Shown: one piece after another, positions 1-64,000 of the stretch | Position numbering within the stretch: position 1 is the stretch's first letter | Layout of the letters: every line of letters starts with the position of its first letter | DNA from: Candidatus Woesearchaeota archaeon | GTDB taxonomy: Archaea; Nanobdellota; Nanobdellia; Woesearchaeales; GCA-2686295 | DNA: 64,000 nt | Direction of reading: 5' to 3' | Assembly: GCA_016784125.1 (NCBI GenBank) | Contig: JADHVI010000001.1 | Location: 78,417-142,416 of the forward strand | Position numbers and translations under genes: made by a program | The notes under the pieces: generated by a model | Database searches by the model: none | What the model was told of the DNA's origin: nothing | What the model saw: the letters and a program-made list of their open reading frames with translations, nothing else

Positions 1-433
1 CAAGATCTTTTTCAGAAATCTCCGAAGCAATATATTTTGGTTTATAACCAAGAAATCCATAGCTAATGGGATTTAGTCCGCAAGCCAAATCCAAAATAGT
101 TTGTTCTTTTCCTGTAATTTCAAATATTTTGCTATATACTTCTTTATAATATGGTAATCTTTCTTTTGTGGATTTGTGTAACTTCAGTATTTCTTCTATG
201 GAATTTTTTTCAAGTAGTTTTTCTCTTTTAGAATAATTTTTTTGTATGAATACACCATATATATCTCTGAGTTGTCGTCTAATCTCTTTCAAAACTATTT
301 TATATTCTTCACTTCTCTTGTTATAATCCTTGGTTTCAAGTTTTTTCTTTAAGTTATGGTTCTTTTCAAGAAAATTTTTTAATTCTTTTTCAATTATTTT
401 TTTATCTAGATTTTGCAATTCTTTCTTTGACAT
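1..433 (-). CDS. SAM-dependent methyltransferase, FmrO/Rmt-like (possible 16S rRNA methyltransferase); C-terminal part lies outside the window
   Basis: Absent from the ORF track because it runs off the window. The minus-strand ATG at 433..431 reads MSKKELQNLDKKIIEKELKNF...LKLHKSTKERLPYYKEVYSKIFEITGKEQTILDLACGLNPISYGFLGYKPKYIASE. The STxERL plus LDxxCGLNP pair matches my memory of the ArmA/Rmt/FmrO family. The start lies 12 nt after the pelota stop, so it is probably co-transcribed. Confidence 0.45.
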   Translation of the reverse strand, partial: MSKKELQNLDKKIIEKELKNFLEKNHNLKKKLETKDYNKRSEEYKIVLKEIRRQLRDIYGVFIQKNYSKREKLLEKNSIEEILKLHKSTKERLPYYKEVYSKIFEITGKEQTILDLACGLNPISYGFLGYKPKYIASEISEKDL

Positions 434-444
434 TATGTCTACAA

Positions 445-1491
445 TCAATTCTTCCATCTTAGAATTCCAGCTATTCCTGTTAGTGAATCCAGGTTTTTTT
501 CTGCTTCTTCAGAACTAATAATGTGAACTTTACCATCCATTTGTTCACATGAGATCATCATATTTTCAAGTTCCTTATATGTTCCTTTCTCTTTAGAACT
601 TCGCAATAGTTTTTGACTTACTAGTAATTCTTCAACTGCGCCTAATTGAATTTTTTCTTTTGTTTCTTTGATTCCATAGCATGCTTGTTCTTTTGATATA
701 TATTCCAATAGTTTATCTACGGCTTTAATCTCTTGTATACTTCTGTTTTGTTCAAGCACTTTTCTAAGCTCATCTCGTTTTAGCACTTCGTTTATTGCCC
801 GTTCATTTGCCTGAGATACTGTCGCACTTACACTCTTCTTCTTAATCTCATCTGGAGTAACTTTCAAGAGTTCTTCTTTCCAGAAACCTGGACTTGCCAA
901 GATGATGTGGTCTGTTTGATTTGTTTTCTGAAATTCAGTTATTTTTTCAATTATTTCTTTATAGAAACTTCCTTTTGAAACATGTTTTTCTTCTTTTTTT
1001 TGAACATCTCCTGCCATCTTTGCAATCAGTTTGTATCCTGATCCTATGAGTTTAGCGAAATATGCCTCTTCTCTGTCAAATACAACTATCAAAATGTTTG
1101 TCGGCTGATTCTTTGTTGATTCATCAATTCTTTTTAATTGGAATTTTAACCATTGAGTCTTCTGAATTGTTATTATGGAATTATTTTCAAGGTTAAAGCT
1201 GTGATGTTCACCTCTTGGAATTTCCTCTGGTCCATCCGTAATGGTGCCAAGAACTCTTAGTGTGGCGCCTTCTGATAGTTCTATTTTTTCCACTTTTATG
1301 GCTATAAAAAACTGTTTTCTCACAACTTTTACATTTCTATCAGTATCGTCACCAATCTTTATTTTTCTCTCAGTTCTTCCTTTTATTATATCATCTACGT
1401 CAATGATCTGACTCAGAACCCAGAGATCATCTATGTTTTCTATTTTCAGAGTTAGTTCCTGCTTCTTTAATGCTTTTTTTATGATTTTCAT
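445..1491 (-). CDS. pelA: Pelota (Dom34-like mRNA surveillance / ribosome rescue factor)
   Basis: Translation from the internal Met reads MKIIKKALKKQELTLKIENIDDLWVLSQIIDVDDIIKGRTERKIKIG, a typical Pelota N-terminus, followed by eRF1-like domains 2 and 3. I trimmed the track ORF (445..1533) to the Met at 1491. Confidence 0.9.
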   Translation of the reverse strand: MKIIKKALKKQELTLKIENIDDLWVLSQIIDVDDIIKGRTERKIKIGDDTDRNVKVVRKQFFIAIKVEKIELSEGATLRVLGTITDGPEEIPRGEHHSFNLENNSIITIQKTQWLKFQLKRIDESTKNQPTNILIVVFDREEAYFAKLIGSGYKLIAKMAGDVQKKEEKHVSKGSFYKEIIEKITEFQKTNQTDHIILASPGFWKEELLKVTPDEIKKKSVSATVSQANERAINEVLKRDELRKVLEQNRSIQEIKAVDKLLEYISKEQACYGIKETKEKIQLGAVEELLVSQKLLRSSKEKGTYKELENMMISCEQMDGKVHIISSEEAEKNLDSLTGIAGILRWKN

Positions 1492-1520
1492 ATGTTTGTC
1501 TTTTATTCTGTATATTTCTC

Positions 1521-1528
1521 TATTTAAA
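1521..1528 (-). promoter_or_regulatory. Candidate archaeal TATA box for pelota
   Basis: TTTAAATA on the minus strand sits about 29 nt upstream of the proposed pelota ATG (1491). This spacing fits a leaderless or short-leader archaeal transcript. Confidence 0.3.
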
Positions 1529-1537
1529 ACCAATAAA

Positions 1538-1545
1538 TTTATATA
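1538..1545 (+). promoter_or_regulatory. Candidate archaeal TATA box for the envelope cluster (gene at 1568)
   Basis: TTTATATA ends 22 nt before the ATG at 1568, which matches archaeal TATA-to-TSS spacing with a leaderless mRNA. It is divergent from the pelota promoter. Confidence 0.35.
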
Positions 1546-1567
1546 TCTTGTGTGCGATTATTTGTGT

Positions 1568-2758
1568 ATGAGAAAAAGAGGAGCTGGTGGAAATAGCGCA
1601 AGTGGAGCAGCCATCTTAATAGTTATTGTTGCGGTTATTTTTCTATTATACATATTAATGCTTCCTCCTGAAGATAGAGCAGATTTATTAGGTGAAGACA
1701 ATCGCTCCAATTCTGAGGAAATAACTTCTTCAGGTTTTAATAAGACTCTGTTAAAGGAGAATATTGGTCGTTTGGATTATTTGCGATCTGATTATCGGGA
1801 AAGAGACTTACCATCCTTTAGAATTTATTCACAAAAGGAAGGAACAATTCTTAAGACTCTAAATTCAGTTTATGTAAAGAATGCGATTGGTGATAAGAAA
1901 TATTATAATGTAACTTTTGATATTGCTGAAAGATTAACTTCTGAAGTTAAATTATCTTTTAATGTTAAGCGTGCTCGCGGAAGATTAGAATTATATTTAA
2001 ATGGTGTTGAAATATTTAATGGTGAGCTAGGTAAAGGTTCTCCTAGTCCAATACCACTTCCTTCTGAGGCATTAGATAGCGAAAACACTTTGGTTTTCAA
2101 AGTTTCAAGTCCCGGATTTGCTTTTTGGAGCACTAATGAATATTTGCTAGAAGATGTTATGATTACAGGAGATGTTTTAGATGTGTCTAATAGTAAAAGC
2201 AGACAATTTTTCTATCTCTCAGATATTGAAGTTTTGAATCTTGATGAGATAAGACTTAAGTTTTATCCTGACTGTGATTCAAGATCTGTTGGTCCATTAA
2301 TCATTAATTTAAATGGTGAAGAGGCCTTCTTTGGAGTTGCTGATTGTGGAGTTTATAGAACAGTAACTCTTGATAAAAATAGCATATATGAAGATAAGAA
2401 TGAATTAGAATTTATTGCCACGGAAGGCTCTTACTTGATTGACAGGGTTTCTATTAGAACCGAACTTGAAGAACTTGTCTATCCTGTTTACTACTTTGAT
2501 CTTGATGAAGACTTATTTGATGGTGATGACTTTGATGACAGTTACAATGTTACTTTGCGCTTGAGATTTGTTAACCATGATGATAAAAGATTGGAATACT
2601 TAATTAATGGTAGAAGAAAGCAAATAAATACTGATGAGATTGAATATACCACTTTACTTAATGATTATGTTCTTCCAGAAGCCAATTCATTGGAATTGGT
2701 ACCAAAAAGCATAGTTGACATTTCGGTGCTGAGAGTTACATTGGACGAAGAAGAATAA
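1568..2758 (+). CDS. Signal-anchored extracytoplasmic protein with three internal beta-sandwich-like repeats (envelope cluster gene 1)
   Basis: I trimmed the track ORF 1433..2758 to the ATG at 1568, giving MRKRGAGGNSASGAAILIVIVAVIFLLYILMLPPED: a basic N-terminus followed by one hydrophobic helix. Three repeats carry a shared LNG core: VKLSFNVKRARGRLELYLNGVEIFNG, IRLKFYPDCDSRSVGPLIINLNGEEAFFG and VTLRLRFVNHDDKRLEYLINGRRKQIN. I recognise no family. Confidence 0.6.
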   Translation: MRKRGAGGNSASGAAILIVIVAVIFLLYILMLPPEDRADLLGEDNRSNSEEITSSGFNKTLLKENIGRLDYLRSDYRERDLPSFRIYSQKEGTILKTLNSVYVKNAIGDKKYYNVTFDIAERLTSEVKLSFNVKRARGRLELYLNGVEIFNGELGKGSPSPIPLPSEALDSENTLVFKVSSPGFAFWSTNEYLLEDVMITGDVLDVSNSKSRQFFYLSDIEVLNLDEIRLKFYPDCDSRSVGPLIINLNGEEAFFGVADCGVYRTVTLDKNSIYEDKNELEFIATEGSYLIDRVSIRTELEELVYPVYYFDLDEDLFDGDDFDDSYNVTLRLRFVNHDDKRLEYLINGRRKQINTDEIEYTTLLNDYVLPEANSLELVPKSIVDISVLRVTLDEEE

Positions 2759-2759
2759 A

Positions 2760-4322
2760 ATGGATGGTTCTGACATCAAAGATGGGATTGATAAAGTAAA
2801 TAATTATCTTAAGGGTAAATGGGATTCTTTAACTAAAACTGCCGAGCAACCTGAAGATTTTCGAAAAGGTCAAGTTCTATTTTTAATGCTTCTTGGGGCA
2901 ATTATTTATTGGGTTGATGTTTTCTTTCTAGGTGGTGCAACTGCTTCGTTCATGCCAGGTAAGATAACTGTTTTTCTTTATGCTCTTTTAACTCTAATGG
3001 CAGTCGTTGTATTCAGAGCAGGAATGCAGCAAATAATGGAGTTCATCATTGTTTCCATTGTTGCTATGGTCTGGCCTCGGACAATATCTATGGTTGTTGG
3101 TGGTATGGGTGGGTTGGATAACTTATCTTTTGTTTCTAATACACAGTTTATATCAATATTTCTTACAGCAGTAGTTTTAGTAACTCCGATATGGACTTAC
3201 TATTTTCTATATGTAAGTCGTCTTTCAACTGATCAAGTTCGTGGGTGGGGTAGAAAATGGGCAATCTTATGTTTTTCAATTGCAATTCTCATAACAATCG
3301 TTATGGGCGGCATTGGTACTTTTGCAGGCCCCGCAGATCTTGACTTGGGAGAGGGAGTTAATTATCTAAAAGTTTATTTCTGGGAATATCCGAAAGAAAT
3401 TGGAGTATATCTTTTCACAATTCCAGGAACCTTAACTTCATATCTTAATGAAACTATGGGTTTGAATGAATTTACTGGGAAGGTGGATCAAAATAAAGAT
3501 GGACCATTAGGAGTCTATCTTGAAGACCTATCACCTGCCGAGACTATATTTTATGAATATAATCCTGTTGTAATATGGGCATCTCTAAAAGGAAAGAGTT
3601 TTGAAGGGTACATCCAAGTTAATAATCGTTGTTACACTAAGAAGGATAAGGAAATTGAATTCGGAGAAATATTTCCTCAAACAGTTGATTTATTTTATGA
3701 TGATTCTTCAAGTTTAGAGTGTATATTTGAAGAAGGTTTAGAAGATGGTTCATATGTTGTTACGTTTATTTCTAGCTTTGAGTTTCCAACATGGGGATAT
3801 GTTACTTACACATATGTAGATAAAGATTTGAGACTGGCGTATTATTCTCAGAAAAAGAATATTAATACAGAACTTAATATTCCTACTAAAGTAGAACCGA
3901 TTTATACGAGCGGTCCTGCTTCAATTGAAGCAAACTTAGTTGATTTACCAGTTAGCATATACTCTGATAGAGATTGGCATCCTTCATTTGGTGTCACATT
4001 AGCCAATCTTTGGCCTCAAGGAGAAATTGTTTCTATTAAAAGTTTAGACATGATTATTCCAAATGATCTTTCGCTTGAAAGATGCATACCGACATTCATA
4101 TCTAAAGAACCAAGTGATGAGGGATATAATACCTATTCGTTTAAACTTCAAAGCCATCAAAATTTATTCTCAACAGTAACTTGTCCGTCAGTTAAAATAA
4201 ATGATCCTGAGGCTTTTTTAGGAGACAATTTGAAAGTTTCAAGAACCTTCGCGATAAAAGCGAGTTATATTTATACTTTAGAAAAATCAGTTCATATTAA
4301 AGTTGAAAAGATAGGGAAATGA
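2760..4322 (+). CDS. Polytopic membrane protein (about 5-6 TM helices) with a roughly 300-aa extracytoplasmic C-terminal domain (envelope cluster gene 2)
   Basis: Starts 1 nt after the stop of gene 1. Hydrophobic segments include VLFLMLLGAIIYWVDVFFLGG, ITVFLYALLTLMAVVVF, FIIVSIVAMVW, ISIFLTAVVLVTPIWTYYFLY and WAILCFSIAILITIVMGGIG. By manual alignment, the C-terminal part looks like a divergent, cysteine-poor copy of the module in genes 3-5 (GPLGVYLEDL..., IYTSGPASIEANLV, FAIKASYIYTLEKSVHIKVEK). Confidence 0.6.
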   Translation: MDGSDIKDGIDKVNNYLKGKWDSLTKTAEQPEDFRKGQVLFLMLLGAIIYWVDVFFLGGATASFMPGKITVFLYALLTLMAVVVFRAGMQQIMEFIIVSIVAMVWPRTISMVVGGMGGLDNLSFVSNTQFISIFLTAVVLVTPIWTYYFLYVSRLSTDQVRGWGRKWAILCFSIAILITIVMGGIGTFAGPADLDLGEGVNYLKVYFWEYPKEIGVYLFTIPGTLTSYLNETMGLNEFTGKVDQNKDGPLGVYLEDLSPAETIFYEYNPVVIWASLKGKSFEGYIQVNNRCYTKKDKEIEFGEIFPQTVDLFYDDSSSLECIFEEGLEDGSYVVTFISSFEFPTWGYVTYTYVDKDLRLAYYSQKKNINTELNIPTKVEPIYTSGPASIEANLVDLPVSIYSDRDWHPSFGVTLANLWPQGEIVSIKSLDMIIPNDLSLERCIPTFISKEPSDEGYNTYSFKLQSHQNLFSTVTCPSVKINDPEAFLGDNLKVSRTFAIKASYIYTLEKSVHIKVEKIGK

Positions 4323-5545
4323 TGAAAAAAATTTATTTAGTTTTAGTATTATTTGTTTTACTTACTGCCTGTAATAGAACTTTTACGCCGCAAGAAACTA
4401 ATTATTATACGGGAACAAAAGGGGTTGAGTTGGAGTTTGTGGGTTATAGTCCACCAAATAATGTGTATGAACAAACAACTTTTCCTTTGGCAATTTTTGT
4501 TTCTAATGAGGGTGCATTTTCTTTGAATGGTTCGCCTTTTAAAGGATTAATAACTTATTCTTATGACCCATTTTATTTAGCCGAAATAAATGGTACCGCG
4601 GAATCAGAATTTGAAACTATAATAATAAATGGAAAATCAGATGGTTTTCCTCAAGGTGATCTTCAGACAAAACTATTACCTATGTTTACCGTTAAACCTG
4701 TTTTAGGCCAAAGAGAATCCCCTACAACCGAATTATTTGTTTCAGCTTGTTATCCTTATAATACTAAGCTCGTTGATGAGGTGTGTATTGATACTTCTTC
4801 TTTGACAAATGATATGAGGTCAAATGTTTGTAAAGCAGAAAATAAAGTTTATTCGGGTCAAGGCGCACCCGTTGCAATTACAGAAGTTCATGTACAGATG
4901 AATCACATGCTTAATAAGATTAGACCTTCATTATTAATTAAAATAAAAAATGTTGGTTCGGGAACGGTGTTGGCGCCTGTTTCTAGTTCAGAACAAGCCA
5001 GAGCTTGTGACATTCAAAAAGACAAAAGGGGCGATTGGAATACTGTTAAGATAAAAGCATTGCTTTCTAATGAGCAACTTACTTGTGTACCTGAAGTAGT
5101 TCATCTTCGTCAAGGTGAAGGGTCTGCTCGTTGTTTTATGGAATCTGGCGGGTTTGGAGCTGCTTTGAATTATTATGCTATTATGATAGTAGAATTAGAT
5201 TATGTTTATTTGACCAGTGTTTCAAAAGAAATAACTATTGAGCGTACAGAACTTCCTGATATAGAATATTTATCTTCAAATAATTGTGAATATTGGGAAA
5301 CAGAAATTGATGGGATTTGCAAGAATAACTGCGAGATATGTTCGGAAGGTTCATCACTTTCATTTTGTAATTCACAAATAGTAGATCAGAACTGGTCCTG
5401 TGATTGCGGGCCTATCGAATGTACAACTATTATTGGCTCACGTAAACTAGGTGGCATCGTAGATGGAATTGAAGTAAAAAGTGGAAATTGTATATTTGGT
5501 CAGAGCTTTTGTGCGCCTGGAAAGTACTGTTGTATAAAACAATAA
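4319..5545 (+). CDS. Lipobox surface protein, paralog A; two CARDB-like beta-sandwich segments plus a Cys-rich C-terminal tail (envelope cluster gene 3)
   Basis: ATGA overlap with gene 2. Signal peptide plus lipobox: MMKKIYLVLVLFVLLTAC. Shared family motifs are CYPYNTKLVDEVCID, SGQGAPVAITEVHV, LLIKIKNVGSGTV, LTCVPEV, ARC and IVELDYVY. The last ~90 aa carry about 14 Cys (NNCEYWETEIDGICKNNCEICSEG...CAPGKYCCIKQ). Confidence 0.65.
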   Translation: MMKKIYLVLVLFVLLTACNRTFTPQETNYYTGTKGVELEFVGYSPPNNVYEQTTFPLAIFVSNEGAFSLNGSPFKGLITYSYDPFYLAEINGTAESEFETIIINGKSDGFPQGDLQTKLLPMFTVKPVLGQRESPTTELFVSACYPYNTKLVDEVCIDTSSLTNDMRSNVCKAENKVYSGQGAPVAITEVHVQMNHMLNKIRPSLLIKIKNVGSGTVLAPVSSSEQARACDIQKDKRGDWNTVKIKALLSNEQLTCVPEVVHLRQGEGSARCFMESGGFGAALNYYAIMIVELDYVYLTSVSKEITIERTELPDIEYLSSNNCEYWETEIDGICKNNCEICSEGSSLSFCNSQIVDQNWSCDCGPIECTTIIGSRKLGGIVDGIEVKSGNCIFGQSFCAPGKYCCIKQ

Positions 5546-5577
5546 TTTTAAATATGGAAAGAACAAAAGGTTAACAT

Positions 5578-6945
5578 ATGAATAATAAACTATTAATCGG
5601 ATTTTTTTTGGCTTTAATATTAATATTATCATCTTGTTCGATGTCTTCTAGTGCGCCAACTGATCCAACTACAACTCATTATTATCGCGGATATGAAGGA
5701 ATTAGAATGACTATTGATCCAGGTTCTCTTCCTAGCACGTTATATTACTATGCAAATGCTCCTGATTCTTATAATGCGTTTTCTGTAGATGTAGAAGTTC
5801 ACAATGTTGGGGCTTCTTGGAGTAGAGGAGGAATATATGTTTCTGGTCATGATCCATCTTTGATATTTTTGGAGGGTGTTAATGTTCCAAAAACTAGTGG
5901 TGGTTTTTGGGAACATTGTCAAACAAGACTTTCAATGGGTGACTGGGATTGGTCTAATATTGCAGGAGTCCTAAATTGTAATTTTGGAGATCATGGAGCA
6001 TCTTTTACAGGGGATCCCAATACCGATCAAGCAATTGATGGTGTTAGCATAAACAATTTATTTGGTTTCTTTGGGGCTGGAGATGCAATTAATGATTTGT
6101 TAAGTCAATCAGAGCTGTTGTCAAGATTGGGTTTAAATGAATTGGGAAATATGGATGTAGATTTAACATGGGATGGTCAAACAGATGCTTACGCTTTTAA
6201 TTTTGACTTTACAGAATTTGGATTAAACTTAGATGTATTACATCACGGGGCGGCATTAATGATATTAATGGATTCTCTTAGTTTTGATAGATTTAATGGA
6301 AAATCTTTTTATTTGGCTGCTGATAACTATGATTATCCTGGCGGAGAATTAACTTATATTTCATTTCCTGGGTATGTTAGAGATACTTGGCCTGCTGGTT
6401 TGGATTCAACACCAGTCACATTTATGATTTCATCTTGTTATGCCTACTCAACATATGCAACACCGTTGGTATGTATAGATCCTGATCCTGCATCTCAAAA
6501 TCAAAAAGTTTGTTATCCTGGACAAGTTAGTTTAGCAGGAAGTCAAGGTGCGCCTGTTGCTGTAACGGGTGTTCATCAAGAAAGTGGTCGTTTAAGTACA
6601 ACTTTCACAATAGAAATCAGTAATGTGGGTCATGGAAAAGTTATTTATCCCGGTGATTTGGAATTATGCAGTCCTTATTACCCTGGAGCATTAACCCGAA
6701 AGAACACAGATTTAGTAATACTTGGAGATATTAGAATGTCGGGTAGTGATCAAAGACTAAGATGCACTCCTGATGATAATATTGTAAGACTTAATCCAAT
6801 GACTGGTAAGGGACAGATTATTTGTACTTATGATTATGAATATGCCACATCTAAATCTGCTTATAAAGCTCCTTTGGTAATTGAATTATGGTATGGTTAT
6901 AGTGAAGAGTTACAAAGAACAATTAACATCAAAAGGGCGCGTTAA
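5578..6945 (+). CDS. Lipobox surface protein, paralog B (envelope cluster gene 4)
   Basis: Signal peptide plus lipobox: MNNKLLIGFFLALILILSSC. Family motifs are SCYAYSTYATPLVCIDPD, GSQGAPVAVTGVHQE, FTIEISNVGHGKV, IRMSGSDQRLRCTP and VIELWYGYSEE. It carries a long insertion (about residues 100-260) relative to the paralogs. Confidence 0.65.
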   Translation: MNNKLLIGFFLALILILSSCSMSSSAPTDPTTTHYYRGYEGIRMTIDPGSLPSTLYYYANAPDSYNAFSVDVEVHNVGASWSRGGIYVSGHDPSLIFLEGVNVPKTSGGFWEHCQTRLSMGDWDWSNIAGVLNCNFGDHGASFTGDPNTDQAIDGVSINNLFGFFGAGDAINDLLSQSELLSRLGLNELGNMDVDLTWDGQTDAYAFNFDFTEFGLNLDVLHHGAALMILMDSLSFDRFNGKSFYLAADNYDYPGGELTYISFPGYVRDTWPAGLDSTPVTFMISSCYAYSTYATPLVCIDPDPASQNQKVCYPGQVSLAGSQGAPVAVTGVHQESGRLSTTFTIEISNVGHGKVIYPGDLELCSPYYPGALTRKNTDLVILGDIRMSGSDQRLRCTPDDNIVRLNPMTGKGQIICTYDYEYATSKSAYKAPLVIELWYGYSEELQRTINIKRAR

Positions 6946-7019
6946 TACTCGCCAGTAAAAAAACAAAAAGTTTTATATACTCTAAAGGGATAAAAATATT
7001 TGTTTTGGAGGTCTAAAAA

Positions 7020-7967
7020 ATGAAAAGAACATCACTTTTATTGTTGGTTTTAGCAGTATTTTTGTTAGCTTCTTGCTCTAGCGAGACTATCACATCGAAT
7101 CAAAACACTTTTTTAGGTGGAACAACAGGATTACTAGTTAATTTTGTTGAAGGAGAACCACCACTAGAAGTGACTGATGGTAATGCCACACCATTTACTG
7201 TGAGTATTAAATTAGAAAATCGAGGCGAAACAGAAATTGCAGCAGACGATGTCTTGATATCCCTAAGAGGAATTGATCCTATTTCCTTTAGTGTTACATT
7301 GGATGAGATTATTAATCAACACCCTACTTCAATGATTCTAAAGAATGATTTAAATCCTGATAATGGAGAAAAAATTGATTCTCCACCGGTTTACTTCACA
7401 TTTCCTATGATGAATTATCAAGGGTCTTTGGCAGGAAATGATGATTTTCCTTTTGTCGTAGATGTTTGTTATAAATATCGGACTTTGGCAACATCAAAAT
7501 TATGTGTGAAGGAAAATACTATGGATTCAACTCATAACGATGTTTGTACAGTTTCTGAAAAGAAATCTGTTCAAAATTCTGGTGCACCAATACAAATAGT
7601 TAGCTTTGATGAATCATCAGCAGGTCAAGATGCAGTTGCTTTCTCTGTTAAGATTAAGGACATGGGTAGTGGACTACTTGCACAACAAGGAACAATGTGC
7701 AATGATCATGCAGGAACAAAAAATATTGTGAAACTAACTGTTGATACTGGTATTTCAGGTTTAACCTGCGGGGGTCTTTCTAATCCTTCAACAACAGGAA
7801 CTGCTTACTCAGGTGACATTAGAATGAGTACAGGAGAAGTATCTGTAAGATGTACTCAACAGTTATCTCCAGCAGATAAATCTGACAAAGTAATGATTGT
7901 TGATATGTTTATAGATTATGACTACCAAGAATCAAAAGCGACATCTGTGCTAGTTAAGCACATTTAA
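7020..7967 (+). CDS. Lipobox surface protein, paralog C (envelope cluster gene 5)
   Basis: GGAGGT Shine-Dalgarno 8 nt upstream. Signal peptide plus lipobox: MKRTSLLLLVLAVFLLASC. Family motifs are VCYKYRTLATSKLCVKE, QNSGAPIQIVSFDE, FSVKIKDMGSGLL, IRMSTGEVSVRCTQ and DMFIDYDYQE. This is the shortest member and looks like the minimal two-domain architecture. Confidence 0.65.
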   Translation: MKRTSLLLLVLAVFLLASCSSETITSNQNTFLGGTTGLLVNFVEGEPPLEVTDGNATPFTVSIKLENRGETEIAADDVLISLRGIDPISFSVTLDEIINQHPTSMILKNDLNPDNGEKIDSPPVYFTFPMMNYQGSLAGNDDFPFVVDVCYKYRTLATSKLCVKENTMDSTHNDVCTVSEKKSVQNSGAPIQIVSFDESSAGQDAVAFSVKIKDMGSGLLAQQGTMCNDHAGTKNIVKLTVDTGISGLTCGGLSNPSTTGTAYSGDIRMSTGEVSVRCTQQLSPADKSDKVMIVDMFIDYDYQESKATSVLVKHI

Positions 7968-7981
7968 TTTTTTTCTTTTTT
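7968..7981 (+). terminator. Oligo-T terminator after the envelope cluster
   Basis: TTTTTTTCTTTTTT begins immediately after the TAA at 7965..7967. Archaeal RNA polymerase terminates at oligo-T tracts. Confidence 0.45.
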
Positions 7982-7985
7982 CCCT

Positions 7986-8939
7986 TTAACTATTTATTAG
8001 AACAAATTTACTTAGAAGAGCCTCTAATTGTATGAATTCATCACTGCCTTCAACCATTCTAAACTCTGCTTCACCACACTCTTTTACCATTTCAAGTTTT
8101 TTCTTGTCTTCCGTTTCTAATGACCAGATTTCTTTTTGAATTTGTTTAATAATATCTAATCCTGACAATCCATATTCAAGCATTGTTTTCAGAAGCTCAT
8201 TCTTTGCACTCACAAAATCTTTTTTTACACATGACTCCAAGACGCTTTTGACTTCTTTTGGCCTTGCTACACTAGCCATTTCAAAGATTAAATTTTCATC
8301 TATCTTTTTGGTAATTGCTGCAGATGATTGCAAAATATTTTCTACTTTTCTGCAATCGCCATTGGAAATCTCATAGAGTGCTTCTTTTGCTTTTGAATCA
8401 ATAGTAAGAGATTCATCTTTAGCAATTTTATCCATTATGTAGAACATATCTTCTTTAGCTAACGGTTTAAATCTGAATACAGTACATCTGGATTGTATAG
8501 GATCAATTATCTTGGATGAGTAATTACACGATAGGATGAACCTGCATGTTTGAGTATAATTCTCCATGGTTCTCCTCAGAGCTTGTTGAGCTTCTTTAGT
8601 CAAAGCGTCACATTCATCTAGATAAATTATTTTGAATGGAACATTTCCTATGGCTTTAGTTCTAGCAAAGTCTTTTACTTTAACTCTAATAACATCTATT
8701 CCTCTCTCATCAGATGCATTTAGTTCAAGAAAGTTCTCTCGCCAAGAATCTTTAAACATTTGTTTTGCAACAACAAGCGAAAGAGTGGTTTTACCAGTTC
8801 CTGCTGGGCCTGCAAACATTAAATGAGGCATGTTCTGTTGTTTAACAAACGCTTCTGTTCGTTTAACAATTTCTTGTTGGCCTTTTATCTCTGAGAATGT
8901 TTGAGGTCTATACTTTTCAGTCCATATAGCTGCTTCCAT
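7986..8939 (-). CDS. rfcS: Replication factor C small subunit
   Basis: WTEKYRPQTFSEIKGQQEIV..., Walker A GPAGTGKTT, DEAD-like LDECD, SRC motif (IQSRC). 317 aa with no intein. Confidence 0.95.
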   Translation of the reverse strand: MEAAIWTEKYRPQTFSEIKGQQEIVKRTEAFVKQQNMPHLMFAGPAGTGKTTLSLVVAKQMFKDSWRENFLELNASDERGIDVIRVKVKDFARTKAIGNVPFKIIYLDECDALTKEAQQALRRTMENYTQTCRFILSCNYSSKIIDPIQSRCTVFRFKPLAKEDMFYIMDKIAKDESLTIDSKAKEALYEISNGDCRKVENILQSSAAITKKIDENLIFEMASVARPKEVKSVLESCVKKDFVSAKNELLKTMLEYGLSGLDIIKQIQKEIWSLETEDKKKLEMVKECGEAEFRMVEGSDEFIQLEALLSKFVLINS

Positions 8940-8974
8940 GCTTAGAAAGAATAAAAGATGATTTATAAAAGTTA

Positions 8975-9238
8975 TTAAACAATATCTTCTTCAGCGACAA
9001 CCAGAAAGTCCCCTATAGCTATAACTGCGCTGAACGGAATAAGTATGTTGCCTTCTTTTGTTTTTTCTAGTTCCAATTTTTCAGTATATGATGTCGGATT
9101 TGATAGAACCATGTGTATAAGTTCGCCTGAGCTTGTTTCAAAGACAATGTCTCCTACTTCACCAAATTTCTTCCCAGTTTTAGAAACGACAGTTTTACCT
9201 AAAAGTTGTTTTGAAAATTTTTTCTCCTCTTCTGCCAT
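8975..9238 (-). CDS. PRC-barrel domain protein
   Basis: 87 aa. LLGKTVVSKTGKKFGEVGDIVFETSSGELIHMVL...ILIPFSAVIAIGDFLVV fits the PRC-barrel pattern of small archaeal proteins. Confidence 0.6.
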   Translation of the reverse strand: MAEEEKKFSKQLLGKTVVSKTGKKFGEVGDIVFETSSGELIHMVLSNPTSYTEKLELEKTKEGNILIPFSAVIAIGDFLVVAEEDIV

Positions 9239-9381
9239 TTTATCACCCTAAAGTTAAAGATTTTATAACATTGTTGAGGGACAACAAGTATTTAAAACTT
9301 TTGTTTTTAGATAATTATTGTCGAATATTATGCGTGCGTTTTCACAAAAGATTTATAAAAAAACTTTCATGATTTATCTTT

Positions 9382-9759
9382 ATGACTTCGTTACTTGCGT
9401 GTTTATCAACTGGTAAGGGTTCTTGGGCTCATCTTTTGGAAGTTATAAGAGGTACTGAATGGGATAATGTTATTTTAGTAACAAACGAGTTTGGAAAAGA
9501 ACGTTTTAATGAACCAAATGTTCAGCTTATAACTCTTGATTTGAACCTTTCACCTGATATTCTTTCAGATTCTATTGTTGCTGCTCTTCACGGTAAGAAT
9601 CTTGGAATGGAAGTGGCCATAAATATGTCTTCAGGTACAGGAAATGAGCATATGGCTCTTTTATCTGCGGTTTTAAAACTTGGTTTAGGAATGAGATTAG
9701 TGTTTTCTAAAAATGGAACCGTAGAAGAGTTAAAATTGTTCAATGCTTCTTTTGACTAG
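9382..9759 (+). CDS. Small Rossmann-like protein, possible minimal CARF-like ligand-binding domain (hypothetical)
   Basis: 125 aa. An N-terminal strand-loop LLACLSTGKGSW and a later NMSSGTGNEHMALLSA resemble the CARF signature (N-x-T-G-G-T-K-x-M). No effector domain and no cas genes are present. Confidence 0.25.
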   Translation: MTSLLACLSTGKGSWAHLLEVIRGTEWDNVILVTNEFGKERFNEPNVQLITLDLNLSPDILSDSIVAALHGKNLGMEVAINMSSGTGNEHMALLSAVLKLGLGMRLVFSKNGTVEELKLFNASFD

Positions 9760-10333
9760 AATAAACTCTATAGCCTGATTTTATTCCTAATTCTTCTTTG
9801 TTACCAAAAACAGAAAGCATTTTTTCAGATAAACTTTTCCCACCTTTGTTGTGTCGGGCCACAATTTGTAATGATCCTCCTAGAGTAATGTGCTCAAAGC
9901 TTTCTTCTATTAGCCTAAAACAAACACTTTTTCCAGCCACTTGAGGAGGATTTAGTAATATTAAATCAAATTTATCTTTTATTTTTTGGAAACCATCGGA
10001 TTGAAAAACTTTTCCTTGGATTTTGTTAAGCTTCAAATTTTTCCTTGCCAAAAAAGCTGCTCTTTTATTAACATCACTAAAGAAGACATCACAATTTGAA
10101 AACATTTTATGTACATAAATGCCAACGATTCCAATTCCACATCCCAAATCCAAAATTTTGCTGTTGTTATTTACTTTCATGTATTTGAGAAGAACAGAAG
10201 TGCCTTTATCCAATCTTTTTTTTGAGAAAACTCCTGAACCAGAATAAAGAGGTATAGATATATTTCCAATACATATTTCAATCTCTTGAATGTTTAAAGG
10301 TGCTGTTTGTTCTTCAGAATAATAATGTTCCAT
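9740..10333 (-). CDS. Class I SAM-dependent methyltransferase, MTS/RsmC-like (MJ0882-like)
   Basis: 197 aa. Motif I is ILDLGCGIGIVG and motif IV is LLNPPQVAG. Size and layout match the small archaeal MJ0882-type methyltransferases. Confidence 0.7.
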   Translation of the reverse strand: MEHYYSEEQTAPLNIQEIEICIGNISIPLYSGSGVFSKKRLDKGTSVLLKYMKVNNNSKILDLGCGIGIVGIYVHKMFSNCDVFFSDVNKRAAFLARKNLKLNKIQGKVFQSDGFQKIKDKFDLILLNPPQVAGKSVCFRLIEESFEHITLGGSLQIVARHNKGGKSLSEKMLSVFGNKEELGIKSGYRVYSSQKKH

Positions 10334-10334
10334 T

Positions 10335-10952
10335 TTACATTACTTTGATGAGTGAGTATGAAAACGCATCAGCAACTCTAACGGCATCTCCTTCTTTGTA
10401 TTCAAGGATTATACATCTATTATAACCATAAACAGTGTTTCTATTACTTTTCTTGAAAGATATTACAACTACTTCTTGACTGGCATTATCACAAGTTGCA
10501 TATGGTAAACCTTCAACTAAATCATTTACTGCACTAACTGTTTTAATATTGAGCACTTCATATCTTTCACCAGTTATCTTGGCAATTTCTATTCCTGCAA
10601 TTGCCATGTCTGAACTGCTATCTCCTGGTAAAGAGATTATAATTTTTTTAGGTCTGTAAACAAGTATTATGTTTTCCACATCTTCTTCTACATTGATGTC
10701 TTCTAATTCATTTGGGTGAAAATAATATGGTATGGTGTAAGGTACTTTGTTGAGTTCAATCTTTGTAAACCATAATTCGCTACTCTGGTCATAATAGAAT
10801 TGGAATTCATGATAATTATTAGCATTAACTTGACTTTCAACTTTGTGCTTACTGTAATAAATAGATCCTATAAGAACCACGCATATCACAATGACTATAA
10901 CAATAAACCAAACTTTGCTTTCATTGCTTTTCTTACTGCTCTTCTTCATCAT
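10335..10952 (-). CDS. N-terminally anchored extracytoplasmic protein, tandem paralog 2 (hypothetical)
   Basis: TM helix VWFIVIVIVICVVLIGSIYY. Shares YHEFQF, WFTKI, FHPNEL, ATCDNASQ and RCIIL with the upstream paralog. Confidence 0.55.
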   Translation of the reverse strand: MMKKSSKKSNESKVWFIVIVIVICVVLIGSIYYSKHKVESQVNANNYHEFQFYYDQSSELWFTKIELNKVPYTIPYYFHPNELEDINVEEDVENIILVYRPKKIIISLPGDSSSDMAIAGIEIAKITGERYEVLNIKTVSAVNDLVEGLPYATCDNASQEVVVISFKKSNRNTVYGYNRCIILEYKEGDAVRVADAFSYSLIKVM

Positions 10953-11529
10953 TCATAACACCATAGTGCACATATAGAATTAAATCTCTGAATCTAAAGA
11001 AGTCTTCTGTGTATCCATTCATTATGATACACCCATTTTCTTCTCTTATGCTTGTTTCGGTTGAAATATTAAAATATATTACAGGCATAAACTGTGTGGC
11101 ATTATCACAAGTAATTTTTGGAAGAAAGTATGTATCTGATTCTTTTGTTATGCCATCAATGACAAAAGAACTTATAGTAATCTGAAGATCTCTTCTTACA
11201 GAATCAATATACAATAAATTTTGTAATTCACTATCAGGATCAAAAGTAAGATACATGACAGGAGACAATAATTTTTCATTTAAAGAGTTTGGATGTTCTA
11301 AATACAGTAATTCTTGTGGTAATGACTGAAAGCCAATTCTCTGTTCACCAATCTTGGTTACAAAGACATTTTCAGTTCTTGTGAATTTGAAGCCGTTATA
11401 TTCCCATTTCTCACTACCTCTATTACCAACAATGATGCCCAGCATACTGACAACCATTAGGAGGACTAGTACTCCGCCCATCAAAAACTTCTTTTTTCGG
11501 GCCTTTCGAGAGTCTATTCTTTTAAGCAT
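10933..11529 (-). CDS. N-terminally anchored extracytoplasmic protein, tandem paralog 1 (hypothetical)
   Basis: TM helix FLMGGVLVLLMVVSMLGIIV. Motifs YNGFKF, FVTKI, EHPNSL, ITCDNATQ and GCIIM. Overlaps the downstream paralog by 20 nt. Confidence 0.55.
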   Translation of the reverse strand: MLKRIDSRKARKKKFLMGGVLVLLMVVSMLGIIVGNRGSEKWEYNGFKFTRTENVFVTKIGEQRIGFQSLPQELLYLEHPNSLNEKLLSPVMYLTFDPDSELQNLLYIDSVRRDLQITISSFVIDGITKESDTYFLPKITCDNATQFMPVIYFNISTETSIREENGCIIMNGYTEDFFRFRDLILYVHYGVMNDEEEQ

Positions 11530-11604
11530 GCACCTCTAGAATAGTACTCCATTTAAATAATTTTTTCAAAAACCTTTAAATATCCATTACCTTTTAGCGA
11601 TACT

Positions 11605-14130
11605 ATGTTGCCAGACAAGGAGATTAAGAAAAAATTCAGACCAATATTTTCAAAGAGTCCAGATAAATTCTATCCTACTGATGTATTAAAAGAAGAGGGT
11701 TTTGAAAGAAAGATTTGTCCTTCTTGTAAAAAGCCTTTTTGGTCTACCACTAATAGAGATGTTTGTGGAGATCCTGCTTGTAGTAAAGAATTCGGATTTA
11801 TTGGGAACTCGCCAGCAAAAAACAAACTTGGTTATGTTGATGTTTGGCTTGAATTTTCTAAAATGTTCAAGAAATTTGGATATACACCTATAAAAAGATA
11901 TCCCGTCGTTGCACGTTGGAATCCAACTATGGAATACACTAATGCTTCGATTGCAGCTTTTCAGCCATATGTTATTTCTGGTGCTATAAAACCCCCCGCA
12001 AACCCCCTTGTAGTGCCCCAGTTTTGTTTGAGATTTGCAGATGTTGACAATGTTGGCATTACAGGAAGTCATAATACGGGGTTTGTTATGATTGGACAAC
12101 ACATGTTTGTTCCGCCAGAAAAATGGGATCAGAATGAAGTTTTCAGACATATTCATACATGGGTTAAGAAAGGAATTGGTTTGCCTAATAAGGAAGTAAC
12201 TTTTCATGAAGATGCTTGGGCAGGCGGAGGAAATTTTGGTTGTTGTATGGAATTTTTTTCCAGAGGTTGTGAGCTTGGAAATCAAGTGTATATGTTGTAT
12301 GAACAAACAAATAAAGGTCATAAGGATCTTAACATTAAAGTTCTTGATATGGGCATGGGTCAGGAAAGAAACGCTTGGTTTACTCAAGGAACAAATACTA
12401 TGTATGATGCAATATTCCCATCTGTCATAAAGAAATTGAAACAAATAACAGGAATAAAAGTTGATGATAAAATTATGAAGCGATATGTGCCTTATTCAGG
12501 TTTGCTTAACATTGACGAGACAGACAATATACAGGCTTCTTGGAACGCAGTTTCCAAAAAAGTTGGTGTGGAAACATCTGAATTGAAAAAACTCATAATT
12601 CCAATGTCTGCAGTATACTCCGTTGCAGAACACTCTAGATCATTATTAGTTGCTCTGTCTGATAGTGCACTTCCAAGTAATGTTGGTGGTGGATACAATC
12701 TTAGAATGATATTGAGACGAGCGCTATCTTTTATCAATCAGTATGGATGGGATGTATCTCTGAATGATGTTTGTGAATGGCACGCAATTTACTTGAAAAA
12801 AATGTTTCCAGAACTGTCCGAGAGTCTTCCTGAAGTAAATGAAATATTAGATGTTGAAAAAAGAAAATATTCTGAAACAAGGAAAAGAAACCAGCAAATT
12901 ATTTCACAAATAATCAAAAAGAAAATAGATGATGACAAATTAGTGGAATTATATGATAGTCAAGGTATTACACCTGATCAAGTTGTAGAAGAAGCCAAAA
13001 AACAAAACACTACAATTTCTGTTCCTGAAAATTTTTACTCATTGGTGTCTGCAAGACATGAAGCAAAAGATCAAAAAACTCAAACAAAAAAAGAACTAGA
13101 TTTAGATCTCAAAGGAGTTCCAGATACAGAAGTACTTTACTTTGATTATTATGATTTAATAAAATTTGAAGGTGTAGTTCTAAAAATTATTGGTAACAAA
13201 GTAATTCTTGATCGAACAGCATTTTATCCTACATCGGGAGGTCAGATGAATGATAAGGGATTATTAGGTAAACATAAAGTTGTTGAAGTTGTCAAACAAG
13301 GAGGAATAATTGTTCACATACTTGAACAGAAACCAACTTTTAAGAAAGGAGATTTTATCAAAGGAAACATAAATTTTGAAAGACGATTACAATTAACTCA
13401 GCATCACACAGGCACACACATCTTGAATGGGGCTGCCAAGAAAGTTTTAGGTAATCATATTTGGCAAGGCGGAGCTGCTAAATTTATTGATCACGCTAGA
13501 TTGGATATAACTCATTTTGAACAATTAACTCAGGAGCAACTTAAGAAAATAGAGGCTTTAGCTAATAATATAATCAATCAAAACTTGCCTGTTTACAAAT
13601 CATTTATGTCAAGAGATGTGGCAGAATCTAAATATGGTTTTACTATTTATCAAGGTGGAGCAGTACCGGGGAAAAAACTAAGAATAGTGGAGATTCCAGG
13701 GTTTGATGTTGAAGCTTGTGGAGGTACACATTTAAATCTTACAGGGGAATGTAAATCTTTAAGAATTCTTAAATCAACAAAAGTACAGGACGGAGTTATA
13801 AGAATTGAATTTGTGTGTGGGAATGCAGCCATAGGTGTTGCTAGTCAGCAAAAAGATTTGGTGGCAGAAATTTCTACTCTTCTAAATTGTAAAGAAGACG
13901 AAATTTATTATCGAGCTGAAGAACTCTTTTCGAAATGGAAGCAAGTTAGAAAGGCCATTAAGAAGAAAAAAAAGATATCTCGTGAAGATATTAAATTAAT
14001 TTCTAAAAAGAAATTTTCTGGCGATGTTGGTACTGCAACAGCGGAGTTTTTGAGAACTCAACCAGAACATTTACCTAAAACAATTAAAAGATTTTTATCA
14101 GACTTAGAATTCGCCACTAAGAATAATTAA
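11605..14130 (+). CDS. alaS: Alanine--tRNA ligase (archaeal type)
   Basis: The archaeal AlaRS N-terminus has a zinc knuckle (CPSCKKPFWS...CGDPAC). The editing domain carries HHTGTHIL and CGGTH. Confidence 0.95.
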   Translation: MLPDKEIKKKFRPIFSKSPDKFYPTDVLKEEGFERKICPSCKKPFWSTTNRDVCGDPACSKEFGFIGNSPAKNKLGYVDVWLEFSKMFKKFGYTPIKRYPVVARWNPTMEYTNASIAAFQPYVISGAIKPPANPLVVPQFCLRFADVDNVGITGSHNTGFVMIGQHMFVPPEKWDQNEVFRHIHTWVKKGIGLPNKEVTFHEDAWAGGGNFGCCMEFFSRGCELGNQVYMLYEQTNKGHKDLNIKVLDMGMGQERNAWFTQGTNTMYDAIFPSVIKKLKQITGIKVDDKIMKRYVPYSGLLNIDETDNIQASWNAVSKKVGVETSELKKLIIPMSAVYSVAEHSRSLLVALSDSALPSNVGGGYNLRMILRRALSFINQYGWDVSLNDVCEWHAIYLKKMFPELSESLPEVNEILDVEKRKYSETRKRNQQIISQIIKKKIDDDKLVELYDSQGITPDQVVEEAKKQNTTISVPENFYSLVSARHEAKDQKTQTKKELDLDLKGVPDTEVLYFDYYDLIKFEGVVLKIIGNKVILDRTAFYPTSGGQMNDKGLLGKHKVVEVVKQGGIIVHILEQKPTFKKGDFIKGNINFERRLQLTQHHTGTHILNGAAKKVLGNHIWQGGAAKFIDHARLDITHFEQLTQEQLKKIEALANNIINQNLPVYKSFMSRDVAESKYGFTIYQGGAVPGKKLRIVEIPGFDVEACGGTHLNLTGECKSLRILKSTKVQDGVIRIEFVCGNAAIGVASQQKDLVAEISTLLNCKEDEIYYRAEELFSKWKQVRKAIKKKKKISREDIKLISKKKFSGDVGTATAEFLRTQPEHLPKTIKRFLSDLEFATKNN

Positions 14131-14558
14131 TGAATAATTACTGTTTTCTCTTTGTAAGCTTGCGCACAATGTTGACAGCAAAAAGTTTTTTCTTTGTTTT
14201 TGATGAGATCTATAAATCCTCCTTCATAAATTTTACAATCACAATGTGGGCATGTAGTTAACCTTTTTTCAATAACAGTATTTATGAGTGATCCAAGTTT
14301 ATTGAAAACAACTTCAATGAATTCTTCTCCACTCTTAGTCAAACAATATCTCTTCTTTTCTCTTTCTTCAATTTCTTTGCAACAAATAAATTCGTTGTCT
14401 TGAAGAGATTTCAAAAAAGGATATATGTGGCTTGCACTAATGTTTCTATCCATTCTTGTTTCTAACTCTTTAATGATCTCATATCCATGCTTTGGCCCGT
14501 TGTTCAGAAGACATAAAGTATATAGCTTAACTACGCTATTAATCTTGATATGGGCCAT
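14127..14558 (-). CDS. PadR-family winged-helix regulator with C-terminal Cys-rich (TRASH/zinc-ribbon-like) domain
   Basis: LCLLNNGPKHGYEIIKELE...ISASHIYPFLKSLQDNEFI is PadR-like. The C-terminus reads CPHCDCKIYEGGF...FCCQHCAQAY. Confidence 0.65.
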   Translation of the reverse strand: MAHIKINSVVKLYTLCLLNNGPKHGYEIIKELETRMDRNISASHIYPFLKSLQDNEFICCKEIEEREKKRYCLTKSGEEFIEVVFNKLGSLINTVIEKRLTTCPHCDCKIYEGGFIDLIKNKEKTFCCQHCAQAYKEKTVIIH

Positions 14559-14654
14559 TTTTTTTAGAATTAAGTCTTATTTAAAAACCTATCTGAAAGC
14601 CATAACTATTGAGTAATAGAAACAAATATATACTCTGACACATAAGTTTGTAAT

Positions 14655-15320
14655 ATGAGTTTATTGAAAGCTATCCAAACAATAAAATTAAATCTAGGGT
14701 CCGATGTTAAACTCATCGCTGTCACGAAAAAAAGATCTGTGAGAGAAATAAATCAACTAATTTTTTTAGGAGTAAAAGATATTGGTGAAAGCCAAGTTCA
14801 AGAAGCAGAAGAAAAGAAATCTCTAATTAAAGAGCAAGTAAATTGGCATTTAATTGGACATCTTCAAAGAAATAAGATTAAACAAGCAGTTGAAATATTT
14901 GATATGATTCAAAGCGTTGATTCTTATAAGCTTGCTAAAAAAATTAACTCTGTGTGCAAAAGCAAAAACAAAGTAATGGCAGTTCTTGTACAAGTTAACA
15001 TTGCGAAAGAACCTCAAAAATATGGGCTTATGGAAGAAGAAGTTATCCCATTTCTGAAAAGTTTGTTTGAGTTTAAAAATATAAAAATTTTAGGTTTGAT
15101 GACCATTGCTCCATTCATAAAACCAGAGGAAACAAGGACTTATTTCAGGAAGATGAAGCATTTATTCAATAAAATTCAAAAAGAAAATTTGTCCGGGATA
15201 GAAATGAAATACTTGAGTATGGGCATGACTAATGATTATAAAGTGGCTATACAAGAAGGGTCTAACATGGCAAGAATAGGTACTGCTATTTTCCGAGAAG
15301 TTCAAAAACCTTCTTCTTAA
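14655..15320 (+). CDS. YggS/PLPBP-family pyridoxal-phosphate homeostasis protein
   Basis: LIAVTKKRS (PLP lysine context), GESQVQEA, HLIGHLQRNK, LSMGMTNDY. 221 aa. Confidence 0.85.
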   Translation: MSLLKAIQTIKLNLGSDVKLIAVTKKRSVREINQLIFLGVKDIGESQVQEAEEKKSLIKEQVNWHLIGHLQRNKIKQAVEIFDMIQSVDSYKLAKKINSVCKSKNKVMAVLVQVNIAKEPQKYGLMEEEVIPFLKSLFEFKNIKILGLMTIAPFIKPEETRTYFRKMKHLFNKIQKENLSGIEMKYLSMGMTNDYKVAIQEGSNMARIGTAIFREVQKPSS

Positions 15321-16194
15321 CGAAATCATTATCATAACACTTTTCTTTCAAAGAACAAGAATTGCACTTATTTTTGTTTTCTGTGAATTCGGGCAATTCT
15401 CGCTTTTCAAGAATGTTTATAATCGCATCTCGAGTTTTCAAAACTCTTTCTTCTAAGAATGAATTAACAATCAATTCACGAGATTGATTTACATCAAGAT
15501 AAGTAATAAAATATCCCCTGACATTTTCTCCCAATTCTCTCATAATCATTGCATATGCGGCTAATTGTAGTTTATGAGAAGGCCATACGCCTCTATCAGG
15601 TGCTCTTCCAGTCTTAATTTCATACAATAGTTTTTTGTCAGGATATTTTTCAACCCTGTCAATAGCTCCACGTAGCATTAAGTTTTCAGATTGAACATTT
15701 ACTTCAGAATACATCTTTGGAGTCAACTGGTTCCATAATTCTTCACTATAAACTTCATGTCTGGCTACAAAATTAAACAAGTTTTCAGCTCTAAAAGTTG
15801 ATTCTCTTACAATCATGGGCCAAGATTTCTTGAAGAAATCAATTAGCGAAGCATTTATGTCTATCAAAGATTGTTTATTGTCAGAAATGACTTTTCTTAG
15901 AATATCCGCATGAGAATCTTTATATTTATCCAATATCTGGCTATAAGATGGTCTTTTTTTGATAGACTCAACCACCGTCTGTTCTTCTTTATTTATTAAA
16001 TCGAAGACTTTATGTCTGATGATGTCTTTTATCACTTCATCTTTTGGCGGAGCAGCTATTTTGAGAACTTTGTCTAAAAAAATCTTTCTTTGACAGAATT
16101 CATAGTCGGAGAGCAGAGTAACAGGAATCACATCATTACTAATGAAGTTATATTTAAATGTCTTTACCGCAATCAAAAAGAATAAAAACAACAC
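15286..16194 (-). CDS. Cas4-like PD-(D/E)XK nuclease with 4-Cys cluster (stand-alone)
   Basis: One N-terminal Cys in SDYEFCQRKIFL and a C-terminal CNSCSLKEKC. Nuclease core GAIDRVEKY...LYEIKTGR and QLAAYAMIM (QxxxY). No cas genes or repeats nearby. Confidence 0.7.
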   Translation of the reverse strand: MLFLFFLIAVKTFKYNFISNDVIPVTLLSDYEFCQRKIFLDKVLKIAAPPKDEVIKDIIRHKVFDLINKEEQTVVESIKKRPSYSQILDKYKDSHADILRKVISDNKQSLIDINASLIDFFKKSWPMIVRESTFRAENLFNFVARHEVYSEELWNQLTPKMYSEVNVQSENLMLRGAIDRVEKYPDKKLLYEIKTGRAPDRGVWPSHKLQLAAYAMIMRELGENVRGYFITYLDVNQSRELIVNSFLEERVLKTRDAIINILEKRELPEFTENKNKCNSCSLKEKCYDNDFVKKKVFELLGK

Positions 16195-16209
16195 GATATA
16201 ATTAGTAGA

Positions 16210-17232
16210 ATGAAGCTAAAATCTTTTCAGAAAAAACTGCTTGAGAAGAAGGTAGATGGTGCATTATTGTTCTTTAGAGATCCGAATTTTTTTTATTTTA
16301 CACAACAAAACATAGATAACTCTATTTTACTCATACCTGCAAAAGGAAAACCATTGCTTTTTGTGAACAAATTGGAAGATGTAAATGTATCTATAAAAAC
16401 AATTATGTATGATGATCCTTATAAAGATTTAAGATCAACTTTAAAAAAGTTAAATTTGAAGATTCTTGGCATCAATGAATTTGCTATGACAGTCAAACAA
16501 AAGAGGTTTATATCAAAGACTGCAAAAACCGTTGATATAGAAAAGATTCTTCGAACATTAAGAGAAACCAAAACTGACGAGGAAATCAAAAATATTCAAA
16601 AAGCTTGTTCAATAACAGATAATATTCTTAGTAAGATAGTTAAACAGTTTCATTTCAAGACTGAAAAAGAAGTGAAGGATTTTATCAAAATCGAAGCCAT
16701 CAAAGAGGGGTGTGAGCTCTCTTTTGAACCAGTGGTTGCATCTGGCAAAGGTGCCTCTATACCACACTATTCTGGAAATAAAGCTATAAAAAAAGGGTTT
16801 ATGATTATTGATATGGGTGTCAAATATAGAGGTTATTGTGCAGACATAACTCGCACAGTGTATATTGGAACACCATCTGATAAAGAATTGGATTTATACA
16901 ATAAGATTTTATCGATTCAGAAATTAGCTATTAAAATGGTTAAACCAAATCAAAAAATATCTGAGATAGAAGCTTTTGTTAGGAAAAAGCTCGGATCTGA
17001 TGATAAATACTTTACTCACAGTTTAGGTCACGGCCTGGGAATTGATGTTCACGAATCGCCGACAGTGAGTATAAAATCAAAGAAAACCCTTGAAAAAGGT
17101 ATGGTTATCACGATAGAACCTGGATTATATAATCAGTTTGGTATAAGAATTGAAGATGATGTTCTCGTAACAAAAAAAGGTTATGCATTACTTTCTAAGT
17201 TTTCCAAGGCGCTGATTATACCAAAGTTTTAA
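16210..17232 (+). CDS. M24-family Xaa-Pro aminopeptidase/dipeptidase
   Basis: Pita-bread motifs: DMGVKYRGYCADITRT, HSLGHGLGIDVHESP, ITIEPGLY, IRIEDDVLV. Confidence 0.85.
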   Translation: MKLKSFQKKLLEKKVDGALLFFRDPNFFYFTQQNIDNSILLIPAKGKPLLFVNKLEDVNVSIKTIMYDDPYKDLRSTLKKLNLKILGINEFAMTVKQKRFISKTAKTVDIEKILRTLRETKTDEEIKNIQKACSITDNILSKIVKQFHFKTEKEVKDFIKIEAIKEGCELSFEPVVASGKGASIPHYSGNKAIKKGFMIIDMGVKYRGYCADITRTVYIGTPSDKELDLYNKILSIQKLAIKMVKPNQKISEIEAFVRKKLGSDDKYFTHSLGHGLGIDVHESPTVSIKSKKTLEKGMVITIEPGLYNQFGIRIEDDVLVTKKGYALLSKFSKALIIPKF

Positions 17233-17257
17233 AAACATTGCTGCAATACTTTTTTAA

Positions 17258-18397
17258 ATGAAATCAACAGACAAACTCGACAAAGTTATGTTCTCTTATA
17301 CTATGAATTCTAACGGATTAGAAGATGAAAATAGGGTTTTACGAGAAACCGTGACTCAGCTTAAGACAGAGTTAGATAAATTCAAAACTCCTGCTCTTTT
17401 GATTGGCGACGTTATCGACGTTTTGGAAAAGAATGCCATTATTAAATTACCAAATGGGAATCAATTTGTCGTTGAAGTGTCGGGATCTGTTAAGAAGCTT
17501 AAACCTGGTGAGTCAGTTGTTTTAGAACAAAAAAATCTTACAATAGTAGATAAAATTCACACATCTAAGAAATTCAATGTTGAACAGTTTGTGATTCTAG
17601 AAAAACCAACACTTTCCTGGGAAGATATTGGTGGTTTGAAAGAACAAGCAGAGGCCATAAGAGAAGTCATAGAACTTCCTCTAAGAAAACCAGAATTATT
17701 CAAAAAAGTGGGTATAACCCCTCCAAAAGGCATATTGCTTTATGGTCCTCCAGGAACAGGTAAGACTCTCTTGGCAAAAGCCGTTGCTGCATCAACAAAT
17801 TCAACATTTATAGAAATTGTTGGTTCTGAACTCGTTCAGAAATTTATAGGCGAGGGCGCAAAGCTAGTAAAGGAAGTGTTTCAATTAGCTCGAGAAAAAG
17901 CACCTTCAATAGTATTCATTGATGAGATTGATGCTTTAGCTTCTAGAAGAATTGATGTTGGTACTTCTGGTGAAAGAGAAGTTCAAAGAACTTTCATGCA
18001 ATTCCTGTCAGAATTAGATGGATTTAAACCATTAGGTAATGTGAAGATCATAGGATGTACTAATAGAGATGATATATTGGATCCTGCAGTTGTAAGGCCT
18101 GGAAGATTGGATAGATTAATAGAAGTTCCTCATCCTAATGAAGATGGTATCAAAGAAATATTTAAGATTCACACTAGAAATATGACTCTTGACAAGAAGA
18201 TCAATTTTGAAAAAGTCATAAAGAAAATGAAAGATTTTTCAGGTGCAGAAATAAAGGCTGTTTGCACAGAGTCAGGGTACTGTGCGATAAGGAGAAACAA
18301 GACCAAAATCATGGAACAAGACTTATTGGACTCCATTATTAAAGTTAAGAATGAAGAAGACAGGATAGGATCAGATTATTTACATATGTATAGCTAA
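17258..18397 (+). CDS. pan: Proteasome-activating nucleotidase (AAA+ ATPase)
   Basis: N-terminal coiled coil, an OB region, Walker A GPPGTGKT, Walker B FIDEID, and a C-terminal HbYX-like MYS. Confidence 0.92.
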   Translation: MKSTDKLDKVMFSYTMNSNGLEDENRVLRETVTQLKTELDKFKTPALLIGDVIDVLEKNAIIKLPNGNQFVVEVSGSVKKLKPGESVVLEQKNLTIVDKIHTSKKFNVEQFVILEKPTLSWEDIGGLKEQAEAIREVIELPLRKPELFKKVGITPPKGILLYGPPGTGKTLLAKAVAASTNSTFIEIVGSELVQKFIGEGAKLVKEVFQLAREKAPSIVFIDEIDALASRRIDVGTSGEREVQRTFMQFLSELDGFKPLGNVKIIGCTNRDDILDPAVVRPGRLDRLIEVPHPNEDGIKEIFKIHTRNMTLDKKINFEKVIKKMKDFSGAEIKAVCTESGYCAIRRNKTKIMEQDLLDSIIKVKNEEDRIGSDYLHMYS

Positions 18398-18431
18398 AAG
18401 TTTTTAAACAGTTTCTTATTATATTAATATA

Positions 18432-18501
18432 CGTGCAATGACCGAGTGAACACCCGCTGAGGCTAACGCCTGTGAAGAACGGAAGTAACTAGGGAGCGCG
18501 C
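18432..18501. other. Unassigned GC-rich island (possible structured leader or small RNA)
   Basis: About 70 nt at roughly 55-60 percent GC by hand count, in a genome otherwise at about 30 percent. It lies between pan and the cupin gene. It contains the hairpin AGGC-TAAC-GCCT and two GTGAA elements (GTGAACACC, GTGAAGAAC). It shows no tRNA or clean C/D or H/ACA signature. Confidence 0.2.
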
Positions 18502-18516
18502 TTTATATTGACTAAA

Positions 18517-18849
18517 ATGAAATTTAAACTAGAAGATGCACATAAGTTTGGCTGGAAAGGGCTTGATGGATGGGCTTATAATTCTAAAGATGATTTTGCA
18601 AGTGCAAGTGCAGCTTATTTTGAAGTAGATGGTTCTCATGGTAAATGCAAAACCCATAGCTCAGATAGAGTTTATTTGGTGTTAGAAGGTGAAGGAGAGT
18701 TTATTATTAACGACAAAGTCATAGAAGTAGAACAATCAGATGTGATAATAGTTCCTAAGAATACTCCTTATGATTATAGTGGTAAGATGAAACTATTTTT
18801 AGTTCACACACCTGCATACATGCCTGAAGATGATGTTAAGTTAGAATAA
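18517..18849 (+). CDS. Cupin-domain protein
   Basis: About 110 aa. RVYLVLEGEGEFIINDKVIEVEQSDVIIVPKNTPY is a classic cupin beta-barrel segment. I prefer the ATG at 18517 over the TTG at 18508. Confidence 0.7.
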   Translation: MKFKLEDAHKFGWKGLDGWAYNSKDDFASASAAYFEVDGSHGKCKTHSSDRVYLVLEGEGEFIINDKVIEVEQSDVIIVPKNTPYDYSGKMKLFLVHTPAYMPEDDVKLE

Positions 18850-18869
18850 AAAAATAAAATAAATTATTT

Positions 18870-19115
18870 CTAAGGTGTGAATGTGTCAAATATGCTTCTG
18901 TGAGAAGTTTGCTTATTCTTTTGAATATATCTTTGCAAGTCCTTTAGTCCTAGATAAGTTCCATCTTCAAGCTCCACAGTTATTCCTTTTTTATCGAAAT
19001 AAACTCTCTTTGTAGCTTGCATCTCTAGCTTAATTCCTACGGAGTCATAATCCAGTCCTACTGCTCTAAGATCCTTCCTGTTCACAGTATGTTTTAGCAT
19101 GTTGTCGATGCTCAT
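18870..19115 (-). CDS. Small hypothetical protein, second gene of a two-gene module
   Basis: A strong GGAGGTGAT Shine-Dalgarno sits 4 nt before the ATG at 19115 (MSIDNMLKHTVNRKDL...). Overlaps the upstream wHTH gene by 50 nt in another frame. Confidence 0.45.
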   Translation of the reverse strand: MSIDNMLKHTVNRKDLRAVGLDYDSVGIKLEMQATKRVYFDKKGITVELEDGTYLGLKDLQRYIQKNKQTSHRSIFDTFTP

Positions 19116-19320
19116 ATTTATCACCTCCACTCTTGTTTACTGAGTACGTTCGTCTTCGAATATCGTAGAGATCAAAGTTTTCAGAAATCAAATTAAGAGA
19201 AACAAGTTTTTTTATGCTATTTCTAACAGTTCTTTCAGAAAGATTTGTTAATTTAATAAGTTTTTTTTGATGAATATAGTTATGATTAAGAATGGTTTGA
19301 AAGACAAGGAAAACAACCAC
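19066..19320 (-). CDS. Small winged-helix DNA-binding protein
   Basis: LIKLTNLSERTVRNSIKKLVSLNLISENFDLYDIRRRTYSV is an HTH plus wing. The only available start is a GTG, so the 5' end is uncertain. Confidence 0.45.
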   Translation of the reverse strand: MVVFLVFQTILNHNYIHQKKLIKLTNLSERTVRNSIKKLVSLNLISENFDLYDIRRRTYSVNKSGGDKYEHRQHAKTYCEQEGS

Positions 19321-19445
19321 CTTTTAGAGAATTATCTAGTTTAAACTGGTTAACAAGGAATACATTCAGAAACACCCTGGTTTCTGTTTTCAAACTTGTT
19401 TGTTGTTTTCATAGTGATTAGAATAATTATTTTATTTAAATAATT

Positions 19446-20459
19446 TTAGATACCGGCAATGATCTCAAAGTCTAAACAAACTCTAAACTTACCAGGGCCG
19501 TATTGTCCACATTTGACAAATTTTAGAATTTTGTATTTCACATCTGCCTTTTTACATGCAGCTCTAACTTTCTCTTTTGTTTCGTCGAACTCATTTTCAT
19601 GTTCAAAGTCATAGAAATGTATGATTGTGCCTTTTTTTGCTAGCATGAATGCTTCTGGCAGAAAATCCTCTGCGCTCTTAGGCAATGGCATTGCTATTCT
19701 ATCAAATTTTTCTTTTATTTTCTTAGCTTCTTTTTTCACATCGCCCTCTATAAGTTTAATGTTATTTAATTTATTCAACTTGACATTTTCAACAGCATAT
19801 TTGTTTGCTTCTGGATTTAATTCAATTCCCCAAATTTCTTTAGCTTTGGAGTTTTTAGCAAAGATACATACATATGGAGCACATCCTGAAAACATCACCA
19901 TCACTTTTTCTCCAGGCTTTATTTGTTTAATAATCCTTTTTCTCTCAGTAGCCAATCTTGCGGAGAAGAATACTTTTTCAACATTCAGTTTAATGTTGAC
20001 GTTGCTCTCTCTATGAATGGTTTCTTTTGTTTTCTCACCAGCCAACCATTCCAATTTTTGAGTTCTAAATACTCCTCCATGTTCGCCAGCTTTCTTCAAA
20101 ACTGTTTTGATGGTCTTGTTTTTTTCTAACAAAGCTTTGGCTATAGTCTTTTCTTTTTTTTCTAGCTCATCAGGAATTTCAAGTATTGCTATGCTTCCTA
20201 CAACGTCGTGAGCAGTTTTCAATAATTTTAGTTCTTTTTTATCTAGCTTTTTGTTAAGAAAATCTTTCCAGTTCTCTTTAATCTCTTTTTTTGGAAACTT
20301 GTATTCAAGGGGTTTATATTTTTTAACTTCTTTATTTATAGGGTAGATTAAATGCTCTTTTTCTTTTATAATTTCATGATTAAAATCTAATGCGCCTTTA
20401 TTTAGCAAGAACTCTTTGGCTTTCTCAGCTTCTCTTAGAGGTACTTTTACTCCTTTCAT
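19446..20459 (-). CDS. trm5: tRNA (guanine37-N1)-methyltransferase Trm5/Taw22 family (Met-10+ like)
   Basis: FSARLATERKRI, VMVMFSGCAPY, GIELNPEANKYAVENVKLNKL. Typical Trm5b length and layout. Confidence 0.85.
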   Translation of the reverse strand: MKGVKVPLREAEKAKEFLLNKGALDFNHEIIKEKEHLIYPINKEVKKYKPLEYKFPKKEIKENWKDFLNKKLDKKELKLLKTAHDVVGSIAILEIPDELEKKEKTIAKALLEKNKTIKTVLKKAGEHGGVFRTQKLEWLAGEKTKETIHRESNVNIKLNVEKVFFSARLATERKRIIKQIKPGEKVMVMFSGCAPYVCIFAKNSKAKEIWGIELNPEANKYAVENVKLNKLNNIKLIEGDVKKEAKKIKEKFDRIAMPLPKSAEDFLPEAFMLAKKGTIIHFYDFEHENEFDETKEKVRAACKKADVKYKILKFVKCGQYGPGKFRVCLDFEIIAGI

Positions 20460-20492
20460 AAGAATAAAGATGTAGAGCTATTTTTTAAAGTT

Positions 20493-21371
20493 TTATAATA
20501 ATATGAATACCGCACCCCATATCATGATGATGCAGGCAAGAACTTTTATCAATAAATTTTTCTCATGAAAAAGACTGCCTCCAAAGATGGTGGTAAATAG
20601 TGTGGACATCCTTTTAATTGGTATAACTAACGATATTGATGCACCTGGAGCGGCCACCGCCAGCAGATAGAAAACGTGTCCAAAAAAGAGTAAAATAGAA
20701 TCTGGTAGAAGTAGTTTAAAGTCTTTTTTTAAATCGTTTTTTATCTCTGAGAATCCATGTTTATAACTTTCAATTATAATAAAATTAATAGATTTAAAAA
20801 TTGTGAATACAAATAAATAGGTTATAATACTTGCGTACTTATCAAGAATCATTTTATCAAGTACAGCAGTCATACTGAAAATCACTAATGCAATCAATAA
20901 GTGATGAACAATTTTAGATTTCACAAATCCTTTTATTGGTTCTATAAAACCTTTATTTGTAATACCTACTTCGAGGGAATATGCACCCACCACTAATAGA
21001 AATATGCCTATATATTGTTTTGAAGTTGGAATCTCATTAAGTACAAAAAAAGCAATTATGACCAAGAATAAAGGACTTATATTTGTTAATGGTGCAACAA
21101 CCGAGACTTCTCCGTGTCTAACGCTTTTCATGAAAAATAATAATCCCACACAAGCAATCAAAGAGATTAAATAAATTAGCAAGTATATTTTCCAAGATAT
21201 ACCAAAATTTACAAAAGGAATTAGGAACAAAGAGAACACACCTAGAAAAATACCTCTTGATGCGGTGAACTCAAGCGCATGCTCATGATTAAGTATTTTT
21301 TTATTAAAAATTCCAACTATTCCAACGAATATCGCAGATAATAGTGCATAAACATACCAATCCAATTCCAT
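20493..21371 (-). CDS. EamA/DMT-superfamily transporter
   Basis: 292 aa with ten predicted TM helices arranged as two EamA-like halves. Confidence 0.7.
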   Translation of the reverse strand: MELDWYVYALLSAIFVGIVGIFNKKILNHEHALEFTASRGIFLGVFSLFLIPFVNFGISWKIYLLIYLISLIACVGLLFFMKSVRHGEVSVVAPLTNISPLFLVIIAFFVLNEIPTSKQYIGIFLLVVGAYSLEVGITNKGFIEPIKGFVKSKIVHHLLIALVIFSMTAVLDKMILDKYASIITYLFVFTIFKSINFIIIESYKHGFSEIKNDLKKDFKLLLPDSILLFFGHVFYLLAVAAPGASISLVIPIKRMSTLFTTIFGGSLFHEKNLLIKVLACIIMIWGAVFILL

Positions 21372-21379
21372 TCACCTCT

Positions 21380-22414
21380 TTAAAAAAAATCGCTTAATCC
21401 TTTCTGATCCTTTGCAGGTTTTCCTTTCATTAATTTTTCAATTGTTTTCTCAACTCTTTCCCTATTAAAGTCGTGTTCTTCAACCAACACTCTTATAATT
21501 TCATCTCTGTTGATAGGATCCCACTTTAATTCATAGTCATTATGTACGGGCATGTTTTTTATTAAATCAAAAACTAGTTTCCATTCAAAGTCAAAATTAT
21601 CGTTCCATCCAACTTCTTCAAATATTTTATCAAAATTATCACCATAAGTCTTTACTAGGTTTAATGCTTTCTTAGGCCCTATACCTTTAACACCGCCAAT
21701 ATTATAATCCGTTCCTGCTAGCATGGCAATTACAATTAGTTGTTCTCTGGTCACACCCAGGTGATTCAGATTATCAGCCAAAGATATTATTTCTGGATTA
21801 ACTGTTTTGTATGTTAGTTTGTTGATTGCTTTTCTTTTTCTACTAAGTGTTAAGTTCTTCACAACTCTGCAAGCACCAAATATTAATGAATCACTATCTT
21901 GACTGACTATGGCATAACAGTCACCTTCATCTACCATGTATGATGCTTGGGCTTCACCTTCGCTTGGTGCCTGTACAATTGGCATTCCCAAAGCCCTAAT
22001 CAACTCTTTAGATTCCTCAATGATTTCAGACGTTAGTACCGATGTTCTTGAAGCGTATTTCTTCATATCTTTGACATCTTCTCGGTCTTTTGCGTCTTCA
22101 TATAATTTGTTTGCTTCAAGTTTTATTCCTCTTCTCCTTTCTCTTTCAGCTTTTTTTAATTCAGGCGTCTCTCCATCAAAGACAAACACAAAGCTTACAC
22201 CTTCAATCATTAGCTTAGTTATTCTACTGAACAAACCCGTTAAATGACTTGTTACTCGCCCTTTTGAATCCATCAATGGAGTCCCATCTGGTTGTCTAAT
22301 GCTTGAAAGGAATTGATATAGCATGTTGAAAGAATCAACAGCCAAAATTTTCCCATCTAAATCGCTAATGGTTATTTCTTTTGTTATTAGAATATCAGTT
22401 ATTGGCGTGCCCAT
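21380..22414 (-). CDS. fen: Flap endonuclease 1
   Basis: XPG-N and XPG-I motifs (AVDSFNMLYQFL, FVFDG, APSEGEAQASYM, SQDSDSLIFG, GTDYN) plus a C-terminal PIP-like GLSDFF. Confidence 0.95.
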   Translation of the reverse strand: MGTPITDILITKEITISDLDGKILAVDSFNMLYQFLSSIRQPDGTPLMDSKGRVTSHLTGLFSRITKLMIEGVSFVFVFDGETPELKKAERERRRGIKLEANKLYEDAKDREDVKDMKKYASRTSVLTSEIIEESKELIRALGMPIVQAPSEGEAQASYMVDEGDCYAIVSQDSDSLIFGACRVVKNLTLSRKRKAINKLTYKTVNPEIISLADNLNHLGVTREQLIVIAMLAGTDYNIGGVKGIGPKKALNLVKTYGDNFDKIFEEVGWNDNFDFEWKLVFDLIKNMPVHNDYELKWDPINRDEIIRVLVEEHDFNRERVEKTIEKLMKGKPAKDQKGLSDFF

Positions 22415-22415
22415 T

Positions 22416-23300
22416 TTATATCTTTTTTAGAATCATTCCTTTATATTCTCTTCCGAGCATGTCTTCTGCTTTCTTGGTGACATCTCCACTAGTTATGAAA
22501 ATAACTGGCAGTTTCAACAGCTGTCCTTTTAGAAATGCCGAACTCAAATCTCCATCATTACATTTTTTCTTGCTCTTGGCTTTACAAAAATAATCCATTT
22601 TTCCAACTGCACTAGGAATAACTATTTGAAGTTCTAAGTCAGAATCTTTTCTGATAACTTCTTCCTTAGTAATTTCGATTTTCTTTTCCTCAAAAAAATC
22701 ATATAATGCTTTTGTGAAATCTCCTTTTGGAACTTCCTTTCTTGAAATCTCTTTTTTTAATATTTCTTGTTTCTCTTCACGCATTTCTTCTCTTACATTC
22801 TCTTTAGGTGGTTCGGGTTTTCTCTCTTCTCTTTGTGGCTCGTTTGTCACACTTTTGAATTGTTTTTGAATAAGTCCCTCAACTTCGTTGGCAGGAGTTA
22901 AATACCATTTCCAGAATATCTCCTTTTCACCCTTTACATTTACTTCTACTGGTTTGGCAAAGTCCTTGATGTTTCGAATACTAACTCTAATAAGCATTTC
23001 CTGAGTTTTATCTCTTAAGACTTTTCTTTCTTTCAATAATTCAAATGTTCGTCCATCTTTTTCATTCAAATATTTCTTTAGATTTTCAAGTTTGTATTCT
23101 TGACCAGGAGCATAATATGTTGGTGATCCACCAATTTTAGTATTGGAAACTTTTACAAGTCCACTAGAAGTTAATTCAGAAAGAAGAGCACTTATCAAAT
23201 AAGTTTCGCCTCCAAGAATCTTCTTAATCTGATTGGGAATTATGGGTCCTTTCTCTTTTACAAGTCTTAGAATCTCGTCTTTATCAGCCATTGATTTCAC
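22416..23300 (-). CDS. Winged-helix protein with charged linker and C-terminal restriction-endonuclease-like (Mrr-cat-like) region (hypothetical)
   Basis: N-terminal wHTH: ILRLVKEKGPIIPNQIKKILGGETYLISALLSELTSSGLVKVSNTKIGGSPTYY. Then an E/K/R-rich linker, and a C-terminal DLELQIVIPSAVGKMDYFCKAKSKK. Confidence 0.4.
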   Translation of the reverse strand: MKSMADKDEILRLVKEKGPIIPNQIKKILGGETYLISALLSELTSSGLVKVSNTKIGGSPTYYAPGQEYKLENLKKYLNEKDGRTFELLKERKVLRDKTQEMLIRVSIRNIKDFAKPVEVNVKGEKEIFWKWYLTPANEVEGLIQKQFKSVTNEPQREERKPEPPKENVREEMREEKQEILKKEISRKEVPKGDFTKALYDFFEEKKIEITKEEVIRKDSDLELQIVIPSAVGKMDYFCKAKSKKKCNDGDLSSAFLKGQLLKLPVIFITSGDVTKKAEDMLGREYKGMILKKI

Positions 23301-23329
23301 TAAGAAGAAGTAGTTTTAATAAGTTTCGC

Positions 23330-23950
23330 TTAGGGTCGTAACCATTTAATTTCCCAATAGGTTACATCTCCCTCATCATCAACTACACCCATTAGTAATC
23401 TTTTCTTTGTTGAATGTGCAACTCTGTTCTTGGCCGCAAATTCATACCAAGTTAGTGTACTTCCTTCATGCACGGGATAAACAATCCATCTAGCATGATC
23501 CTCACCTGGTTTTATTCCTCTATCATAAACCCTGAAATCAGCTCCAAATTTTAATGCTGTTTTAACAACATATCCTCTTGATCGCATATCTTTGTAAACC
23601 GAGTATCTAATCCAGAAATTTGGTTCAATTTTAGATGCTCTTTTTATGAATCTTTCAAATGTGAGTGCTTTATTTCTTGTATCAAGGGTTGCTATTTTAT
23701 CTTTTTCCATCAAGAATAATGCTTCTTGTAATGATAATTGTAATTTTTTATCTTCTAAAAGAGTTCCAAAGACTCCCTTGTTATAAAGTTCGTTTGTTTC
23801 ATCACAACTTTCTAGAATAACTCTTTCATGAGCAAACAAAGCTTTGAGGGGATCTTTCAACTTTTTAGTTAATGGTTCTTTTTTCTCTTTAGTTGCTTTT
23901 TTCTTCACAGGCTTCTTCTTAGTTTCCTTCTTCGCAGGCATTTTCTTCAT
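23330..23950 (-). CDS. endA: tRNA-splicing endonuclease
   Basis: VYKDMRSRGYVVKTALKFGADFRVYDRG...HARWIVYPV is the catalytic C-terminal domain. It has a Lys-rich N-terminal extension. Confidence 0.9.
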   Translation of the reverse strand: MKKMPAKKETKKKPVKKKATKEKKEPLTKKLKDPLKALFAHERVILESCDETNELYNKGVFGTLLEDKKLQLSLQEALFLMEKDKIATLDTRNKALTFERFIKRASKIEPNFWIRYSVYKDMRSRGYVVKTALKFGADFRVYDRGIKPGEDHARWIVYPVHEGSTLTWYEFAAKNRVAHSTKKRLLMGVVDDEGDVTYWEIKWLRP

Positions 23951-24013
23951 AAACTATAGTCGATTTATATATTTTTGCAAAACCGTTATAAATATTAGAT
24001 TTTTAGTAAGAAT

Positions 24014-24916
24014 ATGCAATTGACTTTTTTAGGAACTTCCTGTATGGTTCCAACAAAGGAGAGAAATGTCCAAGGAATTTATTTATCTTACAAAGCTGAA
24101 GGTATATTGATTGATTGTGGAGAGGGAACTCAAAGGCAAATGAACCTTGCAGGCATTAACAGAAACAAGGTTAATATTATTCTTGTAACTCATTGGCACG
24201 GAGATCATGTTGGGGGTATAATTGGTTTACTGCAAACTATTTCAAACAAGGAAACACCTCCAAAGATAGAGATTTATGGTCCTCTGGGAACAAAGAAACG
24301 AGTTCAGAATTTACTTGACTCAGTGGTATTTGATGGTAACAACTTAGATTTGAAGGTGTTTGAACTTAATCCAAAGAAAGTTGAAGTCTTTAAGGATAAG
24401 AGTGATTATTATATTCAATGTGCGCCCATGGATCACACAACTCCTTGTATAGCCTATTCTTTTGTAGAAAAGGATATTAGGAAAATTAACATGATCAAAG
24501 CCAAAAAATTAGGTTTGAAAGAAGGGCCTGATTTAGGAAAACTTCAAAATGGCAAACAAATAATCGTTAACGGGAAAAAAGTTGTTATTGATGAAATATC
24601 TTCTGTCAAGAAAGGTAGAAAACTAACGTTTATTTTTGATACTTTACCAAATCAAATCTGCTTTGATCTCGCAAATAAATCTGATCTCTTGGTAACAGAA
24701 GCAGTTTATTTATCTGATATGAAAGACCACTCTGAGAAATATAAACACATGACTACTCAGGATGCTGGTTTGATCGCGAATAAAGCAGATGTAGCTAAGC
24801 TAATCATAACACACTTTTCACAACGGTACAAAACAGTTGAAGTTTTAGAAGACGAAATTAAAACTTATTTTGCAAATTCTTCTTGTGCATATGACTTCAT
24901 GAAACTTAAAATTTGA
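24014..24916 (+). CDS. rnz: Ribonuclease Z (tRNA 3' processing)
   Basis: MQLTFLGTS, GILIDCGEGTQRQ, and the metallo-beta-lactamase motif THWHGDH. Confidence 0.92.
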   Translation: MQLTFLGTSCMVPTKERNVQGIYLSYKAEGILIDCGEGTQRQMNLAGINRNKVNIILVTHWHGDHVGGIIGLLQTISNKETPPKIEIYGPLGTKKRVQNLLDSVVFDGNNLDLKVFELNPKKVEVFKDKSDYYIQCAPMDHTTPCIAYSFVEKDIRKINMIKAKKLGLKEGPDLGKLQNGKQIIVNGKKVVIDEISSVKKGRKLTFIFDTLPNQICFDLANKSDLLVTEAVYLSDMKDHSEKYKHMTTQDAGLIANKADVAKLIITHFSQRYKTVEVLEDEIKTYFANSSCAYDFMKLKI

Positions 24917-25135
24917 TTATCTCGTTGCCAACTTTATGTCTTCTGCCTTAATTGTTTTTCTTCCTGCATGCATGGAAAGTTTGATTGCAGATTCACTGAT
25001 TTCTTGTCCAAACTCTTCTAAGACATCTCTCAAAGCCTCTTTAGCATCTTCCGACACCCTTTCAGCCCCGGATCTCTTCATAAGCCTTTCCATGGCCGCT
25101 AAAGGAATTATTTTCTTAATAGTCATTAAATTCAC
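24917..25135 (-). CDS. Archaeal histone (HMf family)
   Basis: 72 aa. PLAAMERLMKRSGAERVSEDAKEALRDVLEEFGQEISESAIKLSMHAGRKTIKAEDIKLA is a single histone fold. Confidence 0.92.
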   Translation of the reverse strand: MNLMTIKKIIPLAAMERLMKRSGAERVSEDAKEALRDVLEEFGQEISESAIKLSMHAGRKTIKAEDIKLATR

Positions 25136-25213
25136 CTTCTTTTAAGCAGAAAAGCTATTTTATATGTTTATTGGTTTGAAAAACTATTTATAATACCATT
25201 TCAATCTTTTACC

Positions 25214-25609
25214 ATGGTAATTTCTCATGCGAGGCGAAAAAGTAAAGGTAGTGCTGCAGAAAGAGCTTTGATGCATATGTTCTGGGCCAATGGCTGGGCT
25301 TGTATAAGGGCTGCAGGTTCTGGCTCAACACAGTTTCCTTGCCCAGATTTGCTTGTTGGCAACAGTTCTAGAAGGTTGGCATTAGAAGTTAAAGCAACCA
25401 AAGACAAAAAAAAATATTTTACTAAAGAAGAAATTCACAACTTGAAATATTTTGCAGACAAGTTTGGTGCCGAAGCAATGGTTGTTATTAAATTTGACAG
25501 AAAGGATTTCTTCTTTCTTAATATTGATGATTTAGCTGTAACTCATGCTTCTTTTGTTGGTAGTCTAGAATTAGCTGAGACAAAAGGATTATTGTTAAGT
25601 CAATTATAA
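25214..25609 (+). CDS. hjc: Holliday junction resolvase Hjc
   Basis: KGSAAERALMHMFWANGWACIRAAGSG...PDLLVGNSSRRLALEVKAT carries the Hjc catalytic D/E-x-K core. Confidence 0.9.
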   Translation: MVISHARRKSKGSAAERALMHMFWANGWACIRAAGSGSTQFPCPDLLVGNSSRRLALEVKATKDKKKYFTKEEIHNLKYFADKFGAEAMVVIKFDRKDFFFLNIDDLAVTHASFVGSLELAETKGLLLSQL

Positions 25610-26245
25610 TTGTTTTAGCATCTTAATATCTGGTTTAAATGTATATGCAATATTCTCATCAAAGTATCCACACATGAACTTGTTGAGTGGAATGCCTGTT
25701 CTTTTGCTCATCATTAAAGCGTAGAAGAATACTTGTGTTGAGGCATACTTTTCACACTTTGCTTTTGGTTTATAGTCCCAAATCCAAACTTTTTTGTCAT
25801 TCTCAACTCGAAGTAAGTCTATGTGACCTGATAATGGCTCTGTTGTTCCACCAAATAGTTTATTAAAATCTTTTATTTCATTACTATGCATCCAGATGGG
25901 TGTTTCCACACTTATAGAATTATTATCAAATTGTAACATGAACATTTGGACTTTTGAATGTCCAGTTTTGTACTGTTCCATATTTTGTAATCCTTGTAAT
26001 GCTAATCTGCTAACTTCGTGATTTAAATCTTCTTTGAGTTTCACAGACAGAGAAAATCTTAACGCGCTAGATCTTGGTCCTGTTACAAAATGTTCATCAG
26101 GACATTTATTCATTGTTTCTTCAAGAAAACTTTTCAATTTAGAATATCCATTATTGCAGAGAATATTTGTTTTATCAGAATGGATTCTGTAATGATAGTA
26201 CCATCCATGGGCTAGAGACACATGTTTTATCATGAATATAAACAA
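25604..26245 (-). CDS. PD-(D/E)XK nuclease-superfamily protein (Cas4/RecB-like core, no Fe-S cysteines)
   Basis: GHIDLLRVENDKKVWIWDYKPKAK (D...D-Y-K) followed by STQVFFYALMM (QxxxY-like). The start is uncertain (MIKHVSL is possible). Confidence 0.5.
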   Translation of the reverse strand: MFIFMIKHVSLAHGWYYHYRIHSDKTNILCNNGYSKLKSFLEETMNKCPDEHFVTGPRSSALRFSLSVKLKEDLNHEVSRLALQGLQNMEQYKTGHSKVQMFMLQFDNNSISVETPIWMHSNEIKDFNKLFGGTTEPLSGHIDLLRVENDKKVWIWDYKPKAKCEKYASTQVFFYALMMSKRTGIPLNKFMCGYFDENIAYTFKPDIKMLKQL

Positions 26246-26248
26246 AAA

Positions 26249-26476
26249 TTATTTCTTTCGCGATTTAAGTTGTTTTTGGATGTTTCTTTCCACAGCTTCA
26301 ATCTTGTACTCTTCCTTAACGATTTGGCCAGCCATCTTTTCGATGTTGATATCCATTCTGGCGATTCTTCTTTCCATTAGAACAAGCACTCTTAAACTGT
26401 AGACTATCGCGGCTAAAGTACCAATGATTATGGCCAGTATAACGCTTTCAAGTCCTGCATTCATATTATTTCTCAC
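26249..26476 (-). CDS. Small single-pass membrane protein with coiled-coil tail (hypothetical)
   Basis: 75 aa. TM helix LESVILAIIIGTLAAIVYSLRVLVL followed by a charged helical tail. Confidence 0.4.
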   Translation of the reverse strand: MRNNMNAGLESVILAIIIGTLAAIVYSLRVLVLMERRIARMDINIEKMAGQIVKEEYKIEAVERNIQKQLKSRKK

Positions 26477-26606
26477 CTCTCAGCTTATATTCTTAAAATA
26501 CTGTTATGAGTATATATATTTTTCTATATCTTTTTACTTTCACTAAACGAAAGTTATATAAATCAGTTTGTTTTAAAACTTCTATAACTTTTGGAAGGTG
26601 GTACTA

Positions 26607-26873
26607 ATGATTAAAATGAAAAAAATCACGGAAACTTTTGACATGAGAGTTTTCACTGATAGCGGAGATTACTTCGGTGATATTGAAGAGGCCATACTTA
26701 CCAGTAATAAGGTATTTGGTTGGAGAGTTAAAGCCACTAAAAATTCTTTCTTAAATAAGGTTCTCGGTGCTGCAAAAGGAGTTATTGTTCCACACCAACT
26801 CGTTAAGAGCATGGGTGACATAATGATTATCAGCAAATCGGCAGTTCCTTCTTATAATCCCGAGGAGGATTAG
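26607..26873 (+). CDS. PRC-barrel-like small protein
   Basis: AGGTGG Shine-Dalgarno precedes the ATG at 26607. VFTDSGDYFGDIEEAILTSNKVFGWRV...GVIVPHQLVKSMGDIMII resembles YlmC/YmxH-type PRC barrels. Confidence 0.5.
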   Translation: MIKMKKITETFDMRVFTDSGDYFGDIEEAILTSNKVFGWRVKATKNSFLNKVLGAAKGVIVPHQLVKSMGDIMIISKSAVPSYNPEED

Positions 26874-26916
26874 ACGATTAGAAACCTTTTAAAAGAATTT
26901 TTTATTATTTATATTT

Positions 26917-28389
26917 ATGAAGAGATCAGTCGCCGGAATTTTATTGTTAATAGTATTTCTAATAACTTTTCTATCTAGAGCTGGAATCTCTATGCAAACA
27001 GACATTTTTTCTTATGAGGCATATTTTGAACTAAGACAAATTGAGAACATTAATGAAAATGGTTCGCCTCTTTTTGAAGATCCACTAAGCTATGGTGGCA
27101 GAAGTCATCTTTTCCCCCCAATATTTTATTATTTGATTGCACTATTCGGATTTTTAGGTACTTCGCTCGCAGCCAAGTTGATTCCTAATCTCTTGTCATC
27201 ATTCATCATCGTAACGGTTTATCTGATGTCGTTTCATATAACTAAAAATAGACTCATATCTATTATTACTGCTTTCTTTTCAGGGTTCATACCTATTTTC
27301 TTTGTAACAGTGAATGACATATCTGTTTATTCACTTGTAATACTATTGATGGTTTCAATCACTTATTTCATGATGAAAATTAATAATCGTTTTCATCTTA
27401 ATATGGCAATATTGTTTATGATTGTGCTGATATTATCTCATTCATCGGCTTTCTTACTCATACTCGGACTTCTATTGTATCTCCTTTTGTTGAGAGTTGA
27501 ATCTTTGGAAGTAAATAAAAGAGAGCTCGAATTAATTCTCTTCGCGAGCTTTTTTGTTATATGGTTTAATTTTTTATTATATAAAAACGCGTTCCTTGTT
27601 CATGGTCCTTTGATTTTTTGGCAAAATATTCCTCTTCAAATATTAACTAATTTCTTTTTCGAATTAAACTTAATTCAAGTTATATACTATATAGGCATAA
27701 TACCTGTTGTTTTAGGTATATATGCTATCTACTATGTCTTGTTCAAGGAAAAGAAAAGAAGTGTTTTTCTTTTGGTGAGCATGGCTTTAATAGTTCTATT
27801 ATTGTTGTGGCTAAAAACCATCCCCTTTGAAGTCGGCCTCATCTTCTTAAGCATAGTTTTGACAGTATTGTCTGGCTATTCCATGAAATTAATATATTCA
27901 TATTTTAAGAAAACAAAATTTTCCAGGTCTGGCAAATGGGTTTTGCTTGGAATATTTATACTGTTTTGTTTATCATCAGTTATTCCTAGTGTCAATTTGG
28001 CTTTGAATTCTGTTGAAAGTGTACCTAGTGATTATGAACTTGAAGCTTTGGATTGGTTGCTTAACAACACAGACAATTCTTCAATCATCCTGGCTCGCGT
28101 TGAAGAAGGTTATATGATTAATCATTTTGCCAAAAGAAAAACAGTCATAGATGAAGATTTTCTGTTGATAACTGATGCTCAACAAAGATATGAAGATGTT
28201 CAATCTGTTTTTTCTTTGCATTTAAAAACCGAAGCGTTGAGACGATTAATGAAGTATGACGTTGATTATATCTATTTTTCCGGGAAGTTTGGTGATGAAG
28301 AAAAATTGCATTATGTTGATGAAGATTGTTTTGACATGGTTTTTAATAAATCCGTTAAGATATACAAAGTTGGGTGTACTATACAATGA
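26917..28389 (+). CDS. GT-C-like polytopic membrane protein (putative lipid-linked-sugar glycosyltransferase), paralog 1
   Basis: 490 aa with about 11-13 TM helices. The first loop has acidic residues (SYEAYFELRQIEN...FEDPLSYGG). The C-terminal soluble domain ends DYIYFSGKFGD...VKIYKV. Overall layout is ArnT/PMT-like, and there is no WWDYG motif. Confidence 0.45.
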   Translation: MKRSVAGILLLIVFLITFLSRAGISMQTDIFSYEAYFELRQIENINENGSPLFEDPLSYGGRSHLFPPIFYYLIALFGFLGTSLAAKLIPNLLSSFIIVTVYLMSFHITKNRLISIITAFFSGFIPIFFVTVNDISVYSLVILLMVSITYFMMKINNRFHLNMAILFMIVLILSHSSAFLLILGLLLYLLLLRVESLEVNKRELELILFASFFVIWFNFLLYKNAFLVHGPLIFWQNIPLQILTNFFFELNLIQVIYYIGIIPVVLGIYAIYYVLFKEKKRSVFLLVSMALIVLLLLWLKTIPFEVGLIFLSIVLTVLSGYSMKLIYSYFKKTKFSRSGKWVLLGIFILFCLSSVIPSVNLALNSVESVPSDYELEALDWLLNNTDNSSIILARVEEGYMINHFAKRKTVIDEDFLLITDAQQRYEDVQSVFSLHLKTEALRRLMKYDVDYIYFSGKFGDEEKLHYVDEDCFDMVFNKSVKIYKVGCTIQ

Positions 28390-29789
28390 AATTTGACAGA
28401 AGAAGTTTAACGATGTTGGTTTTGTTTTTGCTAGCTGCATTAATGTTATCATCCCCTTTCATTGTTCGTTCATTTAATGGGGATCCATTATTTTCATATT
28501 CGGGTTCTTATTATAATTTAAGAGCTTCAGAAGACATTTACACAGGGGTTTATTGGGATCCTCTGGAATCAAGAATTCACAAAGTATCTTTTGCTAATTA
28601 CTTCTTAGGATTTTTGATGTCAGTTACAAATATGCAAGGCATAATAATTATTTCTGTAATCATTGGATTACTTTCTTTGTATATCTTCTTTCTCATTACC
28701 AAACGTTTCTATCTTGAAAGAACCGCCACATATACAGCATTTCTATTTGCTCTCTCACCAATGTTTCTTTACTTATTCACCAGAATCAATGATTTGTCAT
28801 TGGCAACGTTCTTCTTACTGTTGTTTTTTCATTTTTATCTTAAAAAGAATTATTTTTCAATTCTCTTTATGGTGCTAATTGCAGTAACTAGCTTTCAATT
28901 TTTTGTTGCAGCAGTTATCATACTACTCTGTTATGAACTTTACTCGCGAAAACTATTATTCTTAATATCAAATTTAGTTCCAGGAATCATTGCTTTTTTC
29001 ATATTTGCTTTTTATCATAAAGGATTTCAAATATTTGCAAATGTTTTCGCTAATCCATCTTTGTCATTTTACTTCACATCGTTTGGTGCCAAAACAGGAA
29101 TACCTTTTTTCTACCTATTCTTAGGTTTTATAGGTTTATTTGCAACATGGAAACGTGGAAGAGAGTATTCTTTCTTTTTATTATCGCTGGTGATTGTTTT
29201 TGTTTTCTCTTTCTTCACAGTGGTTGGGAAAGTAGTGTTAAATTTCTACATTTGTTTTTTGGCAGCAGCAATAATAATAACTCTTTTACGAAGAAACTGG
29301 GCTGTTATTTTTATCAAGAGATTTAGTTTATTGCTAGTTCTTTGTAGTGTAATATTTTCAACTTCTCTCTACACAGATCAGATCATAAATGAGAATCCAA
29401 ATAGTGATTTAGTCAATGCACTCCGATTTTTAGAATCACAACCTGATGGAGTGGTTTTTTCCCATGAGAAATATGGAGGGTTCATACAATATTTTTCTGA
29501 AAAAAAGAGTTTTCTAGATGATAACTCTTTTGATTATGACAACTACTTCGCTTTGAAAGATACTGAGCAAAAAATATTTTATTCTCGGAACCTAGAACAA
29601 ACAGAGGAAATTTTAAAGGAAAGTCAAATAGATTATATTTTAATAACTCCTGAAATGAAAGAAGGCTTGGTTTGGAAGAAGTCTGATGAAGGACTATTGT
29701 TTTTGTTAGAAAACAGTGATCATTTTAGTAAACTATTTTCTTCTGGAGAAATTACTGTCTGGAAGCATATAGGAGGGTTTGTTTCCTAA
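28386..29789 (+). CDS. GT-C-like polytopic membrane protein, paralog 2
   Basis: ATGA overlap with paralog 1 (ATG at 28386). Same architecture, with a C-terminal IDYILITPEMKEG...EITVWK domain. Confidence 0.45.
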   Translation: MKFDRRSLTMLVLFLLAALMLSSPFIVRSFNGDPLFSYSGSYYNLRASEDIYTGVYWDPLESRIHKVSFANYFLGFLMSVTNMQGIIIISVIIGLLSLYIFFLITKRFYLERTATYTAFLFALSPMFLYLFTRINDLSLATFFLLLFFHFYLKKNYFSILFMVLIAVTSFQFFVAAVIILLCYELYSRKLLFLISNLVPGIIAFFIFAFYHKGFQIFANVFANPSLSFYFTSFGAKTGIPFFYLFLGFIGLFATWKRGREYSFFLLSLVIVFVFSFFTVVGKVVLNFYICFLAAAIIITLLRRNWAVIFIKRFSLLLVLCSVIFSTSLYTDQIINENPNSDLVNALRFLESQPDGVVFSHEKYGGFIQYFSEKKSFLDDNSFDYDNYFALKDTEQKIFYSRNLEQTEEILKESQIDYILITPEMKEGLVWKKSDEGLLFLLENSDHFSKLFSSGEITVWKHIGGFVS

Positions 29790-30475
29790 GAGTACCAAGA
29801 AGGATGTTGTTTTTTGTCTTCTGCTAACAGTCTTTCTAAATCCATGTATTCCATTAAAAAATCCTTTGATTGAAAACCATAAAAGACTTTTTCATCTATC
29901 ACAAGTGTTGGTAGTTTATGTTCTTGTATATCATATTTTTCTCTTAGAAAATTAAGTGCTGCATTATCCAATGCCACTTCAAATGAATATATGTAGAAGA
30001 AAGGATAGTTTCTGTGAACATTTGTTAGTACTAATCCTTGGTCTTCGCAATCCACACAGTTTTTGTTTGTATAAAAATACATAACTAATGGTTTCTCAAT
30101 TTTACAAACGTCTTTTGCCTCTGCGGCCAATAACCAATGTCTTATCAAAAGTAACGAATAATAGTTCTTTAAAGACCATACTTGTGGTGCATTATAACCA
30201 TATATGCCTTCCATGTATGTTAGCTTTGTTCCAATGGATGAAACTTCATCAGTATAGGATGTTAAATTTATGTTTTCACATAAATCTTCAGTCACTAATT
30301 CGAATAACATCTCATTTCCTAAAGATTCAATTCTCAAATCTTGCTCCAGTCCATACACCAGTTGTAGTTTTTGTTCACTGATATATTCTCCTATTATGAA
30401 TCCCACTAAGAAAATTATTATTGTTAGAAAGAAAGCTGCGAAATATCTTGATGATTTGATTTTTTTTCGATGCAT
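29786..30475 (-). CDS. Membrane-anchored extracytoplasmic thioredoxin-fold protein (CxxC = CVDC)
   Basis: Signal anchor YFAAFFLTIIIFLVGFIIG. YFYTNKNCVDCEDQG...LPTLVIDEKVFYG is a thioredoxin/glutaredoxin-like layout: a CxxC followed by a cis-Pro-like LPT. Confidence 0.55.
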   Translation of the reverse strand: MHRKKIKSSRYFAAFFLTIIIFLVGFIIGEYISEQKLQLVYGLEQDLRIESLGNEMLFELVTEDLCENINLTSYTDEVSSIGTKLTYMEGIYGYNAPQVWSLKNYYSLLLIRHWLLAAEAKDVCKIEKPLVMYFYTNKNCVDCEDQGLVLTNVHRNYPFFYIYSFEVALDNAALNFLREKYDIQEHKLPTLVIDEKVFYGFQSKDFLMEYMDLERLLAEDKKQHPSWYS

Positions 30476-30476
30476 T

Positions 30477-31748
30477 TTAACTGGAAAAATAATTTGGTCC
30501 CCATTTGACCTTTTTTTTCCGTATATAGTAATATAGTGCTAAGACCCAACAAAATGATCCTAACAACCAATATGTGAATGTAAAAGTGATAAAGGGTACT
30601 AAAATGTTTTGTTTTTCTCCAGATATGCGTTTAATATAGTATACAAACACCAAAGCAACTATGACTAGTATGACAGGTATAATAGTTGTATTGCTAACAC
30701 TAATAAAGAACAAATCAAAGCTATACTGAAAGTTTGGAAGCTGAAATCCTATTAAATACAATCCTCTTATCCAATGTGTGGCGTTGTAAACAAGCATGAT
30801 TATTGCATAAAAGAATAGCGCGATTGTTAGAAAAACAAACGTGACTGCAGTTGGTAATATGAACACTCCTAAGTTTCCATAGTCTTTACTAAATAGGTGT
30901 TTGTATCGTTTTATTTGGATAAGAAAGCCGTAGAACCATCTTAATCTTTGATTTACAAAGGCTTTTAATCCTACAACGCCGCTAGTGTATACGTTTGCAT
31001 CTATAACATTTTCAATGAGGTAGTTATGGCTCTGGATTCTGAGAGAGAGTTCTAAGTCTTCTACCATTGTTCGTGCATTTAGAAGTCCGTGTTCTTCAAC
31101 AAATTTCCTTCTTACAAGGGTAAAGGCTCCTGGTGCTAATGGGATTGCACCAAGCTCTGATTGTAAATGTCTAATAAAAACCGCACTTAGAAATTCGTGG
31201 AATTGAACTTTTTGAAGAAATGTTTTTGGCTTCCAAATTTTTATTGAAGGAATGGCACCCATTACTTGTGGATCTTTGAAGCACGGAACTAATTTATTTA
31301 ATACATCTGCTTCAATAAATGAATCTGCATCCAATCCGGCAACTAATTCTCCAGTTGCATGTTTTAAACCTTCATTTATAGCAATTGTCTTTCCTTGAGA
31401 AACTTTGTTAGATAATATTTTAACTCCAAATAGTTCATATTCTTTTGCTAGTTTCAAACTATCATCTGTGGAGCCATCATTAACAATTATGATTTCCAAT
31501 TTGTTTTTAGGATAATCACAGTTTAGGAGAGAATCAACTGTTTTTTTCAATCTGCCTCCTTGCGCAGACCCCTCATTCCATATTGGAATTATTATAGATA
31601 CTTTTGGTCTAAATTTATCATCCAAAACGTATTCTTTTTTATCCGGGGACTTTATTGTAAGAAAATATACTATTGATGTAAATAATCCGAAAAAAGAGAG
31701 AATATAGATAACTATGGCATGAAATGTAATATACATATGTTTATACAT
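30477..31748 (-). CDS. Processive family-2 glycosyltransferase (cellulose/chitin/PNAG-synthase-like, membrane-integrated)
   Basis: VSIIIPIWNE, IIIVNDGSTDDS, GLDADS (DxD), MVEDLELS (ED), VNQRLRWFYG (QxxRW), with flanking N- and C-terminal TM helices. Confidence 0.8.
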   Translation of the reverse strand: MYKHMYITFHAIVIYILSFFGLFTSIVYFLTIKSPDKKEYVLDDKFRPKVSIIIPIWNEGSAQGGRLKKTVDSLLNCDYPKNKLEIIIVNDGSTDDSLKLAKEYELFGVKILSNKVSQGKTIAINEGLKHATGELVAGLDADSFIEADVLNKLVPCFKDPQVMGAIPSIKIWKPKTFLQKVQFHEFLSAVFIRHLQSELGAIPLAPGAFTLVRRKFVEEHGLLNARTMVEDLELSLRIQSHNYLIENVIDANVYTSGVVGLKAFVNQRLRWFYGFLIQIKRYKHLFSKDYGNLGVFILPTAVTFVFLTIALFFYAIIMLVYNATHWIRGLYLIGFQLPNFQYSFDLFFISVSNTTIIPVILVIVALVFVYYIKRISGEKQNILVPFITFTFTYWLLGSFCWVLALYYYIRKKKVKWGPNYFSS

Positions 31749-31787
31749 GCAAGGATCATTTTAAATATTTCTGTTATATTATCTTTT

Positions 31788-32255
31788 TTAAAGTTGTCTT
31801 TTATTCTTTATTAAATCACCAATAGTTAATGTTTCACTGCTGGTTGTTTTGAAGCCACCTTTTTCTTTGTATTGGGTTATAAGGCTGATGTGCAGAAATT
31901 TTTCAAGTTTTTTAGCTAAATCCATGTTTGGTTCCATGTGTCCAGATTCTATGTTATGAATGACTGATTCTTTCTCAGCAATCTTCTTGGCTAATTCTTT
32001 TTGCTTTAGATTCATATGTTCTCGTTTGTTCTTTACAACTAAAGAATAATTTGGGATTATTACCACGAAAGTTTCTTGTTCTTCGATTTGTCGTGTTTTA
32101 GCTTTAATTACTGCTTTTGGCTCAGGTTCTTTCACTTTTAATATTACTTCACCATAATTAGCGCAGTTTTTACAAACGTTTAGAAATGAGACTTCAATCT
32201 TTGTTCTATAAAGCTGACCTTCAGCACCACACATGTCGCAGTACAATTTTTTCAC
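31788..32255 (-). CDS. mbf1: Multiprotein bridging factor 1 (zinc ribbon + HTH_3)
   Basis: Zinc ribbon: YCDMCGAEG...CKNCANYG. XRE HTH: MNLKQKELAKKIAEKESVIHNIESGHMEPNMDLAKKLEKFL. The track ORF extends to 32357 and would overlap the upstream gene by 74 nt. I prefer the GTG at 32255 (MKKLYCDMCG), but the start remains uncertain. Confidence 0.8.
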   Translation of the reverse strand: MKKLYCDMCGAEGQLYRTKIEVSFLNVCKNCANYGEVILKVKEPEPKAVIKAKTRQIEEQETFVVIIPNYSLVVKNKREHMNLKQKELAKKIAEKESVIHNIESGHMEPNMDLAKKLEKFLHISLITQYKEKGGFKTTSSETLTIGDLIKNKRQL

Positions 32256-32283
32256 CCCAGAACATTTTACTTTATTTTGACTT

Positions 32284-33411
32284 TTATTCTTTATAAACTT
32301 TTTTAAAAATTGTAACAGTATATTCTTGTTGACCTGAAAAAACCCTTTTCTCTTCAATAATTTGGAGGTTTTTTTTCTCGCTTTCTTTCTTTAATAAATC
32401 ATTTCTTAACGTACAAACAACCGCTAAACCTTTAGCTTTTAATACATATTCTACTTGGTAAAAGAATTCTTGATACATCTTTTCAACGAATTTCGAAGGC
32501 ATTTTCTTTGATTCAGATGGTAGCTTTGTTACTATCTTATCAACGGATCTTTCTTCAAATTTTGTATCTAACCATTCAATTTCTGTTTTAGAAAAATTAA
32601 TATTTTTTTCCACCCCTGCAATCTTGGCATTCTTTTTTGTGGAATCAATGTTTCTCAACATTTTATCATAAGCATATATTTTTACAATTTTTTTCTTTAT
32701 CTTTTTGTCTTCTTTGTCCAACAGTTTCTGCCAGTTCGGCATGATTTTTTGAAACTCAAATTCTTTCTTGTAGAAATGAACTGATTTTTGTATTGCCATC
32801 AAAGCCGCTTCTATTGGCACAACGCCTGATTCACATAAAGGATCTATGATTATTTCGCCTGGTTTATAATCAGCAAATCTAATCAATGCATAGGCGAGAG
32901 TGCCCTTTAGTGATCCTGCCTTAGTAAATATGCGATAGTTTCTTTTGCTTAGATCCCTTCCTGAGTAATCAATACACAAGTATCCTTTGTTCTTGTAGAT
33001 GTAAATGTATAGTGTGATATTTGATTCTTTTCTAGAGATTTTAAACTTTTTTTCCTCTAGTGCTTTGCTTGCTTCCTTTGCGAAGTCTACACTAGTAAAA
33101 TCATGTGTCCCAATTCTTTCACATTCAACTTGTATCTTATTCGAAGAATATTTTTTTAGTTTTGTTTCAATTCCTTTCTGGAATGCCTCAACACTTTTTC
33201 CAAGGTCAGAATGTATACTTATTTTATTTATCAAGATCAAAGCTCTTCTAATGGATTGGCAATTATACGCGATTTTGCAAATATCTTCTTCGTTTTTCAT
33301 AGAAAAAATTACAACTGTTTCTTCTTCTTTACTTGCGGATTTTATCTCTTCTTTAATTTCTCGACTTGCTACTTCTTCTAAACCTTTATCAACTATGACT
33401 ATTCCTTTCAT
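32284..33411 (-). CDS. THUMP-domain RNA methyltransferase (UPF0020/Trm14-like) with degenerate motif IV
   Basis: N-terminal THUMP-like region, then IIDPLCESGVVPIEAAL (motif I-like) and IYAYDK. The expected (D/N)PPY position reads VTKLPSES. Confidence 0.55.
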   Translation of the reverse strand: MKGIVIVDKGLEEVASREIKEEIKSASKEEETVVIFSMKNEEDICKIAYNCQSIRRALILINKISIHSDLGKSVEAFQKGIETKLKKYSSNKIQVECERIGTHDFTSVDFAKEASKALEEKKFKISRKESNITLYIYIYKNKGYLCIDYSGRDLSKRNYRIFTKAGSLKGTLAYALIRFADYKPGEIIIDPLCESGVVPIEAALMAIQKSVHFYKKEFEFQKIMPNWQKLLDKEDKKIKKKIVKIYAYDKMLRNIDSTKKNAKIAGVEKNINFSKTEIEWLDTKFEERSVDKIVTKLPSESKKMPSKFVEKMYQEFFYQVEYVLKAKGLAVVCTLRNDLLKKESEKKNLQIIEEKRVFSGQQEYTVTIFKKVYKE

Positions 33412-33546
33412 TTTTATGAGGGCTTTTTTTGCTTATATAAAGCTTTTCAAATAGTATTTTCTTTCATAATTTTCTGATAGGGTATATTCGTAAATATATT
33501 CTTGACAATAAAAAAACATATAAATAAAATTAGTACCACAAACCAC

Positions 33547-33556
33547 TATATATAAA
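33547..33556 (+). promoter_or_regulatory. Candidate TATA box (or half NrdR-box) upstream of nrdR
   Basis: TATATATAAA lies within CCACTATATATAAAGT, which matches 13 of 16 positions of the remembered bacterial NrdR-box consensus acaCwAnAtnTwGtgt. It also looks like an archaeal TATA box, so the assignment is ambiguous. Confidence 0.3.
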
Positions 33557-33570
33557 GTTTTTCCCAACAT

Positions 33571-33589
33571 CACACCCTATGGGTAGTGT
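33571..33589 (+). promoter_or_regulatory. Imperfect palindrome, candidate operator of the nrdR-nrdJ operon
   Basis: CACACCC-TAT-GGGTAGTGT has ACAC...GTGT ends and an ACCC/GGGT core. Its centre lies about 23 nt downstream of the TATA-like element, where an archaeal TSS would fall, and 60 nt before the nrdR ATG. Confidence 0.3.
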
Positions 33590-33649
33590 TTGACTCGTTT
33601 ATTTTTAGACGACAATTTTTTAATTTAAAAATTATTTTTAGGTGTAAAT

Positions 33650-34099
33650 ATGAAATGTCCTTTTTGTGAATTTGCGGATACTCGAGTTGTAGAAACTCGG
33701 GAAACAACTGAAGATGTAACTAGAAGAAGGCGCGAATGCATGAACTGCAAAAAAAGGTTTACAACCTATGAGCGTGTTGAATTACATCCTTTAATAATCA
33801 TAAAGAAAGCAGGTGTTCGAGAAGCTTTTGACAGACAAAAAGTCAAATCAGGAGTTTTAAGATCTTGTGAGAAAAGACCTGTTTCTATAGATGAAATTGA
33901 AAAGTTAATTGACAAGATTGAATCTGAATTAAGAAAAGCCGACAAAGCAGAAGTATCTAGCAAAGTTGTTGGTGATCTTGCCATGAGGTATCTCAAAAAA
34001 CTGGATAAGATTGCGTATATAAGGTTTGCAAGTGTTTATCTGGAATTCGAGGATGTCGAATTATTTCGAGAAGAAGCTAAAAAATTGATGAAGCAATGA
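33650..34099 (+). CDS. nrdR: Transcriptional repressor NrdR (zinc ribbon + ATP-cone)
   Basis: MKCPFCEFADTRVVETRE...RRRRECMNCKKRFTTYERVE, followed by an ATP-cone (IIKKAGVREAFDRQKV...). Confidence 0.92.
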   Translation: MKCPFCEFADTRVVETRETTEDVTRRRRECMNCKKRFTTYERVELHPLIIIKKAGVREAFDRQKVKSGVLRSCEKRPVSIDEIEKLIDKIESELRKADKAEVSSKVVGDLAMRYLKKLDKIAYIRFASVYLEFEDVELFREEAKKLMKQ

Positions 34100-34107
34100 G
34101 GTGTAAG

Positions 34108-36318
34108 ATGAGTTTAGTAAAAAAAATAAGAAAAAGAGATGGTGTAACAGTTCCTTTTGATCAAGATAGAATAACCAAAGCAATCCTTAAAGCAGTTGTT
34201 GCTGTTCAGGGTCAAGATGGTGTTCTGTCAAAAAAATTGTCAGATAAAGTTGTTGAAAAATTAGAAATTCGTTTTGGTTCGACAAAGGTTCCTGAAGTTG
34301 AAGAAATTCAAGATTTAGTCGAAGAAACGTTGATGGATAATGGACAGCTGAGTGTCATGAAAGCTTATATAATTTATCGTTACAAACACGATTTAATTCG
34401 AGAAGAAAGGAAGGTTGTTATTGGAAAACCAACTCAATCAAAATTAACCATTAATGCTCTGAAGGTTTTAAAAGAGCGATATTTGTTAAAGGATTCTCAA
34501 GGAAAGATTGTTGAAACACCTAATGATTTGTTTATGAGGGTTGCAAGAAATATAGCAAAAGCAGATAGAATGTATGACCGGGATGCAGATATTAAAAAAT
34601 TAAGAGAAGAGTTTTTCGATATGATGGTTGACTTAGATTTCGTGCCAAACTCACCAACTCTGATGAATGCAGGCATGGATCTTCAACAATTAGCTGCTTG
34701 TTTTGTTTTACCAATTCAAGATAGTATGGAGGGAATATTTGGTACCTTGAAAGATGCAGCAATAATTCATAAGAGCGGAGGCGGAACAGGTTTTTCCTTT
34801 TCAAGGTTAAGACCAAGAAATGCAAATGTTAAATCAACTCAAGGAGTTGCTTCAGGTCCTGTTTCTTTTTTGACTGTTTATAATGCCGCCACCGAAGTCA
34901 TTAAGCAAGGCGGAAAAAGAAGAGGCGCAAATATGGGTGTACTAAGAATAGATCATCCAGACATATTAGATTTTATCAATTGTAAAGAGAAAAATGATGC
35001 AATCACAAATTTCAATATTTCTGTTGGTATAACTGAAGATTTTATGAAGTCGGTTGAAAGCGATCAAGATTATGATTTGATTAACCCTGCAACCAAAGAG
35101 ATAGTTACAAGGATGAGTGCGCGCATGGTTTTTGATATGCTTGTAAGTGCTGCCTGGAGAAATGGAGATCCTGGAATATTATTTATTGATAGGATAAATC
35201 AAGATAATGCAACACCTGCATTAGGTGAAATGGAAAGTACTAATCCTTGTGGTGAACAGCCCTTATTGCCTTACGAAGCATGTAATTTGGGATCTATTAA
35301 TCTTGGGAACTTTGTCGAAGAAGACAAATCAATTGATTGGGATAGACTTAAAGTAATTATTCACAGAGCTATCCACTTCTTAGATAATGTTATAGATATG
35401 AGTAGATATCCAATTCCCCAAATAACAAAAGTAGTTCGCGCTAATAGGAAAGTTGGATTAGGAGTAATGGGTTGGGGAGATATGCTTATCAAACTAATGA
35501 TTCCATATAATAGCGATGAAGGTGTGAACAAAGCTGAAGAAGTAATGTCTTTCATAAAGAAAGAAGCAGATATTGCTTCTTGTAACTTGGCTAAAAAAAG
35601 AGGAACTTTTCCAAACTGGACTGGTAGCATTTTCAATAAAAATAGTAAATACTTCAAAGGAGAACATTTAAAATTAAGAAACGCCACTAGGACAACGATA
35701 GCTCCAACTGGAACAATTGGTATGATTGCAGATGCTTCTGGTGGGGTTGAACCTTTGTTTGCTCTTAGTTATGTAAAAAGAGTTATGGATGGAAAAGAAC
35801 TGTTCTATGTTGATAAAAATTTCAAGAAGATGTTGGAAAAAAGAGGCTTATACTCAAAAGAGTTAATGGAGAAAGTTATAAATCAAGGATCAATAAGTCA
35901 CATTGAAGAGCTTCCTGAAGATATTAAGAGAGTGTTTGTAGTAGCACATGATATATCGCCCGAATATCATCTTAAAATGCAATCGGCTTTTCAGAAGTAT
36001 ACTGACAACGCCGTTTCAAAAACAGTTAATTTCTCAAATGAAGCAAGTATAAAAGACGTTGAGAATGTTTATATTTTGGCATATAAACTTGGTTGTAAAG
36101 GAGTTACCATCTATCGTGATGGTAGTAAAGAAAACCAAGTCATGAATCTGAATGTTAATCTCAAGAGAGAGAAAGAAGAAAAGAAAAATCAAGGGGTTGC
36201 TGATAAACCTACAGGGAAAAAAAGTGACATCTGTCCGGATTGTGGTGGAAAAATGAAATTCCAAGAAGGATGTGCTACTTGTATTTCTTGTGGTTTCTCT
36301 TATTGTTCGGCATCGTAG
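34108..36318 (+). CDS. nrdJ: Adenosylcobalamin-dependent (class II) ribonucleotide reductase
   Basis: N-terminal ATP-cone (VKKIRKRDGVTVPFDQDRI). Catalytic motifs ACFVL, NPCGEQPLLPYEACNLGS, TIAPTGT. C-terminal zinc ribbon CPDCGG...CATCISCG. I prefer the ATG at 34108 (AGGTG Shine-Dalgarno) over 34096. No intein. Confidence 0.9.
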   Translation: MSLVKKIRKRDGVTVPFDQDRITKAILKAVVAVQGQDGVLSKKLSDKVVEKLEIRFGSTKVPEVEEIQDLVEETLMDNGQLSVMKAYIIYRYKHDLIREERKVVIGKPTQSKLTINALKVLKERYLLKDSQGKIVETPNDLFMRVARNIAKADRMYDRDADIKKLREEFFDMMVDLDFVPNSPTLMNAGMDLQQLAACFVLPIQDSMEGIFGTLKDAAIIHKSGGGTGFSFSRLRPRNANVKSTQGVASGPVSFLTVYNAATEVIKQGGKRRGANMGVLRIDHPDILDFINCKEKNDAITNFNISVGITEDFMKSVESDQDYDLINPATKEIVTRMSARMVFDMLVSAAWRNGDPGILFIDRINQDNATPALGEMESTNPCGEQPLLPYEACNLGSINLGNFVEEDKSIDWDRLKVIIHRAIHFLDNVIDMSRYPIPQITKVVRANRKVGLGVMGWGDMLIKLMIPYNSDEGVNKAEEVMSFIKKEADIASCNLAKKRGTFPNWTGSIFNKNSKYFKGEHLKLRNATRTTIAPTGTIGMIADASGGVEPLFALSYVKRVMDGKELFYVDKNFKKMLEKRGLYSKELMEKVINQGSISHIEELPEDIKRVFVVAHDISPEYHLKMQSAFQKYTDNAVSKTVNFSNEASIKDVENVYILAYKLGCKGVTIYRDGSKENQVMNLNVNLKREKEEKKNQGVADKPTGKKSDICPDCGGKMKFQEGCATCISCGFSYCSAS

Positions 36319-36319
36319 A

Positions 36320-36943
36320 ATGACAAATAAGTTAGGTTTAGTACATGTTTATACAGGTAATGGAAAAGGAAAGACAACGCATGCAATGGGTATAGCTATG
36401 CGCGCAGTTGGTCAAGGTTTCAAAGTTTACGTTGTTCAATTTATGAAAGGTGGTGCTTACACGGGTGAATTCATAGCTGCTAAAAACTTTCTTCCAGCAG
36501 TAGATTTTGAGCAACATGGAAAACCTTGTGTGAAAGAGCAAAAGCAAATGAAGTTACGAGGTCTGGATGATAATAAACCACCATATTTTGATTATGTGAG
36601 AGATGATATTGATTGTGGTTCTTGCAGACATTGCTTTCTTAATGACACCGAACAAAGAGGATTTGTTAGATCGGCTTTTGATAAGGCTAAGGAAATTACT
36701 TCTTCAAAAGAATATGATTTGGTTGTGTTGGACGAAATAAATGTGGCGTTGGAATTTGACTTTATCAAAGTAGATGAGTTGAAACGTTTGATTAAAAACA
36801 AGAGTAAACATACAGAGTTAATTTTAACAGGCAGGGGTGCTTCAAAGGAGATAATGGCTCTATCAGACTATGTTAGTGAGATAAAGTCTATTAAACATCC
36901 TTTTGATGATGGTGTTTCTGCCAGGAGAGGAATTGAGTACTAA
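36320..36943 (+). CDS. cobA: CobA/BtuR-type cob(I)yrinic acid a,c-diamide (corrinoid) adenosyltransferase with Cys-containing insertion
   Basis: VHVYTGNGKGKTTHAMGIAMRAVGQGFKVYVVQFMKG, LVVLDEIN, LTGRGA, IKHPFDDGVSARRGIEY. I trimmed the track ORF (36272) to the ATG at 36320, 1 nt after the nrdJ stop. The insertion carries C-x28-C-x2-C-x2-C. Confidence 0.85.
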   Translation: MTNKLGLVHVYTGNGKGKTTHAMGIAMRAVGQGFKVYVVQFMKGGAYTGEFIAAKNFLPAVDFEQHGKPCVKEQKQMKLRGLDDNKPPYFDYVRDDIDCGSCRHCFLNDTEQRGFVRSAFDKAKEITSSKEYDLVVLDEINVALEFDFIKVDELKRLIKNKSKHTELILTGRGASKEIMALSDYVSEIKSIKHPFDDGVSARRGIEY

Positions 36944-37641
36944 TGAAACAAGCAGTTGTTTTAGCGGCGGGACAAGGAGTGCGAATGCTTCCTCTAACAA
37001 AAGAAATTCCAAAACCTTTGATTGAAATTAATGGCAAACCTTTTTTAGAATACCTTTTAAGAAATCTTGAGAAGGCTGGTTATGAAAAGGTTTTTTTAGT
37101 TGTTGGATATAAGAAGGAGAAAATCGAGGCGTTTTTTGAACATACAAGTTTTAACTTTGAAGTTGAACTTGTCGAACAAGAAGAAAGGTTTGGAACTGGT
37201 CATGCAGTAAGTCTGTTAAAAGATAAAATTAAGGGCAATTTTGTCTTATTAATGGGTGATAATTTGTACTCTGAGATTGATTTTGCAGAAGTCCCTCTTG
37301 AAGATGATAATAATTATGTTTATGGATATGTGCATGTTAATCCAAAAGGTTTTGGAATTCTAGTTCACGAAGAAGATCTTCTAATTGAAATTCAAGAGAA
37401 ACCAGAAATTTCACCATCAAATATAATTAATGTTGCACTGTATAAGTTTACTAATGAAATATTTGATGTTTTAACAAATATAGAGAAATCTTCCAGAGGA
37501 GAATTTGAATTGACTTGTGGAGTTAATCTGCTTGCTAAACAAAAGAAGGTAAAAATGAGTTTGTTAAAAGATTATTGGCTAAATCTTGGTGTTCCGGCCG
37601 ATATTCCCATTCTCATGCAATTTGTAAAAAATAATTTCTAA
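36943..37641 (+). CDS. Sugar-1-phosphate nucleotidyltransferase (GlmU N-terminal/RmlA-like fold)
   Basis: AVVLAAGQGVRMLPLTKEIPKPLIEINGKPFLEY and FGTGHAV. TAATG overlap with the cobA stop. Confidence 0.7.
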   Translation: MKQAVVLAAGQGVRMLPLTKEIPKPLIEINGKPFLEYLLRNLEKAGYEKVFLVVGYKKEKIEAFFEHTSFNFEVELVEQEERFGTGHAVSLLKDKIKGNFVLLMGDNLYSEIDFAEVPLEDDNNYVYGYVHVNPKGFGILVHEEDLLIEIQEKPEISPSNIINVALYKFTNEIFDVLTNIEKSSRGEFELTCGVNLLAKQKKVKMSLLKDYWLNLGVPADIPILMQFVKNNF

Positions 37642-37674
37642 AGATTTAAAAATAGTTTTCTCTTAGTCTAAACT

Positions 37675-38775
37675 ATGAAGACAGAAATATCTTCCTTGGA
37701 ATTATTGTATGTTGTTAAAGAACTACAGGATTTAGTCAATGGTAGAATTGACAAAGTTTATCAGAAAGACAGAGAATTTGTTCTAACAATGCATGTCAGA
37801 GCTAAAGGGAAAAAGATGCTCAGAATAATGCCTAATGCAATTTATACAACCGAGTACAAAGAAGATTTTGGTAGAGAGCTTATGGGGTTTTGTAAATTTT
37901 TAAGGAAGCGTTTATCTGGTGCTATGATAAAAAGTATTGTACAAAAAGGATTTGAAAGAATTGTAGAAATTCATTTTGAAACTAAAGGAGAATATTACCT
38001 AATGATTATAGAGTTGTTTGCAAATGGCAATGTAGTTATTTGTGATGATGAATATAAAGTCATAAGTGCGCTGGAGAGTCACAGATGGAAAGACAGAACT
38101 GTTAGAGGGGGTATAAAATATGAATATCCTCCAACACTTGTAAATACTTTAGAATTAAAGGAAGATGAATTCAAAGAAATCATTGTGAAGTCAGAATTAG
38201 ATTCCATTGTTAAAACACTGGCCATTAATCTCGGCCTTGGTGGATTGTACGCAGAAGAGTTATGTGTATTGGCGGGCGTTGATAAAACAAAGAAAAAACT
38301 CTCTTCAATCGAGATAACAAATTTGTACCAAGAATGGACTAAATTACTCTCTAAAAAAATATCTGCTAGAATTGTTGGGACTGAGATAATGCCTTTCAAA
38401 CTAAAACTTCTTTCAAAAGAAAAAGATAAATCTTTTGCCACATTCAATGAAGCAATTGATTCGAAATTCTCAGAAGGATTAATTGTTGCTCATGAGAAAG
38501 AAGGCGATAATCAGAAAAACAAGAAACTCAACACAATCCAAGTAATCATAAATCAACAGGAACAAACAATAGAAGGAATGGGGATAAGTTATGAAGAAAA
38601 CCAAGCCAAAGGAGAATTTATTTATGAACATTATAACGAGATAAAAATGATTCTCGCAGAGTTGGATGTTGCAAGGAAAAAGTTTTCTTGGGAAGAAATA
38701 AAAGAAAGACTTCAAAATCATAAAGTCATAAAGAAAATAGACGAAAAAAACGGTAAAATAACTATTGAACTATAA
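37675..38775 (+). CDS. NFACT-family protein (Rqc2/RqcH/FbpA-like), short form lacking the C-terminal NFACT-R region
   Basis: The N-terminus MKTEISSLELLYVVKELQDLVNGRIDKVYQ...VLTMH... is typical NFACT-N. It continues with an HhH-like AINLGLGGLYAEELC and a coiled coil. Only 366 aa. Confidence 0.65.
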   Translation: MKTEISSLELLYVVKELQDLVNGRIDKVYQKDREFVLTMHVRAKGKKMLRIMPNAIYTTEYKEDFGRELMGFCKFLRKRLSGAMIKSIVQKGFERIVEIHFETKGEYYLMIIELFANGNVVICDDEYKVISALESHRWKDRTVRGGIKYEYPPTLVNTLELKEDEFKEIIVKSELDSIVKTLAINLGLGGLYAEELCVLAGVDKTKKKLSSIEITNLYQEWTKLLSKKISARIVGTEIMPFKLKLLSKEKDKSFATFNEAIDSKFSEGLIVAHEKEGDNQKNKKLNTIQVIINQQEQTIEGMGISYEENQAKGEFIYEHYNEIKMILAELDVARKKFSWEEIKERLQNHKVIKKIDEKNGKITIEL

Positions 38776-40032
38776 TTACCATCTTAAGAATTTTTTAGCT
38801 GTGATTCTAGCTGCTTCTAAAATTTCTTCTTCTCCTTTAACTTTTCTGTTTTGCATGAGAATTTTTCCATCACAAATGGTTGTATCAACACAAGAAGCAT
38901 TTCCTGAATAAACAATATTGGAAACCAGATTATGATTTGGAACCATTTCTGGCACTTTGAGATCAATTAATAACAAATCAGCTAACTTTCCTTCTTTAAT
39001 TATTCCGCCGTCTAATCCAAAGCATTTAAATCCATTCAGCGTAGCTAATTTTAAGCATTCATCGGCAGGAAGAACCCTTGGATCATTATGACTATACTTT
39101 TGAATTAGTGCAGCAGTTTTCATGGTATTAAACATGCTCAAACTATTGTTGGAAGCCGCTCCATCAGTACCCAGACAAACATTGGATCCATACTTTTTAT
39201 AGAGTTGATAAGGGAAGATTTTGTTTATGGCCAACTTGAGATTTGAAACTGGGTTATGAACAACTTGAACATTTCTCTTTGCAAGAATCCTGACTTCTTT
39301 TTCATTAACCCACACACAATGAGCCGCAACTAATCTTCTACTAAGAAAGCCAATACTATCCAAATATTCTACCGGTCTCATCTTGTGCTTTTTTACACAA
39401 TCTTTAACCTCTTTTTCTGTTTCAGATATGTGAAAGTGAATTAAAATATCTTTTTCTTCCGTGAAATCTCGCATCCACTCTAAAAACTCTTGAGAGATTG
39501 TGTAGATGGAATGTGCACCCGAAGATATTTGCATTTTTGGATTAAAGTCCTTGTATTTTTCGTATAATTTTAAGTTCTTCTTAATCATCATCTTTCCTTG
39601 AAATCTACCAAGGAAATCTGTTAATGCCGTGTTGATACAAGCTCTCATACCCATATCTTTAACGGCCTGTGCAGAACTTCCAAAACGAAAATACATATCA
39701 TTAAAGTAAGTGGTTCCAGACTTAATCATTTCAAGACAGGCGAGCTTTGTGCCTATGTAAACTCTCTTCTCTGTAAGTCTGAGCTCATTAGGCCAAATCT
39801 TTTTCTTAAGCCATTCATTAAGCTGTAAATCATCAGCATAACCCCTAAACAAAGTCATTGCTGCATGTGTATGAGCATTTACAAAAGAAGGAATAACTGC
39901 CTTGCCAGAACCATCAATCTTAAATTCTGCTTCATGAATAATCTTATTCTTAATCTCAGAAATCTTATTATCTTGAATAAAAATGTCTTTCTTCTTATTG
40001 TTCAATAAAACGTTCTTAATTAAAATAGACAT
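38776..40032 (-). CDS. mtaD: 5-methylthioadenosine/S-adenosylhomocysteine deaminase (amidohydrolase)
   Basis: FVNAHTHAAMTLFRGYADDLQLNEWL, HFHISET, LGTDGAASNN. Confidence 0.85.
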   Translation of the reverse strand: MSILIKNVLLNNKKKDIFIQDNKISEIKNKIIHEAEFKIDGSGKAVIPSFVNAHTHAAMTLFRGYADDLQLNEWLKKKIWPNELRLTEKRVYIGTKLACLEMIKSGTTYFNDMYFRFGSSAQAVKDMGMRACINTALTDFLGRFQGKMMIKKNLKLYEKYKDFNPKMQISSGAHSIYTISQEFLEWMRDFTEEKDILIHFHISETEKEVKDCVKKHKMRPVEYLDSIGFLSRRLVAAHCVWVNEKEVRILAKRNVQVVHNPVSNLKLAINKIFPYQLYKKYGSNVCLGTDGAASNNSLSMFNTMKTAALIQKYSHNDPRVLPADECLKLATLNGFKCFGLDGGIIKEGKLADLLLIDLKVPEMVPNHNLVSNIVYSGNASCVDTTICDGKILMQNRKVKGEEEILEAARITAKKFLRW

Positions 40033-40055
40033 AATAGAACAATAAACCTTGTCAC

Positions 40056-41165
40056 TTATATTTTTTTCTCAGGAAATAACGATAAAACTCCTTCTTCACT
40101 TGCGTCACATATTCCTCTCTCTGTTATTAGTCCAGTAACAAGTCTTCTTGGTGTTACATCAAAAGCGAAATTAGCGGCGTTAGCGTTTTTAGGTGTTAAG
40201 AGAACCTCTTTTATTTCTCCTTCAAGCCATCCTCTGGCAAACTTAACTTCTTCATTTCCTCTTTGTTCAATTGGGATTTCTTTTACCCCATTTCTCATAT
40301 TCCAATCAAATGTGGAAGAAGGAAGTGCCACATAGAAGGGGATGTTATTATCTTTGGCGGCTAATGCCTTAAGGTAAGTTCCTACTTTGTTGGCTACATC
40401 ACCTGTATATGTAGTTCTGTCGGTTCCTACGATGCACATATCAACCATTGAATGCTGCATTAAATGTCCGCCAACATTATCAGCGATTACTGTGAAAGGA
40501 ACTTTGTGTTGTTCTAGTTCCCACGCAGTCAGTCTTGCACCCTGGTTTCTTGGTCTGGTTTCATCAACCCAGACGTGTACTTTAATTCCTTTATTGAAAG
40601 CTTCATAAATTGGGGCTGTAGCTGTTCCATAATCAACGAATGCCAACCATCCTGCATTGCAATGAGTTAGAATATTAACAGGTTTGCCATTCTTTTGTTT
40701 GCTAATATCTTCAATGATTTTAGAACCGTGCTCGCCAATACTCTTACAAAATTCTGCGTCTTCATCTGCAATTTCTTTTGCAGTTTTCAAAGCAGCTTCA
40801 ACTTTTTCTTTTGTAGAACCATATTTATTCATTTCTTTTATCTGTCTCTTAACAGCCCACGAAAGATTTGTGGCAGTTGGTCTTGTAGCAATTAGTTTAT
40901 CGGCTAACATTTGAAGTGTTTTATCAAAAGAATCTGATTTGTAGGCTTCCAACGCCGCAATGTACATTCCATATCCTGCAGCTGCGCCAATAAGTCCTGC
41001 GCCACGCACATGCATATCCTTTATTGCGACAATCATATCTTCTACAGTTTTCAAATCCTCAATTATGAATTCATGAGGAAGATTTCTTTGGTCAATGATT
41101 TGGACTGTTTCTTTATCACTCTCTTTTAACCAAATTGTTCTATGGTGTTTACCGTCGACTTTCAT
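40056..41165 (-). CDS. mtnA: Methylthioribose-1-phosphate isomerase (eIF-2B alpha/beta/delta family)
   Basis: VQIIDQRNLPHEF, MHVRGAGLIGAAAGYGM, THCNAG, VDETRPRNQGARLTAWEL, VGTDR. Confidence 0.8.
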   Translation of the reverse strand: MKVDGKHHRTIWLKESDKETVQIIDQRNLPHEFIIEDLKTVEDMIVAIKDMHVRGAGLIGAAAGYGMYIAALEAYKSDSFDKTLQMLADKLIATRPTATNLSWAVKRQIKEMNKYGSTKEKVEAALKTAKEIADEDAEFCKSIGEHGSKIIEDISKQKNGKPVNILTHCNAGWLAFVDYGTATAPIYEAFNKGIKVHVWVDETRPRNQGARLTAWELEQHKVPFTVIADNVGGHLMQHSMVDMCIVGTDRTTYTGDVANKVGTYLKALAAKDNNIPFYVALPSSTFDWNMRNGVKEIPIEQRGNEEVKFARGWLEGEIKEVLLTPKNANAANFAFDVTPRRLVTGLITERGICDASEEGVLSLFPEKKI

Positions 41166-41206
41166 CTTATAAATAAGAAAAGATTGAACATATAAAAATA
41201 TTTAGA

Positions 41207-42187
41207 TTATTTTTGTTGTATTATATCTTTTATATTTTCTTTCAAAGAAATGCTTAATCTTCCACCATATTCTGTTACAACTCTCGAAGCTGTATAATTG
41301 GCTATCTTGGCGGCTTCTTCAACTTTGTAACCATTTGTTATGCCAAACAAGAATCCTGCAGCAAACATATCGCCTGCACCCGTTGTATCAACAGTTTCAA
41401 CTTTGAATCCTTTAACTTTATGAATTATGCCTTTATTGCTTATCAGTGCACCTTCCTTGCCAAGTTTTACAATAGCTATCTCGCACATTTTTGAAATTTC
41501 TTTCAATGCTTCTTCCTTCTCTTTTCCTGTAAGTATTTTGGCTTCATCTTCATTAGCGATTATGATATCTGCAAATTCTTCTAAGATTTTCAAAATGTCT
41601 TCTTTGCATCTCTTAACAAGAGAAGGATCAGAAACATCAATTGCAATTTTCTTTTCATGTTTCTTCGCTTCTTTTAAGGCTTTCAAAGCCATCTGTCTAA
41701 GGTTTGGTTCTTCAAGAATATATCCAGTAACATAAATGATCTTGCTGTTCTTTATGTCTTCAATAATGACTTCATCTTCATTCAAAGTAATTGCTGCTCC
41801 TAAATGAGTAATCATTGTCCTTTCAAAGTCTGGTGTAACAAGAGCAGTGCAAGAACCAGTAGTGACATTACCTTTAATCAAAGTTGGTTTGATGCCGTCC
41901 TGTGTCAAAGTTTCTTCAATGAACAAACCATTTTTATCATTGCCAACTTTTCCACAAAAAACAGCTTTACCGCCAAGGTTAGCAATGCCCATCATAGTAT
42001 TTACAACATCGCCTGCAGGTTTAATACCAGTTTCTTCATTTTTCAATTTGTTAAGTAGGTCTGTGGCGGTTTTTTCATCCACGAAGTTAACAGAACCTTT
42101 TGTTAAGTTTAATTCGCCAACTTTTTCTTCAGCAACTTTTATGACTGTATCCACCATAGGGTTTCCGAGTCCAAAAACATCATACAT
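41207..42187 (-). CDS. PfkB-family nucleoside/sugar kinase (adenosine-kinase-like)
   Basis: FGLGNPMVDTV at the N-terminus and the DTTGAGDMFAAGFLFG signature. Confidence 0.75.
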   Translation of the reverse strand: MYDVFGLGNPMVDTVIKVAEEKVGELNLTKGSVNFVDEKTATDLLNKLKNEETGIKPAGDVVNTMMGIANLGGKAVFCGKVGNDKNGLFIEETLTQDGIKPTLIKGNVTTGSCTALVTPDFERTMITHLGAAITLNEDEVIIEDIKNSKIIYVTGYILEEPNLRQMALKALKEAKKHEKKIAIDVSDPSLVKRCKEDILKILEEFADIIIANEDEAKILTGKEKEEALKEISKMCEIAIVKLGKEGALISNKGIIHKVKGFKVETVDTTGAGDMFAAGFLFGITNGYKVEEAAKIANYTASRVVTEYGGRLSISLKENIKDIIQQK

Positions 42188-42259
42188 AAAGATAGGTTTT
42201 TCTAAAGGGTTTTTTAATTTTTCCCAAATTTTATAAATAAAAATGATTATTGCAAAACC

Positions 42260-43144
42260 ATGAGTATTTTTTTGCGTAGATATGAGGAATTAGGAGAAAT
42301 ATTTGCTCCTGAAGAATTTGTTTTGAAGAAGTCTTTAAGAGTTAATACTTTGAAGAATTCTGATTCTGTGCTGATTGAGAGATTAAAAAAAGAAAAAATA
42401 AAATTAGTAAAAATTCCTTTTCTTGATAATGGATATTTTTACGAATCAGATTTCTCTTTGGGTGCAACACCTGAATACTTACAAGGATACTACTATTTAC
42501 AAGAAGCTGCAAGTCAATTGCCCGCAGCAGTTTTAGATCCTAAGTCGGATGAATTGGTTCTTGATATGTCTGCTGCACCAGGCGGAAAAACAACTCAGTT
42601 AGCAGCTTATATGCAGAACAAAGGTTCAATTATGGCTCTAGACAATAATGTTCATCGTTTAGAGTCTTTACGAAATAATATTGAAAGACTTGGTGTAACA
42701 AATACATTAATTTACAAGAAAGATGCTCGTTTTGCAACTGACTTCAAGTTAGGGTTTGATAAAATACTATTGGATGCACCTTGTTCAAGTAATTTTGCAG
42801 ATGAGGAGAATTGGTTTCATATGAAATCTGTTGAAGGATTTAAAGAAAGAGCAAGATTGCAAAAAGAGTTACTTAAAGCAGCTGTCAAAAGTTTGAAGAA
42901 AGGTGGTGTGCTGGTTTATTCTACTTGTACTTTGGAACCAGAAGAAAATGAGCTTAATATTAATTGGTTGCTGAACAAATTTAATGATTTGAGTTTAGAA
43001 GAAATTAATCTTTCCATAGGTGATCCTGGTTTGACGGATGTTTTTGGAGATAAATTAAATCCTGAAATCAAGAAATGTAAACGGTTCTGGCCTCATAAAA
43101 CAGGAATACAAGGTTTCTTTATAGCAAAAATCAAGAAAAAATAG
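42260..43144 (+). CDS. NOL1/NOP2/Sun-family RNA m5C methyltransferase
   Basis: VLDMSAAPGGKTTQLA, LLDAPCSS, YSTCTLEPEENE. Confidence 0.88.
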   Translation: MSIFLRRYEELGEIFAPEEFVLKKSLRVNTLKNSDSVLIERLKKEKIKLVKIPFLDNGYFYESDFSLGATPEYLQGYYYLQEAASQLPAAVLDPKSDELVLDMSAAPGGKTTQLAAYMQNKGSIMALDNNVHRLESLRNNIERLGVTNTLIYKKDARFATDFKLGFDKILLDAPCSSNFADEENWFHMKSVEGFKERARLQKELLKAAVKSLKKGGVLVYSTCTLEPEENELNINWLLNKFNDLSLEEINLSIGDPGLTDVFGDKLNPEIKKCKRFWPHKTGIQGFFIAKIKKK

Positions 43145-43145
43145 T

Positions 43146-44048
43146 TCATTTGTTTTGGAATGCCTTTTCAATATCTTCTTTACCATAACCATTCTTTGTT
43201 AGAGATGCTCTCAACGCTTCTTCGTTGTACTGTGATTCATATGTTTTAATCCATTGAATTAGTGTTTTAACAGTGGGAGATAATGGTTCTTCAAGAACTG
43301 CACCAAGAGTTTCTTGACCTTTAACAGACTTCATCTTCTTAGGTCCTTTCTTTTTTATCACTAACAACAAAATAACAATTATTATGACTATTATTACAAT
43401 GCCAATTATAATCATCATTTGATTATCCAACGCAAAAGAACCAGAACCTGCGCTCTCAGATTCTATAAATGCAGATTCAACATCTGGTAACTCATACATA
43501 TCAATAGTTACCTTCTTGCCTTTCATGGTGCCAATAGTAGCATCCACAATCTTGGTTGGCATTTCTATAGTGTATGTAAATGCAGACAACATCATTTTGT
43601 TATTGGCGTCCGATAAGAATTCATCCGATATGTCGTCTGACTCCCCGCTTGTAGCAGATGCACTTGCAGAATTTAAACTATTTAGAACAGAATATATGCT
43701 TCTAATATCATAATTATATCCTGTGGCTGTTTCTTCAAATCCAACTAGCGCACTTGCAGGTAGTTTTCCTTTAAGGACCATCAAGTATCCGTCTCTTGTT
43801 TCGCATATTCCATCAATTATTATGGAATTAGAAAAGTCAACTCCTTGACAACTGTCTTCAAAAGGTACTTCTGACCCGCCCATTGCTTCGCCCATTCCTG
43901 CAAGTGAAGCATACATTCCTGACATGTTATAAATTACTTCGATGGAAGAAGTTCCGTCAGAATTTATTTTGTGATTAACATCTATAGTAACACATCCCGT
44001 CAAAACAAAAGCTAATATCAGAATAACGAGTAATGGTTTTGTAGTCAT
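43146..44048 (-). CDS. Lipobox protein with additional C-terminal TM helix and cytoplasmic tail (hypothetical)
   Basis: LVILILAFVLTGC lipobox, a ~190-aa ectodomain, TM helix MMIIIGIVIIVIIIVILLLVI, then a ~70-aa tail (LIQWIKTYESQYNEEALRASLTKNGYGKEDIEKAF). Confidence 0.5.
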   Translation of the reverse strand: MTTKPLLVILILAFVLTGCVTIDVNHKINSDGTSSIEVIYNMSGMYASLAGMGEAMGGSEVPFEDSCQGVDFSNSIIIDGICETRDGYLMVLKGKLPASALVGFEETATGYNYDIRSIYSVLNSLNSASASATSGESDDISDEFLSDANNKMMLSAFTYTIEMPTKIVDATIGTMKGKKVTIDMYELPDVESAFIESESAGSGSFALDNQMMIIIGIVIIVIIIVILLLVIKKKGPKKMKSVKGQETLGAVLEEPLSPTVKTLIQWIKTYESQYNEEALRASLTKNGYGKEDIEKAFQNK

Positions 44049-44116
44049 AATAATCTATTCTGAGAATAGGCATATTTATAGTTTTATAATTACTCCTGAA
44101 TGAATAACATCTTGAG

Positions 44117-44123
44117 AAAAAAA
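44117..44123 (-). terminator. Oligo-T terminator of the 5S rRNA gene
   Basis: A run of 7 A on the plus strand, which is T7 on the minus strand, immediately follows the 5S 3' end. Confidence 0.6.
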
Positions 44124-44237
44124 GGCGGACAGCTTTCTAAGGTTCCCGCACAAAGTGCAGTACAACTTAAAACGTGGGCGCGCTTGACTTCCGAGTTCGA
44201 AATGGGATCGGGTATAACCACGCCGCTTTGGCCGTCC
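44124..44237 (-). rRNA. rrf: 5S ribosomal RNA (orphan, not linked to 16S/23S in this window)
   Basis: The reverse complement reads GGACGGCCAAAGCGGCGUGGUUAUACCCGAUCCCAUUUCGAACUCGGAAGUCAAGCGCGCCCACG...GCUGUCCGCC. The universal 5S core CCCGAUCCCAUxxCGAACUCGGAAGUxAAGC is present. Helix I closes as 5' GGACGGC with 3' GCUGUCC, including one G-U pair. It is a GC-rich island in AT-rich DNA. Ends are good to within a few nt. Confidence 0.9.
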
Positions 44238-44259
44238 AAGACTGAAAAACCGCACTTTA

Positions 44260-44267
44260 TTTATAAA
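44260..44267 (-). promoter_or_regulatory. TATA box of the 5S rRNA gene
   Basis: The palindromic TTTATAAA lies 22 nt upstream of the 5S 5' end and is preceded on the minus strand by a purine-rich GAAAGC (BRE-like). Confidence 0.55.
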
Positions 44268-44323
44268 GCTTTCCCATTTTTTAGATAAGTTTTTTAAATG
44301 GGTTGTTATTCTCCAGTGGCTAT

Positions 44324-45625
44324 ATGAAGATAGCTATTTTTGGAACAGGATATGTAGGACTGGTGACTGGAACATGTTTTGCTGATTTAGGAAACCAAGT
44401 CACTTGTGTCGATATTGACGCTGAAAAGATTAAAGCTTTGCGAAAAGGCAAAATTCCATTCTATGAACCTGGTTTGAAAGAACTTGTTCTTAGAAACAGC
44501 AAGGAGAAGCGATTAGTATTTACTACTGATGGTAAACCAGCCATAGAAAAATCAGAAGTTATATTCATCTGTGTTGGAACGCCTTCTAAAGCAAGTGGTG
44601 AAGCAAACTTGGATTATGTATTTGCTGTAGCCAAAGAAATTTCAAAGCATATGAATGATTATAAAATAATAGTAGATAAAAGTACTGTGCCGGTTGGTAC
44701 TGCTGAAAAAGTTGAGAGAATAATAAAAATAAATCATACACAGGAAATTCCTTTTGATGTTGTTTCAAATCCTGAATTCTTAAGAGAGGGCGCAGCTGTT
44801 AAAGATTTTCAAAATCCTGATAGAGTTGTTATTGGTGCTGATTCTGAAAGAGCTAAACTAATAATGTCAAACCTTTACAAACCTGTTTCTAGAGTGAGTA
44901 ATCCGATTATGATAACTCAAACAAAAACAGCCGAATTAATTAAGTATGCTTCTAATGCTATGTTGGCAACAAGGATTAGTTTTATGAACGAACTGTCACA
45001 TTTATGTGAAACAACTGGTGCTGATATCAAAGAAGTTTCCAAAGGAATGGGATTAGACAATCGAATTGGTTCTAGATTTCTTCAAGCAGGAGCAGGATAT
45101 GGTGGCTCATGTTTTCCAAAAGATGTTAAGGCTCTTGCTCAAATGCTGGAACAGCACGGTCATCAATCAACAATTATGCGTGCGGTTGATTATGTTAATG
45201 AAAGACAGAAGAAAACTATTGTTCCTAAATTAAAAAAATTCTTTTCAAGTCTTGAAGGAAAAAGGATTGCTATATGGGGTTTATCTTTTAAACCAAGAAC
45301 TAGTGATATTCGAGAAGCTCCTTCTCTAGTAATTATTGATCAACTTAAAAATGAATATGCTGAGATTACTGCTTTTGATCCTGAGGCGATGCCTGAAGTC
45401 AAGCACATGATTAAAGGTGGTGTTAAACTTGTTTCTGATGCATATGACGCTTTGAAAGGTGCCGATGCATTGATAGTTGTAACTGAATGGGACCAGTTTA
45501 GAGAACCCGATTTTGAATTGATGAAAAAACTTATGAGAAAAAAAGTACTTATTGATTGTCGAAATATTTATGATCCTGAAAAAGTTCGTGCTTATGGATT
45601 TGAATACGCTGGAGTTGGGAGATGA
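44324..45625 (+). CDS. ugd: UDP-glucose 6-dehydrogenase
   Basis: MKIAIFGTGYVGLVTG, GGSCFPKD, FKPRTSDIREAP. I prefer the ATG at 44324 over the TTG at 44303. Confidence 0.92.
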   Translation: MKIAIFGTGYVGLVTGTCFADLGNQVTCVDIDAEKIKALRKGKIPFYEPGLKELVLRNSKEKRLVFTTDGKPAIEKSEVIFICVGTPSKASGEANLDYVFAVAKEISKHMNDYKIIVDKSTVPVGTAEKVERIIKINHTQEIPFDVVSNPEFLREGAAVKDFQNPDRVVIGADSERAKLIMSNLYKPVSRVSNPIMITQTKTAELIKYASNAMLATRISFMNELSHLCETTGADIKEVSKGMGLDNRIGSRFLQAGAGYGGSCFPKDVKALAQMLEQHGHQSTIMRAVDYVNERQKKTIVPKLKKFFSSLEGKRIAIWGLSFKPRTSDIREAPSLVIIDQLKNEYAEITAFDPEAMPEVKHMIKGGVKLVSDAYDALKGADALIVVTEWDQFREPDFELMKKLMRKKVLIDCRNIYDPEKVRAYGFEYAGVGR

Positions 45626-46566
45626 AAACAGTTTTAGTGGCTGGCGGAGCAGGGTTTATTGGCAGTCATTTATGTGATGTGCTTATAGAACAAGGGCATA
45701 AAGTTTTCTGTGTAGATAATTTTGCTACAGGACACACTAATCATATAGTTCATCTTATGAAGAATAAACATTTTAAACTTATTAAGCATGATGTAACAAA
45801 ACCTTTTGAGATTAAAGGTCAACTTGATGAAATTTATCATTTAGCTTCTAGAGCAAGTCCTATTGATTATCAGAAATTTCCTACTTCAACAGCTTTGGCT
45901 AATTCCATCGGAACTTATAATCTTGTTAAATTGGCTTTGAAAAAGAATGCAACGCTTCTCTTTGCTTCCACTAGTGAAGCTTATGGTGAGCCCAGAGAAC
46001 ACCCTCAAAAAGAAAGTTATTGGGGAAATGTTAATCCTGTTGGAATAAGAAGTTGCTATGATGAAAGTAAAAGATTTGGAGAAGCTCTGTTAATGGCTTA
46101 TCATAGAGAGATGCATGCAGATATCAAAATTGTCAGAATATTCAATACTTATGGTCCTAGATTACGGCCTGGTGATGGGCGAGTAATATCAAATTTTATC
46201 AGACAAGCCTTATTAGGCGAACCAATAACTATTTATGGTGATGGTAAACAAACTAGGAGTTTTTGTTATGTTAGTGATATGGTTCGAGGCTTAATGATGA
46301 TGATGGAATCTGATTATATTGGTCCAAAGAATCTTGGCAATCCAAAAGAGTTCACAATACTTCAACTAGCTAATTTGATAAAAAATATTACTGGTTCAAA
46401 ATCAGAGCTTGTTTTCAAGAAGCTTCCTGAGGATGATCCTACAAAGAGGCAACCAGATATTTCAAGTGCTCGTGATCTTCTTGGTTGGAAACCAGATATT
46501 GAATTAGAGGAGGGTTTGAAAAGTACCATTGAATGGTTCAAAATACTTCCTTTAATTAATTATTAA
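45622..46566 (+). CDS. uxs: UDP-glucuronate decarboxylase (UDP-xylose synthase)
   Basis: ATGA overlap with ugd. VLVAGGAGFIGSHLCD, STSEAYG, YDESKRFGEAL, RIFNTYGPR, DGKQTRSFCYVSD, KRQPDIS. Confidence 0.88.
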   Translation: MKTVLVAGGAGFIGSHLCDVLIEQGHKVFCVDNFATGHTNHIVHLMKNKHFKLIKHDVTKPFEIKGQLDEIYHLASRASPIDYQKFPTSTALANSIGTYNLVKLALKKNATLLFASTSEAYGEPREHPQKESYWGNVNPVGIRSCYDESKRFGEALLMAYHREMHADIKIVRIFNTYGPRLRPGDGRVISNFIRQALLGEPITIYGDGKQTRSFCYVSDMVRGLMMMMESDYIGPKNLGNPKEFTILQLANLIKNITGSKSELVFKKLPEDDPTKRQPDISSARDLLGWKPDIELEEGLKSTIEWFKILPLINY

Positions 46567-46577
46567 TTAGTCTATTT

Positions 46578-47183
46578 TTATTTGACAACTTTCAAAAGAT
46601 ATTGTATCTCTGCCGAAGGCAGCATATAACAGAAAAATCTTTCATATATTCTTTGGAAGTTTTTTTTATTAATAATCCAGTTGAAGAATTTGCATTTTTC
46701 AGCCTTCATAAATTGCCTAGAAACTCTGATCATAAATTTGGCTTTGAGTTGTTTAAAGTTTACATCGCAGTAGATGCTCCCTTTATAGAAATGATTTGTA
46801 AATGTTTCCAGATTAAATCCTTCATATCTGTGAGATAATCTTTTGAATGGGTTGCTGTGGTGTGGAACCATAATCTTAACTAAAGCGTCATTTTTACAGA
46901 TTCGATGAATCTCTTTCATGGCTTGTTCAACATCTAAATGTTCTATGATATGACTAGCGTAGATTTCTGAAAATGTGTTATCGGGAAATGGCCAGGGATA
47001 TTTATCAAGATTATGTAATATATCAACTTTAGGAAAATTTACTAAGTCAAGATTCACGTAATTGTCAAACCCTCTTTTTCCAGATCCAATCACCAGTTTT
47101 GAAAGGTCTATTTTTCTTCCACAGTCGGCACAAGCAAATGTTTTTTCTTTTCCAAACTTGATTTTATGTTCGTGAAACTTCAT
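46578..47183 (-). CDS. SAM-dependent methyltransferase (Methyltransf_11/23-like) with N-terminal CxxC
   Basis: CADCGRK, VIGSGKRGFDNYVNLD, PFPDNTFSEIYASHIIEHL. Confidence 0.6.
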   Translation of the reverse strand: MKFHEHKIKFGKEKTFACADCGRKIDLSKLVIGSGKRGFDNYVNLDLVNFPKVDILHNLDKYPWPFPDNTFSEIYASHIIEHLDVEQAMKEIHRICKNDALVKIMVPHHSNPFKRLSHRYEGFNLETFTNHFYKGSIYCDVNFKQLKAKFMIRVSRQFMKAEKCKFFNWIINKKNFQRIYERFFCYMLPSAEIQYLLKVVK

Positions 47184-47263
47184 GTGTTATTGGTGTTGAG
47201 CCATTCTTTTAAATCTTTCTTAAATTCAATAGATTAATAAATTATGGTCTCCTATCAGTAAAA

Positions 47264-48757
47264 ATGGTCGAGAGTTATACTAAGAAAGCGGTTCGTAGTA
47301 CTGTAACAATTTTTTTAGTAGGGGTTGCATCATTAGGTGTGAGTTATCTTTTCAGATTACTTTTAGCTAGAAACTTATCTGTTGCTGAATATGGTCTTTT
47401 CTATTCTATCTTGTCATTTTTCTTTGTATTTGTTGTAATAACTAGATTGGGTTTGGGACAGGCCTTAGTCAAGTATATCTCGGAGTTTCTTGTTAAGAAA
47501 CAGTATTCAAATGTCAAAGGATCAATAATAATAACTCTCTTGACTCATTTCATCTTGTCAGCTATTGTTGGAGTAATTTTTATTTTAATATCGGGTTTTC
47601 TTGCAACGCATTATCTTAAAATGCCAGATTATCATTACCTAATAATTTTATATGCAATATATTTCATATTTTTTCCATTCCAGTCAACTCTTAGTTATAC
47701 TTTCAAAGGATTTCAGAAGATGCATTATTATTCGGTCATGGAACTTCTCCAGAACGTAATAGTCTTTGTTTTCACATTCCTTTTCTTGATAGTTTTCAAT
47801 ATGGGTCTTAAAGCTCCTTTCGTAGCACATTATTTCATATTTATTTTACCAATCATATTTGCACCTATTTTTTTCAAAAAACATTTTCCCAAGTTTACAA
47901 AGGTAAAAGCTACAATTACCAAACCACTTTTCAAGAAACTCACTCTCTTTGGAGTATCAATGGTTATAATGTCTGTTTCAACAGTTATTTTTACTAATGC
48001 AGACACAATTCTGATAACTTTCTTTCTTTCACTAGAAGACGTTGGTTTTTACCAAGCAGCTTTTCCAACAACAAAAATATTGGCCAATTTCAGTACAACC
48101 TTACTAATTGTTCTTCTTCCCCTCACATCTGAGCTTTGGGCTAGAAAGAAAATTGAGATCTTAAGAGAGGGTATAAAAGATCTTTACAAATATGTATCAT
48201 TGGTTTTGATACCTGCTTGTTTTACGATGATCATCTTTCCTGATTTAATAATAAGGATTTTGTTTGGGCCCGCTTATGAACCTGCAGCCAATGTTCTTCG
48301 AATTCTTGCCATAGCTGCACTCATTAATGTCTCTGGTGGAATTAATAGTGGTGTTTTGTCAGGTATTGGTAAACACTCAATTGTTGGCAAGATATTTTTA
48401 ACTGCGGCAGTCCTAAACATAGTTCTAAATATTATTTTAATACCAATCATTGGGATTGAAGGTGCTGCCATTGCGACACTCATATCTTTTGCAATTATAT
48501 CTGTGTGGACTTTTGTTAGTTTGAAAAAATCAGTTGGTGTGAAATTTGATATTAGAGCTTTAATTTATACTTTAGTGTCTGGCGTAATTTTTACAGCAGT
48601 CATTTTAATTCTCAAATCATCTTTACATTCAAACGTTTGGCTTGAGTTGTCCATTTCTTTAATAGTGGCATTAGTGGTTTATGTACTTTTATTATTTATT
48701 TTGAGAGTTCTTTCTTTATCAGAAATCAAAAAACTTCTTCACAGGATAAAAAGCTAA
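47264..48757 (+). CDS. MOP-superfamily oligosaccharide flippase (Wzx/polysaccharide biosynthesis protein)
   Basis: 497 aa with about 14 TM helices. The N-terminal RSTVTIFLVGVASLGVSYLFRLLLARNLSVAEYG is typical of Wzx-like flippases. Confidence 0.8.
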   Translation: MVESYTKKAVRSTVTIFLVGVASLGVSYLFRLLLARNLSVAEYGLFYSILSFFFVFVVITRLGLGQALVKYISEFLVKKQYSNVKGSIIITLLTHFILSAIVGVIFILISGFLATHYLKMPDYHYLIILYAIYFIFFPFQSTLSYTFKGFQKMHYYSVMELLQNVIVFVFTFLFLIVFNMGLKAPFVAHYFIFILPIIFAPIFFKKHFPKFTKVKATITKPLFKKLTLFGVSMVIMSVSTVIFTNADTILITFFLSLEDVGFYQAAFPTTKILANFSTTLLIVLLPLTSELWARKKIEILREGIKDLYKYVSLVLIPACFTMIIFPDLIIRILFGPAYEPAANVLRILAIAALINVSGGINSGVLSGIGKHSIVGKIFLTAAVLNIVLNIILIPIIGIEGAAIATLISFAIISVWTFVSLKKSVGVKFDIRALIYTLVSGVIFTAVILILKSSLHSNVWLELSISLIVALVVYVLLLFILRVLSLSEIKKLLHRIKS

Positions 48758-48817
48758 TTTTTCTTATAAAAGTAAAGTTTATAAACCATTAAATAATTCA
48801 AATGTCGAGGTGATTCA

Positions 48818-49816
48818 ATGACTAAAAACAATATTTTAGTTACTGGCGGAGCAGGTTTTATCGGCTCACATTTAACAAATGATTTAATAAAGTTAGGTTA
48901 TAATGTCATAGTTCTAGATGATCTAAGCGGAGGATTCGCTGAAAATGTTCCTAAGAAAGCAAAGTTCGTAAAAGGAAGCATATTAAACTTTAAGCTTGTA
49001 AAAGAATTATTCAAGAAATACAAGTTTGATTATGTATTTCACTTAGCAGCTTATGCTGCCGAAGGATTATCTCATTTTATCAGAATATTTAATTATAGAA
49101 ATAATCTGCTTGGAAGTATAAATCTCATCAATGAATCTATTAAGTATAATGTTAAGTGTTTTGTGTTTACTTCGTCCATCGCAGTTTATGGTGCAAACCA
49201 ACTTCCAATGAAGGAAGAAACAACTCCTCAGCCAGAAGATCCTTATGGAGTTTCAAAATATGCTGTTGAACTTGATTTGAAGTGTGCTCATGAAATGTTT
49301 GGTTTGAACTACATAATTTTTAGACCTCATAATGTGTATGGTGAAGGGCAGAACCTCGGCGATAAATACAGGAACGTTGTAGGTATTTTCATGAATCAAA
49401 TTATGCAGAAAAAATCATTAACGATATTTGGTGATGGTACGCAGACAAGAGCATTCTCATACATTGGAGATGTTGCGCCAATAATAGCTAAATCTATTAA
49501 AGTTAAGAAGGCTTACAATGAAGTTTTTAATATTGGGGCCGACAAACCTTTTACAGTGAATCGTTTAACTACAGTTGTTATGAATGCAATGGATTCAAAG
49601 CAGAAACTCATTCACTTGCCCGCAAGAAACGAAGTTGAACATGCATATTCTTCACATGCAAAAGTAAAAAAATATTTAGGCTACAAGACAAACTTTTCAC
49701 TAGAACAGGGAGTTCAAAAAATGGCTGAGTGGGCTAAAAAAACTGGTAGTAAGAGAAGTAGTAAATTCAAAAATATAGAAATAACTAAGAATCTTCCCCC
49801 TAGCTGGACTAAATAA
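48818..49816 (+). CDS. NAD-dependent sugar-nucleotide epimerase/dehydratase (GalE-like SDR)
   Basis: ILVTGGAGFIGSHL, SSIAVYG, YGVSKYAVE (YxxxK), DGTQTRAFSYIGD. Confidence 0.8.
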   Translation: MTKNNILVTGGAGFIGSHLTNDLIKLGYNVIVLDDLSGGFAENVPKKAKFVKGSILNFKLVKELFKKYKFDYVFHLAAYAAEGLSHFIRIFNYRNNLLGSINLINESIKYNVKCFVFTSSIAVYGANQLPMKEETTPQPEDPYGVSKYAVELDLKCAHEMFGLNYIIFRPHNVYGEGQNLGDKYRNVVGIFMNQIMQKKSLTIFGDGTQTRAFSYIGDVAPIIAKSIKVKKAYNEVFNIGADKPFTVNRLTTVVMNAMDSKQKLIHLPARNEVEHAYSSHAKVKKYLGYKTNFSLEQGVQKMAEWAKKTGSKRSSKFKNIEITKNLPPSWTK

Positions 49817-49825
49817 TGGTTTAAA

Positions 49826-50497
49826 ATGCATGATGGTATCTTAAGAGATTTGGGAAGAGCAGCCGAGATGAAGAAGCTCCGTTTTAATTATGAGACAATT
49901 CTTGATGTGGGTGGAAATCATGAAAGTTGTCTTTCTTTTTTCCCTGATAAAAAAATAACTGTTTTGAACATAAAAAATTATGGTGTTTCTCCAAAAATTA
50001 AATTTATTAAAGCTTCTATGACAAAAATACCTTTCAAAACTAATTCTTTTGATTTAATCATTTCAAATGATACTTTAGAACATGTTCACAAAAAAGATCG
50101 ATCTCAAGGAATAACTGAAATGATTAGAGTTGCAAAGAAAGGATTGATTATTGGTGTACCTTGTGGAAAGAAAGCAAAAAAATATGAAACGTTTGTTTTA
50201 AAATTAGGAAAAGCTTTTGGGAAAAATATGAAATGGCTCTCAGAACATGCTGAGGCTCAACTTCCAATGGATGCAGATATTGTTAATGTTATTAAGAAGA
50301 ACAAAAAAGTGGCAAAACTGGAAGTTGTGAAAAATGATAATCTTAATGTGTGGCTTTTTACTTGTATTTTAGGAGGGCCAATGAGATTTTTTTGGAATAA
50401 GTTTGACAGAAACAAGCTATTTAAGCATTGGAAATTATTTTCAATTTTCAACTTTGGAAGCACATACAGAAAATTCTTCGTGATATATCTAAAATGA
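49826..50497 (+). CDS. SAM-dependent methyltransferase (type 11-like)
   Basis: ILDVGGNHES, PFKTNSFDLIISNDTLEHV. Confidence 0.55.
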   Translation: MHDGILRDLGRAAEMKKLRFNYETILDVGGNHESCLSFFPDKKITVLNIKNYGVSPKIKFIKASMTKIPFKTNSFDLIISNDTLEHVHKKDRSQGITEMIRVAKKGLIIGVPCGKKAKKYETFVLKLGKAFGKNMKWLSEHAEAQLPMDADIVNVIKKNKKVAKLEVVKNDNLNVWLFTCILGGPMRFFWNKFDRNKLFKHWKLFSIFNFGSTYRKFFVIYLK

Positions 50498-50501
50498 AAA
50501 T

Positions 50502-51734
50502 CTAAGTTTTTTTGTAAGCATTAAGAATTTTTTTTGTAACCATTTCTTTTTCAAATCTTTCTTCAAATATTTTTCGGCTTTTTATTCCAAGATCTTTTCT
50601 TATGTTTTCGTTGTTAATTAGAATATTTAGTTTCTCTACTAATTCTTCTTCATTTCTTACTAAGAAACCATTTTGTCCTACAATAACTCCTTCACTGTTT
50701 CCACCATTATCTGTTGCAATTATTGGTTTACCAAAATATGTGGCCTCCAACATTATTCTAGAAAATGGTTCTGGCCATAGAGATGATTGCACTATTGCAT
50801 CGGACTGTTTGTAAATGGATGGTATAAATTCATATCTAACATCTCCGTAGAATCTTACATTTGGACCCGCTATTTTTTCTAGTTTTTTCCTTTCAGATCC
50901 ATCTCCAAATATTAAGAGTTTTGCATCACCATTTACTTTGTTGAAAGCTCTTATGACTAATTCTGTTCCTTTGATTTTTTCAAGCACACCAATAAACACA
51001 ATTTTAACACCTTTATCTTTTAAATGAAATATTTTGTCTGAGTCTTTAATATCTATTATGTTTGGAACTCTAAAAATATTTTTCTTCTTAACACCATTTT
51101 TTATCAACATTTTTTCTGTAAATCCTGATATTGCGAAATAGTTTTGTACATTGTCTAAATTTCTATTATTTTTTTTATGATTAGAATAAACTGACATCCA
51201 GATTATAGGGTTGTATTTTACATACCAAGGCATTTTGTATTTTCCGAGGAATTTTGAATTAACTATGCATTTAACGAATTTTCCCGGATTACATTCTTCA
51301 CAAGCTTTTTTTTCTTTGTAGAATAAATTTCTTTTTGGACAAAAGTTTGTGTAGCCATTGATGGTTGCAAATGTTTTTTTGTTTATCTTAAAGTTTGGTA
51401 TGGCCGTTGTATTCAGGAAGTGTATTATATCAAAGTTTTCTTTCTTATCCAATAATGGGAGTTCTTTTTTGATTGATTTTTGAAACCAAAATAATCTTCT
51501 TAGATTATCTTTGAAAGCATTTGGATTTTCGCCTGTTTTTAGAGTTCTTACAACAGTGAATCCATCCATTTCTTCAACTCTTTTCAAGCCAGAGAAATGT
51601 GCTGTTAGGACAAACACAGTTAACCCTTTTTTCACCAGAGTCTTTGCTAGTTGATGTGCACTTATTTGACCACCACCAAACATTTTTGGAGTAAAATACT
51701 CTGTTACAAGTAAAACTTTCATTTTCTTATCCAT
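50502..51734 (-). CDS. GT4-family glycosyltransferase with Cys-containing insertion
   Basis: MKVLLVTEYFTPKMFGGGQIS (GT4 N-domain) and a C-terminal EPFSRIMLEATYFGKPIIATDNGGNSE (E-x7-E region). The insertion reads CPKRNLFYKEKKACEECNPGKFVKC. Confidence 0.8.
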   Translation of the reverse strand: MDKKMKVLLVTEYFTPKMFGGGQISAHQLAKTLVKKGLTVFVLTAHFSGLKRVEEMDGFTVVRTLKTGENPNAFKDNLRRLFWFQKSIKKELPLLDKKENFDIIHFLNTTAIPNFKINKKTFATINGYTNFCPKRNLFYKEKKACEECNPGKFVKCIVNSKFLGKYKMPWYVKYNPIIWMSVYSNHKKNNRNLDNVQNYFAISGFTEKMLIKNGVKKKNIFRVPNIIDIKDSDKIFHLKDKGVKIVFIGVLEKIKGTELVIRAFNKVNGDAKLLIFGDGSERKKLEKIAGPNVRFYGDVRYEFIPSIYKQSDAIVQSSLWPEPFSRIMLEATYFGKPIIATDNGGNSEGVIVGQNGFLVRNEEELVEKLNILINNENIRKDLGIKSRKIFEERFEKEMVTKKILNAYKKT

Positions 51735-51863
51735 CTTAACTTACCAGGACTAATGTGACATATAAATAGTTAACTAATGTTTTTTGTGAACTTTTTTGTG
51801 TCGACGATGAATCCTCTATTTACAAGTAAAACTTTTTAAATAAAGTTTTATTCTCGTCACCAC

Positions 51864-53054
51864 ATGATGACCAATTTAAAAGAATATCTATTAAAAACCC
51901 TGGAACTACAGAAAGGAATTGTATTTGCTAGTAAACCAACCTTTGTTTGTAGGGGAAATTATTCTGGTCGTGATATAATTGCTAAGAATAGTGAATTTTC
52001 AGAAGATTTTGTTGATGAGAGGGGTTATGTTCCTGTCGAATTATGGTTAATGTCTCTTGTTGAAGCTGAGAATCCTGAGAAAAAAGAAGGAGAAGGATTA
52101 ACCAGCATAAGTTTAATTGAAGGAGAGGTCACTCTTAAGCAAATATCAGATGTTGCAGAAGAAGAACTTTTTGGAGTTTGGAAAACATCTTGGCCTCTAA
52201 CAAAAATTCTTGATATTGGCGGAGTTCCTAAGAAAACCAGTTTTTCAGATCAAAAAGAAGTTCCTGCAATACCACCACATATCCATGGGGGGAACATCGT
52301 TGATGGTGTGGCCATAAAACCTGGCAAAATCGAAGCATATTTCTTTCCACCTTTAAACGTTGGTCCTTATAATCGAGAGATTGGTAGAACCATTTCAAGA
52401 TTGGGATTTAAGTCAGGTGTTACAAAAGAGATATTTAAAGAAACATTAAGACATTTTGGGAAAGATGATTCTATGTATGAGTTATTAGAGCCACATATTG
52501 TCAAACCTTATTCTGGTTGGACAATGCCTGCAGGCACTATTCATTCTCCAGGACCTTGGGTTACATTTGAGGTTCAACTTCCTCAAGATGATTTTAACAA
52601 TGTTGGTTGGAAATTTGAAGATAGAATTCCTGAAGCAAACTGGGAAGAGGAATACAACAAGTTGGTTCTTAGAGGATTAAAGGATGAAGATGATCTAATT
52701 AACCAAGTACTAGATTGGGATGTGTCAACAGATCCAAATTTTAAAGATCATTATCAAAGAGAAATAAAAATTATTGAGGAAGGAGATTTTGGTCGTAGAT
52801 TCCAGATATTTTTTGATCAATTTTATGGTGAGGGTTGGGAAATAAATAGTGGTAAATCACTTACAATTAATGCAAAAGAAAAACCAATTGCGGGACTTGT
52901 TTGGTCTGGAAATGGCTCACTAAATGATAATCAAGTAAGTGTGGACAAAAACAGAGAGTTTTTTATAGTTCCACAAACATCCATAACTTTAGAAAATAAT
53001 GGCTCAGAAAAACTAATTATGTTCACAGTTGAACCAATTGGAGGTTTGAAATGA
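51864..53054 (+). CDS. Cupin-fold sugar-phosphate isomerase-like protein (class I phosphomannose-isomerase-like)
   Basis: IPPHIHGG...KPGKIEAYFF and MPAGTIHSPGPWVTFEVQLPQDD resemble the metal-binding and xPAGTxHAxG...E.Q..SD segments of type I PMI. It is the first gene of a 4-gene overlapping operon. Confidence 0.4.
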   Translation: MMTNLKEYLLKTLELQKGIVFASKPTFVCRGNYSGRDIIAKNSEFSEDFVDERGYVPVELWLMSLVEAENPEKKEGEGLTSISLIEGEVTLKQISDVAEEELFGVWKTSWPLTKILDIGGVPKKTSFSDQKEVPAIPPHIHGGNIVDGVAIKPGKIEAYFFPPLNVGPYNREIGRTISRLGFKSGVTKEIFKETLRHFGKDDSMYELLEPHIVKPYSGWTMPAGTIHSPGPWVTFEVQLPQDDFNNVGWKFEDRIPEANWEEEYNKLVLRGLKDEDDLINQVLDWDVSTDPNFKDHYQREIKIIEEGDFGRRFQIFFDQFYGEGWEINSGKSLTINAKEKPIAGLVWSGNGSLNDNQVSVDKNREFFIVPQTSITLENNGSEKLIMFTVEPIGGLK

Positions 53055-54550
53055 CCAAACTAAATGTTGACAAGACAAAAAAGATTTTGAACGACTTTGA
53101 AAACAAAACTATTTTGGTAGTCGGCGATTTTTATTTGGATGAATATATTGAAACAACAAGCGATCAATTTAGTCCAGAAGCGCCCGTACCAAGAGCAATT
53201 GTCAAATCAAAAATTCACGTTCCAGGGGCCGCAGGCAATGTTGCTTGTGTATTAAAAGAACTGGGAGCAACTGTAAAAACCGTTGGAGTTATTGGGGCAG
53301 ATAACAACGGTGATATTCTGAAATCTGATTTGGATTCTAGGGGTATTGATACTCAAGGACTAATTTTAGATAAAGAAAGACTAACTGGTACTTTCTCTCG
53401 GATACTATTATTGTTTGGTGGTAATATTAGTCAACATGTCATAAGATTTGATCATGAAAATGATTCTCCTTTATCACAAAGTACAAGAAAACAAGTTATA
53501 TCAAATTTTAGAGAGCAAGTTAAGTCTTGTGATGCTATTTTTATGGCTGATTATGATGAAACAGGTGGAACTGGATTAATCAATGATGAATTAATGGAAG
53601 AAATTATTGATTTAGCTAAATCTAATAATGTCTTAACTGTAGGAATATCTAGGCTTAACATAAAAAAATTCAAAGATTTTGATTTGATAATCACGAATGA
53701 GAAAGAAACCGAAATTGCAACAAACATAAAAATCACAGATGATGAAACTTTGTTGAAAGCAGTTGAAAATCTTAAAACCAATCTTAAAAGCAAAGTAGTT
53801 CTGGCTTCTTTGGGAAAGAAAGGTGCAATCGTTATGGATGAATCTTTAACTTTTCAACTTCCAAGTTTTGCTAAAAAAGTGGTTGATGTTTGTGGTGCTG
53901 GTGATACTATGAGTTCAGCTTTTGCTCTTTCAAAACTATCTAATGCAACTCACAGTGAGGCTTTAGAAATTGGTAGTTTTGCAGCAAGTGTGGCTGTACA
54001 AAAAGAAGGAACTGCAACTGTTTCAAGAAGTGAATTGCTAAGTGCAATTAAAAATGAATATGAATCCATCAACAAGCTTGTGACTCCTGTACAATTAAGC
54101 TCATTAGTTAAAGGTTTTAAGAAGCAAGGGAAAAAAGTTGTTCTCACAAATGGTTACTTTGATTTTATTCATGCAGGAATAATTCAATTTTTACAAGAAG
54201 CAAAGAAACAAGGAGATATATTGATAGTTGCTTTGAATAGTGATGAATCAACAAGATCAAATAAAGGCACCGATAGACCTCTATTAAACCAGGGTGATCG
54301 AGCCAAGATTATGTCTGCTTTCAGCTTTGTTGACTATGTGGTTATTTTTGAAGAACTGACGCCTATAAAGCTCATACAAACCCTCCATCCCGATGTTCTT
54401 GTGAAAGGAGGAACTCATTCAAAAGAAGAGATTGTTGGCAAAGACTTATTTGAGGATATGAGTTCTAAAGCTCTTCCTTTGATGGGGCCTTCAACCGAAA
54501 GCATGATTGATTTTATTAAAAATAGTAAGAAATCATTACATGAAAAATGA
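53051..54550 (+). CDS. hldE: Bifunctional HldE/RfaE-like protein: heptose-7-phosphate kinase (PfkB) fused to a cytidylyltransferase-like domain with degenerate HxGH
   Basis: ATGA overlap with the upstream gene. Domain I: LVVGDFYLDEYIE...SPEAPVP...PGAAGNVA and DVCGAGDT. Domain II: VVLTNGYFDFIHAGIIQFLQEAKKQGDILIVALNSD...PDVLVKGG. The HxGH position reads HAGI (54170..54181). Confidence 0.8.
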   Translation: MTKLNVDKTKKILNDFENKTILVVGDFYLDEYIETTSDQFSPEAPVPRAIVKSKIHVPGAAGNVACVLKELGATVKTVGVIGADNNGDILKSDLDSRGIDTQGLILDKERLTGTFSRILLLFGGNISQHVIRFDHENDSPLSQSTRKQVISNFREQVKSCDAIFMADYDETGGTGLINDELMEEIIDLAKSNNVLTVGISRLNIKKFKDFDLIITNEKETEIATNIKITDDETLLKAVENLKTNLKSKVVLASLGKKGAIVMDESLTFQLPSFAKKVVDVCGAGDTMSSAFALSKLSNATHSEALEIGSFAASVAVQKEGTATVSRSELLSAIKNEYESINKLVTPVQLSSLVKGFKKQGKKVVLTNGYFDFIHAGIIQFLQEAKKQGDILIVALNSDESTRSNKGTDRPLLNQGDRAKIMSAFSFVDYVVIFEELTPIKLIQTLHPDVLVKGGTHSKEEIVGKDLFEDMSSKALPLMGPSTESMIDFIKNSKKSLHEK

Positions 54551-55458
54551 AGACTAAAGATAGACCTTTGGAAAGTCATACATCTGTTATAAGTAGTTTT
54601 ATGGATTTTGCAAATGTTCCTGAAAAAGAAAGAGAACTTCTAAAAAGAGAGTTGAAGAGATACATTGAAACACGAATTGTTAAAGGGAAATGGTGTCATC
54701 CTTTTATTACTAAGTTTCACACTGATTGGTACAGAGAATTTTATAGAATAATTGATGGCACAGATCCTTACAAGTTGATTAAGGATAATTCTAATATTCA
54801 AGCGAAACAGCTTCTTAAAAACTTTAAATCAGATAGCATAAGAGATTCTGTGATGCTCACTATTATAGGTAACAAAATAGATTTTGGAGCTTGTATGGAT
54901 AGCATATACAATTTAGAGCAACTTAAAGCAGACATTCAAAATGTTAAAAGGGAAAATTTTTCAGTTAATCAAGTTGAAGAGATGTTAAGCGAGATTAAAT
55001 CTGCGAAAAATGTTCTTTATCTCTTTGATAATAATGGAGAAATGATATTCGATACTTTGCTACTTGATTTCATCGTAAAACATGTTGATAAGAAAAATGT
55101 TTTTCTTGTGGGAAAAGATAAACCTATGTTGAATGATGTGACAGTTGCAGATTTAAAATCTGAAAAATTAGACGAATTTGGTCTCATTGTTTCAACAGGT
55201 AGTGACTGTTTTGGTTTGCATGAAGAAGATGTATCTGATGATTTCAAGAAGCTCTTGAAATCTGCTGATTTAATTATTGCTAAAGGTCAAGCTTACTTGG
55301 AATTCTTTTCAGAGTATAATTTCACAAATGTTTTTCATGTATTGCGTGTTAAACAAGAAATTGTTGGTGATGAATTGCCTACTTTGACACCAGGCATGAA
55401 TGTAGTTATGAAATCAACAAATTATGCTGGGAAAGGTGTTGATTATGTTTGGAGTTGA
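54547..55458 (+). CDS. DUF89/ARMT1-like metal-dependent sugar-phosphate phosphatase
   Basis: ATGA overlap. LYLFDNNGEMIFDTLLLDF (the D-N-x-G-E signature) and IAKGQAYLEF (KGxxNYE-like). Confidence 0.65.
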   Translation: MKTKDRPLESHTSVISSFMDFANVPEKERELLKRELKRYIETRIVKGKWCHPFITKFHTDWYREFYRIIDGTDPYKLIKDNSNIQAKQLLKNFKSDSIRDSVMLTIIGNKIDFGACMDSIYNLEQLKADIQNVKRENFSVNQVEEMLSEIKSAKNVLYLFDNNGEMIFDTLLLDFIVKHVDKKNVFLVGKDKPMLNDVTVADLKSEKLDEFGLIVSTGSDCFGLHEEDVSDDFKKLLKSADLIIAKGQAYLEFFSEYNFTNVFHVLRVKQEIVGDELPTLTPGMNVVMKSTNYAGKGVDYVWS

Positions 55459-55463
55459 TAATT

Positions 55464-55952
55464 ATGGGTGTTGAAAAAATAAAAACGAGAGAAGAAATTA
55501 AGGAACTATGTGTTAAACTTAAAGCAGTTGGTTTAACAATTGTTACAACTAATGGTAGTTATGATATTTTACATGCAGGGCATGTTAGAATGCTTGAAGA
55601 AGCTAAGAAACAAGGGGATATTCTCATAGTTGGTTTGAACAGTGATAAATCGGTTCAAGCATACAAAAACAAAGATAGGCCAATTATACCTGAGCAATAC
55701 AGAGCAGAACTTTTAGCTGCATTGGAATGTGTAGATTATGTGACTCTTTTTGATGAAACCGTTCCCATGGAATTTATCAAATCGGTTGTTCCAGATATTC
55801 ACGTCAATTATGCTGGATATGGAGGGGATTGTGTTGAGAAACCTCTTCTTGATGAAATAGGCGCAAAGCTTCATTTAGTTGGAGATTTGTGTGACTTTTC
55901 AACAACAAAAATTGTAGATAAGATAATAAAGATTTATTCTAAACAAAACTAG
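55464..55952 (+). CDS. Stand-alone cytidylyltransferase-family nucleotidyltransferase (RfaE domain II-like, intact HxGH)
   Basis: GGAG Shine-Dalgarno, ATG at 55464. TNGSYDILHAGHVRMLEEAKKQGDILIVGLNSDKS...RP. HAGH lies at 55572..55583. It shares an identical EAKKQGDILIV stretch with the fused domain of the upstream gene. Confidence 0.8.
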   Translation: MGVEKIKTREEIKELCVKLKAVGLTIVTTNGSYDILHAGHVRMLEEAKKQGDILIVGLNSDKSVQAYKNKDRPIIPEQYRAELLAALECVDYVTLFDETVPMEFIKSVVPDIHVNYAGYGGDCVEKPLLDEIGAKLHLVGDLCDFSTTKIVDKIIKIYSKQN

Positions 55953-55956
55953 TTGA

Positions 55957-57057
55957 TTAAGAAAGTTTATTAATTGTTTTTTTCACTTCTTTTACACTGA
56001 TTAGTTTCATACATTTCTGGAATTCTTTATTGATGCAAATTGGCATGATACCTTTTTCATTGATAATACACGGGCTACATGAAATCTTGTGATAAATTGA
56101 CACGTTTCCTTTGCCGAAAGGACCCCATCTCACAGGAGTATTTGGTCCGAATAATCCAATTGTCTTACATCCCTGTGCTGCAGCCACATGCATTGGTCCT
56201 GTATCATTGCTAATGAAAATATTGCACTTTTCAATCAAATCAAATGATTCTGTCAAACTAATTTTCCCTGCAGAGTTTATAGACTTTGTATTCATTAGAC
56301 TTCGAACTTCTTCGATAAGTTTACTCTCTGCTGGCGAACCTGTAAATATGACCACATAATTTTTATTTGTTAAGTAGTCTGCCAATTCTGCAAATCTTTC
56401 CTTTGGCCACATTCTTTCTCTGACGGATTCTGCAGCACCAGTGCATATGCCTGCAAGTTTATCGTTCTTTTTCACACCATTTTTTCTTAAGAATATATCT
56501 ACTTGTTCTTTCTCTTTTTTATTAACTTTTAGCTTTTCTAGTTTACTAATTGTTTTTTCAATTCCTACTTGTCTTCCCAAATCCATATACATTTCAACCA
56601 TGTGTTTGCTCTTTGAAAATAGGCTGGTTTTATTATACAGAATTGATCTTGCTTGGTTTGAAAATCCAATCCTAAATTTACCTATCCACCAAGACAGTAG
56701 TGCTGATGAATTAAGATAAGGTTCTAGATCAAACACTAAGTCAAATTTTCTAAGAAATTTAAACAAATTTTCTTCTTCAAATAAAATTATTTCATCAATA
56801 AAGCTCTGATGTTCATATACTGTGAAATTTCGTTTATGAGCAATAACTGTTATATTAGATTTTGGATATTTTTCCTTTATGGCTTTAATCAAAGGAAGTG
56901 ATGTTACGGAGTCTCCTATAGCCCAAAGTTTCACAAATGCAATGCTTTTAACATCAAATTTATCTTTGGAAAACAGTTTGGATAACCCACCAATTATCCA
57001 GCTTACGGGGCCTATAATATATTTGTCCGTTGTTCTAAGAACTTTGATCGAGCTCAT
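55957..57057 (-). CDS. GT9-family glycosyltransferase (heptosyltransferase-like) 1
   Basis: LWAIGDSVTSLPLIKAIKEKYP, NDTGPMHVAAAQGCKTIGLFGPNTPVRWGP. Confidence 0.8.
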   Translation of the reverse strand: MSSIKVLRTTDKYIIGPVSWIIGGLSKLFSKDKFDVKSIAFVKLWAIGDSVTSLPLIKAIKEKYPKSNITVIAHKRNFTVYEHQSFIDEIILFEEENLFKFLRKFDLVFDLEPYLNSSALLSWWIGKFRIGFSNQARSILYNKTSLFSKSKHMVEMYMDLGRQVGIEKTISKLEKLKVNKKEKEQVDIFLRKNGVKKNDKLAGICTGAAESVRERMWPKERFAELADYLTNKNYVVIFTGSPAESKLIEEVRSLMNTKSINSAGKISLTESFDLIEKCNIFISNDTGPMHVAAAQGCKTIGLFGPNTPVRWGPFGKGNVSIYHKISCSPCIINEKGIMPICINKEFQKCMKLISVKEVKKTINKLS

Positions 57058-57389
57058 TTCTTTTTCTTCTCTTTCTCTATGGCCACTGTTCTCACAAGTT
57101 TTGTTATGTTTTGATCTAGTTTTTCGAACTTTACATACATTCTAAAGATTAAGTAGAACACCAAAACTATGCTAACATAAACTGCGATATCTATTGGTCT
57201 GCCAATTCCAACTTTGTTAGATAACCATCCTGTAAATGCCGGCAAAACAGCAACTATTACAACTGCAGCCCATATTATTGTCCAGAAAGTGAATTCTCTA
57301 AGTCTCATCTGTTTGTCTTTAAATCTGAGAAGTACTCTGCTATATGCAAAGATAACAAATAATATGACTAATACTTGAATTATTTCCAT
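57054..57389 (-). CDS. DUF2304-like small membrane protein
   Basis: 111 aa with 3-4 TM helices and a GRPIDIAVY motif, plus a charged tail. 4-nt overlap with the downstream GT9 gene. Confidence 0.55.
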   Translation of the reverse strand: MEIIQVLVILFVIFAYSRVLLRFKDKQMRLREFTFWTIIWAAVVIVAVLPAFTGWLSNKVGIGRPIDIAVYVSIVLVFYLIFRMYVKFEKLDQNITKLVRTVAIEKEKKKK

Positions 57390-57495
57390 TTTAGTTTTAT
57401 GAATATATTGGTTTTTTTAAACTTTTTCTAAATATGGGTTTTGTCGCCAATCAAAAAGTATATAAATCAATCATAACATCTTTCTTAATGGGGGT

Positions 57496-60348
57496 ATGAT
57501 GACAAAGAAGAAAAAAGATGATGATCTTTCTATAAACTTTTCAGGCATAGGTTCAAAACTTAAAAAGTTTGAATTTCCTAAGAATCAAGCTTGGATTATA
57601 ATACTCTTAATAGCCATAGCCATTTTCTTTTCAATTTATTACAGATCTTACTCTTACTATCTTCCAGTAACTGATGACTGGGCTTATAACAACATCTATA
57701 ATAATGTTCGAAGTCAAGTTGCTAGCAATATCAATCTTCAATATCCTAATCTTCCTACTGATAGCAAGAACCAAATGATCAATGAGGAAGTTAGCAAATT
57801 TTTACAGCAACAAGGTCCATCTTTGCAAGCACAAATTGAAGGTCTTTCAAAAGATATGAAGACAAGATTCCAAAATGATGAGGGTCAAACATATTTATTG
57901 GCTATTGATCCCTATTTCTATTATAGATACTCCAGAAATATTATTGAGAAAGGTCATTATGGTGATTCAGTAGATGAAAATGGTCATTTTGATTCACATG
58001 TATTGGGGCCTGGTGGAAAATATGTTCCAGATACTTTTCATTCATATTTTGGAGCTTTCTTTCATCGCTTTGTAAACATATTTGCTAATAATAGTTTGAT
58101 GACAAACTTCTTTTTTATACCGGTATTCTTATCTGCACTCGCAGTTATTCCTGCATTCTTCATCGCAAGAAAGAAAGTTGGTTTATTTGGAGGATTCATT
58201 GCAGGTATGATTGTTGCAATCCATCCTGCTTTCATTGGAAGAACTGCTGGAGGATTCGCTGATACAGATCCCTACAATGTATTATTCCCGCTTTTTATAG
58301 CTTGGCTGTTTATAGAGGCGTTTGAATCAGATAGTTGGAAAAAACAATTGGGTTTATTGGCTGGTGCGGGTTTCTTAACAGGGCTTTACAGTTTTGCTTG
58401 GAGTGGCTGGTGGTACATATTTGACTTTCTATTATTAGCCATAATTATATTCTTAGTTTATTTAGTTGTAAAATCATTAGTTCAATACAAAGGGTTTAAG
58501 AAAATCTGGAATAAAGATTTCAAAAACGCTTTGACAATGTTAGTGTTGTTCATAGTATTATCAGGTATATTTGTCTCTTTGTTTTCAGGTGCCTCACAGT
58601 TTCAGAACTTCATTGATGGTCCTTTAAAATTTAAAGTTATAAAACAAGCAGCCAAGCCAGATCTTTGGCCAAATGTTTACACTACTGTTGCAGAACTTAA
58701 CGCTGCATCCATTAATTCCATCATAAAACAGATTGGTGGTAAATTGTTCTTCTTTATTGCCTGTATTGGAGTCATACTTACACTTTTCAAGAAGAAGAAT
58801 GTTTCGAAATTGGACTTTGTAACTTTAGGTATAGCCGTTATAGTATTCGCTTTGCTAGTTTCAAAGGAAGCCATAAAATTATCTCCTGTAAAGTACTTAG
58901 CAATATTTGCGATCCCAGTTATTGTAGGACTTATTATTTTGCTTAAAGACAAAAGAAATACTGACGTAAAATATGCCTTGTTCCTAACTATTTGGTTTGC
59001 GGGAACCATCTATGCTAGTACTCAAGGAACAAGGTTCGTTTTACTAATGGTGCCTGCCTATGCCATTGCATTAGGAATTGCTTTTGGCACAGTTCAATCG
59101 TGGCTTACAAACTGGACTGCTAAAGAATTCAAATTTAACAGGAAAATTATGGGTGCTGTGCTCATTGTTCTGTTGCTTTTATTACTAATTGGGCCAATGA
59201 AATCAGCTCATAATACTGCTAAAAGCGAGATTCCAAGTATGACTGACGGTTGGTGGAACACACTAACAAATATACAAAAGAACTCTGCTGAGAATGCTAT
59301 TATAACATCTTGGTGGGATTTTGGCCATTGGTTCAAAGCAGTTGCAGATAGAGCTGTAACTTTTGATGGTGGTAGTCAGAACAGACCTCAAGCTCATTGG
59401 GTTGGAAAACTATTGATGTCAAATAATGAAGATGAGTCTATAGCTATCTTACGTATGCTTGACTGTGGTGCGAACAATGCCTTTGATGAAGTAAACCTAA
59501 AATATGATGACACTGAAACATCAGTCGATGTTATTTATGAAATTATAATGAAAAATGATGTTGAAGCTAAAGCATATTTATTAGAAAAAGGTTTTACAGA
59601 AGAGGAATCTGTAACAGTTATTAAGTATACTCATTGTTCTCCTCCAGAAGCATTCTTAATTACTTCAGAAGATATGGTTGGAAAGGCGGGTGTTTGGTCT
59701 CACTTTGGAAGTTGGAATTTTGACAGATCATTCATATATAATAATGTTCGAAAGCAAGAATATCAAGAGTCTATAGATATTCTAACAACCAGATTTGGTT
59801 TTACAGAAGAAAAAGCGGCTGATTATTTTTATGAAGTTCAAGCTATTACATCTAATCAGGAAGCGAATAATTGGATTGCTCCTTGGCCTAATTATGGCAC
59901 TCCAAGTATAAGAGGTTGCAAGAACGAATCTGATATTGTAACTTGTAATATGAATATTGGAATTGGCGAAAGCAATCAAGGTCAATCAGTGAGTATAGCT
60001 GCTGGTGTGTTTAACCTTTCAGATCCTTCAAATTCCAGATTTGTATTGGCTTTCATAGACAGAAATTCTGGTTTAGTTGCTGCAACTCAAGAAGCAAAAC
60101 CTGCTAATGTAGTTATATTTGATGAAGAAGGAGAGCACACATATATTTTGGGCGGAGATATATTCTTAGATCTCGTCTATGAGAAAGAAATGAATAAAGC
60201 TTTAATTACACATCCCTCTCTATCAAAATCATTGTTTACAAAGTTGTTCTTCTTTGAAGGCAGACACACATCACATTTTGAGAAATTCAGTGATATGAAC
60301 TCAATGACTGGTGGAAGAATTCTCGTGTGGAAAGTTCTTTGGGATTAA
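57496..60348 (+). CDS. aglB: Archaeal oligosaccharyltransferase AglB (STT3 homolog)
   Basis: 950 aa with about 13 N-terminal TM helices and the WWDYG-type motif TSWWDFGHWF, followed by a large C-terminal soluble domain. Confidence 0.9.
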   Translation: MMTKKKKDDDLSINFSGIGSKLKKFEFPKNQAWIIILLIAIAIFFSIYYRSYSYYLPVTDDWAYNNIYNNVRSQVASNINLQYPNLPTDSKNQMINEEVSKFLQQQGPSLQAQIEGLSKDMKTRFQNDEGQTYLLAIDPYFYYRYSRNIIEKGHYGDSVDENGHFDSHVLGPGGKYVPDTFHSYFGAFFHRFVNIFANNSLMTNFFFIPVFLSALAVIPAFFIARKKVGLFGGFIAGMIVAIHPAFIGRTAGGFADTDPYNVLFPLFIAWLFIEAFESDSWKKQLGLLAGAGFLTGLYSFAWSGWWYIFDFLLLAIIIFLVYLVVKSLVQYKGFKKIWNKDFKNALTMLVLFIVLSGIFVSLFSGASQFQNFIDGPLKFKVIKQAAKPDLWPNVYTTVAELNAASINSIIKQIGGKLFFFIACIGVILTLFKKKNVSKLDFVTLGIAVIVFALLVSKEAIKLSPVKYLAIFAIPVIVGLIILLKDKRNTDVKYALFLTIWFAGTIYASTQGTRFVLLMVPAYAIALGIAFGTVQSWLTNWTAKEFKFNRKIMGAVLIVLLLLLLIGPMKSAHNTAKSEIPSMTDGWWNTLTNIQKNSAENAIITSWWDFGHWFKAVADRAVTFDGGSQNRPQAHWVGKLLMSNNEDESIAILRMLDCGANNAFDEVNLKYDDTETSVDVIYEIIMKNDVEAKAYLLEKGFTEEESVTVIKYTHCSPPEAFLITSEDMVGKAGVWSHFGSWNFDRSFIYNNVRKQEYQESIDILTTRFGFTEEKAADYFYEVQAITSNQEANNWIAPWPNYGTPSIRGCKNESDIVTCNMNIGIGESNQGQSVSIAAGVFNLSDPSNSRFVLAFIDRNSGLVAATQEAKPANVVIFDEEGEHTYILGGDIFLDLVYEKEMNKALITHPSLSKSLFTKLFFFEGRHTSHFEKFSDMNSMTGGRILVWKVLWD

Positions 60349-60391
60349 TCTTAGGAAATCTTTATAAACGTTTTTCTGTTGATAACTTTTT

Positions 60392-61099
60392 ATGTGGCAA
60401 TGGTTTTTATCAAAAGTTGACAGAGCTCACGCAAAAAGGAGATCTTCTAGTAATAAAGATATAATTTGTGACTCAGTTCCTAATGGGAATTTCTCTACGA
60501 TTGTTGATTTGGGAGGGTCAGATGGCAAACTAATTTTAAGAGTTGCGTCCAAGGTTAATGGCAAAGAATTATTTGTTTTAGATCATAACCCTAATTATTT
60601 GGCTAAATGCCCTAAGAATATTAAAGCCATAAAAATAGATTTAAATGAAAAGCTTCCTTTGAAAACAAATCAATTCGATTTAGTTATATCAAGTCAAGTA
60701 ATTGAGCATTTACAAGATCCTGATGGTTTTGTAAAAGAGATTCACAGAATATTAAAACCAAACGGATTGTTGATACTAACAACTCCAAATCTTGCTTCGA
60801 TTCATGCAAGATTGTTGCTTTTATTTGGTTCAACTCCTTCCTGTCTTCATCCTTCTCAACTGCGTATGGGTGTTTATTCTAAGAAAAAATATACTCCTTA
60901 TCTCATAGACCAATATGGTCATAAATCAGTGTTTACTGTTAAAGGTCTTAAGAAGCTTTTTACACATTATGATTTTAATGTAGCAACGTCTCGTTCTTAC
61001 AACTTATTTTTAATGCCTGAGTTTATTTCAAAAATAATTTGCGCAATTTTTCATTTTGGTAACTCTCAGGTTATTATAGCGAAGAAGAATAGACGCTAA
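60392..61099 (+). CDS. SAM-dependent methyltransferase (type 11)
   Basis: IVDLGGSDGKL, FDLVISSQVIEHLQDPDGFVKEIHRILKPNGLLILTTPN. Confidence 0.7.
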   Translation: MWQWFLSKVDRAHAKRRSSSNKDIICDSVPNGNFSTIVDLGGSDGKLILRVASKVNGKELFVLDHNPNYLAKCPKNIKAIKIDLNEKLPLKTNQFDLVISSQVIEHLQDPDGFVKEIHRILKPNGLLILTTPNLASIHARLLLLFGSTPSCLHPSQLRMGVYSKKKYTPYLIDQYGHKSVFTVKGLKKLFTHYDFNVATSRSYNLFLMPEFISKIICAIFHFGNSQVIIAKKNRR

Positions 61100-61152
61100 T
61101 TTTTCTTAAAAACCAAAGATATAAATATCTTCCTTCACATCCTCACTTTGAA

Positions 61153-62082
61153 ATGTCAGTTGATATATCCATAGTAATTCCAGTTTACAATGAAGAAAGG
61201 AATATAACGCCCCTTTACAATAAAATAGTTTCTGCCTTAAAACCTTTGAAAAAAACTTTCGAACTAATGTTTGTTGATGATGGGAGCGTGGATCATACTT
61301 TTGGAGTCATTCAATCACTTCATAAGAAAGATTCTAGAATTAGAGTTATTAGATTTCAAAGAAACTTCGGGAAGTCATCTGCCTACATGGCTAGTTTTAA
61401 GGAATGCAAAGGAAGAACAATTATAACTATGGATGGTGATTTACAAGATGACCCTGCAGAAATTCCTCGAATGATGGATGCTCTAAAGAGATTAGATTTG
61501 GTTATTGGTTGGAAGTTTCCAAGAAGAGATTCTATTAGTAGAACAATTCCGTCGAAGATATTTAATTGTTTAAACTACAAGTTCTTTGGTCTTAAACTCC
61601 ATGACTATGATTGTGGTTACAGAGCTATGAAATCAGAAGTTGTCCAAGATTTGAATCTGTATGGTGATCTTTATCGTTATATCCCTGCATTAGTTTCTCG
61701 TGCAGGCTTCAAAGTTGGTGAAATAAAGGTTAGACATCATCCGAGAAAATTTGGGAAAAGTAAGTATGGTTCTAAAAGATTGTTAACAGGCGCATTGGAT
61801 TTATTAACTGTTAAATTTATAACTGACTTTAATCAGAGACCGCTTCATTTATTTGGCGTTGCAGGTACAATCTTCTTCATATTAGGGGTTATTGCAGATT
61901 TATTTGTTTTATCTTACAAAATATTTTTTGGACACTCATTTACATCTCACGTTGCGCTTTTGATACTTGGAGTTCTATTAATAATTCTTGGAATCCAGTT
62001 TCTAGGTATTGGTTTGATTGGTGAATTAGTTAGTTCTTCAAAAAAGGATATTAACAGATATACTATTAGAGAACAATTATGA
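61153..62082 (+). CDS. GT2 polyprenol-phosphate glycosyltransferase (DPM1/GtrB/ArnC-like) with two C-terminal TM helices
   Basis: ISIVIPVYNEE, MFVDDGSVDHT, TMDGDLQDDP, then C-terminal hydrophobic helices. Confidence 0.85.
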   Translation: MSVDISIVIPVYNEERNITPLYNKIVSALKPLKKTFELMFVDDGSVDHTFGVIQSLHKKDSRIRVIRFQRNFGKSSAYMASFKECKGRTIITMDGDLQDDPAEIPRMMDALKRLDLVIGWKFPRRDSISRTIPSKIFNCLNYKFFGLKLHDYDCGYRAMKSEVVQDLNLYGDLYRYIPALVSRAGFKVGEIKVRHHPRKFGKSKYGSKRLLTGALDLLTVKFITDFNQRPLHLFGVAGTIFFILGVIADLFVLSYKIFFGHSFTSHVALLILGVLLIILGIQFLGIGLIGELVSSSKKDINRYTIREQL

Positions 62083-62126
62083 TTCTACAGTAAAGTATTT
62101 AATTACATAACTATTTCTCGAGTTTA

Positions 62127-63086
62127 ATGATACTGGTTACTGGTGGAGCAGGATTTATAGGGAGTCATGTTTGTGATAGACTTTTGGCTCAAGGTAAAAA
62201 AGTAATATGTGTTGATAATCTAAACACTTATTATGATCCTAAAACTAAAAAAAAGAATCTTTCTTACAGTTTGAAAAACAAGAATTTTAAGTTCTACAAA
62301 TTAGACATTACTCATTACAATCAATTAACTAAGATATTTGCTAAGCATAAAATTACTGCCATAATCCATTTGGCAGCTAGAGCTGGCGTGAGACCTTCCA
62401 TAAGTAATCCACACATATACGAATCAGTCAATATTAAAGGAACTCTTAATCTACTGGATTTAGCAAAGAAATTTGGAGTCAAGAAATTTATATTTGGTTC
62501 TTCCTCAAGTATTTATGGTGCTAACAAGAAAGTTCCATTTTCAGAAACAGATTCTGTAAACAACCAGATTAGTCCATATGCTGTCACAAAAAGAGCTGGT
62601 GAGCTTTTTTGTAAAACTTATCATGAGTTGTATGGAATAAACATAACTGCTTTAAGATTCTTCACAGTCTATGGTCCAAGAGGCAGACCAGAGATGGCTC
62701 CTTACAGGTTTGTAGATAAGATTCACAGAGGTTTACCAATTGATATGTACGGAGATGGATCTTCTGCAAGAGACTATACTTATGTATCAGATATTGTTGA
62801 TGGAATAATTGTGGCTCTGAAAAAAGATTTCAAATTTGAGATAATCAATCTTGGTGATTCAAGAATTATCAAACTAAAATCATTCATTGAATTAATAGAA
62901 CGAATAGTTGGTAAACAGGCCAAAATTATTCATAAAGATATGCCTGATGGAGATGTACCAATTACTTATGCAGATATAAGTAAAGCCAAAAAATTATTAG
63001 GTTACAAACCCCAAGTCAATATTGAAGATGGTATGAGAAAATTCTATGATTGGTACAAGCGTTTTGGTGTGGGAAAATCATTATAA
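62127..63086 (+). CDS. NAD-dependent epimerase, UDP-glucuronate 4-epimerase-like
   Basis: MILVTGGAGFIGSHVCD, NLNTYYDPKTKKKNL, SSSSIYG, YAVTKRAGE, FFTVYGPRGRPEMA. Confidence 0.75.
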   Translation: MILVTGGAGFIGSHVCDRLLAQGKKVICVDNLNTYYDPKTKKKNLSYSLKNKNFKFYKLDITHYNQLTKIFAKHKITAIIHLAARAGVRPSISNPHIYESVNIKGTLNLLDLAKKFGVKKFIFGSSSSIYGANKKVPFSETDSVNNQISPYAVTKRAGELFCKTYHELYGINITALRFFTVYGPRGRPEMAPYRFVDKIHRGLPIDMYGDGSSARDYTYVSDIVDGIIVALKKDFKFEIINLGDSRIIKLKSFIELIERIVGKQAKIIHKDMPDGDVPITYADISKAKKLLGYKPQVNIEDGMRKFYDWYKRFGVGKSL

Positions 63087-63122
63087 GAAATCTTTAAATA
63101 AGATGTTGTTCTAACTATTAAC

Positions 63123-64000
63123 ATGAAAGCATTAGTTATATCTGTAGCGGGAATTGGCAATACTTTAATGGCCACTCCTTTAATACATGAGCTGAGGAAG
63201 CAAGGTAAAGAAGTCCACGTTCTAGTCGGCAATAAGCCGGGTGCAGAAGCTCTGAAAAACAACGATGACGTTAAAAAAGTCATTATCATGAGCAAGAGCA
63301 AATTCAAAGCTCTCCTGCCTAATCTTCGTCTGTTACGATCTTTAAAGAAAGCCAATTACGATGAAAGCTACATGGTTTTTCCAGGAAATAGATGGTTCTT
63401 CAATCTGATTTCTTTCTTAGCAGGTGCAAAGAAAAGATATGCTCATCGTTATCCAAACAAAAATTTTCGTTCTCTTTCGTTCTTGAACAGTAAGTTAGTT
63501 GAAATGCAAAAAACTCATGATGTTATTCAAAATCTAAATTTGCTGGAAAAAGGTTACAAGAATTCCAAACCCAGAATGGTTCTAAACGCAGGATCTGTTA
63601 AAAAGAAGGCAATAATTGGTATTCATCCGGGTAGCAGCACTGCTTCTGATATGGAGATGAAGCGCTGGCCTGAAAAATATTATGCAGAACTCATAAACAA
63701 GCTCAAATATCCTGTCAGAGTATTTATCGGACCTGACGAAGAAGATTCATTTAAGCTCCTCAAGAAATACTTGACAAGAGAGGTTGAAGAGATAAGGGAA
63801 AAGTCCATATTCAAAGTTGCAAAAAAAATAAAAGAATGCAAGCAGTTCATTGCAAATGATTCTGGTCTGATGCACATTGCAACTGCAGTTGAAGTTCCTG
63901 TTATAGGCATATTTGGTCCTACTGATCCTATGAGAAATGATCCTTTTACAGACAATAAAATTGTCTTGACACATAAAATGTCATGTCAACCCTGCAGTCA
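63123..64000 (+). CDS. GT9-family glycosyltransferase (heptosyltransferase-like) 2; C-terminus outside the window
   Basis: Absent from the ORF track because it runs off the window. The ATG at 63123 reads MKALVISVAGIGNTLMATPLIHELRKQGKEVHVLV...IGIHPGSS...KRWPEKYYAELI...ANDSGLMHIATAVEVPVIGIFGPTDPMRNDPF. Confidence 0.8.
   Translation, partial: MKALVISVAGIGNTLMATPLIHELRKQGKEVHVLVGNKPGAEALKNNDDVKKVIIMSKSKFKALLPNLRLLRSLKKANYDESYMVFPGNRWFFNLISFLAGAKKRYAHRYPNKNFRSLSFLNSKLVEMQKTHDVIQNLNLLEKGYKNSKPRMVLNAGSVKKKAIIGIHPGSSTASDMEMKRWPEKYYAELINKLKYPVRVFIGPDEEDSFKLLKKYLTREVEEIREKSIFKVAKKIKECKQFIANDSGLMHIATAVEVPVIGIFGPTDPMRNDPFTDNKIVLTHKMSCQPCS

Follow-up and report, generated by a model that had tools for sequence, protein, structure and literature searches.

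A conserved five-gene set of predicted membrane-anchored surface proteins between pelota and RFC in Woesearchaeota

The stretch of DNA analysed here, referred to as the window, comprises 64 kb from an uncultured DPANN archaeon (Woesearchaeota) and carries five plus-strand genes, g1 to g5, at positions 1568-7967 (Table 1). The original prediction had described these genes, a TATA-like element ahead of the first, an oligo-T tract behind the last and the flanking pelota and RFC genes; the junctions are exactly as given there. The oligo-T tract sits in the 18 nt that separate g5 from the convergent RFC gene. The longest open reading frame of g1 begins at 1433, and a start at 1568 is supported by the N-termini of homologues, the NCBI annotation (a 396-aa "hypothetical protein") and the position of the TATA-like box.

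Table 1. Features of the five-gene locus and its flanks, in window coordinates
Feature	Position	Strand	Remark
pelota gene	445-1533	-	flank
TATA-like box TTTATATA	1538-1545	+	30 nt 5' of g1 ATG
g1, 396 aa, signal-anchored	1568-2758	+	
g2, 520 aa, polytopic membrane protein	2760-4322	+	1-nt gap after g1
g3, 408 aa, lipoprotein	4319-5545	+	ATGA overlap with g2 stop
TATA-like box TTTAAATA	5547-5554	+	31 nt 5' of g4; candidate internal promoter
g4, 455 aa, lipoprotein	5578-6945	+	32-nt gap after g3
TATA-like box TTTATATA	6972-6979	+	48 nt 5' of g5; candidate g5 promoter
Shine-Dalgarno-like GGAGGT	7007-7012	+	between g5 TATA-like box and g5
g5, 315 aa, lipoprotein	7020-7967	+	74-nt gap after g4
Oligo-T tract T7 C T6	7968-7981	+	directly 3' of g5 stop; archaeal terminator-like
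RFC small subunit gene	7986-8939	-	flank

All five products are predicted envelope proteins, as had been proposed, with one signal anchor and repeats in g1, five transmembrane (TM) helices in g2 and lipoboxes in g3, g4 and g5. None of them matched Pfam, NCBIfam, PADLOC, PHROGs or PDB sequences at curated threshold, and none carries a signature of S-layer, ABC solute-binding, ATPase, pilin or secretin proteins, in line with the earlier statement that no signature of that kind is visible. Foldseek searches with AlphaFold models returned generic tandem beta-sandwich (Ig-like) matches only, at TM-scores of about 0.2 (0.13-0.27), and sequons for N-glycosylation show no enrichment (0-10 per 1000 aa, background 5.4). 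Judged from these searches, the set of five membrane-anchored surface proteins is undescribed.

The g1 protein has a single N-terminal TM helix (aa 14-32, nt 1607-1663), a conserved juxtamembrane motif, LYILFLPP..R..LL, and three beta-rich repeats of ~98 aa (about aa 117-214, 215-312 and 313-396), which are detected by hhalign as a self-hit (probability 97, E 9e-11) and carry invariant "NG" and "N.L.F" motifs in every copy. Matches to BcsB (3/23), BetaGal_ABD2 (3/23) and Glyco_hydro_2_N (2/23) were obtained among 23 g1-family members, all under the curated Pfam thresholds (best E 6e-4), which makes jelly rolls like those of galactose-binding domains the probable fold of the repeats. With BcsB and GH2 sugar-binding proteins g1 has in common a single-pass topology and repeated "NG ... 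N.L.F" jelly-roll-like modules; unlike BcsB, it has no glycosyltransferase partner, its matches stay below threshold and its repeat is shorter than typical domains. No relationship between g1 and g2-g5 was detected.

In g2, a short cytoplasmic helix precedes the five hydrophobic TM helices (aa 39-186, nt 2874-3317), which are poorly conserved and contain no conserved polar residues except a partial HxxD, and these are followed by an ectodomain of ~280 aa with a beta-rich conserved core (aa 237-518, nt 3468-4313), four invariant cysteines (C291, C321, C442 and C475) and the motif YFTGxVExN...PLGVYLED. The AF2 pLDDT is about 80 in the ectodomain and about 60 in the TM part. It had been claimed that four of the five proteins share one module, and this is certain for g3, g4 and g5, which are paralogues (hhalign probability 100, E 1e-40 to 1e-63), but weak for g2, whose ectodomain aligns collinearly with the C-terminal half of g3/g4/g5 at E 0.0015 and probability 17%. 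The Cys and Y.Y motifs match in that alignment, and the g2 ectodomain and the lipoproteins share their Foldseek neighbours and are similar in the predicted two-sandwich arrangement of strands, all of which suggests, below the usual level of significance, that the two may be homologous.

As in the AliA/AliB lipoproteins of Haloferax volcanii (PMC12462473), canonical lipoboxes follow a Sec-type h-region in g3 (LTAC18, LLTAC), g4 (SSSC20, LSSC) and g5 (LASC19, LLASC); a strict lipobox is present in 169/190 family members, and the archaeal lipidation enzyme AliA has been reported in DPANN (PMC12462473), so that lipidation is predicted here. Characterised archaeal lipoproteins are mostly solute-binding or redox proteins, whereas the g3-g5 family has no such domain; it comprises 2,717 clusters at 50% identity, matches no Pfam family, and none of the members checked has a function assigned at source; one member is fused to three LamG/ConA-like lectin domains. 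A two-beta-sandwich core is common to all three proteins. The g5 protein (AF2 pLDDT 94.3) is the minimal, ancestral-size member with two tandem beta-sandwich domains, the first of which contains a CARDB-like motif, "FxVxVKLENxGE", and some family members give weak CARDB HMM matches. Cys pairs are invariant, and the six conserved cysteines of g5 could form up to three disulfides. To this core g3 adds a C-terminal tail that is rich in Cys and specific to its lineage (aa 311-408, nt 5249-5542; the whole protein has 19 Cys) and is weakly similar to the C-terminal extension of one g2 orthologue (L023), and g4 an acidic insertion of 137 aa (aa 101-237, nt 5878-6288) restricted to the window's clade. 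In Foldseek searches, g5 and the g2 ectodomain both come closest to the MSCRAMM adhesins SdrG/ClfB, integrin alpha-chain leg domains, RbmA and AglB C-terminal domains, but against these Ig-like/CARDB proteins the TM-score is 0.13-0.27, the rmsd >12 A and the identity about 10% or less, and sortase, LPXTG and dock-lock-latch features are absent; the resemblance is one of common fold, not of family membership. The lipid-anchored ectodomains had been described as diversified, and their lipid-anchor signals hold, but they are not freely diversified, since they form three ancient, position-specific orthogroups (consistency in 51 loci: position 5, 98%; position 4, 89%; position 3, 74%) whose conservation among close relatives is about that of pelota.

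The notion of one co-transcribed unit is weakened by the comparison of 21 orthologous loci. A TATA-like octamer lies at -60..-16 of g1 in 11/21 loci, against a coding background of 1.2%, ahead of the fourth gene in 14/21 and ahead of the fifth in 9/21, and none is conserved ahead of g2 or g3; the g2-g3 junction is overlapping or of <=20 nt in 76% of the 21 loci. Because conserved TATA boxes precede g4 and g5, three promoters are favoured over one operon, the predicted transcription units being g1-g2-g3, g4 and g5, and a single operon is unlikely. The first box implies a leaderless or near-leaderless g1-g2-g3 transcript, as far as promoter-like sequence can predict it.

The order pelota'/g1 g2 L L L/RFC' (L, lipoprotein gene) was found again in about 115 further loci, made up of 34 species-level genomes and 80 metagenome contigs of Woesearchaeota/Nanoarchaeia, down to about 27% identity and with no contradicting arrangement among them. 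Five-gene order is kept despite different flanks in two loci (L026 and L040), and some genomes (L027, L029 and L035) keep just two lipoprotein genes, beside RFC, without adjacent g1 or g2. The arrangement is not due to chance, because all five genes have conserved homologues in fixed order in these loci; loss of order in relatives and a confident family match had been named in the original prediction as counting against it, and the order is kept while no such match emerged. The evolutionary rates of g1 and g5 among close relatives are about as low as that of pelota. The closest orthologous cluster (L001/L008) belongs to Lake A "Bin 69", which is flagged as a peptidoglycan degrader in the Lake A source. 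The cluster is old, and its five genes are best read as a vertically inherited module, fixed in the chromosome of Woesearchaeales-type DPANN archaea, whose products are predicted to assemble at the cell surface.

Murein hydrolase domains occur at the extracellular C-terminus, after the core, in roughly 16/68 g2 orthologues, and in four families the domains exceed the Pfam threshold or keep their motifs intact: M23, SLT/GH23, GH73 and Amidase_2. Peptidase_M23 is found on g2 of L021 (64.7 bits, HxxxD and HxH intact) and L030 (55.6 bits), SLT/GH23 with ES and G[LIM]MQ motifs on that of L036, L037, L039, L021, L043, L048, L067/68, L080 and L094, GH73 glucosaminidase on that of L028 (35.2 bits) and Amidase_2 on that of L048 (104.5 bits), with a sub-threshold M15_4 match on L025. 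Two enzymes are combined in L021 (TM helices, M23 and SLT) and in L048 (SLT-like and Amidase_2), and PDB matches of the M23 domain include phage Gp16 and an internal protein. Repeated recruitment is indicated because several unrelated hydrolase families occupy one position. The window g2 ends at the core and has no such domain, nor has any of the 11 g2 orthologues of its clade, and no murein hydrolase was found within the 64-kb window.

The reading favoured here, with a probability of roughly 0.45, is that the products form a heteromeric surface platform, anchored in the membrane, for binding the foreign cell walls of bacteria; we infer the physical assembly, the lipidation, glycan binding by g1 and the bacterial target. 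The g2 protein would form the membrane platform, with its TM helices, a cytoplasmic tail that varies and is often a coiled coil, and an ectodomain stabilised by disulfides. Against this ectodomain, to which they may be distantly related, g3 (putatively coupled to g2 in translation), g4 and g5, as three non-redundant archaeol-anchored two-beta-sandwich subunits, would probably pack into a heteromeric assembly standing on the membrane. From its one-helix anchor g1 may display its three jelly-roll, carbohydrate-binding-like repeats for glycan binding, and the Cys-rich g3 tail and the g4 insertion would be clade-specific elaborations. Such a platform would act where the archaeon meets foreign murein-containing (bacterial) walls, which would explain why g2 was repeatedly extended with different peptidoglycan hydrolases in many lineages; these would open the bacterial sacculus locally, and in the window's clade the wall may be cut by separately encoded enzymes or the module may serve binding and attachment only. 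If so, the module may be a contact point between tiny DPANN archaea and bacteria. The host-contact role suggested earlier gains from the hydrolase domains of other lineages, but the window cluster itself has none. Large extracellular murein-like transglycosylase proteins of Woese-/Pacearchaeota (2021, PMC8204110), like the GH23 genes of "vampiristic" Woesearchaeota (Vigneron et al. 2022, PMC9723730), have been read as attachment to or attack on bacteria (see also PMC12352652). These proteins, from the same lineages, place extracellular SLT/GH23 on large membrane/surface proteins, and SLT domains of that kind are on the g2 orthologues of L036, L037, L039, L067 and L094; they are single proteins found via their catalytic domain, whereas here a non-catalytic core of five TM helices and an ectodomain is conserved together with four partner genes, and the hydrolase is optional, of several families and absent from the window g2.

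The hydrolase domains of g2 could also be opportunistic cargo on a convenient anchor and not a clue to core function. This is the sense of a rather unlikely alternative in which the module is an intrinsic envelope scaffold, either a housekeeping membrane-proximal (pseudo-periplasmic) layer or an S-layer support, with hydrolases, such as secreted antibacterial enzymes, as secondary cargo. Strict vertical inheritance, a core-genome position between pelota and RFC, pelota-like conservation and fixed rather than hypervariable orthogroups fit it, as do the anchoring, not secretion, of all five proteins and the lack of a hydrolase in about 75% of g2 orthologues, the window's included. Against it, it is difficult to see how several different murein hydrolase families could have been gained repeatedly and independently at one position unless there were a functional tie to bacterial walls, S-layer signatures and sequon enrichment are absent, and S-layer genes are annotated separately, among the top transcripts in Woesearchaeota transcriptomes (PMC11606122). 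A nutrient-capture role, in which free murein/glycan debris would be bound and, with hydrolases, degraded to amino sugars and peptides for a reduced cell without stable cell-cell contact, agrees with the hydrolase fusions, the carbohydrate-binding-like g1 matches and the cell-wall recycling proposed for Woesearchaeota (PMC9723730). It is nevertheless improbable, since none of the loci has a transporter, an ABC component or a solute-binding protein within or next to the cluster, enzymes tethered by a polytopic anchor are better suited to act on contact than to scavenge dispersed polymer, and the window cluster has no enzyme.

PrgK, TraG-pIP501, CwlT and phage tail/tape-measure lysins resemble g2 orthologues in having an N-terminal anchor or scaffold followed by swappable M23/SLT/amidase/glucosaminidase modules for a local murein breach. 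A trans-envelope conduit following the logic of Gram-positive type IV secretion/conjugation, where an anchored multi-domain hydrolase (PrgK, TraG, CwlT type; M23/SLT/CHAP) breaches the wall so that a channel can pass, might be read from the g2 architectures of L021 and L048, which resemble VirB1-type conjugation hydrolases. It is already disfavoured and very improbable: no VirB4/VirD4-type ATPase, VirB6/VirB8-like protein, relaxase or NTPase lies in or beside the ~115 loci, the g2 TM domain is poorly conserved, and, unlike those conjugation and phage systems, which have ATPase, channel or virion genes, this is a non-mobile core chromosomal locus of a producer without murein, with a window g2 devoid of catalytic modules. 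Equally hard to credit is that the module is the synthesis/turnover scaffold of a murein-like sacculus in the archaeon itself; all that speaks for it is that orthologues carry murein hydrolase domains. Archaea other than Methanobacteria and Methanopyri are not known to build murein-type walls, and SLT/GH73 enzymes do not cut pseudomurein. Moreover, no Mur-type genes were seen near the cluster, and pseudomurein producers are reported to be almost never the source of archaeal peptidoglycan hydrolases (PMC12352652).

Against the favoured reading also stand the genomes that keep just two lipoprotein genes beside RFC and the slow evolution of g1 and g5, the latter being atypical of arms-race host-recognition proteins and more like that of housekeeping envelope parts.

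The cluster consists of five genes, g1 to g5, which code for a signal-anchored repeat protein (g1), a membrane protein with five transmembrane (TM) helices (g2) and three lipobox proteins (g3, g4 and g5); their lengths are 315-520 aa, and all five products carry the NCBI name 'hypothetical protein'. The five plus-strand ORFs of the original prediction, with their gaps and the ATGA overlap, were reproduced exactly, as were the two flanking minus-strand genes, and both the TATA-like element placed ahead of g1 and the oligo-T tract placed after g5 were found again (see the table). The longest possible ORF of g1 begins at 1433; the start was set at 1568, since this position fits all homologue N-termini, the NCBI annotation and the TATA-like box. 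The g2 product is 100% identical to ISS09_00490 of a Candidatus Woesearchaeota MAG. Base composition is even across the cluster and its flanks, and a mobile-element reading was rejected on this homogeneity together with the fixed chromosomal position.

Features of the cluster in the window, and hydrolase domains found on g2 orthologues in numbered orthologous loci from related genomes and metagenomes
Feature	Locus	Position (nt)	Strand	Remarks
g1	window	1568-2758	+	ORF; 396 aa (NCBI annotation)
g2	window	2760-4322	+	ORF; 1-nt gap after g1
g3	window	4319-5545	+	ORF; ATGA overlap with g2
g4	window	5578-6945	+	ORF; 32-nt gap after g3
g5	window	7020-7967	+	ORF; 74-nt gap after g4
pelota	window	445-1533	-	flank of cluster
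RFC small subunit	window	7986-8939	-	flank of cluster
TATA-like box TTTATATA	window	1538-1545	+	30 nt upstream of g1 start at 1568
T7-C-T6 tract	window	7968-7981	+	directly 3' of g5
Peptidase_M23	L021			64.7 bits; HxxxD/HxH intact (WHNGVD ... HLHF); best PDB matches M23 peptidases at 1e-10
Peptidase_M23	L030			55.6 bits; ligands degenerate
LytM-like, degenerate	L019/L020			read from the sequence by eye, without profile-search confirmation
SLT/GH23	L036, L037, L039			about 18 bits, just under gathering; ES and G[IV]MQ[IV]N canonical
Second SLT	L021			together with the M23 domain
GH73 glucosaminidase	L028			35.2 bits, above gathering score
Peptidase_M15_4	L025			sub-threshold
Amidase_2	L048			104.5 bits; SLT-like domain in same protein
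Further M23- or SLT-like extensions	L043, L045, L067/68, L080, L094			metagenome set

The order pelota'-g1-g2-L-L-L-RFC'-PRC' (L, lipoprotein gene) is constant in Woesearchaeota and Nanoarchaeia MAGs, down to 27-35% identity. Loci were gathered from look-ups of distant homologues and from a scan of GTDB species representatives (34 loci), while a separate, independent scan of metagenome contigs seeded with g1 supplied 80 more, all compatible with the same order; the five-gene arrangement proposed from a single stretch of DNA is kept across both sets. Every resolved locus has a large polytopic ORF where g2 is expected, its homology being confirmed by profile searches, and the cluster stays intact despite different flanks in L026 and L040. 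Other arrangements are g1-g2 with two lipoprotein genes (L040 and L041) and, in L027, L029 and L035 (about 9000-11000), two lipoprotein genes beside RFC with unrelated genes upstream and no adjacent g1 or g2. Across 51 three-lipoprotein loci, cross-locus best hits are consistent with position in 98% (position 5), 89% (position 4) and 74% (position 3) of cases, which indicates that the triplication is ancient and that the copies are non-redundant. Comparison of close relatives places the conservation of g1 and g5 near that of pelota (63-65% versus 65-67% identity), with g2 the fastest-evolving gene of the cluster; the closest orthologous cluster (L001/L008) has 63% identity to the window in g1 and g5. 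The RFC small-subunit gene of L029 (10946-13201, minus strand) encodes 751 aa instead of the usual 318 aa or so, which suggests an intein or other large insertion. Ten loci carrying the pelota/g1-g5/RFC block, which is of the Woesearchaeal kind, were deposited as 'uncultured Methanosarcinales archaeon' (L013, L014, L027, L029, L030, L032, L033, L035, L037 and L039), a label that is probably a placeholder or an error in those MAG records.

In 76% of 21 complete loci the g2-g3 junction is overlapping or at most 20 nt, and the remaining junctions have medians of 47-57 nt. When a TATA-like octamer was scored at -60 to -16 in 21 loci (coding background, 1.2% of windows), it was found upstream of g1 in 11, g2 in 2, g3 in none, g4 in 14 and g5 in 9; the boxes of the window lie at -30 (g1), -31 (g4) and -48 (g5), with a GGAGGT downstream of the last. 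Junction spacing and box distribution together predict three transcription units, g1-g2-g3, g4 and g5, and so a co-located regulon rather than one strict operon. A sigma-70 promoter scan stayed at or below shuffle expectation, and its bacterial consensus is irrelevant for an archaeon.

The g2 protein starts with a short helix on the cytoplasmic side; five hydrophobic helices (aa 39-186) come next, and then a beta-rich ectodomain of roughly 280 aa with four invariant cysteines and a YFTGxVExN...PLGVYLED motif. The TM domain is weakly conserved, its sole conserved polar features being a partial HxxD and P.W..Y; on this scarcity of conserved polar residues a catalytic or transport role was rejected, and the domain looks more like an anchor or scaffold. 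The AlphaFold2 (AF2) model of g2 has a pLDDT of 68 overall and of about 80 in the ectodomain, where its strand pattern is the same as in the g5 model. Collinearity between the g2 ectodomain profile and the C-terminal half of the lipoprotein profile was detected at an E-value of 0.0015 and a probability of 17%, with coincident GP..I, N.G.G, Cys and Y.Y motifs. The proposal that four of the five proteins share one module therefore stands for g3, g4 and g5, which are unambiguous paralogues (hhalign probability 100), and is only suggestive for g2. Cytoplasmic N-terminal tails of g2 orthologues are K/E/A-rich and of very variable length (N-terminal 100-500 aa in, for example, L004:3406-5895, L025:5003-7654 and L037:4347-7724), with weak coiled-coil-type Pfam matches (Enkurin, GAS, Filament); the tail measures only about 38 aa in the window. 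It may link g2 to a cytoplasmic partner.

By the prokaryotic lipobox criterion, [LVI][ASTVI][GAS]C ending an N-terminal signal peptide, lipid attachment is predicted for g3, g4 and g5, at LTAC18, SSC20 and ASC19 respectively, and the strict motif occurs in 169/190 members of the g3-g5 family, the remainder being mostly FGC, YGC or QQC. AliA has been reported in DPANN (PMC12462473). With 315 aa, g5 is of the ancestral size of the family, to which g3 adds a 98-aa Cys-rich tail (aa 311-408, nt 5249-5542) and g4 a 137-aa insertion, both confined to the clade of the window. In the g5 model (AF2, pLDDT 94.3), two beta-sandwich domains stand in tandem, and a long hairpin ends each of them. Counted at 50% identity, the g5 family extends to 2,717 clusters at E<=1e-3, 1,999 of them at <=1e-10 (HMMER, profile against 1.84 billion representative proteins); the members scanned match no Pfam family above threshold, and their source names, where checked, are 'hypothetical protein'. 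Fusions to LamG/ConA-like lectin domains or to an NPCBM-associated domain occur in a few members, and CARDB was matched in 6 of 37 members, below gathering score (best E 0.0026). Cys-rich modules with no Pfam match (C..DPC...C.W; terminal ...YCC..Q) are found repeatedly in orthologues, where they separate the g2 core from the hydrolase domains, with C-terminal examples on g2 in L020, L023, L037, L039, L060, L061 and L004, and the g3 tail of the window is a module of the same sort. The similarity between this tail and the g2 extensions is weak and driven by cysteines, and counts as a hint only. Such modules may be small disulfide-knotted binding units moving between g2 and g3.

The g1 protein is anchored by a single TM helix at its N-terminus (aa 14-32), after which comes a conserved LYILFLPP..R..LL motif. 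Its three repeats of about 98 aa were recognised with hhalign (aa 117-302 against 215-396, probability 97, E about 1e-10) and each contain invariant NG and N.L.F motifs. Pfam matches of the g1 family are all sub-threshold and all to galactose-binding-like jelly rolls: BetaGal_ABD2 (3 members, 6e-4), Glyco_hydro_2_N (GH2_N; 2 members, 6e-4) and BcsB (3 members, 2.5e-3). Class III signal peptides of pilins have the motif [KR][GA][ALIFQMVED][ILMVTAS]x3, which the g1 N-terminus, RKRGAGGNSASGAAIL..., does not fit by inspection.

When all members of the g2 family were scanned singly against Pfam, the longer orthologues were found to run past the ectodomain core into peptidoglycan-hydrolase domains of different families (see the table). 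These occur in about 16 of about 68 g2 orthologues, within full g1-g2-L-L-L loci, and their position, always C-terminal to the ectodomain, implies that they are extracellular. For Peptidase M23 the criterion was HxxxD and HxH zinc ligands with PF01551 above 28.7 bits, and the motif is degenerate also in L045. For SLT/GH23 it was a catalytic Glu in E-S, a G-[LIV]-M-Q motif and a PF01464 match (gathering score 21.3 bits); L021, L043, L048, L067, L080 and L094 present a picture similar to that of L036, L037 and L039. The window g2 has no M23 or SLT/GH23 domain in Pfam, none of the 11 g2 orthologues in its clade has a C-terminal extension, and searches of the 64-kb window with the orthologue domains as queries gave no hydrolase elsewhere.

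Single-gene observations of murein hydrolases in these archaea have been published. Castelle 2021 (PMC8204110) reports a family (fam00969) of large, extracellular proteins of murein-like transglycosylase type that is specific to Woese- and Pacearchaeota, GH23 genes are recorded in 'vampiristic' Woesearchaeota (PMC9723730), and peptidoglycan hydrolases are prominent in Nanoarchaeota (PMC12352652). Two of the orthologous loci, L001/L008, lie in the Lake A co-assembly 3300033064, isolate bin.69, a MAG flagged as a peptidoglycan degrader by Vigneron et al. (PMC9723730). As the g2 of bin.69 is 'naked', ending at the ectodomain core, its GH23 gene must sit elsewhere in the genome.

The view that the cluster proteins belong to no characterised family was borne out, since Pfam and NCBIfam scans of g1-g5 gave no match above threshold, PADLOC gave none either, so that membership of an anti-phage defence system was not supported, PHROG matches were only at signal-peptide level or at E>0.01, and PDB sequence searches (profiles of the g5 and g1 families; g3 and g4 singly) were empty; none of the five has a counterpart among the curated profiles or solved structures searched. 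Foldseek searches of PDB with g5 and g2 returned only generic tandem Ig-like or beta-sandwich proteins (integrin alpha legs, MSCRAMM adhesins, transglutaminase barrels, RbmA and AglB C-terminal domains) at TM scores of about 0.13-0.27 and identities of about 10% or less, and a viral fusogen or capsid origin of g5 was dropped after a BFVD fold search gave nothing specific. S-layer proteins are usually large, abundant, sequon-rich glycoproteins; no S-layer family was matched by g1-g5 at E<=1 in Pfam or NCBIfam, and an S-layer glycoprotein reading was rejected on the absence of enrichment in N-glycosylation sequon density. ABC solute-binding lipoproteins were set aside on the lack of a family match, the all-beta AF2 model and the absence of ABC genes in or beside the cluster, and type IV filaments (archaeal TFF) on the lack of ATPase or platform genes and of a class III-like N-terminus in g1. 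A literature search found no paper describing the cluster or its families, and we know of no system that combines a polytopic platform with a repeat protein, a trio of lipoprotein paralogues and murein hydrolases that are optional and swappable. The folds are probably common ones, Ig-like sandwiches and jelly rolls; we regard the architecture as new, and infer its mechanism only from gene fusions and context.

SLT, GH73 and Amidase_2 domains act on MurNAc-containing glycan, and to our knowledge no murein synthesis is known in Woesearchaeota-type archaea. That at least four murein-cleaving folds, unrelated to one another, were recruited to a single scaffold position, repeatedly and independently, points to a structure that meets peptidoglycan, and for organisms with no known murein of their own, contact with bacterial walls is the simplest reading. 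In the joint form of this reading, to which we give a probability of roughly 45%, g2 and the three lipoproteins would form a heteromeric membrane-tethered platform, g1 would add glycan binding, and the platform would act where bacterial cell walls are met, with hydrolases either carried on g2 or encoded separately; the published single-gene observations fit such contact. The main rival is a housekeeping envelope scaffold that merely anchors cargo enzymes. In its favour, the cluster evolves slowly and sits in the core genome, and most g2 orthologues have no hydrolase; set beside the independent recruitment of murein-cleaving folds, we regard it as less likely than contact with bacterial walls. 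Three other explanations appear less likely still: scavenging of murein debris, remodelling of the archaeon's own wall, and a T4SS-like conduit. For type IV secretion or conjugation, a hydrolase is the only feature present, and in orthologues only; VirB1-type conjugation systems need the VirB4 and VirD4 ATPases and VirB6/VirB8-like proteins, whereas none of these, nor any other NTPase, adjoins the cluster in any locus.

A bolder version of the bacterial-contact reading, which we advance tentatively and with some doubt, is that the cluster might be the core of an unrecognised archaeal organelle engaging bacteria, a lipid- and helix-anchored heteromeric platform across Woesearchaeales-type Nanoarchaeota that would bind murein or glycan and, in many lineages, cut the sacculus. 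If true, a large part of a very abundant uncultured order would live or prey on bacteria, not archaea, and the genes mediating the contact would be identified. Few uncultured archaea are as widespread as Woesearchaeota and Pacearchaeota, and for most of the genes specific to these lineages no function is assigned. With its five families the cluster forms a compact and conserved surface module. The M23, SLT, GH73 and amidase domains of orthologues, whose catalytic motifs are intact, give it a biochemical handle, and the cluster is a conserved and testable candidate for the long-sought contact apparatus, tempered by the hydrolase-free copy of the window. A contact platform would provide marker genes predicting which DPANN lineages interact with bacteria, candidate proteins with which contact sites could be labelled for cryo-ET or immuno-EM, recombinant domains to pull down the walls of partner cells, and a new source of contact-dependent antibacterial enzymes. 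Even as a housekeeping scaffold, the cluster would define a large protein family that no Pfam entry matches, together with a new kind of lipoprotein assembly in archaea.

Elsewhere in the window, a glycan-biosynthesis neighbourhood (57496-60348, 47264-48757, 53051-54550 and 26917-28389, all on the plus strand) includes an AglB/STT3 oligosaccharyltransferase (950 aa, PF02516 at 1e-43), a Wzx-type polysaccharide flippase, a bifunctional PfkB-kinase/cytidylyltransferase (HldE-like) and a weak EpsG-like polytopic protein. These genes indicate that the organism makes surface glycans, and the cluster proteins are nevertheless not sequon-enriched. A fourth lipobox protein (43146-44048, minus strand; 300 aa, VLTGC) bears no relation to the g3-g5 family, and its only Pfam match, Rifin-like, is spurious. 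The sole Rfam match is a 5S rRNA gene (44124-44239, minus strand; 69.6 bits), and ARAGORN found no tRNA gene in the whole 64 kb. Two overlapping minus-strand genes (10335-10952 and 10933-11529), coding for N-terminally anchored proteins of roughly 200 aa with no Pfam match, adjoin a class I methyltransferase gene, and the pair is kept in L001 (201 and 194 aa). The ribonucleotide reductase large subunit (34096-36318, plus strand), with its N-terminal ATP-cone domain, is ordinary housekeeping.

What the first reader, a model, noticed from the sequence alone, without database searches (positions are those of the whole stretch)
3480..7967. A shared two-domain, disulfide-patterned module present in three lipoproteins and (divergently) in the ectodomain of the polytopic protein
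Manual alignment shows the same ordered motif series in the three lipoproteins. (1) An N-terminal G-x-x-G-[VIL]-x-[LMV]-x-F followed by x-V-x-[IV]-x-N-x-G (FPLAIFVSNEGAFS / FSVDVEVHNVGASW / FTVSIKLENRGETE). (2) C-Y-x-Y-x-T-x5-6-[VL]-C-[IV] (CYPYNTKLVDEVCID / CYAYSTYATPLVCID / CYKYRTLATSKLCVK). (3) A further C, then G-A-P-[VI]-x-[IV] (SGQGAPVAITEV / GSQGAPVAVTGV / QNSGAPIQIVSF). (4) A second x-I-K-[ND]-[VM]-G-x-G segment. (5) L-[TR]-C and [AV]-R-C. (6) A terminal [IVM]-[DE]-x-x-Y-x-Y strand. The x-V-x-V-x-N-x-G-x-x-x strands look like CARDB-type Ig-like beta-sandwiches. The conserved Cys positions imply structural disulfides. The C-terminal 300 aa of the polytopic protein carry the same series without the cysteines (GPLGVYLEDL, IWASLKGKSFEG, FPTWGYVTYTYVD, TSGPASIEANLV, ASYIYTLEKSVHIKVEK); I am less sure of that alignment.
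Basis: seen in the sequence. Interest (0 to 1): 0.65.

Follow-up and report, generated by a model that had tools for sequence, protein, structure and literature searches.

The report
Woesearchaeal surface lipoprotein trio, wall-hydrolase-linked operon
Three neighbouring genes of a tiny uncultured archaeon encode related, disulfide-stapled surface lipoproteins in a conserved five-gene operon, and in relatives the operon's membrane protein carries enzymes that cut bacterial cell walls, so this may be contact machinery aimed at bacteria.

Summary
The core observation holds. LipA (4319-5545), LipB (5578-6945) and LipC (7020-7967) are true paralogs (BLASTP 1e-9 to 4e-14; profile-profile 5e-39 to 2e-63). 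Each has a lipobox signal peptide and a ~290-aa module. AlphaFold2 models that module confidently (pLDDT 94) as two tandem beta-sandwiches. Six conserved cysteines show a co-loss pattern that implies pairs 150-227, 162-176 and 250-278.

The claim for the polytopic protein (2760-4322) is only suggestive. Its ectodomain has the same two-domain architecture and keeps the last cysteine pair, but profile comparisons give only P = 0.003-0.17.

Wider context: the window comes from a Ca. Woesearchaeota MAG. The three genes end a five-gene operon (anchor protein, polytopic protein, LipA, LipB, LipC) conserved between Pelota and RFC in about 30 DPANN genomes. No Pfam, NCBIfam or PDB relative exists.

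The polytopic protein's ectodomain family has 1,201 clusters. It is repeatedly fused C-terminally to peptidoglycan hydrolases: SLT, amidase, M23, NlpC/P60, muramidase and glucosaminidase. Three of these fusions lie inside this same operon.

Best reading: a hetero-oligomeric surface scaffold that, in many lineages, presents murein hydrolases to bacterial walls. Function is inferred, not shown.

The parts
1568..2758 (+). ORF1, the first gene of the operon. It has an N-terminal [KR][KR]G(Q) motif plus a hydrophobic anchor, followed by about 350 aa of repeated beta-rich (galactose-binding-like?) domains. The true start is probably the ATG at 1568, not 1433.
   Evidence: Orthologs sit at the same position in 24 loci. 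N-terminal motif conserved. Internal repeat, hhalign 4.7e-11. Only sub-threshold BetaGal_ABD2, GH2_N and BcsB hits. The stop lies 1 nt before the POLY start.
2760..4322 (+). POLY, a polytopic membrane protein (520 aa). It has about five TM helices (aa 37-190) and a C-terminal ectodomain.
   Evidence: ORF and hydropathy. Identical to NCBI ISS09_00490 of a Ca. Woesearchaeota MAG. Positional orthologs in 27 loci. No Pfam, NCBIfam or PDB match.
3480..4319 (+). POLY ectodomain module (aa ~241-520). It has two beta domains (aa 251-354 and 387-516), each closed by a long hairpin. Conserved Cys at 291, 321, 442 and 474. Possibly a fourth, very divergent copy of the lipoprotein module.
   Evidence: AF2 pLDDT ~85 over aa 250-520. 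Foldseek hits the same generic tandem-Ig set as LipC. hhalign to the lipoprotein profiles P = 0.003-0.17. The family has 1,201 clusters at E <= 1e-3.
4319..5545 (+). LipA (408 aa). Lipobox LLTAC (Cys18), two-domain module (aa ~27-310; Cys 144, 156, 171, 230, 256, 272), then a clade-specific Cys-rich tail (aa 311-408, nt 5249-5542).
   Evidence: The start overlaps the POLY stop (ATGA).
5578..6945 (+). LipB (455 aa). Lipobox LSSC (Cys20) and the same module (Cys 287, 299, 312, 364, 396, 416), with a 134-aa insertion in domain 1 (aa 101-234, nt 5878-6279).
   Evidence: Distant orthologs lack the insertion and are about 310-325 aa.
7020..7967 (+). LipC (315 aa), the minimal form of the module. Lipobox LASC (Cys19), domain 1 aa ~30-165, linker, domain 2 aa ~180-315. 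Cys 150, 162, 176, 227, 250, 278.
   Evidence: AF2 pLDDT 94.2, pTM 0.86. Cys co-loss.

Best explanation
Shown:
- The region encodes three paralogous lipobox lipoproteins, LipA, LipB and LipC. Their ectodomain is a previously unclassified ~290-aa module of two tandem beta-sandwich domains with six conserved cysteines.
- They are the last three genes of a tightly packed five-gene operon: ORF1 (anchor), POLY (polytopic), LipA, LipB, LipC.
- The operon is conserved in order and position, between Pelota and the RFC small subunit, across Woesearchaeota/Nanoarchaeia MAGs.
- A, B and C are kept as three separate orthologous lines.
- The POLY ectodomain family is large and recurrently carries C-terminal peptidoglycan hydrolase domains, including inside this same operon context.

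Inferred:
- The cysteines form three disulfides: one inter-domain (150-227), one in the linker (162-176) and one within domain 2 (250-278).
- The POLY ectodomain is a fourth, strongly diverged copy of the module.
- POLY, the three lipid-anchored paralogs and ORF1 assemble on the outer face of the membrane into a fixed hetero-oligomeric scaffold.
- The scaffold's job is contact with other cells. In many lineages it holds murein-cutting domains against a bacterial wall, for attachment, local wall breaching or murein scavenging.
- In this genome POLY carries no hydrolase, so here the complex would act as the bare scaffold or adhesin. LipA's Cys-rich tail is a lineage-specific add-on.
For: Paralogy.

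Fold: (pLDDT 94.2), with generic tandem-Ig Foldseek hits.

Lipoprotein character:
- An N-terminal hydrophobic segment plus an aligned Cys is present in 97 of 99 members. Most have a canonical [LVI][ASTG][GAS]C lipobox.
- Lipoproteins and the candidate lipidation enzyme AliA are reported to be prevalent in DPANN (PMC12462473).

Disulfides: C150 and C227 are lost together in 5 sequences, and C250 and C278 together in 2.

Operon and synteny:
-.
- Gene junctions are a 1-nt gap and an ATGA overlap.
- In distant loci the first, second and third lipoproteins best match LipA, LipB and LipC respectively.

POLY ectodomain:
- It has the same architecture and the same secondary-structure order as LipC, with each domain ending in a long (about 25-residue) hairpin.
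- Its weak matches to the lipoprotein profiles are colinear and include the Cys pair.

Hydrolase link:
- Among 33 POLY-family members of at least 900 aa: 18 SLT, 2 Amidase_2, 1 Muramidase, 1 Peptidase_M23, 1 NlpC/P60.
- Among 63 members of 620-899 aa: 9 SLT, 1 Amidase_2, 1 NlpC/P60. No other enzyme class appears.
- Positional orthologs within the operon carry M23 (L023, L032) and Glucosaminidase (L030).
- Source names include 'transglycosylase SLT domain-containing protein' and 'N-acetylmuramidase domain-containing protein [Ca. Woesearchaeota]'.

Literature:
- Large extracellular SLT proteins are reported as specific to Woese-/Pacearchaeota and proposed to bind or degrade bacterial walls (PMC8204110, PMC9723730).
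- Archaeal peptidoglycan hydrolases have been shown to kill bacteria and are prominent in Nanoarchaeota (PMC12352652).
Against: - No direct evidence that the five proteins form a complex. This rests on operon conservation, translational coupling and paralogy.
- POLY-lipoprotein homology is not statistically established. P = 0.003-0.17, and the unrelated-looking ORF1 profile scores P = 0.025 against the lipoprotein profile over 23 columns.
- The window's own POLY has no hydrolase domain, and no PGH-like sequence exists in the 64-kb window.
- Most POLY members under 600 aa also lack a hydrolase, so hydrolysis cannot be the core function.
- Hydrolases might be attached to POLY merely because it is a convenient surface anchor.
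- No coordinates were available, so the disulfide geometry and the Ig topology were not checked directly.
- Lipidation is predicted only.
Confidence: 0.55

Rival explanations
1. A generic structural envelope complex: an S-layer-like or membrane-stabilising scaffold of Woesearchaeota. The lipoproteins and POLY build the cell's own surface coat. Peptidoglycan hydrolases are opportunistically grafted onto an abundant surface anchor and say nothing about the core function.
For: - The operon is a core, housekeeping-linked locus found in all sampled relatives, whether or not POLY carries a hydrolase.
- The window POLY lacks any enzyme domain.
- Other fusions are structural or adhesive: fn3, PKD and beta/gamma-crystallin.
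- In L008, Laminin_G_3 and Beta_helix surface-protein genes are inserted into the operon.
Against: - Every enzymatic fusion found is a murein hydrolase, from six or seven different families. That bias is unexpected for a neutral anchor.
- No similarity to known S-layer proteins was seen in Pfam or the PDB.
Confidence: 0.25
2. Only the three lipoproteins share the module. The POLY ectodomain is an unrelated pair of beta-sandwiches, and its resemblance is generic to Ig-like folds, including hydrophobic alternation and Y-x-Y strands.
For: - BLASTP finds nothing.
- hhalign P = 0.08 with the best-curated alignments.
- Probability never exceeds 21%.
- ORF1 reaches a similar P (0.025).
- Both models hit the same very generic Foldseek targets at TM about 0.1-0.25.
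Against: - The weak hits are colinear and in register for both domains (P about 0.01 each).
- They align POLY C442 and C474 to the LipC C250-C278 pair, and the G-P motif to G-A-P.
- Reversed-profile controls score lower (P = 0.23-0.31).
- Both modules have the same element order, with a terminal long hairpin in each domain.
- The genes are adjacent and translationally coupled.
Confidence: 0.3
3. The complex remodels a wall polymer of the archaeon itself, in an autolysin or divisome-like role. POLY would be the membrane platform for hydrolases and the lipoproteins would be regulators, by analogy with FtsEX-EnvC or lipoprotein activators in bacteria.
For: - Recurrent PGH fusions.
- Membrane platform plus lipoprotein partners in one operon.
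Against: - No murein synthesis genes were seen near the operon in any locus.
- The literature consulted treats murein hydrolases as normally absent from Archaea and, where present, as directed at bacterial walls (PMC8204110, PMC12352652).
- Many genomes, including this one, have POLY without a hydrolase.
Confidence: 0.07
4. The lipoproteins are solute-binding or nutrient-capture proteins that feed a transporter formed by POLY.
For: - Lipid-anchored extracellular proteins encoded next to a polytopic membrane protein.
- ORF1 has weak carbohydrate-binding-like hits.
Against: - The fold is a tandem beta-sandwich, not a periplasmic-binding-protein fold.
- The operon contains no ATPase or permease family.
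- The POLY TM region matches no transporter family in 96 members.
Confidence: 0.03

Closest known systems
CARDB (PF07705) and other E-set Ig-like beta-sandwich domains
   Same: An all-beta sandwich with an x-V-x-V-x-N-x-G strand motif, on an extracellular prokaryotic surface protein. Seven of 44 LipC orthologs give weak CARDB hits. Other weak hits are DUF11, MG4, DUF4352 and NUP210-Ig.
   Different: All hits are below Pfam's gathering threshold, and the window proteins give none. The conserved six-Cys pattern, the long terminal hairpins and the fixed two-domain unit are not CARDB features.
Tandem IgG-like adhesin and stalk modules: MSCRAMM N2-N3 (ClfB, SdrG, FnBPA), integrin alpha thigh/calf, transglutaminase C-terminal barrels, AglB/STT3 C-terminal domain
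   Same: These are the best Foldseek matches for both LipC and the POLY ectodomain (E about 1e-5 to 1e-6, probability up to 1.0). They share the two consecutive beta-sandwiches on a cell surface.
   Different: TM-scores are only 0.1-0.3, rmsd exceeds 12 A and identity is 7-12%. There is no sequence similarity to any PDB chain. The resemblance is at the level of fold class only.
Large extracellular murein lytic transglycosylase (SLT/GH23) proteins of Woesearchaeota and Pacearchaeota (fam00969 in PMC8204110; PMC9723730)
   Same: The same lineages are involved. POLY-family members include proteins annotated as SLT or N-acetylmuramidase proteins of Ca. Woesearchaeota. These probably overlap with the published class.
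   Different: The publications describe the hydrolase domain only. The N-terminal polytopic region, the two-domain ectodomain and the operon with three paralogous lipoproteins are not mentioned in the papers read. The window's POLY has no SLT domain.
Membrane-anchored multi-hydrolase proteins of monoderm conjugation systems (VirB1-like PrgK, TraG, TcpG) and WxL-locus surface complexes. Partly recalled from general knowledge.
   Same: They combine a TM anchor with SLT, M23, NlpC/P60(CHAP) or glucosaminidase domains to open peptidoglycan locally. WxL-interacting proteins appear among the Foldseek hits (9i25_C, 9i1y_A).
   Different: The locus contains no VirB4/VirD4 ATPases or other T4SS genes. 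It lies in a chromosomal housekeeping context. This is a functional analogy only.
Archaeal lipobox lipoproteins (AliA/AliB pathway; PMC12462473)
   Same: A Sec-type signal peptide ending in [LVI][AST][GAS]C. Lipoproteins and AliA are reported as prevalent in DPANN.
   Different: Lipidation has been demonstrated only in Haloferax. Some family members have non-canonical -1/-2 residues such as FGC, QAC and ARC.

Membership tests
Lipobox lipoproteins (bacterial-type or archaeal) | N-terminal signal peptide with a positively charged n-region and a hydrophobic h-region, followed by a lipobox [LVI][ASTVI][GAS]C | tested here: met
   LipA MMKKIYLVLVLFVLLTAC, LipB ...LILILSSC, LipC ...VFLLASC. The Cys column is present in 97 of 99 family members.
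Lipobox lipoproteins (bacterial-type or archaeal) | Actual lipid modification and signal-peptide cleavage at the Cys | not testable with these tools
   Needs mass spectrometry or labelling. AliA is reported in DPANN generally (PMC12462473) but was not looked for in this genome.
CARDB (PF07705) | Score at or above the Pfam gathering threshold | tested here: not met
   The window proteins give no CARDB hit at E <= 1. Seven of 44 orthologs give sub-threshold hits, best E = 0.0026.
Tandem Ig-like beta-sandwich surface modules (fold class) | Two consecutive all-beta sandwich domains in a confident model, with structural matches to Ig-like tandem domains | tested here: met
   AF2 pLDDT 94.2 and pTM 0.86, all-beta in two blocks. 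Foldseek top hits are integrin legs, MSCRAMMs and TG2 barrels at probability 0.85-0.99 but TM about 0.2. Strand topology was not inspected because no coordinates were available.
The LipA/B/C two-domain module family, with the POLY ectodomain as a proposed fourth member | Significant sequence or profile similarity to the lipoprotein module | tested here: inconclusive
   BLASTP finds nothing. hhalign P = 0.003-0.17, best probability 21%. hmmsearch best E = 0.0014-0.0026 in small databases. Reversed control P = 0.23-0.31.
The LipA/B/C two-domain module family, with the POLY ectodomain as a proposed fourth member | Same domain architecture and order of secondary-structure elements | tested here: met
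   Both have two beta domains, each ending in a hairpin of about 23-25 residues. The elements correspond one to one in domain 2.
The LipA/B/C two-domain module family, with the POLY ectodomain as a proposed fourth member | The six-cysteine pattern | tested here: not met
   POLY keeps only the equivalents of C250 and C278 (its C442 and C474). It has its own pair, C291 and C321, in domain 1, and lacks the equivalents of C150, C162, C176 and C227.
DPANN large murein-hydrolase surface proteins (SLT/GH23 class) | Presence of an SLT or other peptidoglycan hydrolase domain | tested here: not met
   The window POLY gives no Pfam hit. tblastn with SLT, M23 and glucosaminidase domains against the window finds nothing.
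DPANN large murein-hydrolase surface proteins (SLT/GH23 class) | Shared N-terminal polytopic region and two-domain ectodomain with hydrolase-bearing members | tested here: met
   The window's own POLY (as its identical database copy P0048) scores E = 5.6e-143 against the ectodomain profile, which includes it; that same profile retrieves the hydrolase-bearing members, for example P0113 at E = 3.4e-67 (matched stretch aa 180-575) with SLT at aa 623-722.

The most novel reading that the evidence does not exclude
ORF1, POLY and LipA/B/C form a DPANN-specific, membrane-embedded cell-contact machine. Four paralogous two-sandwich modules, one on a polytopic core and three lipid-anchored, would form a pseudo-symmetric extracellular assembly. 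The assembly would dock the archaeon onto bacteria and, through interchangeable murein-hydrolase heads, breach their walls. That would make it the molecular basis of archaeon-on-bacterium episymbiosis or predation in Woese-/Pacearchaeota.
Probability: 0.3. Interest if true: 0.85.

Novelty: new variant of a known kind. Interest (0 to 1): 0.6.

Why it matters
Woesearchaeota and Pacearchaeota make up a large share of archaeal diversity, yet none of the studies read here identified their hosts or their contact machinery. Published work noted only that some encode large murein transglycosylases. This analysis ties those hydrolases to a defined membrane platform. That platform sits in a universally conserved five-gene operon together with three paralogous, confidently modelled lipoproteins. 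The result is a concrete, testable candidate for the surface apparatus: targets for multimer modelling, antibodies or FISH-correlated cryo-ET, metaproteomics and recombinant wall-binding assays. It also defines at least two new protein families that currently have no Pfam or NCBIfam model: the lipoprotein module, and the POLY ectodomain with about 1,200 clusters at 50% identity.

Tried and rejected
Searches that found nothing:
- Pfam, NCBIfam and PADLOC scans of all five operon proteins gave nothing above threshold.
- Profile searches of LipC, POLY and ORF1 against PDB sequences gave nothing.
- Foldseek of LipC against viral BFVD gave only weak generic hits.
- Foldseek against the PDB gave only fold-class matches for both models.
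- The window contains no fourth lipoprotein, no second POLY and no PGH-like sequence.
- A literature search for Woesearchaeota lipoproteins found nothing relevant.

Attempts to raise the POLY-lipoprotein signal, none better than P about 0.003:
- L-INS-i realignment.
- Adding AF2-derived secondary structure.
- A 169-sequence POLY profile.
- Paralog-specific profiles.

Other tests:
- ORF1 against the lipoprotein and POLY profiles showed no real similarity.
- Domain 1 against domain 2 within the module was not significant (P = 0.16).

Technical problems:
- The search for related loci with the full 44-sequence alignment failed because no stretch was conserved enough. It worked with 12 closer sequences.
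- The word-indexed homolog search recovered few POLY relatives (6 and 8 hits). This limited the POLY AF2 alignment to 10 sequences, so the TM domain is poorly modelled (pLDDT 40-65).

Ideas considered and dropped:
- AglB/STT3 relationship: only a generic beta-domain hit.
- T4SS or mobile element: the locus has a housekeeping context and no ATPases.
- Solute-binding proteins: wrong fold.

Full report
**What is there.**
The + strand between Pelota (445-1533, -) and the RFC small subunit (7986-8939, -) carries five tightly packed genes:
- ORF1, whose likely start is 1568 (MRKRG...), ending at 2758.
- POLY, a polytopic protein, 2760-4322.
- LipA, 4319-5545.
- LipB, 5578-6945.
- LipC, 7020-7967.

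ORF1 stops 1 nt before POLY starts. The POLY stop and the LipA start overlap as ATGA. POLY is 100% identical to ISS09_00490 of a Candidatus Woesearchaeota MAG. GC content is about 33%.

**Check of the observation: the three lipoproteins.**
- The three proteins are significantly similar pairwise: A-B 4e-14, A-C 1e-9, B-C 3e-12.
- Profiles built from their orthologs match at 2.3e-63, 4.2e-42 and 4.9e-39 with 100% probability over the whole module.
- All three start with a signal peptide ending in a lipobox (LLTAC, LSSC, LASC).
- In 99 family members from about 35 genomes, the N-terminal Cys column is occupied in 97. Most members have a canonical lipobox.
- Lipoproteins and the candidate lipidation enzyme AliA are reported as prevalent in DPANN (PMC12462473).

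**Structure of the module.**
- AlphaFold2 on 44 LipC orthologs gives mean pLDDT 94.2 and pTM 0.86. The model is all-beta in two blocks: aa ~38-163 and ~184-313. Each block ends in a hairpin of about 23 residues, which are the C-Y-x-Y and Y-x-Y motifs.
- Foldseek against the PDB returns only tandem Ig-like proteins: integrin alpha legs, MSCRAMM N2-N3, transglutaminase C-terminal barrels, the STT3/AglB soluble domain and WxLIP. These score E about 1e-5 but TM about 0.2.
- BFVD gives nothing specific.
- There is no sequence match to any PDB chain, and no Pfam or NCBIfam family.
- CARDB appears only below threshold, in 7 of 44 orthologs (best E = 0.0026).
- 'Two Ig-like sandwiches' is therefore supported. 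'CARDB' is at most a distant clan-level resemblance.

**Cysteines.**
- Six module cysteines (LipC 150, 162, 176, 227, 250, 278) are present in 94-99 of 99 sequences.
- The exceptions lose them in pairs: 150 with 227 in five sequences, and 250 with 278 in two.
- This implies the disulfides 150-227 (inter-domain), 162-176 (hairpin to linker) and 250-278 (within domain 2).
- The neighbouring cysteines of the C-Y-x-Y...C motif are therefore probably not partners.
- The equivalent positions are 144, 156, 171, 230, 256, 272 in LipA and 287, 299, 312, 364, 396, 416 in LipB.
- LipA has an extra Cys-rich tail (aa 311-408), found only in LipA orthologs of the closest clade.
- LipB has a 134-aa insertion in domain 1 (aa 101-234).
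- In distant relatives all three lipoproteins are about 310-325 aa, which is the bare module.

**The polytopic protein.**
POLY has about five TM helices (aa 37-190) and an ectodomain.
- BLASTP against the lipoproteins finds nothing.
- Profile-profile results vary with the alignments:
  - P = 0.003.
  - P = 0.08 with curated alignments.
  - P = 0.015-0.019, probability 17-21%, when AF2-derived secondary structure is added. Reversed-profile controls give 0.23-0.31.
  - P = 0.003-0.17 with a 169-sequence POLY profile.
- Against the LipA profile, two separate colinear segments score about 0.01 each: the N-terminal Y-x-G...G-V-x-L-x motif, and domain 2.
- Cross hmmsearches give best E = 0.0014-0.0026 in databases of 99 and 183 sequences, always domain 2 to domain 2.
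- ORF1, which looks unrelated, reaches P = 0.025 over 23 columns. The statistics alone therefore do not establish homology.
- The AF2 model of POLY used 10 sequences. It is poor in the membrane region (pLDDT 40-65) but reasonable for aa 250-520 (about 85). It shows two beta domains (251-354 and 387-516), each closed by a hairpin of about 25 residues. This matches the LipC layout.
- It hits the same generic PDB set as LipC.
- POLY is not cysteine-free. C291, C321, C442 and C474 are conserved. C442 and C474 align with the LipC pair 250-278.
- I estimate about 70% that the ectodomain is a very divergent fourth copy. It remains unproven.

**Conservation and context.**
- LipC has 47 relatives in the 5.8-billion-protein set. 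All named ones are annotated as hypothetical proteins of Woesearchaeota, Nanoarchaeota or DPANN, apart from one Bacteroidota-labelled record (P0012) that is probably mis-binned. None has a Pfam domain.
- In 43 loci fetched from MAGs (some duplicates; about 35 distinct), the order ORF1-POLY-LipA-LipB-LipC is kept. It usually lies between Pelota and RFC.
- The first, second and third lipoproteins of distant loci best match LipA, LipB and LipC respectively. The triplication is therefore old, and each copy is individually retained. That pattern is expected for non-interchangeable subunits of one assembly.
- The window has exactly one ORF1, one POLY and three lipoproteins.

**The functional lead.**
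- A profile of the POLY ectodomain finds 1,201 clusters (50% identity) at E <= 1e-3 among 1.84 billion representatives, and 705 at E <= 1e-30. Lengths range from about 280 to 1,470 aa (shortest entries apparently fragments).
- Pfam scans of the longer members show C-terminal additions that are overwhelmingly peptidoglycan hydrolases:
  - 33 proteins of at least 900 aa: 18 SLT, 2 Amidase_2, 1 Muramidase, 1 Peptidase_M23, 1 NlpC/P60.
  - 63 proteins of 620-899 aa: 9 SLT, 1 Amidase_2, 1 NlpC/P60.
  - The only other additions are non-enzymatic domains: fn3, PKD, beta/gamma-crystallin and an I36 peptidase-inhibitor domain.
- Positional POLY orthologs inside the same five-gene operon carry hydrolases too. 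Family membership was confirmed.
  - L023: Peptidase_M23, aa 696-800, plus an SLT-like tail by eye.
  - L032: Peptidase_M23, aa 791-901.
  - L030: Glucosaminidase, aa 495-601.
  - L027: a weak M15_4 hit.
- Source names agree: 'transglycosylase SLT domain-containing protein', 'N-acetylmuramidase domain-containing protein [Ca. Woesearchaeota]' and 'soluble lytic murein transglycosylase'.
- The literature had noted large extracellular SLT proteins specific to Woese-/Pacearchaeota. It proposed that they bind or degrade bacterial walls, in episymbiosis or 'vampiristic' predation (PMC8204110, PMC9723730).
- Archaeal PGHs have been shown to kill bacteria and are prominent in Nanoarchaeota (PMC12352652).
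- The papers read do not describe the membrane platform, its two-domain ectodomain or the lipoprotein operon.

**Mechanism proposed.**
Shown:
- Paralogy.
- The confident AF2-predicted fold class.
- Conserved cysteines with paired loss.
- Lipobox signals.
- Operon conservation.
- Recurrent PGH fusion to POLY.

Inferred:
- POLY, the three lipid-anchored paralogs and ORF1 form a fixed hetero-oligomeric scaffold on the outer face of the membrane.
- ORF1 has a conserved [KR][KR]GQ-hydrophobic-LPPxxR N-terminus reminiscent of a class III signal. It also has internally repeated beta domains (4.7e-11) with sub-threshold galactose-binding-like hits.
- In many lineages the scaffold presents murein hydrolases to a bacterial wall.
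- In this genome POLY has no hydrolase, and none lies in the window. The core role must therefore be structural or adhesive rather than catalytic.

The main rival is a generic envelope scaffold to which hydrolases are attached opportunistically. An autolysin-like role on the archaeon's own wall and a solute-binding role are unlikely.

**Verdict.**
- The structural interpretation is largely right.
- The CARDB label and the POLY extension are only weakly supported.
- The statement that POLY lacks the cysteines is wrong.
- The families are new: they have no Pfam, NCBIfam or PDB relative, although they belong to a familiar fold class.
- The operon-level link to murein hydrolases makes this a concrete candidate for the DPANN-bacterium contact apparatus.
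- Interest 0.6. Novelty: new variant of a known kind.

Noticed in passing
window 1433-2758 (+), especially 1568-1700: ORF1's true start is probably the ATG at 1568 (MRKRGAGG...), not 1433. Its N-terminus, [KR][KR]G(Q) followed by a short polar stretch, a hydrophobic helix and LPPxxRxxLLGE, is conserved in most of the 24 orthologs. It resembles an archaeal class III (prepilin-type) signal peptide. The rest of the protein contains an internal repeat (hhalign 4.7e-11) with sub-threshold galactose-binding-like hits (BetaGal_ABD2, GH2_N, BcsB).
   Followed up: partly
window 5249-5542 (+), LipA aa 311-408: A Cys-rich C-terminal tail of about 100 aa (14 Cys, ending ...YCCIKQ) has no family match. It is found only on LipA orthologs of the closest clade (12 loci). 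A differently patterned Cys-rich tail ending ...ACCIPKE sits on the POLY ortholog of L006.
   Followed up: partly
window 5878-6279 (+), LipB aa 101-234: A 134-aa insertion in domain 1 of LipB is shared by LipB orthologs of the close clade (~430 aa). It is absent from distant orthologs (~315 aa). It has no family match.
   Followed up: no
window 10335-10952 (-) and 10933-11529 (-): Two adjacent, overlapping genes encode paralogous proteins of about 200 aa (BLASTP 1e-8). Each has an N-terminal TM anchor, a shared ...TCDNA[ST]Q... motif and a second conserved Cys. Two Pfam-less genes of similar size occupy the same position in related loci (for example L001 11323-12505, L002 11355-12552).
   Followed up: partly
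L008 2918-7750 (-): In one relative the operon is split. Two genes of about 800 aa on the opposite strand, with Laminin_G_3 and Beta_helix domains (surface or adhesin-like), lie between LipA and LipB. Another Laminin_G_3 protein of 1,047 aa lies just downstream.
   Followed up: no
L023 3211-6156 (+): This in-operon POLY ortholog carries Peptidase_M23 (aa 696-800). It is followed by a tail with an SLT-like pattern (...ALTETGG...IGMMQI...) that Pfam did not call at E <= 1e-3. It may therefore carry two hydrolase heads.
   Followed up: no
loci L015, L016, L029, L031, L032, L034, L035, L037, L039, L041; proteins P0012 and P0058: Several MAG records carrying this DPANN operon with the same flanking synteny are titled 'uncultured Methanosarcinales archaeon'. 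One contig is labelled 'Bacteroidota bacterium'. These are probably taxonomic mislabels or mis-binning.
   Followed up: no
POLY orthologs, N-terminal region (for example L002 3258-3700, L006 4406-5000): The cytoplasmic N-terminus of POLY is highly variable in length (about 35 to over 350 aa). It is Lys/Glu/Ala-rich and looks like a coiled coil or low-complexity region. The TM core keeps a P-x-W-x-x-Y motif (window P143, W145, Y148).
   Followed up: no

Follow-up and report, generated by a model that had tools for sequence, protein, structure and literature searches.

A candidate operon for GmhA- and GmhB-independent synthesis of a nucleotide-activated heptose in a Woesearchaeota genome, and its recurrence in DPANN archaea and bacteria

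Here we report a four-gene operon from a Candidatus Woesearchaeota archaeon, found in a 64-kb stretch of DNA (the window), that probably encodes a route free of GmhA and GmhB from sedoheptulose-7-P to a nucleotide-activated D-glycero-D-manno-heptose. The genes, here termed g1 to g4, encode a PMI-fold bicupin, an HldE-like bifunctional protein, a DUF89 phosphatase, and a stand-alone nucleotidyltransferase (NT). Their gene structure, folds, catalytic residues, neighbourhood, and fusions, as well as a distribution complementary to that of GmhA and GmhB, make non-orthologous replacement of both enzymes well supported by computation. A sequence-only reading of this DNA had proposed an alternative enzyme set for heptose activation in archaea; the set itself is supported by our analysis, but it is not confined to archaea, as bacteria also carry the module. 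We found no paper in the literature describing a heptose-activation set composed of g1 and DUF89.

According to the list of open reading frames and direct reading of the sequence, the four co-directional genes span positions 51864-55952 on the plus strand. The g1/g2 junction at 53051 reads AAATGACC and the g2/g3 junction at 54547 reads AAATGAAG, both being ATGA overlaps, while g3 and g4 are separated by a 5-nt gap (TGA-TAATT-ATG at 55456-55466); these letters agree exactly with the two overlaps and the gap before 55464 given by the sequence-only reading. A candidate archaeal TATA box (TTTAAATA, 51835..51842, plus strand), recognized by sequence, lies ~22-29 nt upstream of the g1 ATG within the 129-nt divergent intergenic region between g1 and a GT4 gene, and may serve the operon. 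A sigma-70 scan showed no enrichment, the sigma-70 model being not applicable to archaea. A relative (L121) whose proteins are 87-96% identical also carries the operon, its junctions and flanks arranged in the same way, and comparison of the two gave dN/dS of 0.08-0.12 for each operon gene. The conserved layout and the purifying selection acting on all four genes indicate that they are real and selected.

The g1 protein (51864..53054, plus strand, 396 aa) represents an unnamed PMI-fold bicupin family, assigned by its AF2 model, fold matches, and conserved residues. It has zero matches to Pfam or NCBIfam models, those of PMI included, even at E<=10, so a 'PMI-like cupin', as it had been called, is not readable from sequence databases; the name holds by predicted structure, but g1 is not recognised as a PMI by sequence models. 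The best 17 PDB fold matches of the AF2 model (pLDDT 96.2, pTM 0.93) are without exception type-I PMIs, with Foldseek E-values against this class of 6e-15 to 1e-10 and 10-17% identity in structural alignments. In common with type-I PMI (ManA; PDB 1pmi, 3h1y, 1qwr, 1zx5), g1 has the bicupin fold, counterparts of the Zn ligands (Q/H-x-H, E, H), the K-x-E motif, and a Glu nine residues past the C-terminal His. Thus, H139/H141, K155/E157, H227, and E236, which are invariant or near-invariant in the g1 family, align with ManA Q97/H99, K132/E134, H255, and E264. However, the first ligand is Gln in PMI and His in g1, and Arg274 of PMI, which contacts the substrate phosphate, is replaced by a non-basic residue (L/N/F/M), so that phosphate binding by g1, if any, must be unlike that of PMI; three arginines, R30, R53, and R179, are invariant in g1. 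The modelled fold and catalytic residues would suit an aldose-ketose isomerase with manno stereochemistry, the chemistry expected for PMI as well, although the context is GDP-mannose synthesis for PMI and heptose activation for g1. We propose that g1 is a sedoheptulose-7-P to D-glycero-D-manno-heptose-7-P isomerase analogous to GmhA, with the manno rather than gluco configuration of its aldose product being a proposal not readable from sequence.

The g2 protein (53051..54550, plus strand, 499 aa) consists of PfkB and CTP_transf_like domains by Pfam and NCBIfam, and its earlier assignment to HldE/RfaE stands as HldE-like. It matches the HldE equivalog NF008454 end-to-end with 313 bits, under the 521-bit trusted cutoff, and TIGR02198 (238 bits) and TIGR02199 (146 bits), also under their trusted cutoffs; it is 32% identical to E. 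coli HldE over the full length and ~37% identical to proteins annotated as HldE in Helicobacter and Aliarcobacter over ~95% of the length. We propose the N-terminal PfkB domain as the heptose-7-P 1-kinase. In the NT domain, the motifs depart from the canonical ones (HAGI for HxGH, STE for STT) and two residues are deleted; its dN/dS is 0.08, compared with 0.09 in the kinase domain. The g4 protein (55464..55952, plus strand, 162 aa from ATG, with an alternative upstream TTG start at 55449 in the open frame) is a stand-alone NT of the HldC/RfaE-domain-II type (PF01467 at 1e-18; TIGR02199 at 148 bits, cutoff 181.5) with canonical HAGH and STT motifs. Since the second His of HxGH is missing from the NT domain of g2, g4 is probably the working nucleotidyltransferase, and we propose it as the heptose-1-P nucleotidyltransferase; the scores under the trusted cutoffs of the HldE/RfaE equivalogs mean that the substrate identity of g2 and g4 is not guaranteed. 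The sequence-only reading made no comment on g4, a second RfaE-type NT.

Sugar phosphates are among the known substrates of DUF89 enzymes, yeast YMR027W being active on fructose-1-P and fructose-6-P. The g3 protein (54547..55458, plus strand, 303 aa; PF01937 at 6e-44) is a subfamily-I DUF89/ARMT1 metal-dependent phosphatase, its DUF89/ARMT1 type having been read earlier from the sequence, and its nearest solved structures are 2g8l (PH1575; E 2e-32) and 2ffj (E 2e-25). It keeps D161-N162, the LND Asp, the KGQ Lys, and the GNxxD and GSD acidic residues, which constitute the intact DUF89 catalytic set (PMC9062747) and are identical to those of the subfamily-I members PH1575 and AF1104. We propose g3 as a heptose-1,7-bisphosphate 7-phosphatase analogous to GmhB.

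Among 34 non-redundant g1 loci, with neighbour genes counted within 5 kb of g1, an HldE-type kinase was found in 21, an NT in 23, DUF89 in 21, GT9 in 12, and GmhA or GmhB in none. Co-occurrence with hldE, which the sequence-only reading had suggested as a check, is observed for both g1 and DUF89. The conserved module of g1, HldE-type kinase/NT, and DUF89 is present in 18-21 of the 34 loci, from DPANN archaea and several bacterial phyla. When HldE relatives were picked on HldE similarity alone, DUF89 was present in 3/3 and g1 in 2/3, the remaining HldE-DUF89 locus having no g1 within 8 kb. The g1 domain also occurs in five independent fusion architectures (NT+g1, g1+NT, DUF89+g1, DUF89+NT+g1, and Kin+NT+g1), present in 11 loci plus one more visible in gene calls only; the NT fused to g1 or DUF89+g1 in other genomes is of the g4 type. 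A sugar-phosphate isomerase cupin is similarly fused to an NT of the same pathway in the type-II PMI/GDP-mannose pyrophosphorylases AlgA/XanB, which differ in having a single-domain cupin, an NT of family PF00483 instead of the HIGH-motif PF01467, and another sugar.

The absence of GmhA and GmhB from the window, noted previously, is confirmed by phmmer searches of six-frame segments with the E. coli proteins (best E 0.74 and 0.17, respectively) and by the lack of SIS or HAD Pfam domains among the 49 window ORFs scanned. This absence applies to the 64 kb of the window, the MAG being represented by a single 66.5-kb contig, and canonical enzymes encoded elsewhere could run the pathway while g1 and DUF89 merely travel with hldE as accessories, DUF89 disposing of heptose phosphates that are off-pathway or in excess, and g1 diversifying the sugar as an epimerase or isomerase. 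We regard this explanation as unlikely. Among 80 independently sampled HldE-centred control loci, GmhA was found in 11 and GmhB in 13; 61 loci had neither, so most of the bacterial loci sampled show no linkage of gmhA or gmhB to hldE. At least one of them was nevertheless present in 19/80 controls vs 0/21 g1+HldE loci (Fisher p = 0.011), and DUF89 adjoined or was fused with HldE/g1 in 18/21 such loci vs 0/80 controls (p = 4e-17), which also lacked g1 (0/80). Redundancy is unlikely in the small genomes of DPANN and CPR. The accessory role would agree with the reading of DUF89 enzymes so far as broad damage-control phosphatases (PMC9062747), but the fusions join g1 to kinase, NT, and DUF89, and the Kin+NT+g1 form mirrors known isomerase/kinase/NT tridomain enzymes (PMC11573728). 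Finally, for the CPR module together with transaldolase to be complete, g1 has to be the isomerase. In these CPR loci, g1 occurs with NT, transaldolase, PfkB kinase, GT9, and a HAD-IIB phosphatase occupying the DUF89 slot, suggesting that the phosphatase slot is interchangeable and the source of sedoheptulose-7-P is co-encoded.

The surroundings of the operon point to glycan assembly. A convergent GT9 heptosyltransferase gene (55957..57057, minus strand; PF01075 at 2e-43; TIGR02195 at 127.5 bits, cutoff 134.6) likely encodes the NDP-heptose consumer, and an AglB/STT3 oligosaccharyltransferase (57496..60348, plus strand; PF02516 at 1e-43) identifies the 44-64 kb around it as a cluster for protein glycosylation or glycan assembly. 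This cluster, syntenic in L121, includes a UDP-sugar dehydrogenase, SDR epimerases, methyltransferases, a Wzx-like flippase, GT4, GT2, and DUF2304 proteins, and a second GT9-like ORF (63102-63998).

The module could instead handle a hexose in a phosphomannomutase-independent NDP-mannose route, with g1 as a divergent mannose-6-P isomerase, the HldE-like kinase forming mannose-1,6-bisphosphate, DUF89 stripping the 6-phosphate, and the NT yielding NDP-mannose. The nearest folds to g1, all of them mannose-6-P isomerases, and the sub-cutoff scores of g2 and g4 would fit such a route, as would one CPR locus (L007), where g1 is found with a HAD phosphatase, a NeuB-like synthase, and a CMP-sugar synthetase resembling a KDN-type pathway from mannose-6-P. 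We consider it improbable, as each of the three CPR contexts, L007 among them, has a transaldolase with sedoheptulose-7-P as its distinctive product, over a third of the g1 loci have genes of the GT9 heptosyltransferase family alongside the module, g2 resembles the annotated Helicobacter and Aliarcobacter HldE over nearly its entire length, and g1 lacks both a PMI sequence-model match and an Arg274 equivalent. Least probable is that g1 isomerizes unphosphorylated sugars (sedoheptulose/heptose or mannose/fructose), the phosphorylated step being done by something else or unneeded: the missing Arg274 equivalent and the Bacillota and Limnochordales loci, where g1 adjoins FGGY sugar kinases, an aldolase, and a sugar ABC transporter in the classic layout of free-sugar isomerization before phosphorylation, speak for it, but R30, R53, and R179 are still available for phosphate, and the phosphatase (DUF89 or HAD-IIB) always present in HldE-linked modules implies an intermediate with two phosphates, and so a substrate already phosphorylated at position 7.

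For the heptose route that we favor, we infer the following scheme, including its substrates, products, nucleotide, and glycan fate. The metal-dependent g1 would convert sedoheptulose-7-P to the manno-configured aldose heptose-7-P, by the chemistry of PMI on fructose-6-P with a substrate one carbon longer. The PfkB domain of g2 would then phosphorylate C1 to give heptose-1,7-bisphosphate, from which g3, a phosphatase of the aspartyl-phosphate type, would remove the 7-phosphate. With its intact HxGH and STT motifs, g4 would transfer NMP to form NDP-heptose, while g2 would keep its degenerate NT domain for some other constrained role. The adjacent GT9 would add the heptose to a glycan, which may be flipped by the Wzx-like flippase and transferred by AglB.

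This scheme retains the four-step logic of the canonical pathway, its homologous kinase and nucleotidyltransferase, and a GT9 heptosyltransferase as consumer, and multidomain fusions (kinase/NT; isomerase/kinase/NT) are known there too. It differs in having a PMI-fold bicupin instead of the SIS-fold GmhA, DUF89 (or HAD-IIB in CPR) instead of the HAD-IIIA GmhB, and usually a second NT. The HBE census looked for homologues of the four canonical enzymes (PMC11461863, PMC11573728) and would have missed g1/DUF89 modules for this reason. The g1 family is not tied exclusively to NDP-heptose, as it occurs without any heptose gene in some genomes (eukaryotes, Bacillota, and the NeuB context of L007), and its FGGY kinase/aldolase/transporter context in Bacillota supports a general aldose-ketose isomerase activity. 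In contrast to the damage-control enzymes of the DUF89/ARMT1 family, g3 sits in a biosynthetic pathway to which its relatives are often fused, which suggests that here the enzyme is devoted to one committed step of the pathway and not to general damage control.

The four genes lie on the forward strand of this AT-rich window (GC about 33%), which also encodes the archaeal markers RFC, Hjc, tRNA-intron endonuclease, FEN1, PAN, aRF1 and AglB/STT3. They are g1 (51864-53054), encoding a bicupin of an unnamed family with the fold of phosphomannose isomerase (PMI; ManA in E. coli) and without a match in Pfam or NCBIfam, also with the threshold relaxed to E<=10; g2 (53051-54550), encoding an HldE-like kinase and nucleotidyltransferase (NT) with PfkB and cytidylyltransferase-like domains; g3 (54547-55458), encoding a DUF89/ARMT1 protein of subfamily I; and g4 (55464-55952), encoding a stand-alone NT of the RfaE-domain-II type (TIGR02199, 148 bits). 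The gene junctions described in the sequence-only reading are borne out: genes overlap by ATGA at 53051 and at 54547, and 55456-55466 reads TGA-TAATT-ATG. The relative L121, recovered from a public sequencing run, has the four genes in identical layout inside a matching larger cluster, with 87-96% protein identity to the window and dN/dS of 0.08-0.12 in every gene and domain, and g1-g4 are thus real genes under selection in an operon-like unit. In the same comparison g1 (L121 7680-8870) diverges more than the flanking genes, with 87% amino acid identity and dS of 0.61, versus 92-96% identity for the flanking genes and dS of 0.19-0.32 for g2-g4; purifying selection nonetheless acts on g1 (dN/dS 0.12), and allelic replacement or recombination is a possible cause. 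A scan of the window for sigma-70 promoters and intrinsic terminators, signals that are not applicable to archaea, gave no enrichment.

Downstream of the operon, a GT9 heptosyltransferase gene on the opposite strand (55957-57057; PF01075, 149 bits, 2e-43; TIGR02195, 127.5 bits, just below the cutoff of 134.6) is followed by genes for a DUF2304 membrane protein and AglB. The 44-64 kb part of the window is a glycan-assembly cluster, which contains a UDP-sugar dehydrogenase, three SDR epimerase/dehydratases, methyltransferases, a Wzx-like flippase, GT4, GT2 and a second GT9-like ORF. The latter (63102-63998, forward strand; E of 1e-19 to the first GT9) reaches the window end at the far edge of the cluster, and two GT9 genes likewise accompany the module, that is g1 with an HldE-type kinase/NT and DUF89, in loci L002, L012, L016, L026 and that of protein P0400. 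Homologues of the textbook heptose-pathway isomerase GmhA and phosphatase GmhB were both undetected in the 64-kb window, as had been claimed. Unlinked to the operon are a single-domain Cupin_2 protein of 113 aa (18508-18849, forward strand) and a PF00483 sugar-1-P nucleotidyltransferase (36943-37641, forward strand). An IF-2B-family protein beside a second PfkB-family sugar kinase (40056-42187, reverse strand) is by position also unrelated to the operon; the IF-2B family includes ribose-1,5-bisphosphate and MTR-1-P isomerases, and the pair may serve nucleoside/AMP salvage.

The HldE domain layout, an N-terminal PfkB kinase and a C-terminal HIGH-motif NT alignable end to end, is found in g2, which combines PF00294 with PF01467 and is covered by NF008454 over residues 10-491 (model positions 2-473 of 475). 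Its scores fall below the NCBIfam trusted cutoffs for NF008454 (313 vs 521 bits) and for the domain models (238 vs 345 and 146 vs 181.5), and its identity is 32% with E. coli HldE and about 37% with proteins annotated as HldE in Helicobacter and Aliarcobacter. Its description as an unmistakable HldE therefore holds for domain architecture and end-to-end alignment, but not for the equivalog cutoff or for intact NT motifs; by sequence, g2 represents a divergent HldE clade and is not itself a curated equivalog, and no eukaryotic members of this clade were present among the best 120 matches. The g2 NT domain (54083-54547) has HAGI for HxGH, PSTE for STT and a 2-residue deletion, and g4 keeps both motifs, as HAGH and FSTT. 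Since the HldE-fused NT domains of related operons mostly keep HxGH, the change is specific to the lineage of the window, and NT degeneration as a general feature of the module was rejected. Decay of the domain was also rejected, because the L121 protein, 95% identical, shares both HAGI and STE and the dN/dS of the domain is 0.08. The g2 NT domain is constrained and probably non-catalytic or altered, rather than a standard NT, and we infer that g4 would be the working heptose-1-P nucleotidyltransferase of this operon. The STTR5 rule has been described for promiscuous heptose NTs (PMC11573728); g4 reads …DFSTT, without the Arg of this rule, which weakly suggests ADP-heptose as its product.

Homology searches with g1 identified 139 relatives (38-87% identity, Pfam domains only in fusion partners) in Aenigmarchaeota, Woesearchaeota, Patescibacteria, Verrucomicrobiota, Planctomycetota, Bacteroidota and eukaryotes, the latter comprising the sponges Sycon and Oopsacas and protist transcriptomes. 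The family is rare as well as unnamed: of 1.84 billion cluster representatives searched exhaustively, just 346 reached E<=1e-3 and 49 reached E<=1e-30, and a search for viral relatives gave none. A Pfam scan of four family members at E<=10 returned no match, including to the PMI models PF20511, PF01238 and PF20512. Using an AlphaFold2 model of g1 built on a 47-sequence alignment (pLDDT 96.2, pTM 0.93), the best 17 Foldseek matches in the PDB were all type-I PMIs (E 6e-15 to 1e-10), among them 1zx5, 1qwr, the Salmonella PMI series and 1pmi, with target-normalised TM-scores of up to 0.75 against PMI structures and generic bicupins ranking lower. The lone sequence-level link was to 1zx5 (E = 3.5e-4). 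Calling g1 a PMI-like cupin is thus correct for the modelled bicupin fold, but the protein is not matched by PMI sequence models.

The active site was mapped by motif order, spacing and fold match onto the ManA residues probed by Salmonella PMI mutant structures; comparing the g1 alignment with the single E. coli ManA sequence in hhalign yielded nothing useful, and a homologue search seeded with ManA, intended to supply a PMI profile, brought up only near-identical proteins from enterobacteria. By this motif mapping, ManA K86 corresponds to the invariant g1 K114, Q97/H99 to H139/H141, K132/E134 to K155/E157, H255 to H227, and E264 to E236, the last at +9 from the His in both proteins, and counterparts are present for the PMI zinc ligands (Gln/His, His, Glu, His) and for the catalytic Lys/Glu. 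H139/H141, E157, H227, K155 and E236 are invariant or near-invariant in the g1 family, with PMI-like spacing. The PMI residue Arg274 (ManA numbering), which binds the substrate phosphate, maps by motif to g1 position 246, occupied by L, N, F or M in the family; R30, R53 and R179 are further invariant arginines. Because the fold and catalytic residues are kept and the Arg274 counterpart is not Arg, g1 is very likely to carry out aldose-ketose chemistry of the PMI type while binding its substrate in another way than PMI does. Having neither a PMI model match nor an Arg274 counterpart, g1 is not assigned to the PMI family, and is PMI-like in fold and probable chemistry. It is a cupin, without the SIS fold or homology of GmhA, and would be an analogue of GmhA, not a member.

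The same relation would hold between g3 and GmhB: g3 is a DUF89 protein (PF01937, 151 bits, 6e-44), without the HAD-IIIA fold or homology, and would be an analogue, not a member. Its closest structures are the subfamily-I proteins 2g8l (PH1575) and 2ffj, with which D161-N162, the LND Asp and the KGQ Lys align. Residue positions defined for DUF89 enzymes (PMC9062747) are retained in g3: the Asp-Asn pair that provides the nucleophile, the Asp that binds metal, the Lys that binds phosphate and two general-base Asp positions.

The genomic context of g1 was compared in 34 non-redundant loci selected on g1, in which six-frame ORFs were scored with phmmer seeds. Within 5 kb of g1, an HldE-type kinase was found in 21 of the 34, an HldC-type NT in 23, DUF89 in 21 and GT9 in 12, and GmhA and GmhB in none (0/34 each). 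Three contexts in CPR bacteria carry a HAD-IIB (Hydrolase_3) phosphatase instead of DUF89 and co-encode transaldolase, the enzyme that makes sedoheptulose-7-P; in two of these contexts (L004, L023) the gene order is g1, NT, transaldolase, PfkB kinase, HAD and GT9, which lacks no step only if g1 serves as the isomerase. Fusions of g1 to module partners occur in five architectures: NT+g1 (L002, L012), g1+NT (L016), DUF89+g1 (L122, Bacteroidota), DUF89+NT+g1 (L010, L013, L017, L022 and probably the P0400 locus) and kinase+NT+g1 (L014, L015, L036). The kinase+NT+g1 architecture is a parallel to known tridomain heptose enzymes composed of isomerase, kinase and NT (PMC11573728), with a cupin where those have GmhA. 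Four of the loci (L010, L012, L017, L022) are labelled 'uncultured Methanosarcinales archaeon', and their operons are closest to Woesearchaeota/Aenigmarchaeota versions, with g1 47-56% identical to that of the window; these labels may be unreliable.

As a control, 80 HldE loci were drawn from metagenomes without reference to g1. None had g1 or DUF89, GmhA was nearby in 11 and GmhB in 13, and the E. coli seeds picked up diverse GmhA/GmhB homologues in them (E 1e-17 to 1e-55). GmhA/GmhB occur in 0/21 loci with g1 and HldE versus 19/80 control loci (Fisher p = 0.011), the control being mostly bacteria, whose gmhA/gmhB are often unlinked to hldE. DUF89 occurs in 18/21 loci with g1 and HldE versus 0/80 in the control (Fisher p = 4e-17). 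Among three relatives picked by HldE similarity alone (46%, 39% and 36% identity), DUF89 is immediately downstream in all three and g1 is present in two. The third, L125 5955-8362, is an HldE-DUF89 pair 36% identical to g2 with neither g1 nor GmhA within 8 kb, and the HldE-DUF89 linkage therefore reaches slightly beyond that of g1.

The folds and catalytic residues shown here, together with the gene linkage, the fusions and the complementary distribution, can be read as a pathway whose substrates, nucleotide and acceptor are all inferred. In this scheme, g1 would convert sedoheptulose-7-P to D-glycero-D-manno-heptose-7-P, the g2 kinase domain would phosphorylate it to heptose-1,7-bisphosphate, g3 would remove the 7-phosphate to give heptose-1-P, g4 would form NDP-heptose, and GT9 would transfer the heptose onto a lipid-linked glycan subsequently handled by AglB. 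With 64 kb of the genome in view, we consider it likely that the module is a heptose pathway independent of GmhA and GmhB. The broader proposal, taken jointly, we favour by a smaller degree: a complete GmhA/GmhB-free NDP-heptose route widespread in DPANN, CPR and several other bacterial phyla, with g1 as a PMI-fold sedoheptulose-7-P isomerase founding a new family also present in sponges and protists, and with a first dedicated biosynthetic role for DUF89. Attributing the enzyme set to archaea agrees with the archaeal loci but is too narrow, since the module also occurs in several bacterial phyla.

Two alternatives arise because g1 also occurs outside heptose contexts, namely that the module acts on a hexose, and that g1 isomerises an unphosphorylated sugar. 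On eukaryotic contigs the g1 copies are intron-free (L005/L006 10001-11203) and lie among genes for tubulin, ESCRT-II, Exo84 and a WD40 protein, with no HldE, DUF89 or other heptose genes nearby; eukaryotic family members (P0063, P0085, P0060, P0071, P0100, P0106), including those of Sycon ciliatum and Oopsacas minuta, are 42-46% identical to archaeal g1. In Patescibacteria H51-bin030 (L007 10001-17668), g1 accompanies a HAD-IIB phosphatase, a transaldolase, a NeuB-like synthase, a CTP_transf_3 CMP-sugar synthetase, an SDR and methyltransferases, with no kinase or HldC-type NT in this interval, possibly a ulosonic-acid pathway supplied by the g1 product. The free-sugar alternative draws on catabolic-type contexts in MAGs of Bacillota, Limnochordales and Clostridia. 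At three independent Bacillota/Limnochordales loci (L020 4364-7219, L021 88-5198, L027 633-3441) g1 lies beside an FGGY-family sugar kinase, other neighbours being a DeoC/LacD aldolase and a DUF4432 protein, or else a glycyl-radical enzyme and its activase, and at L028 5813-10940 it adjoins a sugar ABC transporter; these surroundings look like a catabolic isomerase-kinase-aldolase pathway for some sugar. Such contexts support a general sugar isomerase function and, as judged from gene neighbourhoods, show that the g1 family is not used for NDP-heptose alone.

NDP-heptoses serve in building LPS, capsules, S-layer and protein glycans, and ALPK1 senses them as potent innate-immune agonists; both GmhA and GmhB are under study as antibacterial targets. 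The physiological substrates of the DUF89 family are still debated, and the surface chemistry of DPANN and CPR is almost unknown. The pathway logic, kinase, NT and GT9 were known already; the novelty lies in the two non-homologous enzymes proposed for the isomerase and phosphatase steps, and in the g1 family itself. In a full-text literature search, with subscription journals largely outside its range, no paper tied DUF89 or a cupin/PMI-like protein to heptose synthesis, in keeping with the claim that the enzyme set was previously undescribed. A cross-kingdom HBE census built on homology to the four canonical enzymes reported the heptose-pathway phosphatase as missing in eukaryotes and viruses (PMC11461863). 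If the proposed route is true, homology-based censuses would undercount heptose producers, hence potential producers of ALPK1 agonists, and the 'missing phosphatase' of eukaryotic heptose pathways may have a DUF89-type answer. The natural fusion proteins are ready-made constructs for in vitro reconstitution. If unrelated enzymes can take over two of the four steps, reconstruction by homology would overlook heptose producers, notably in DPANN and CPR, the orphan but well-conserved g1 family (about 350 representative clusters, with animal and protist members) would gain a testable function, and for DUF89 there would be a concrete hypothesis on its substrate, anchored in genetics.
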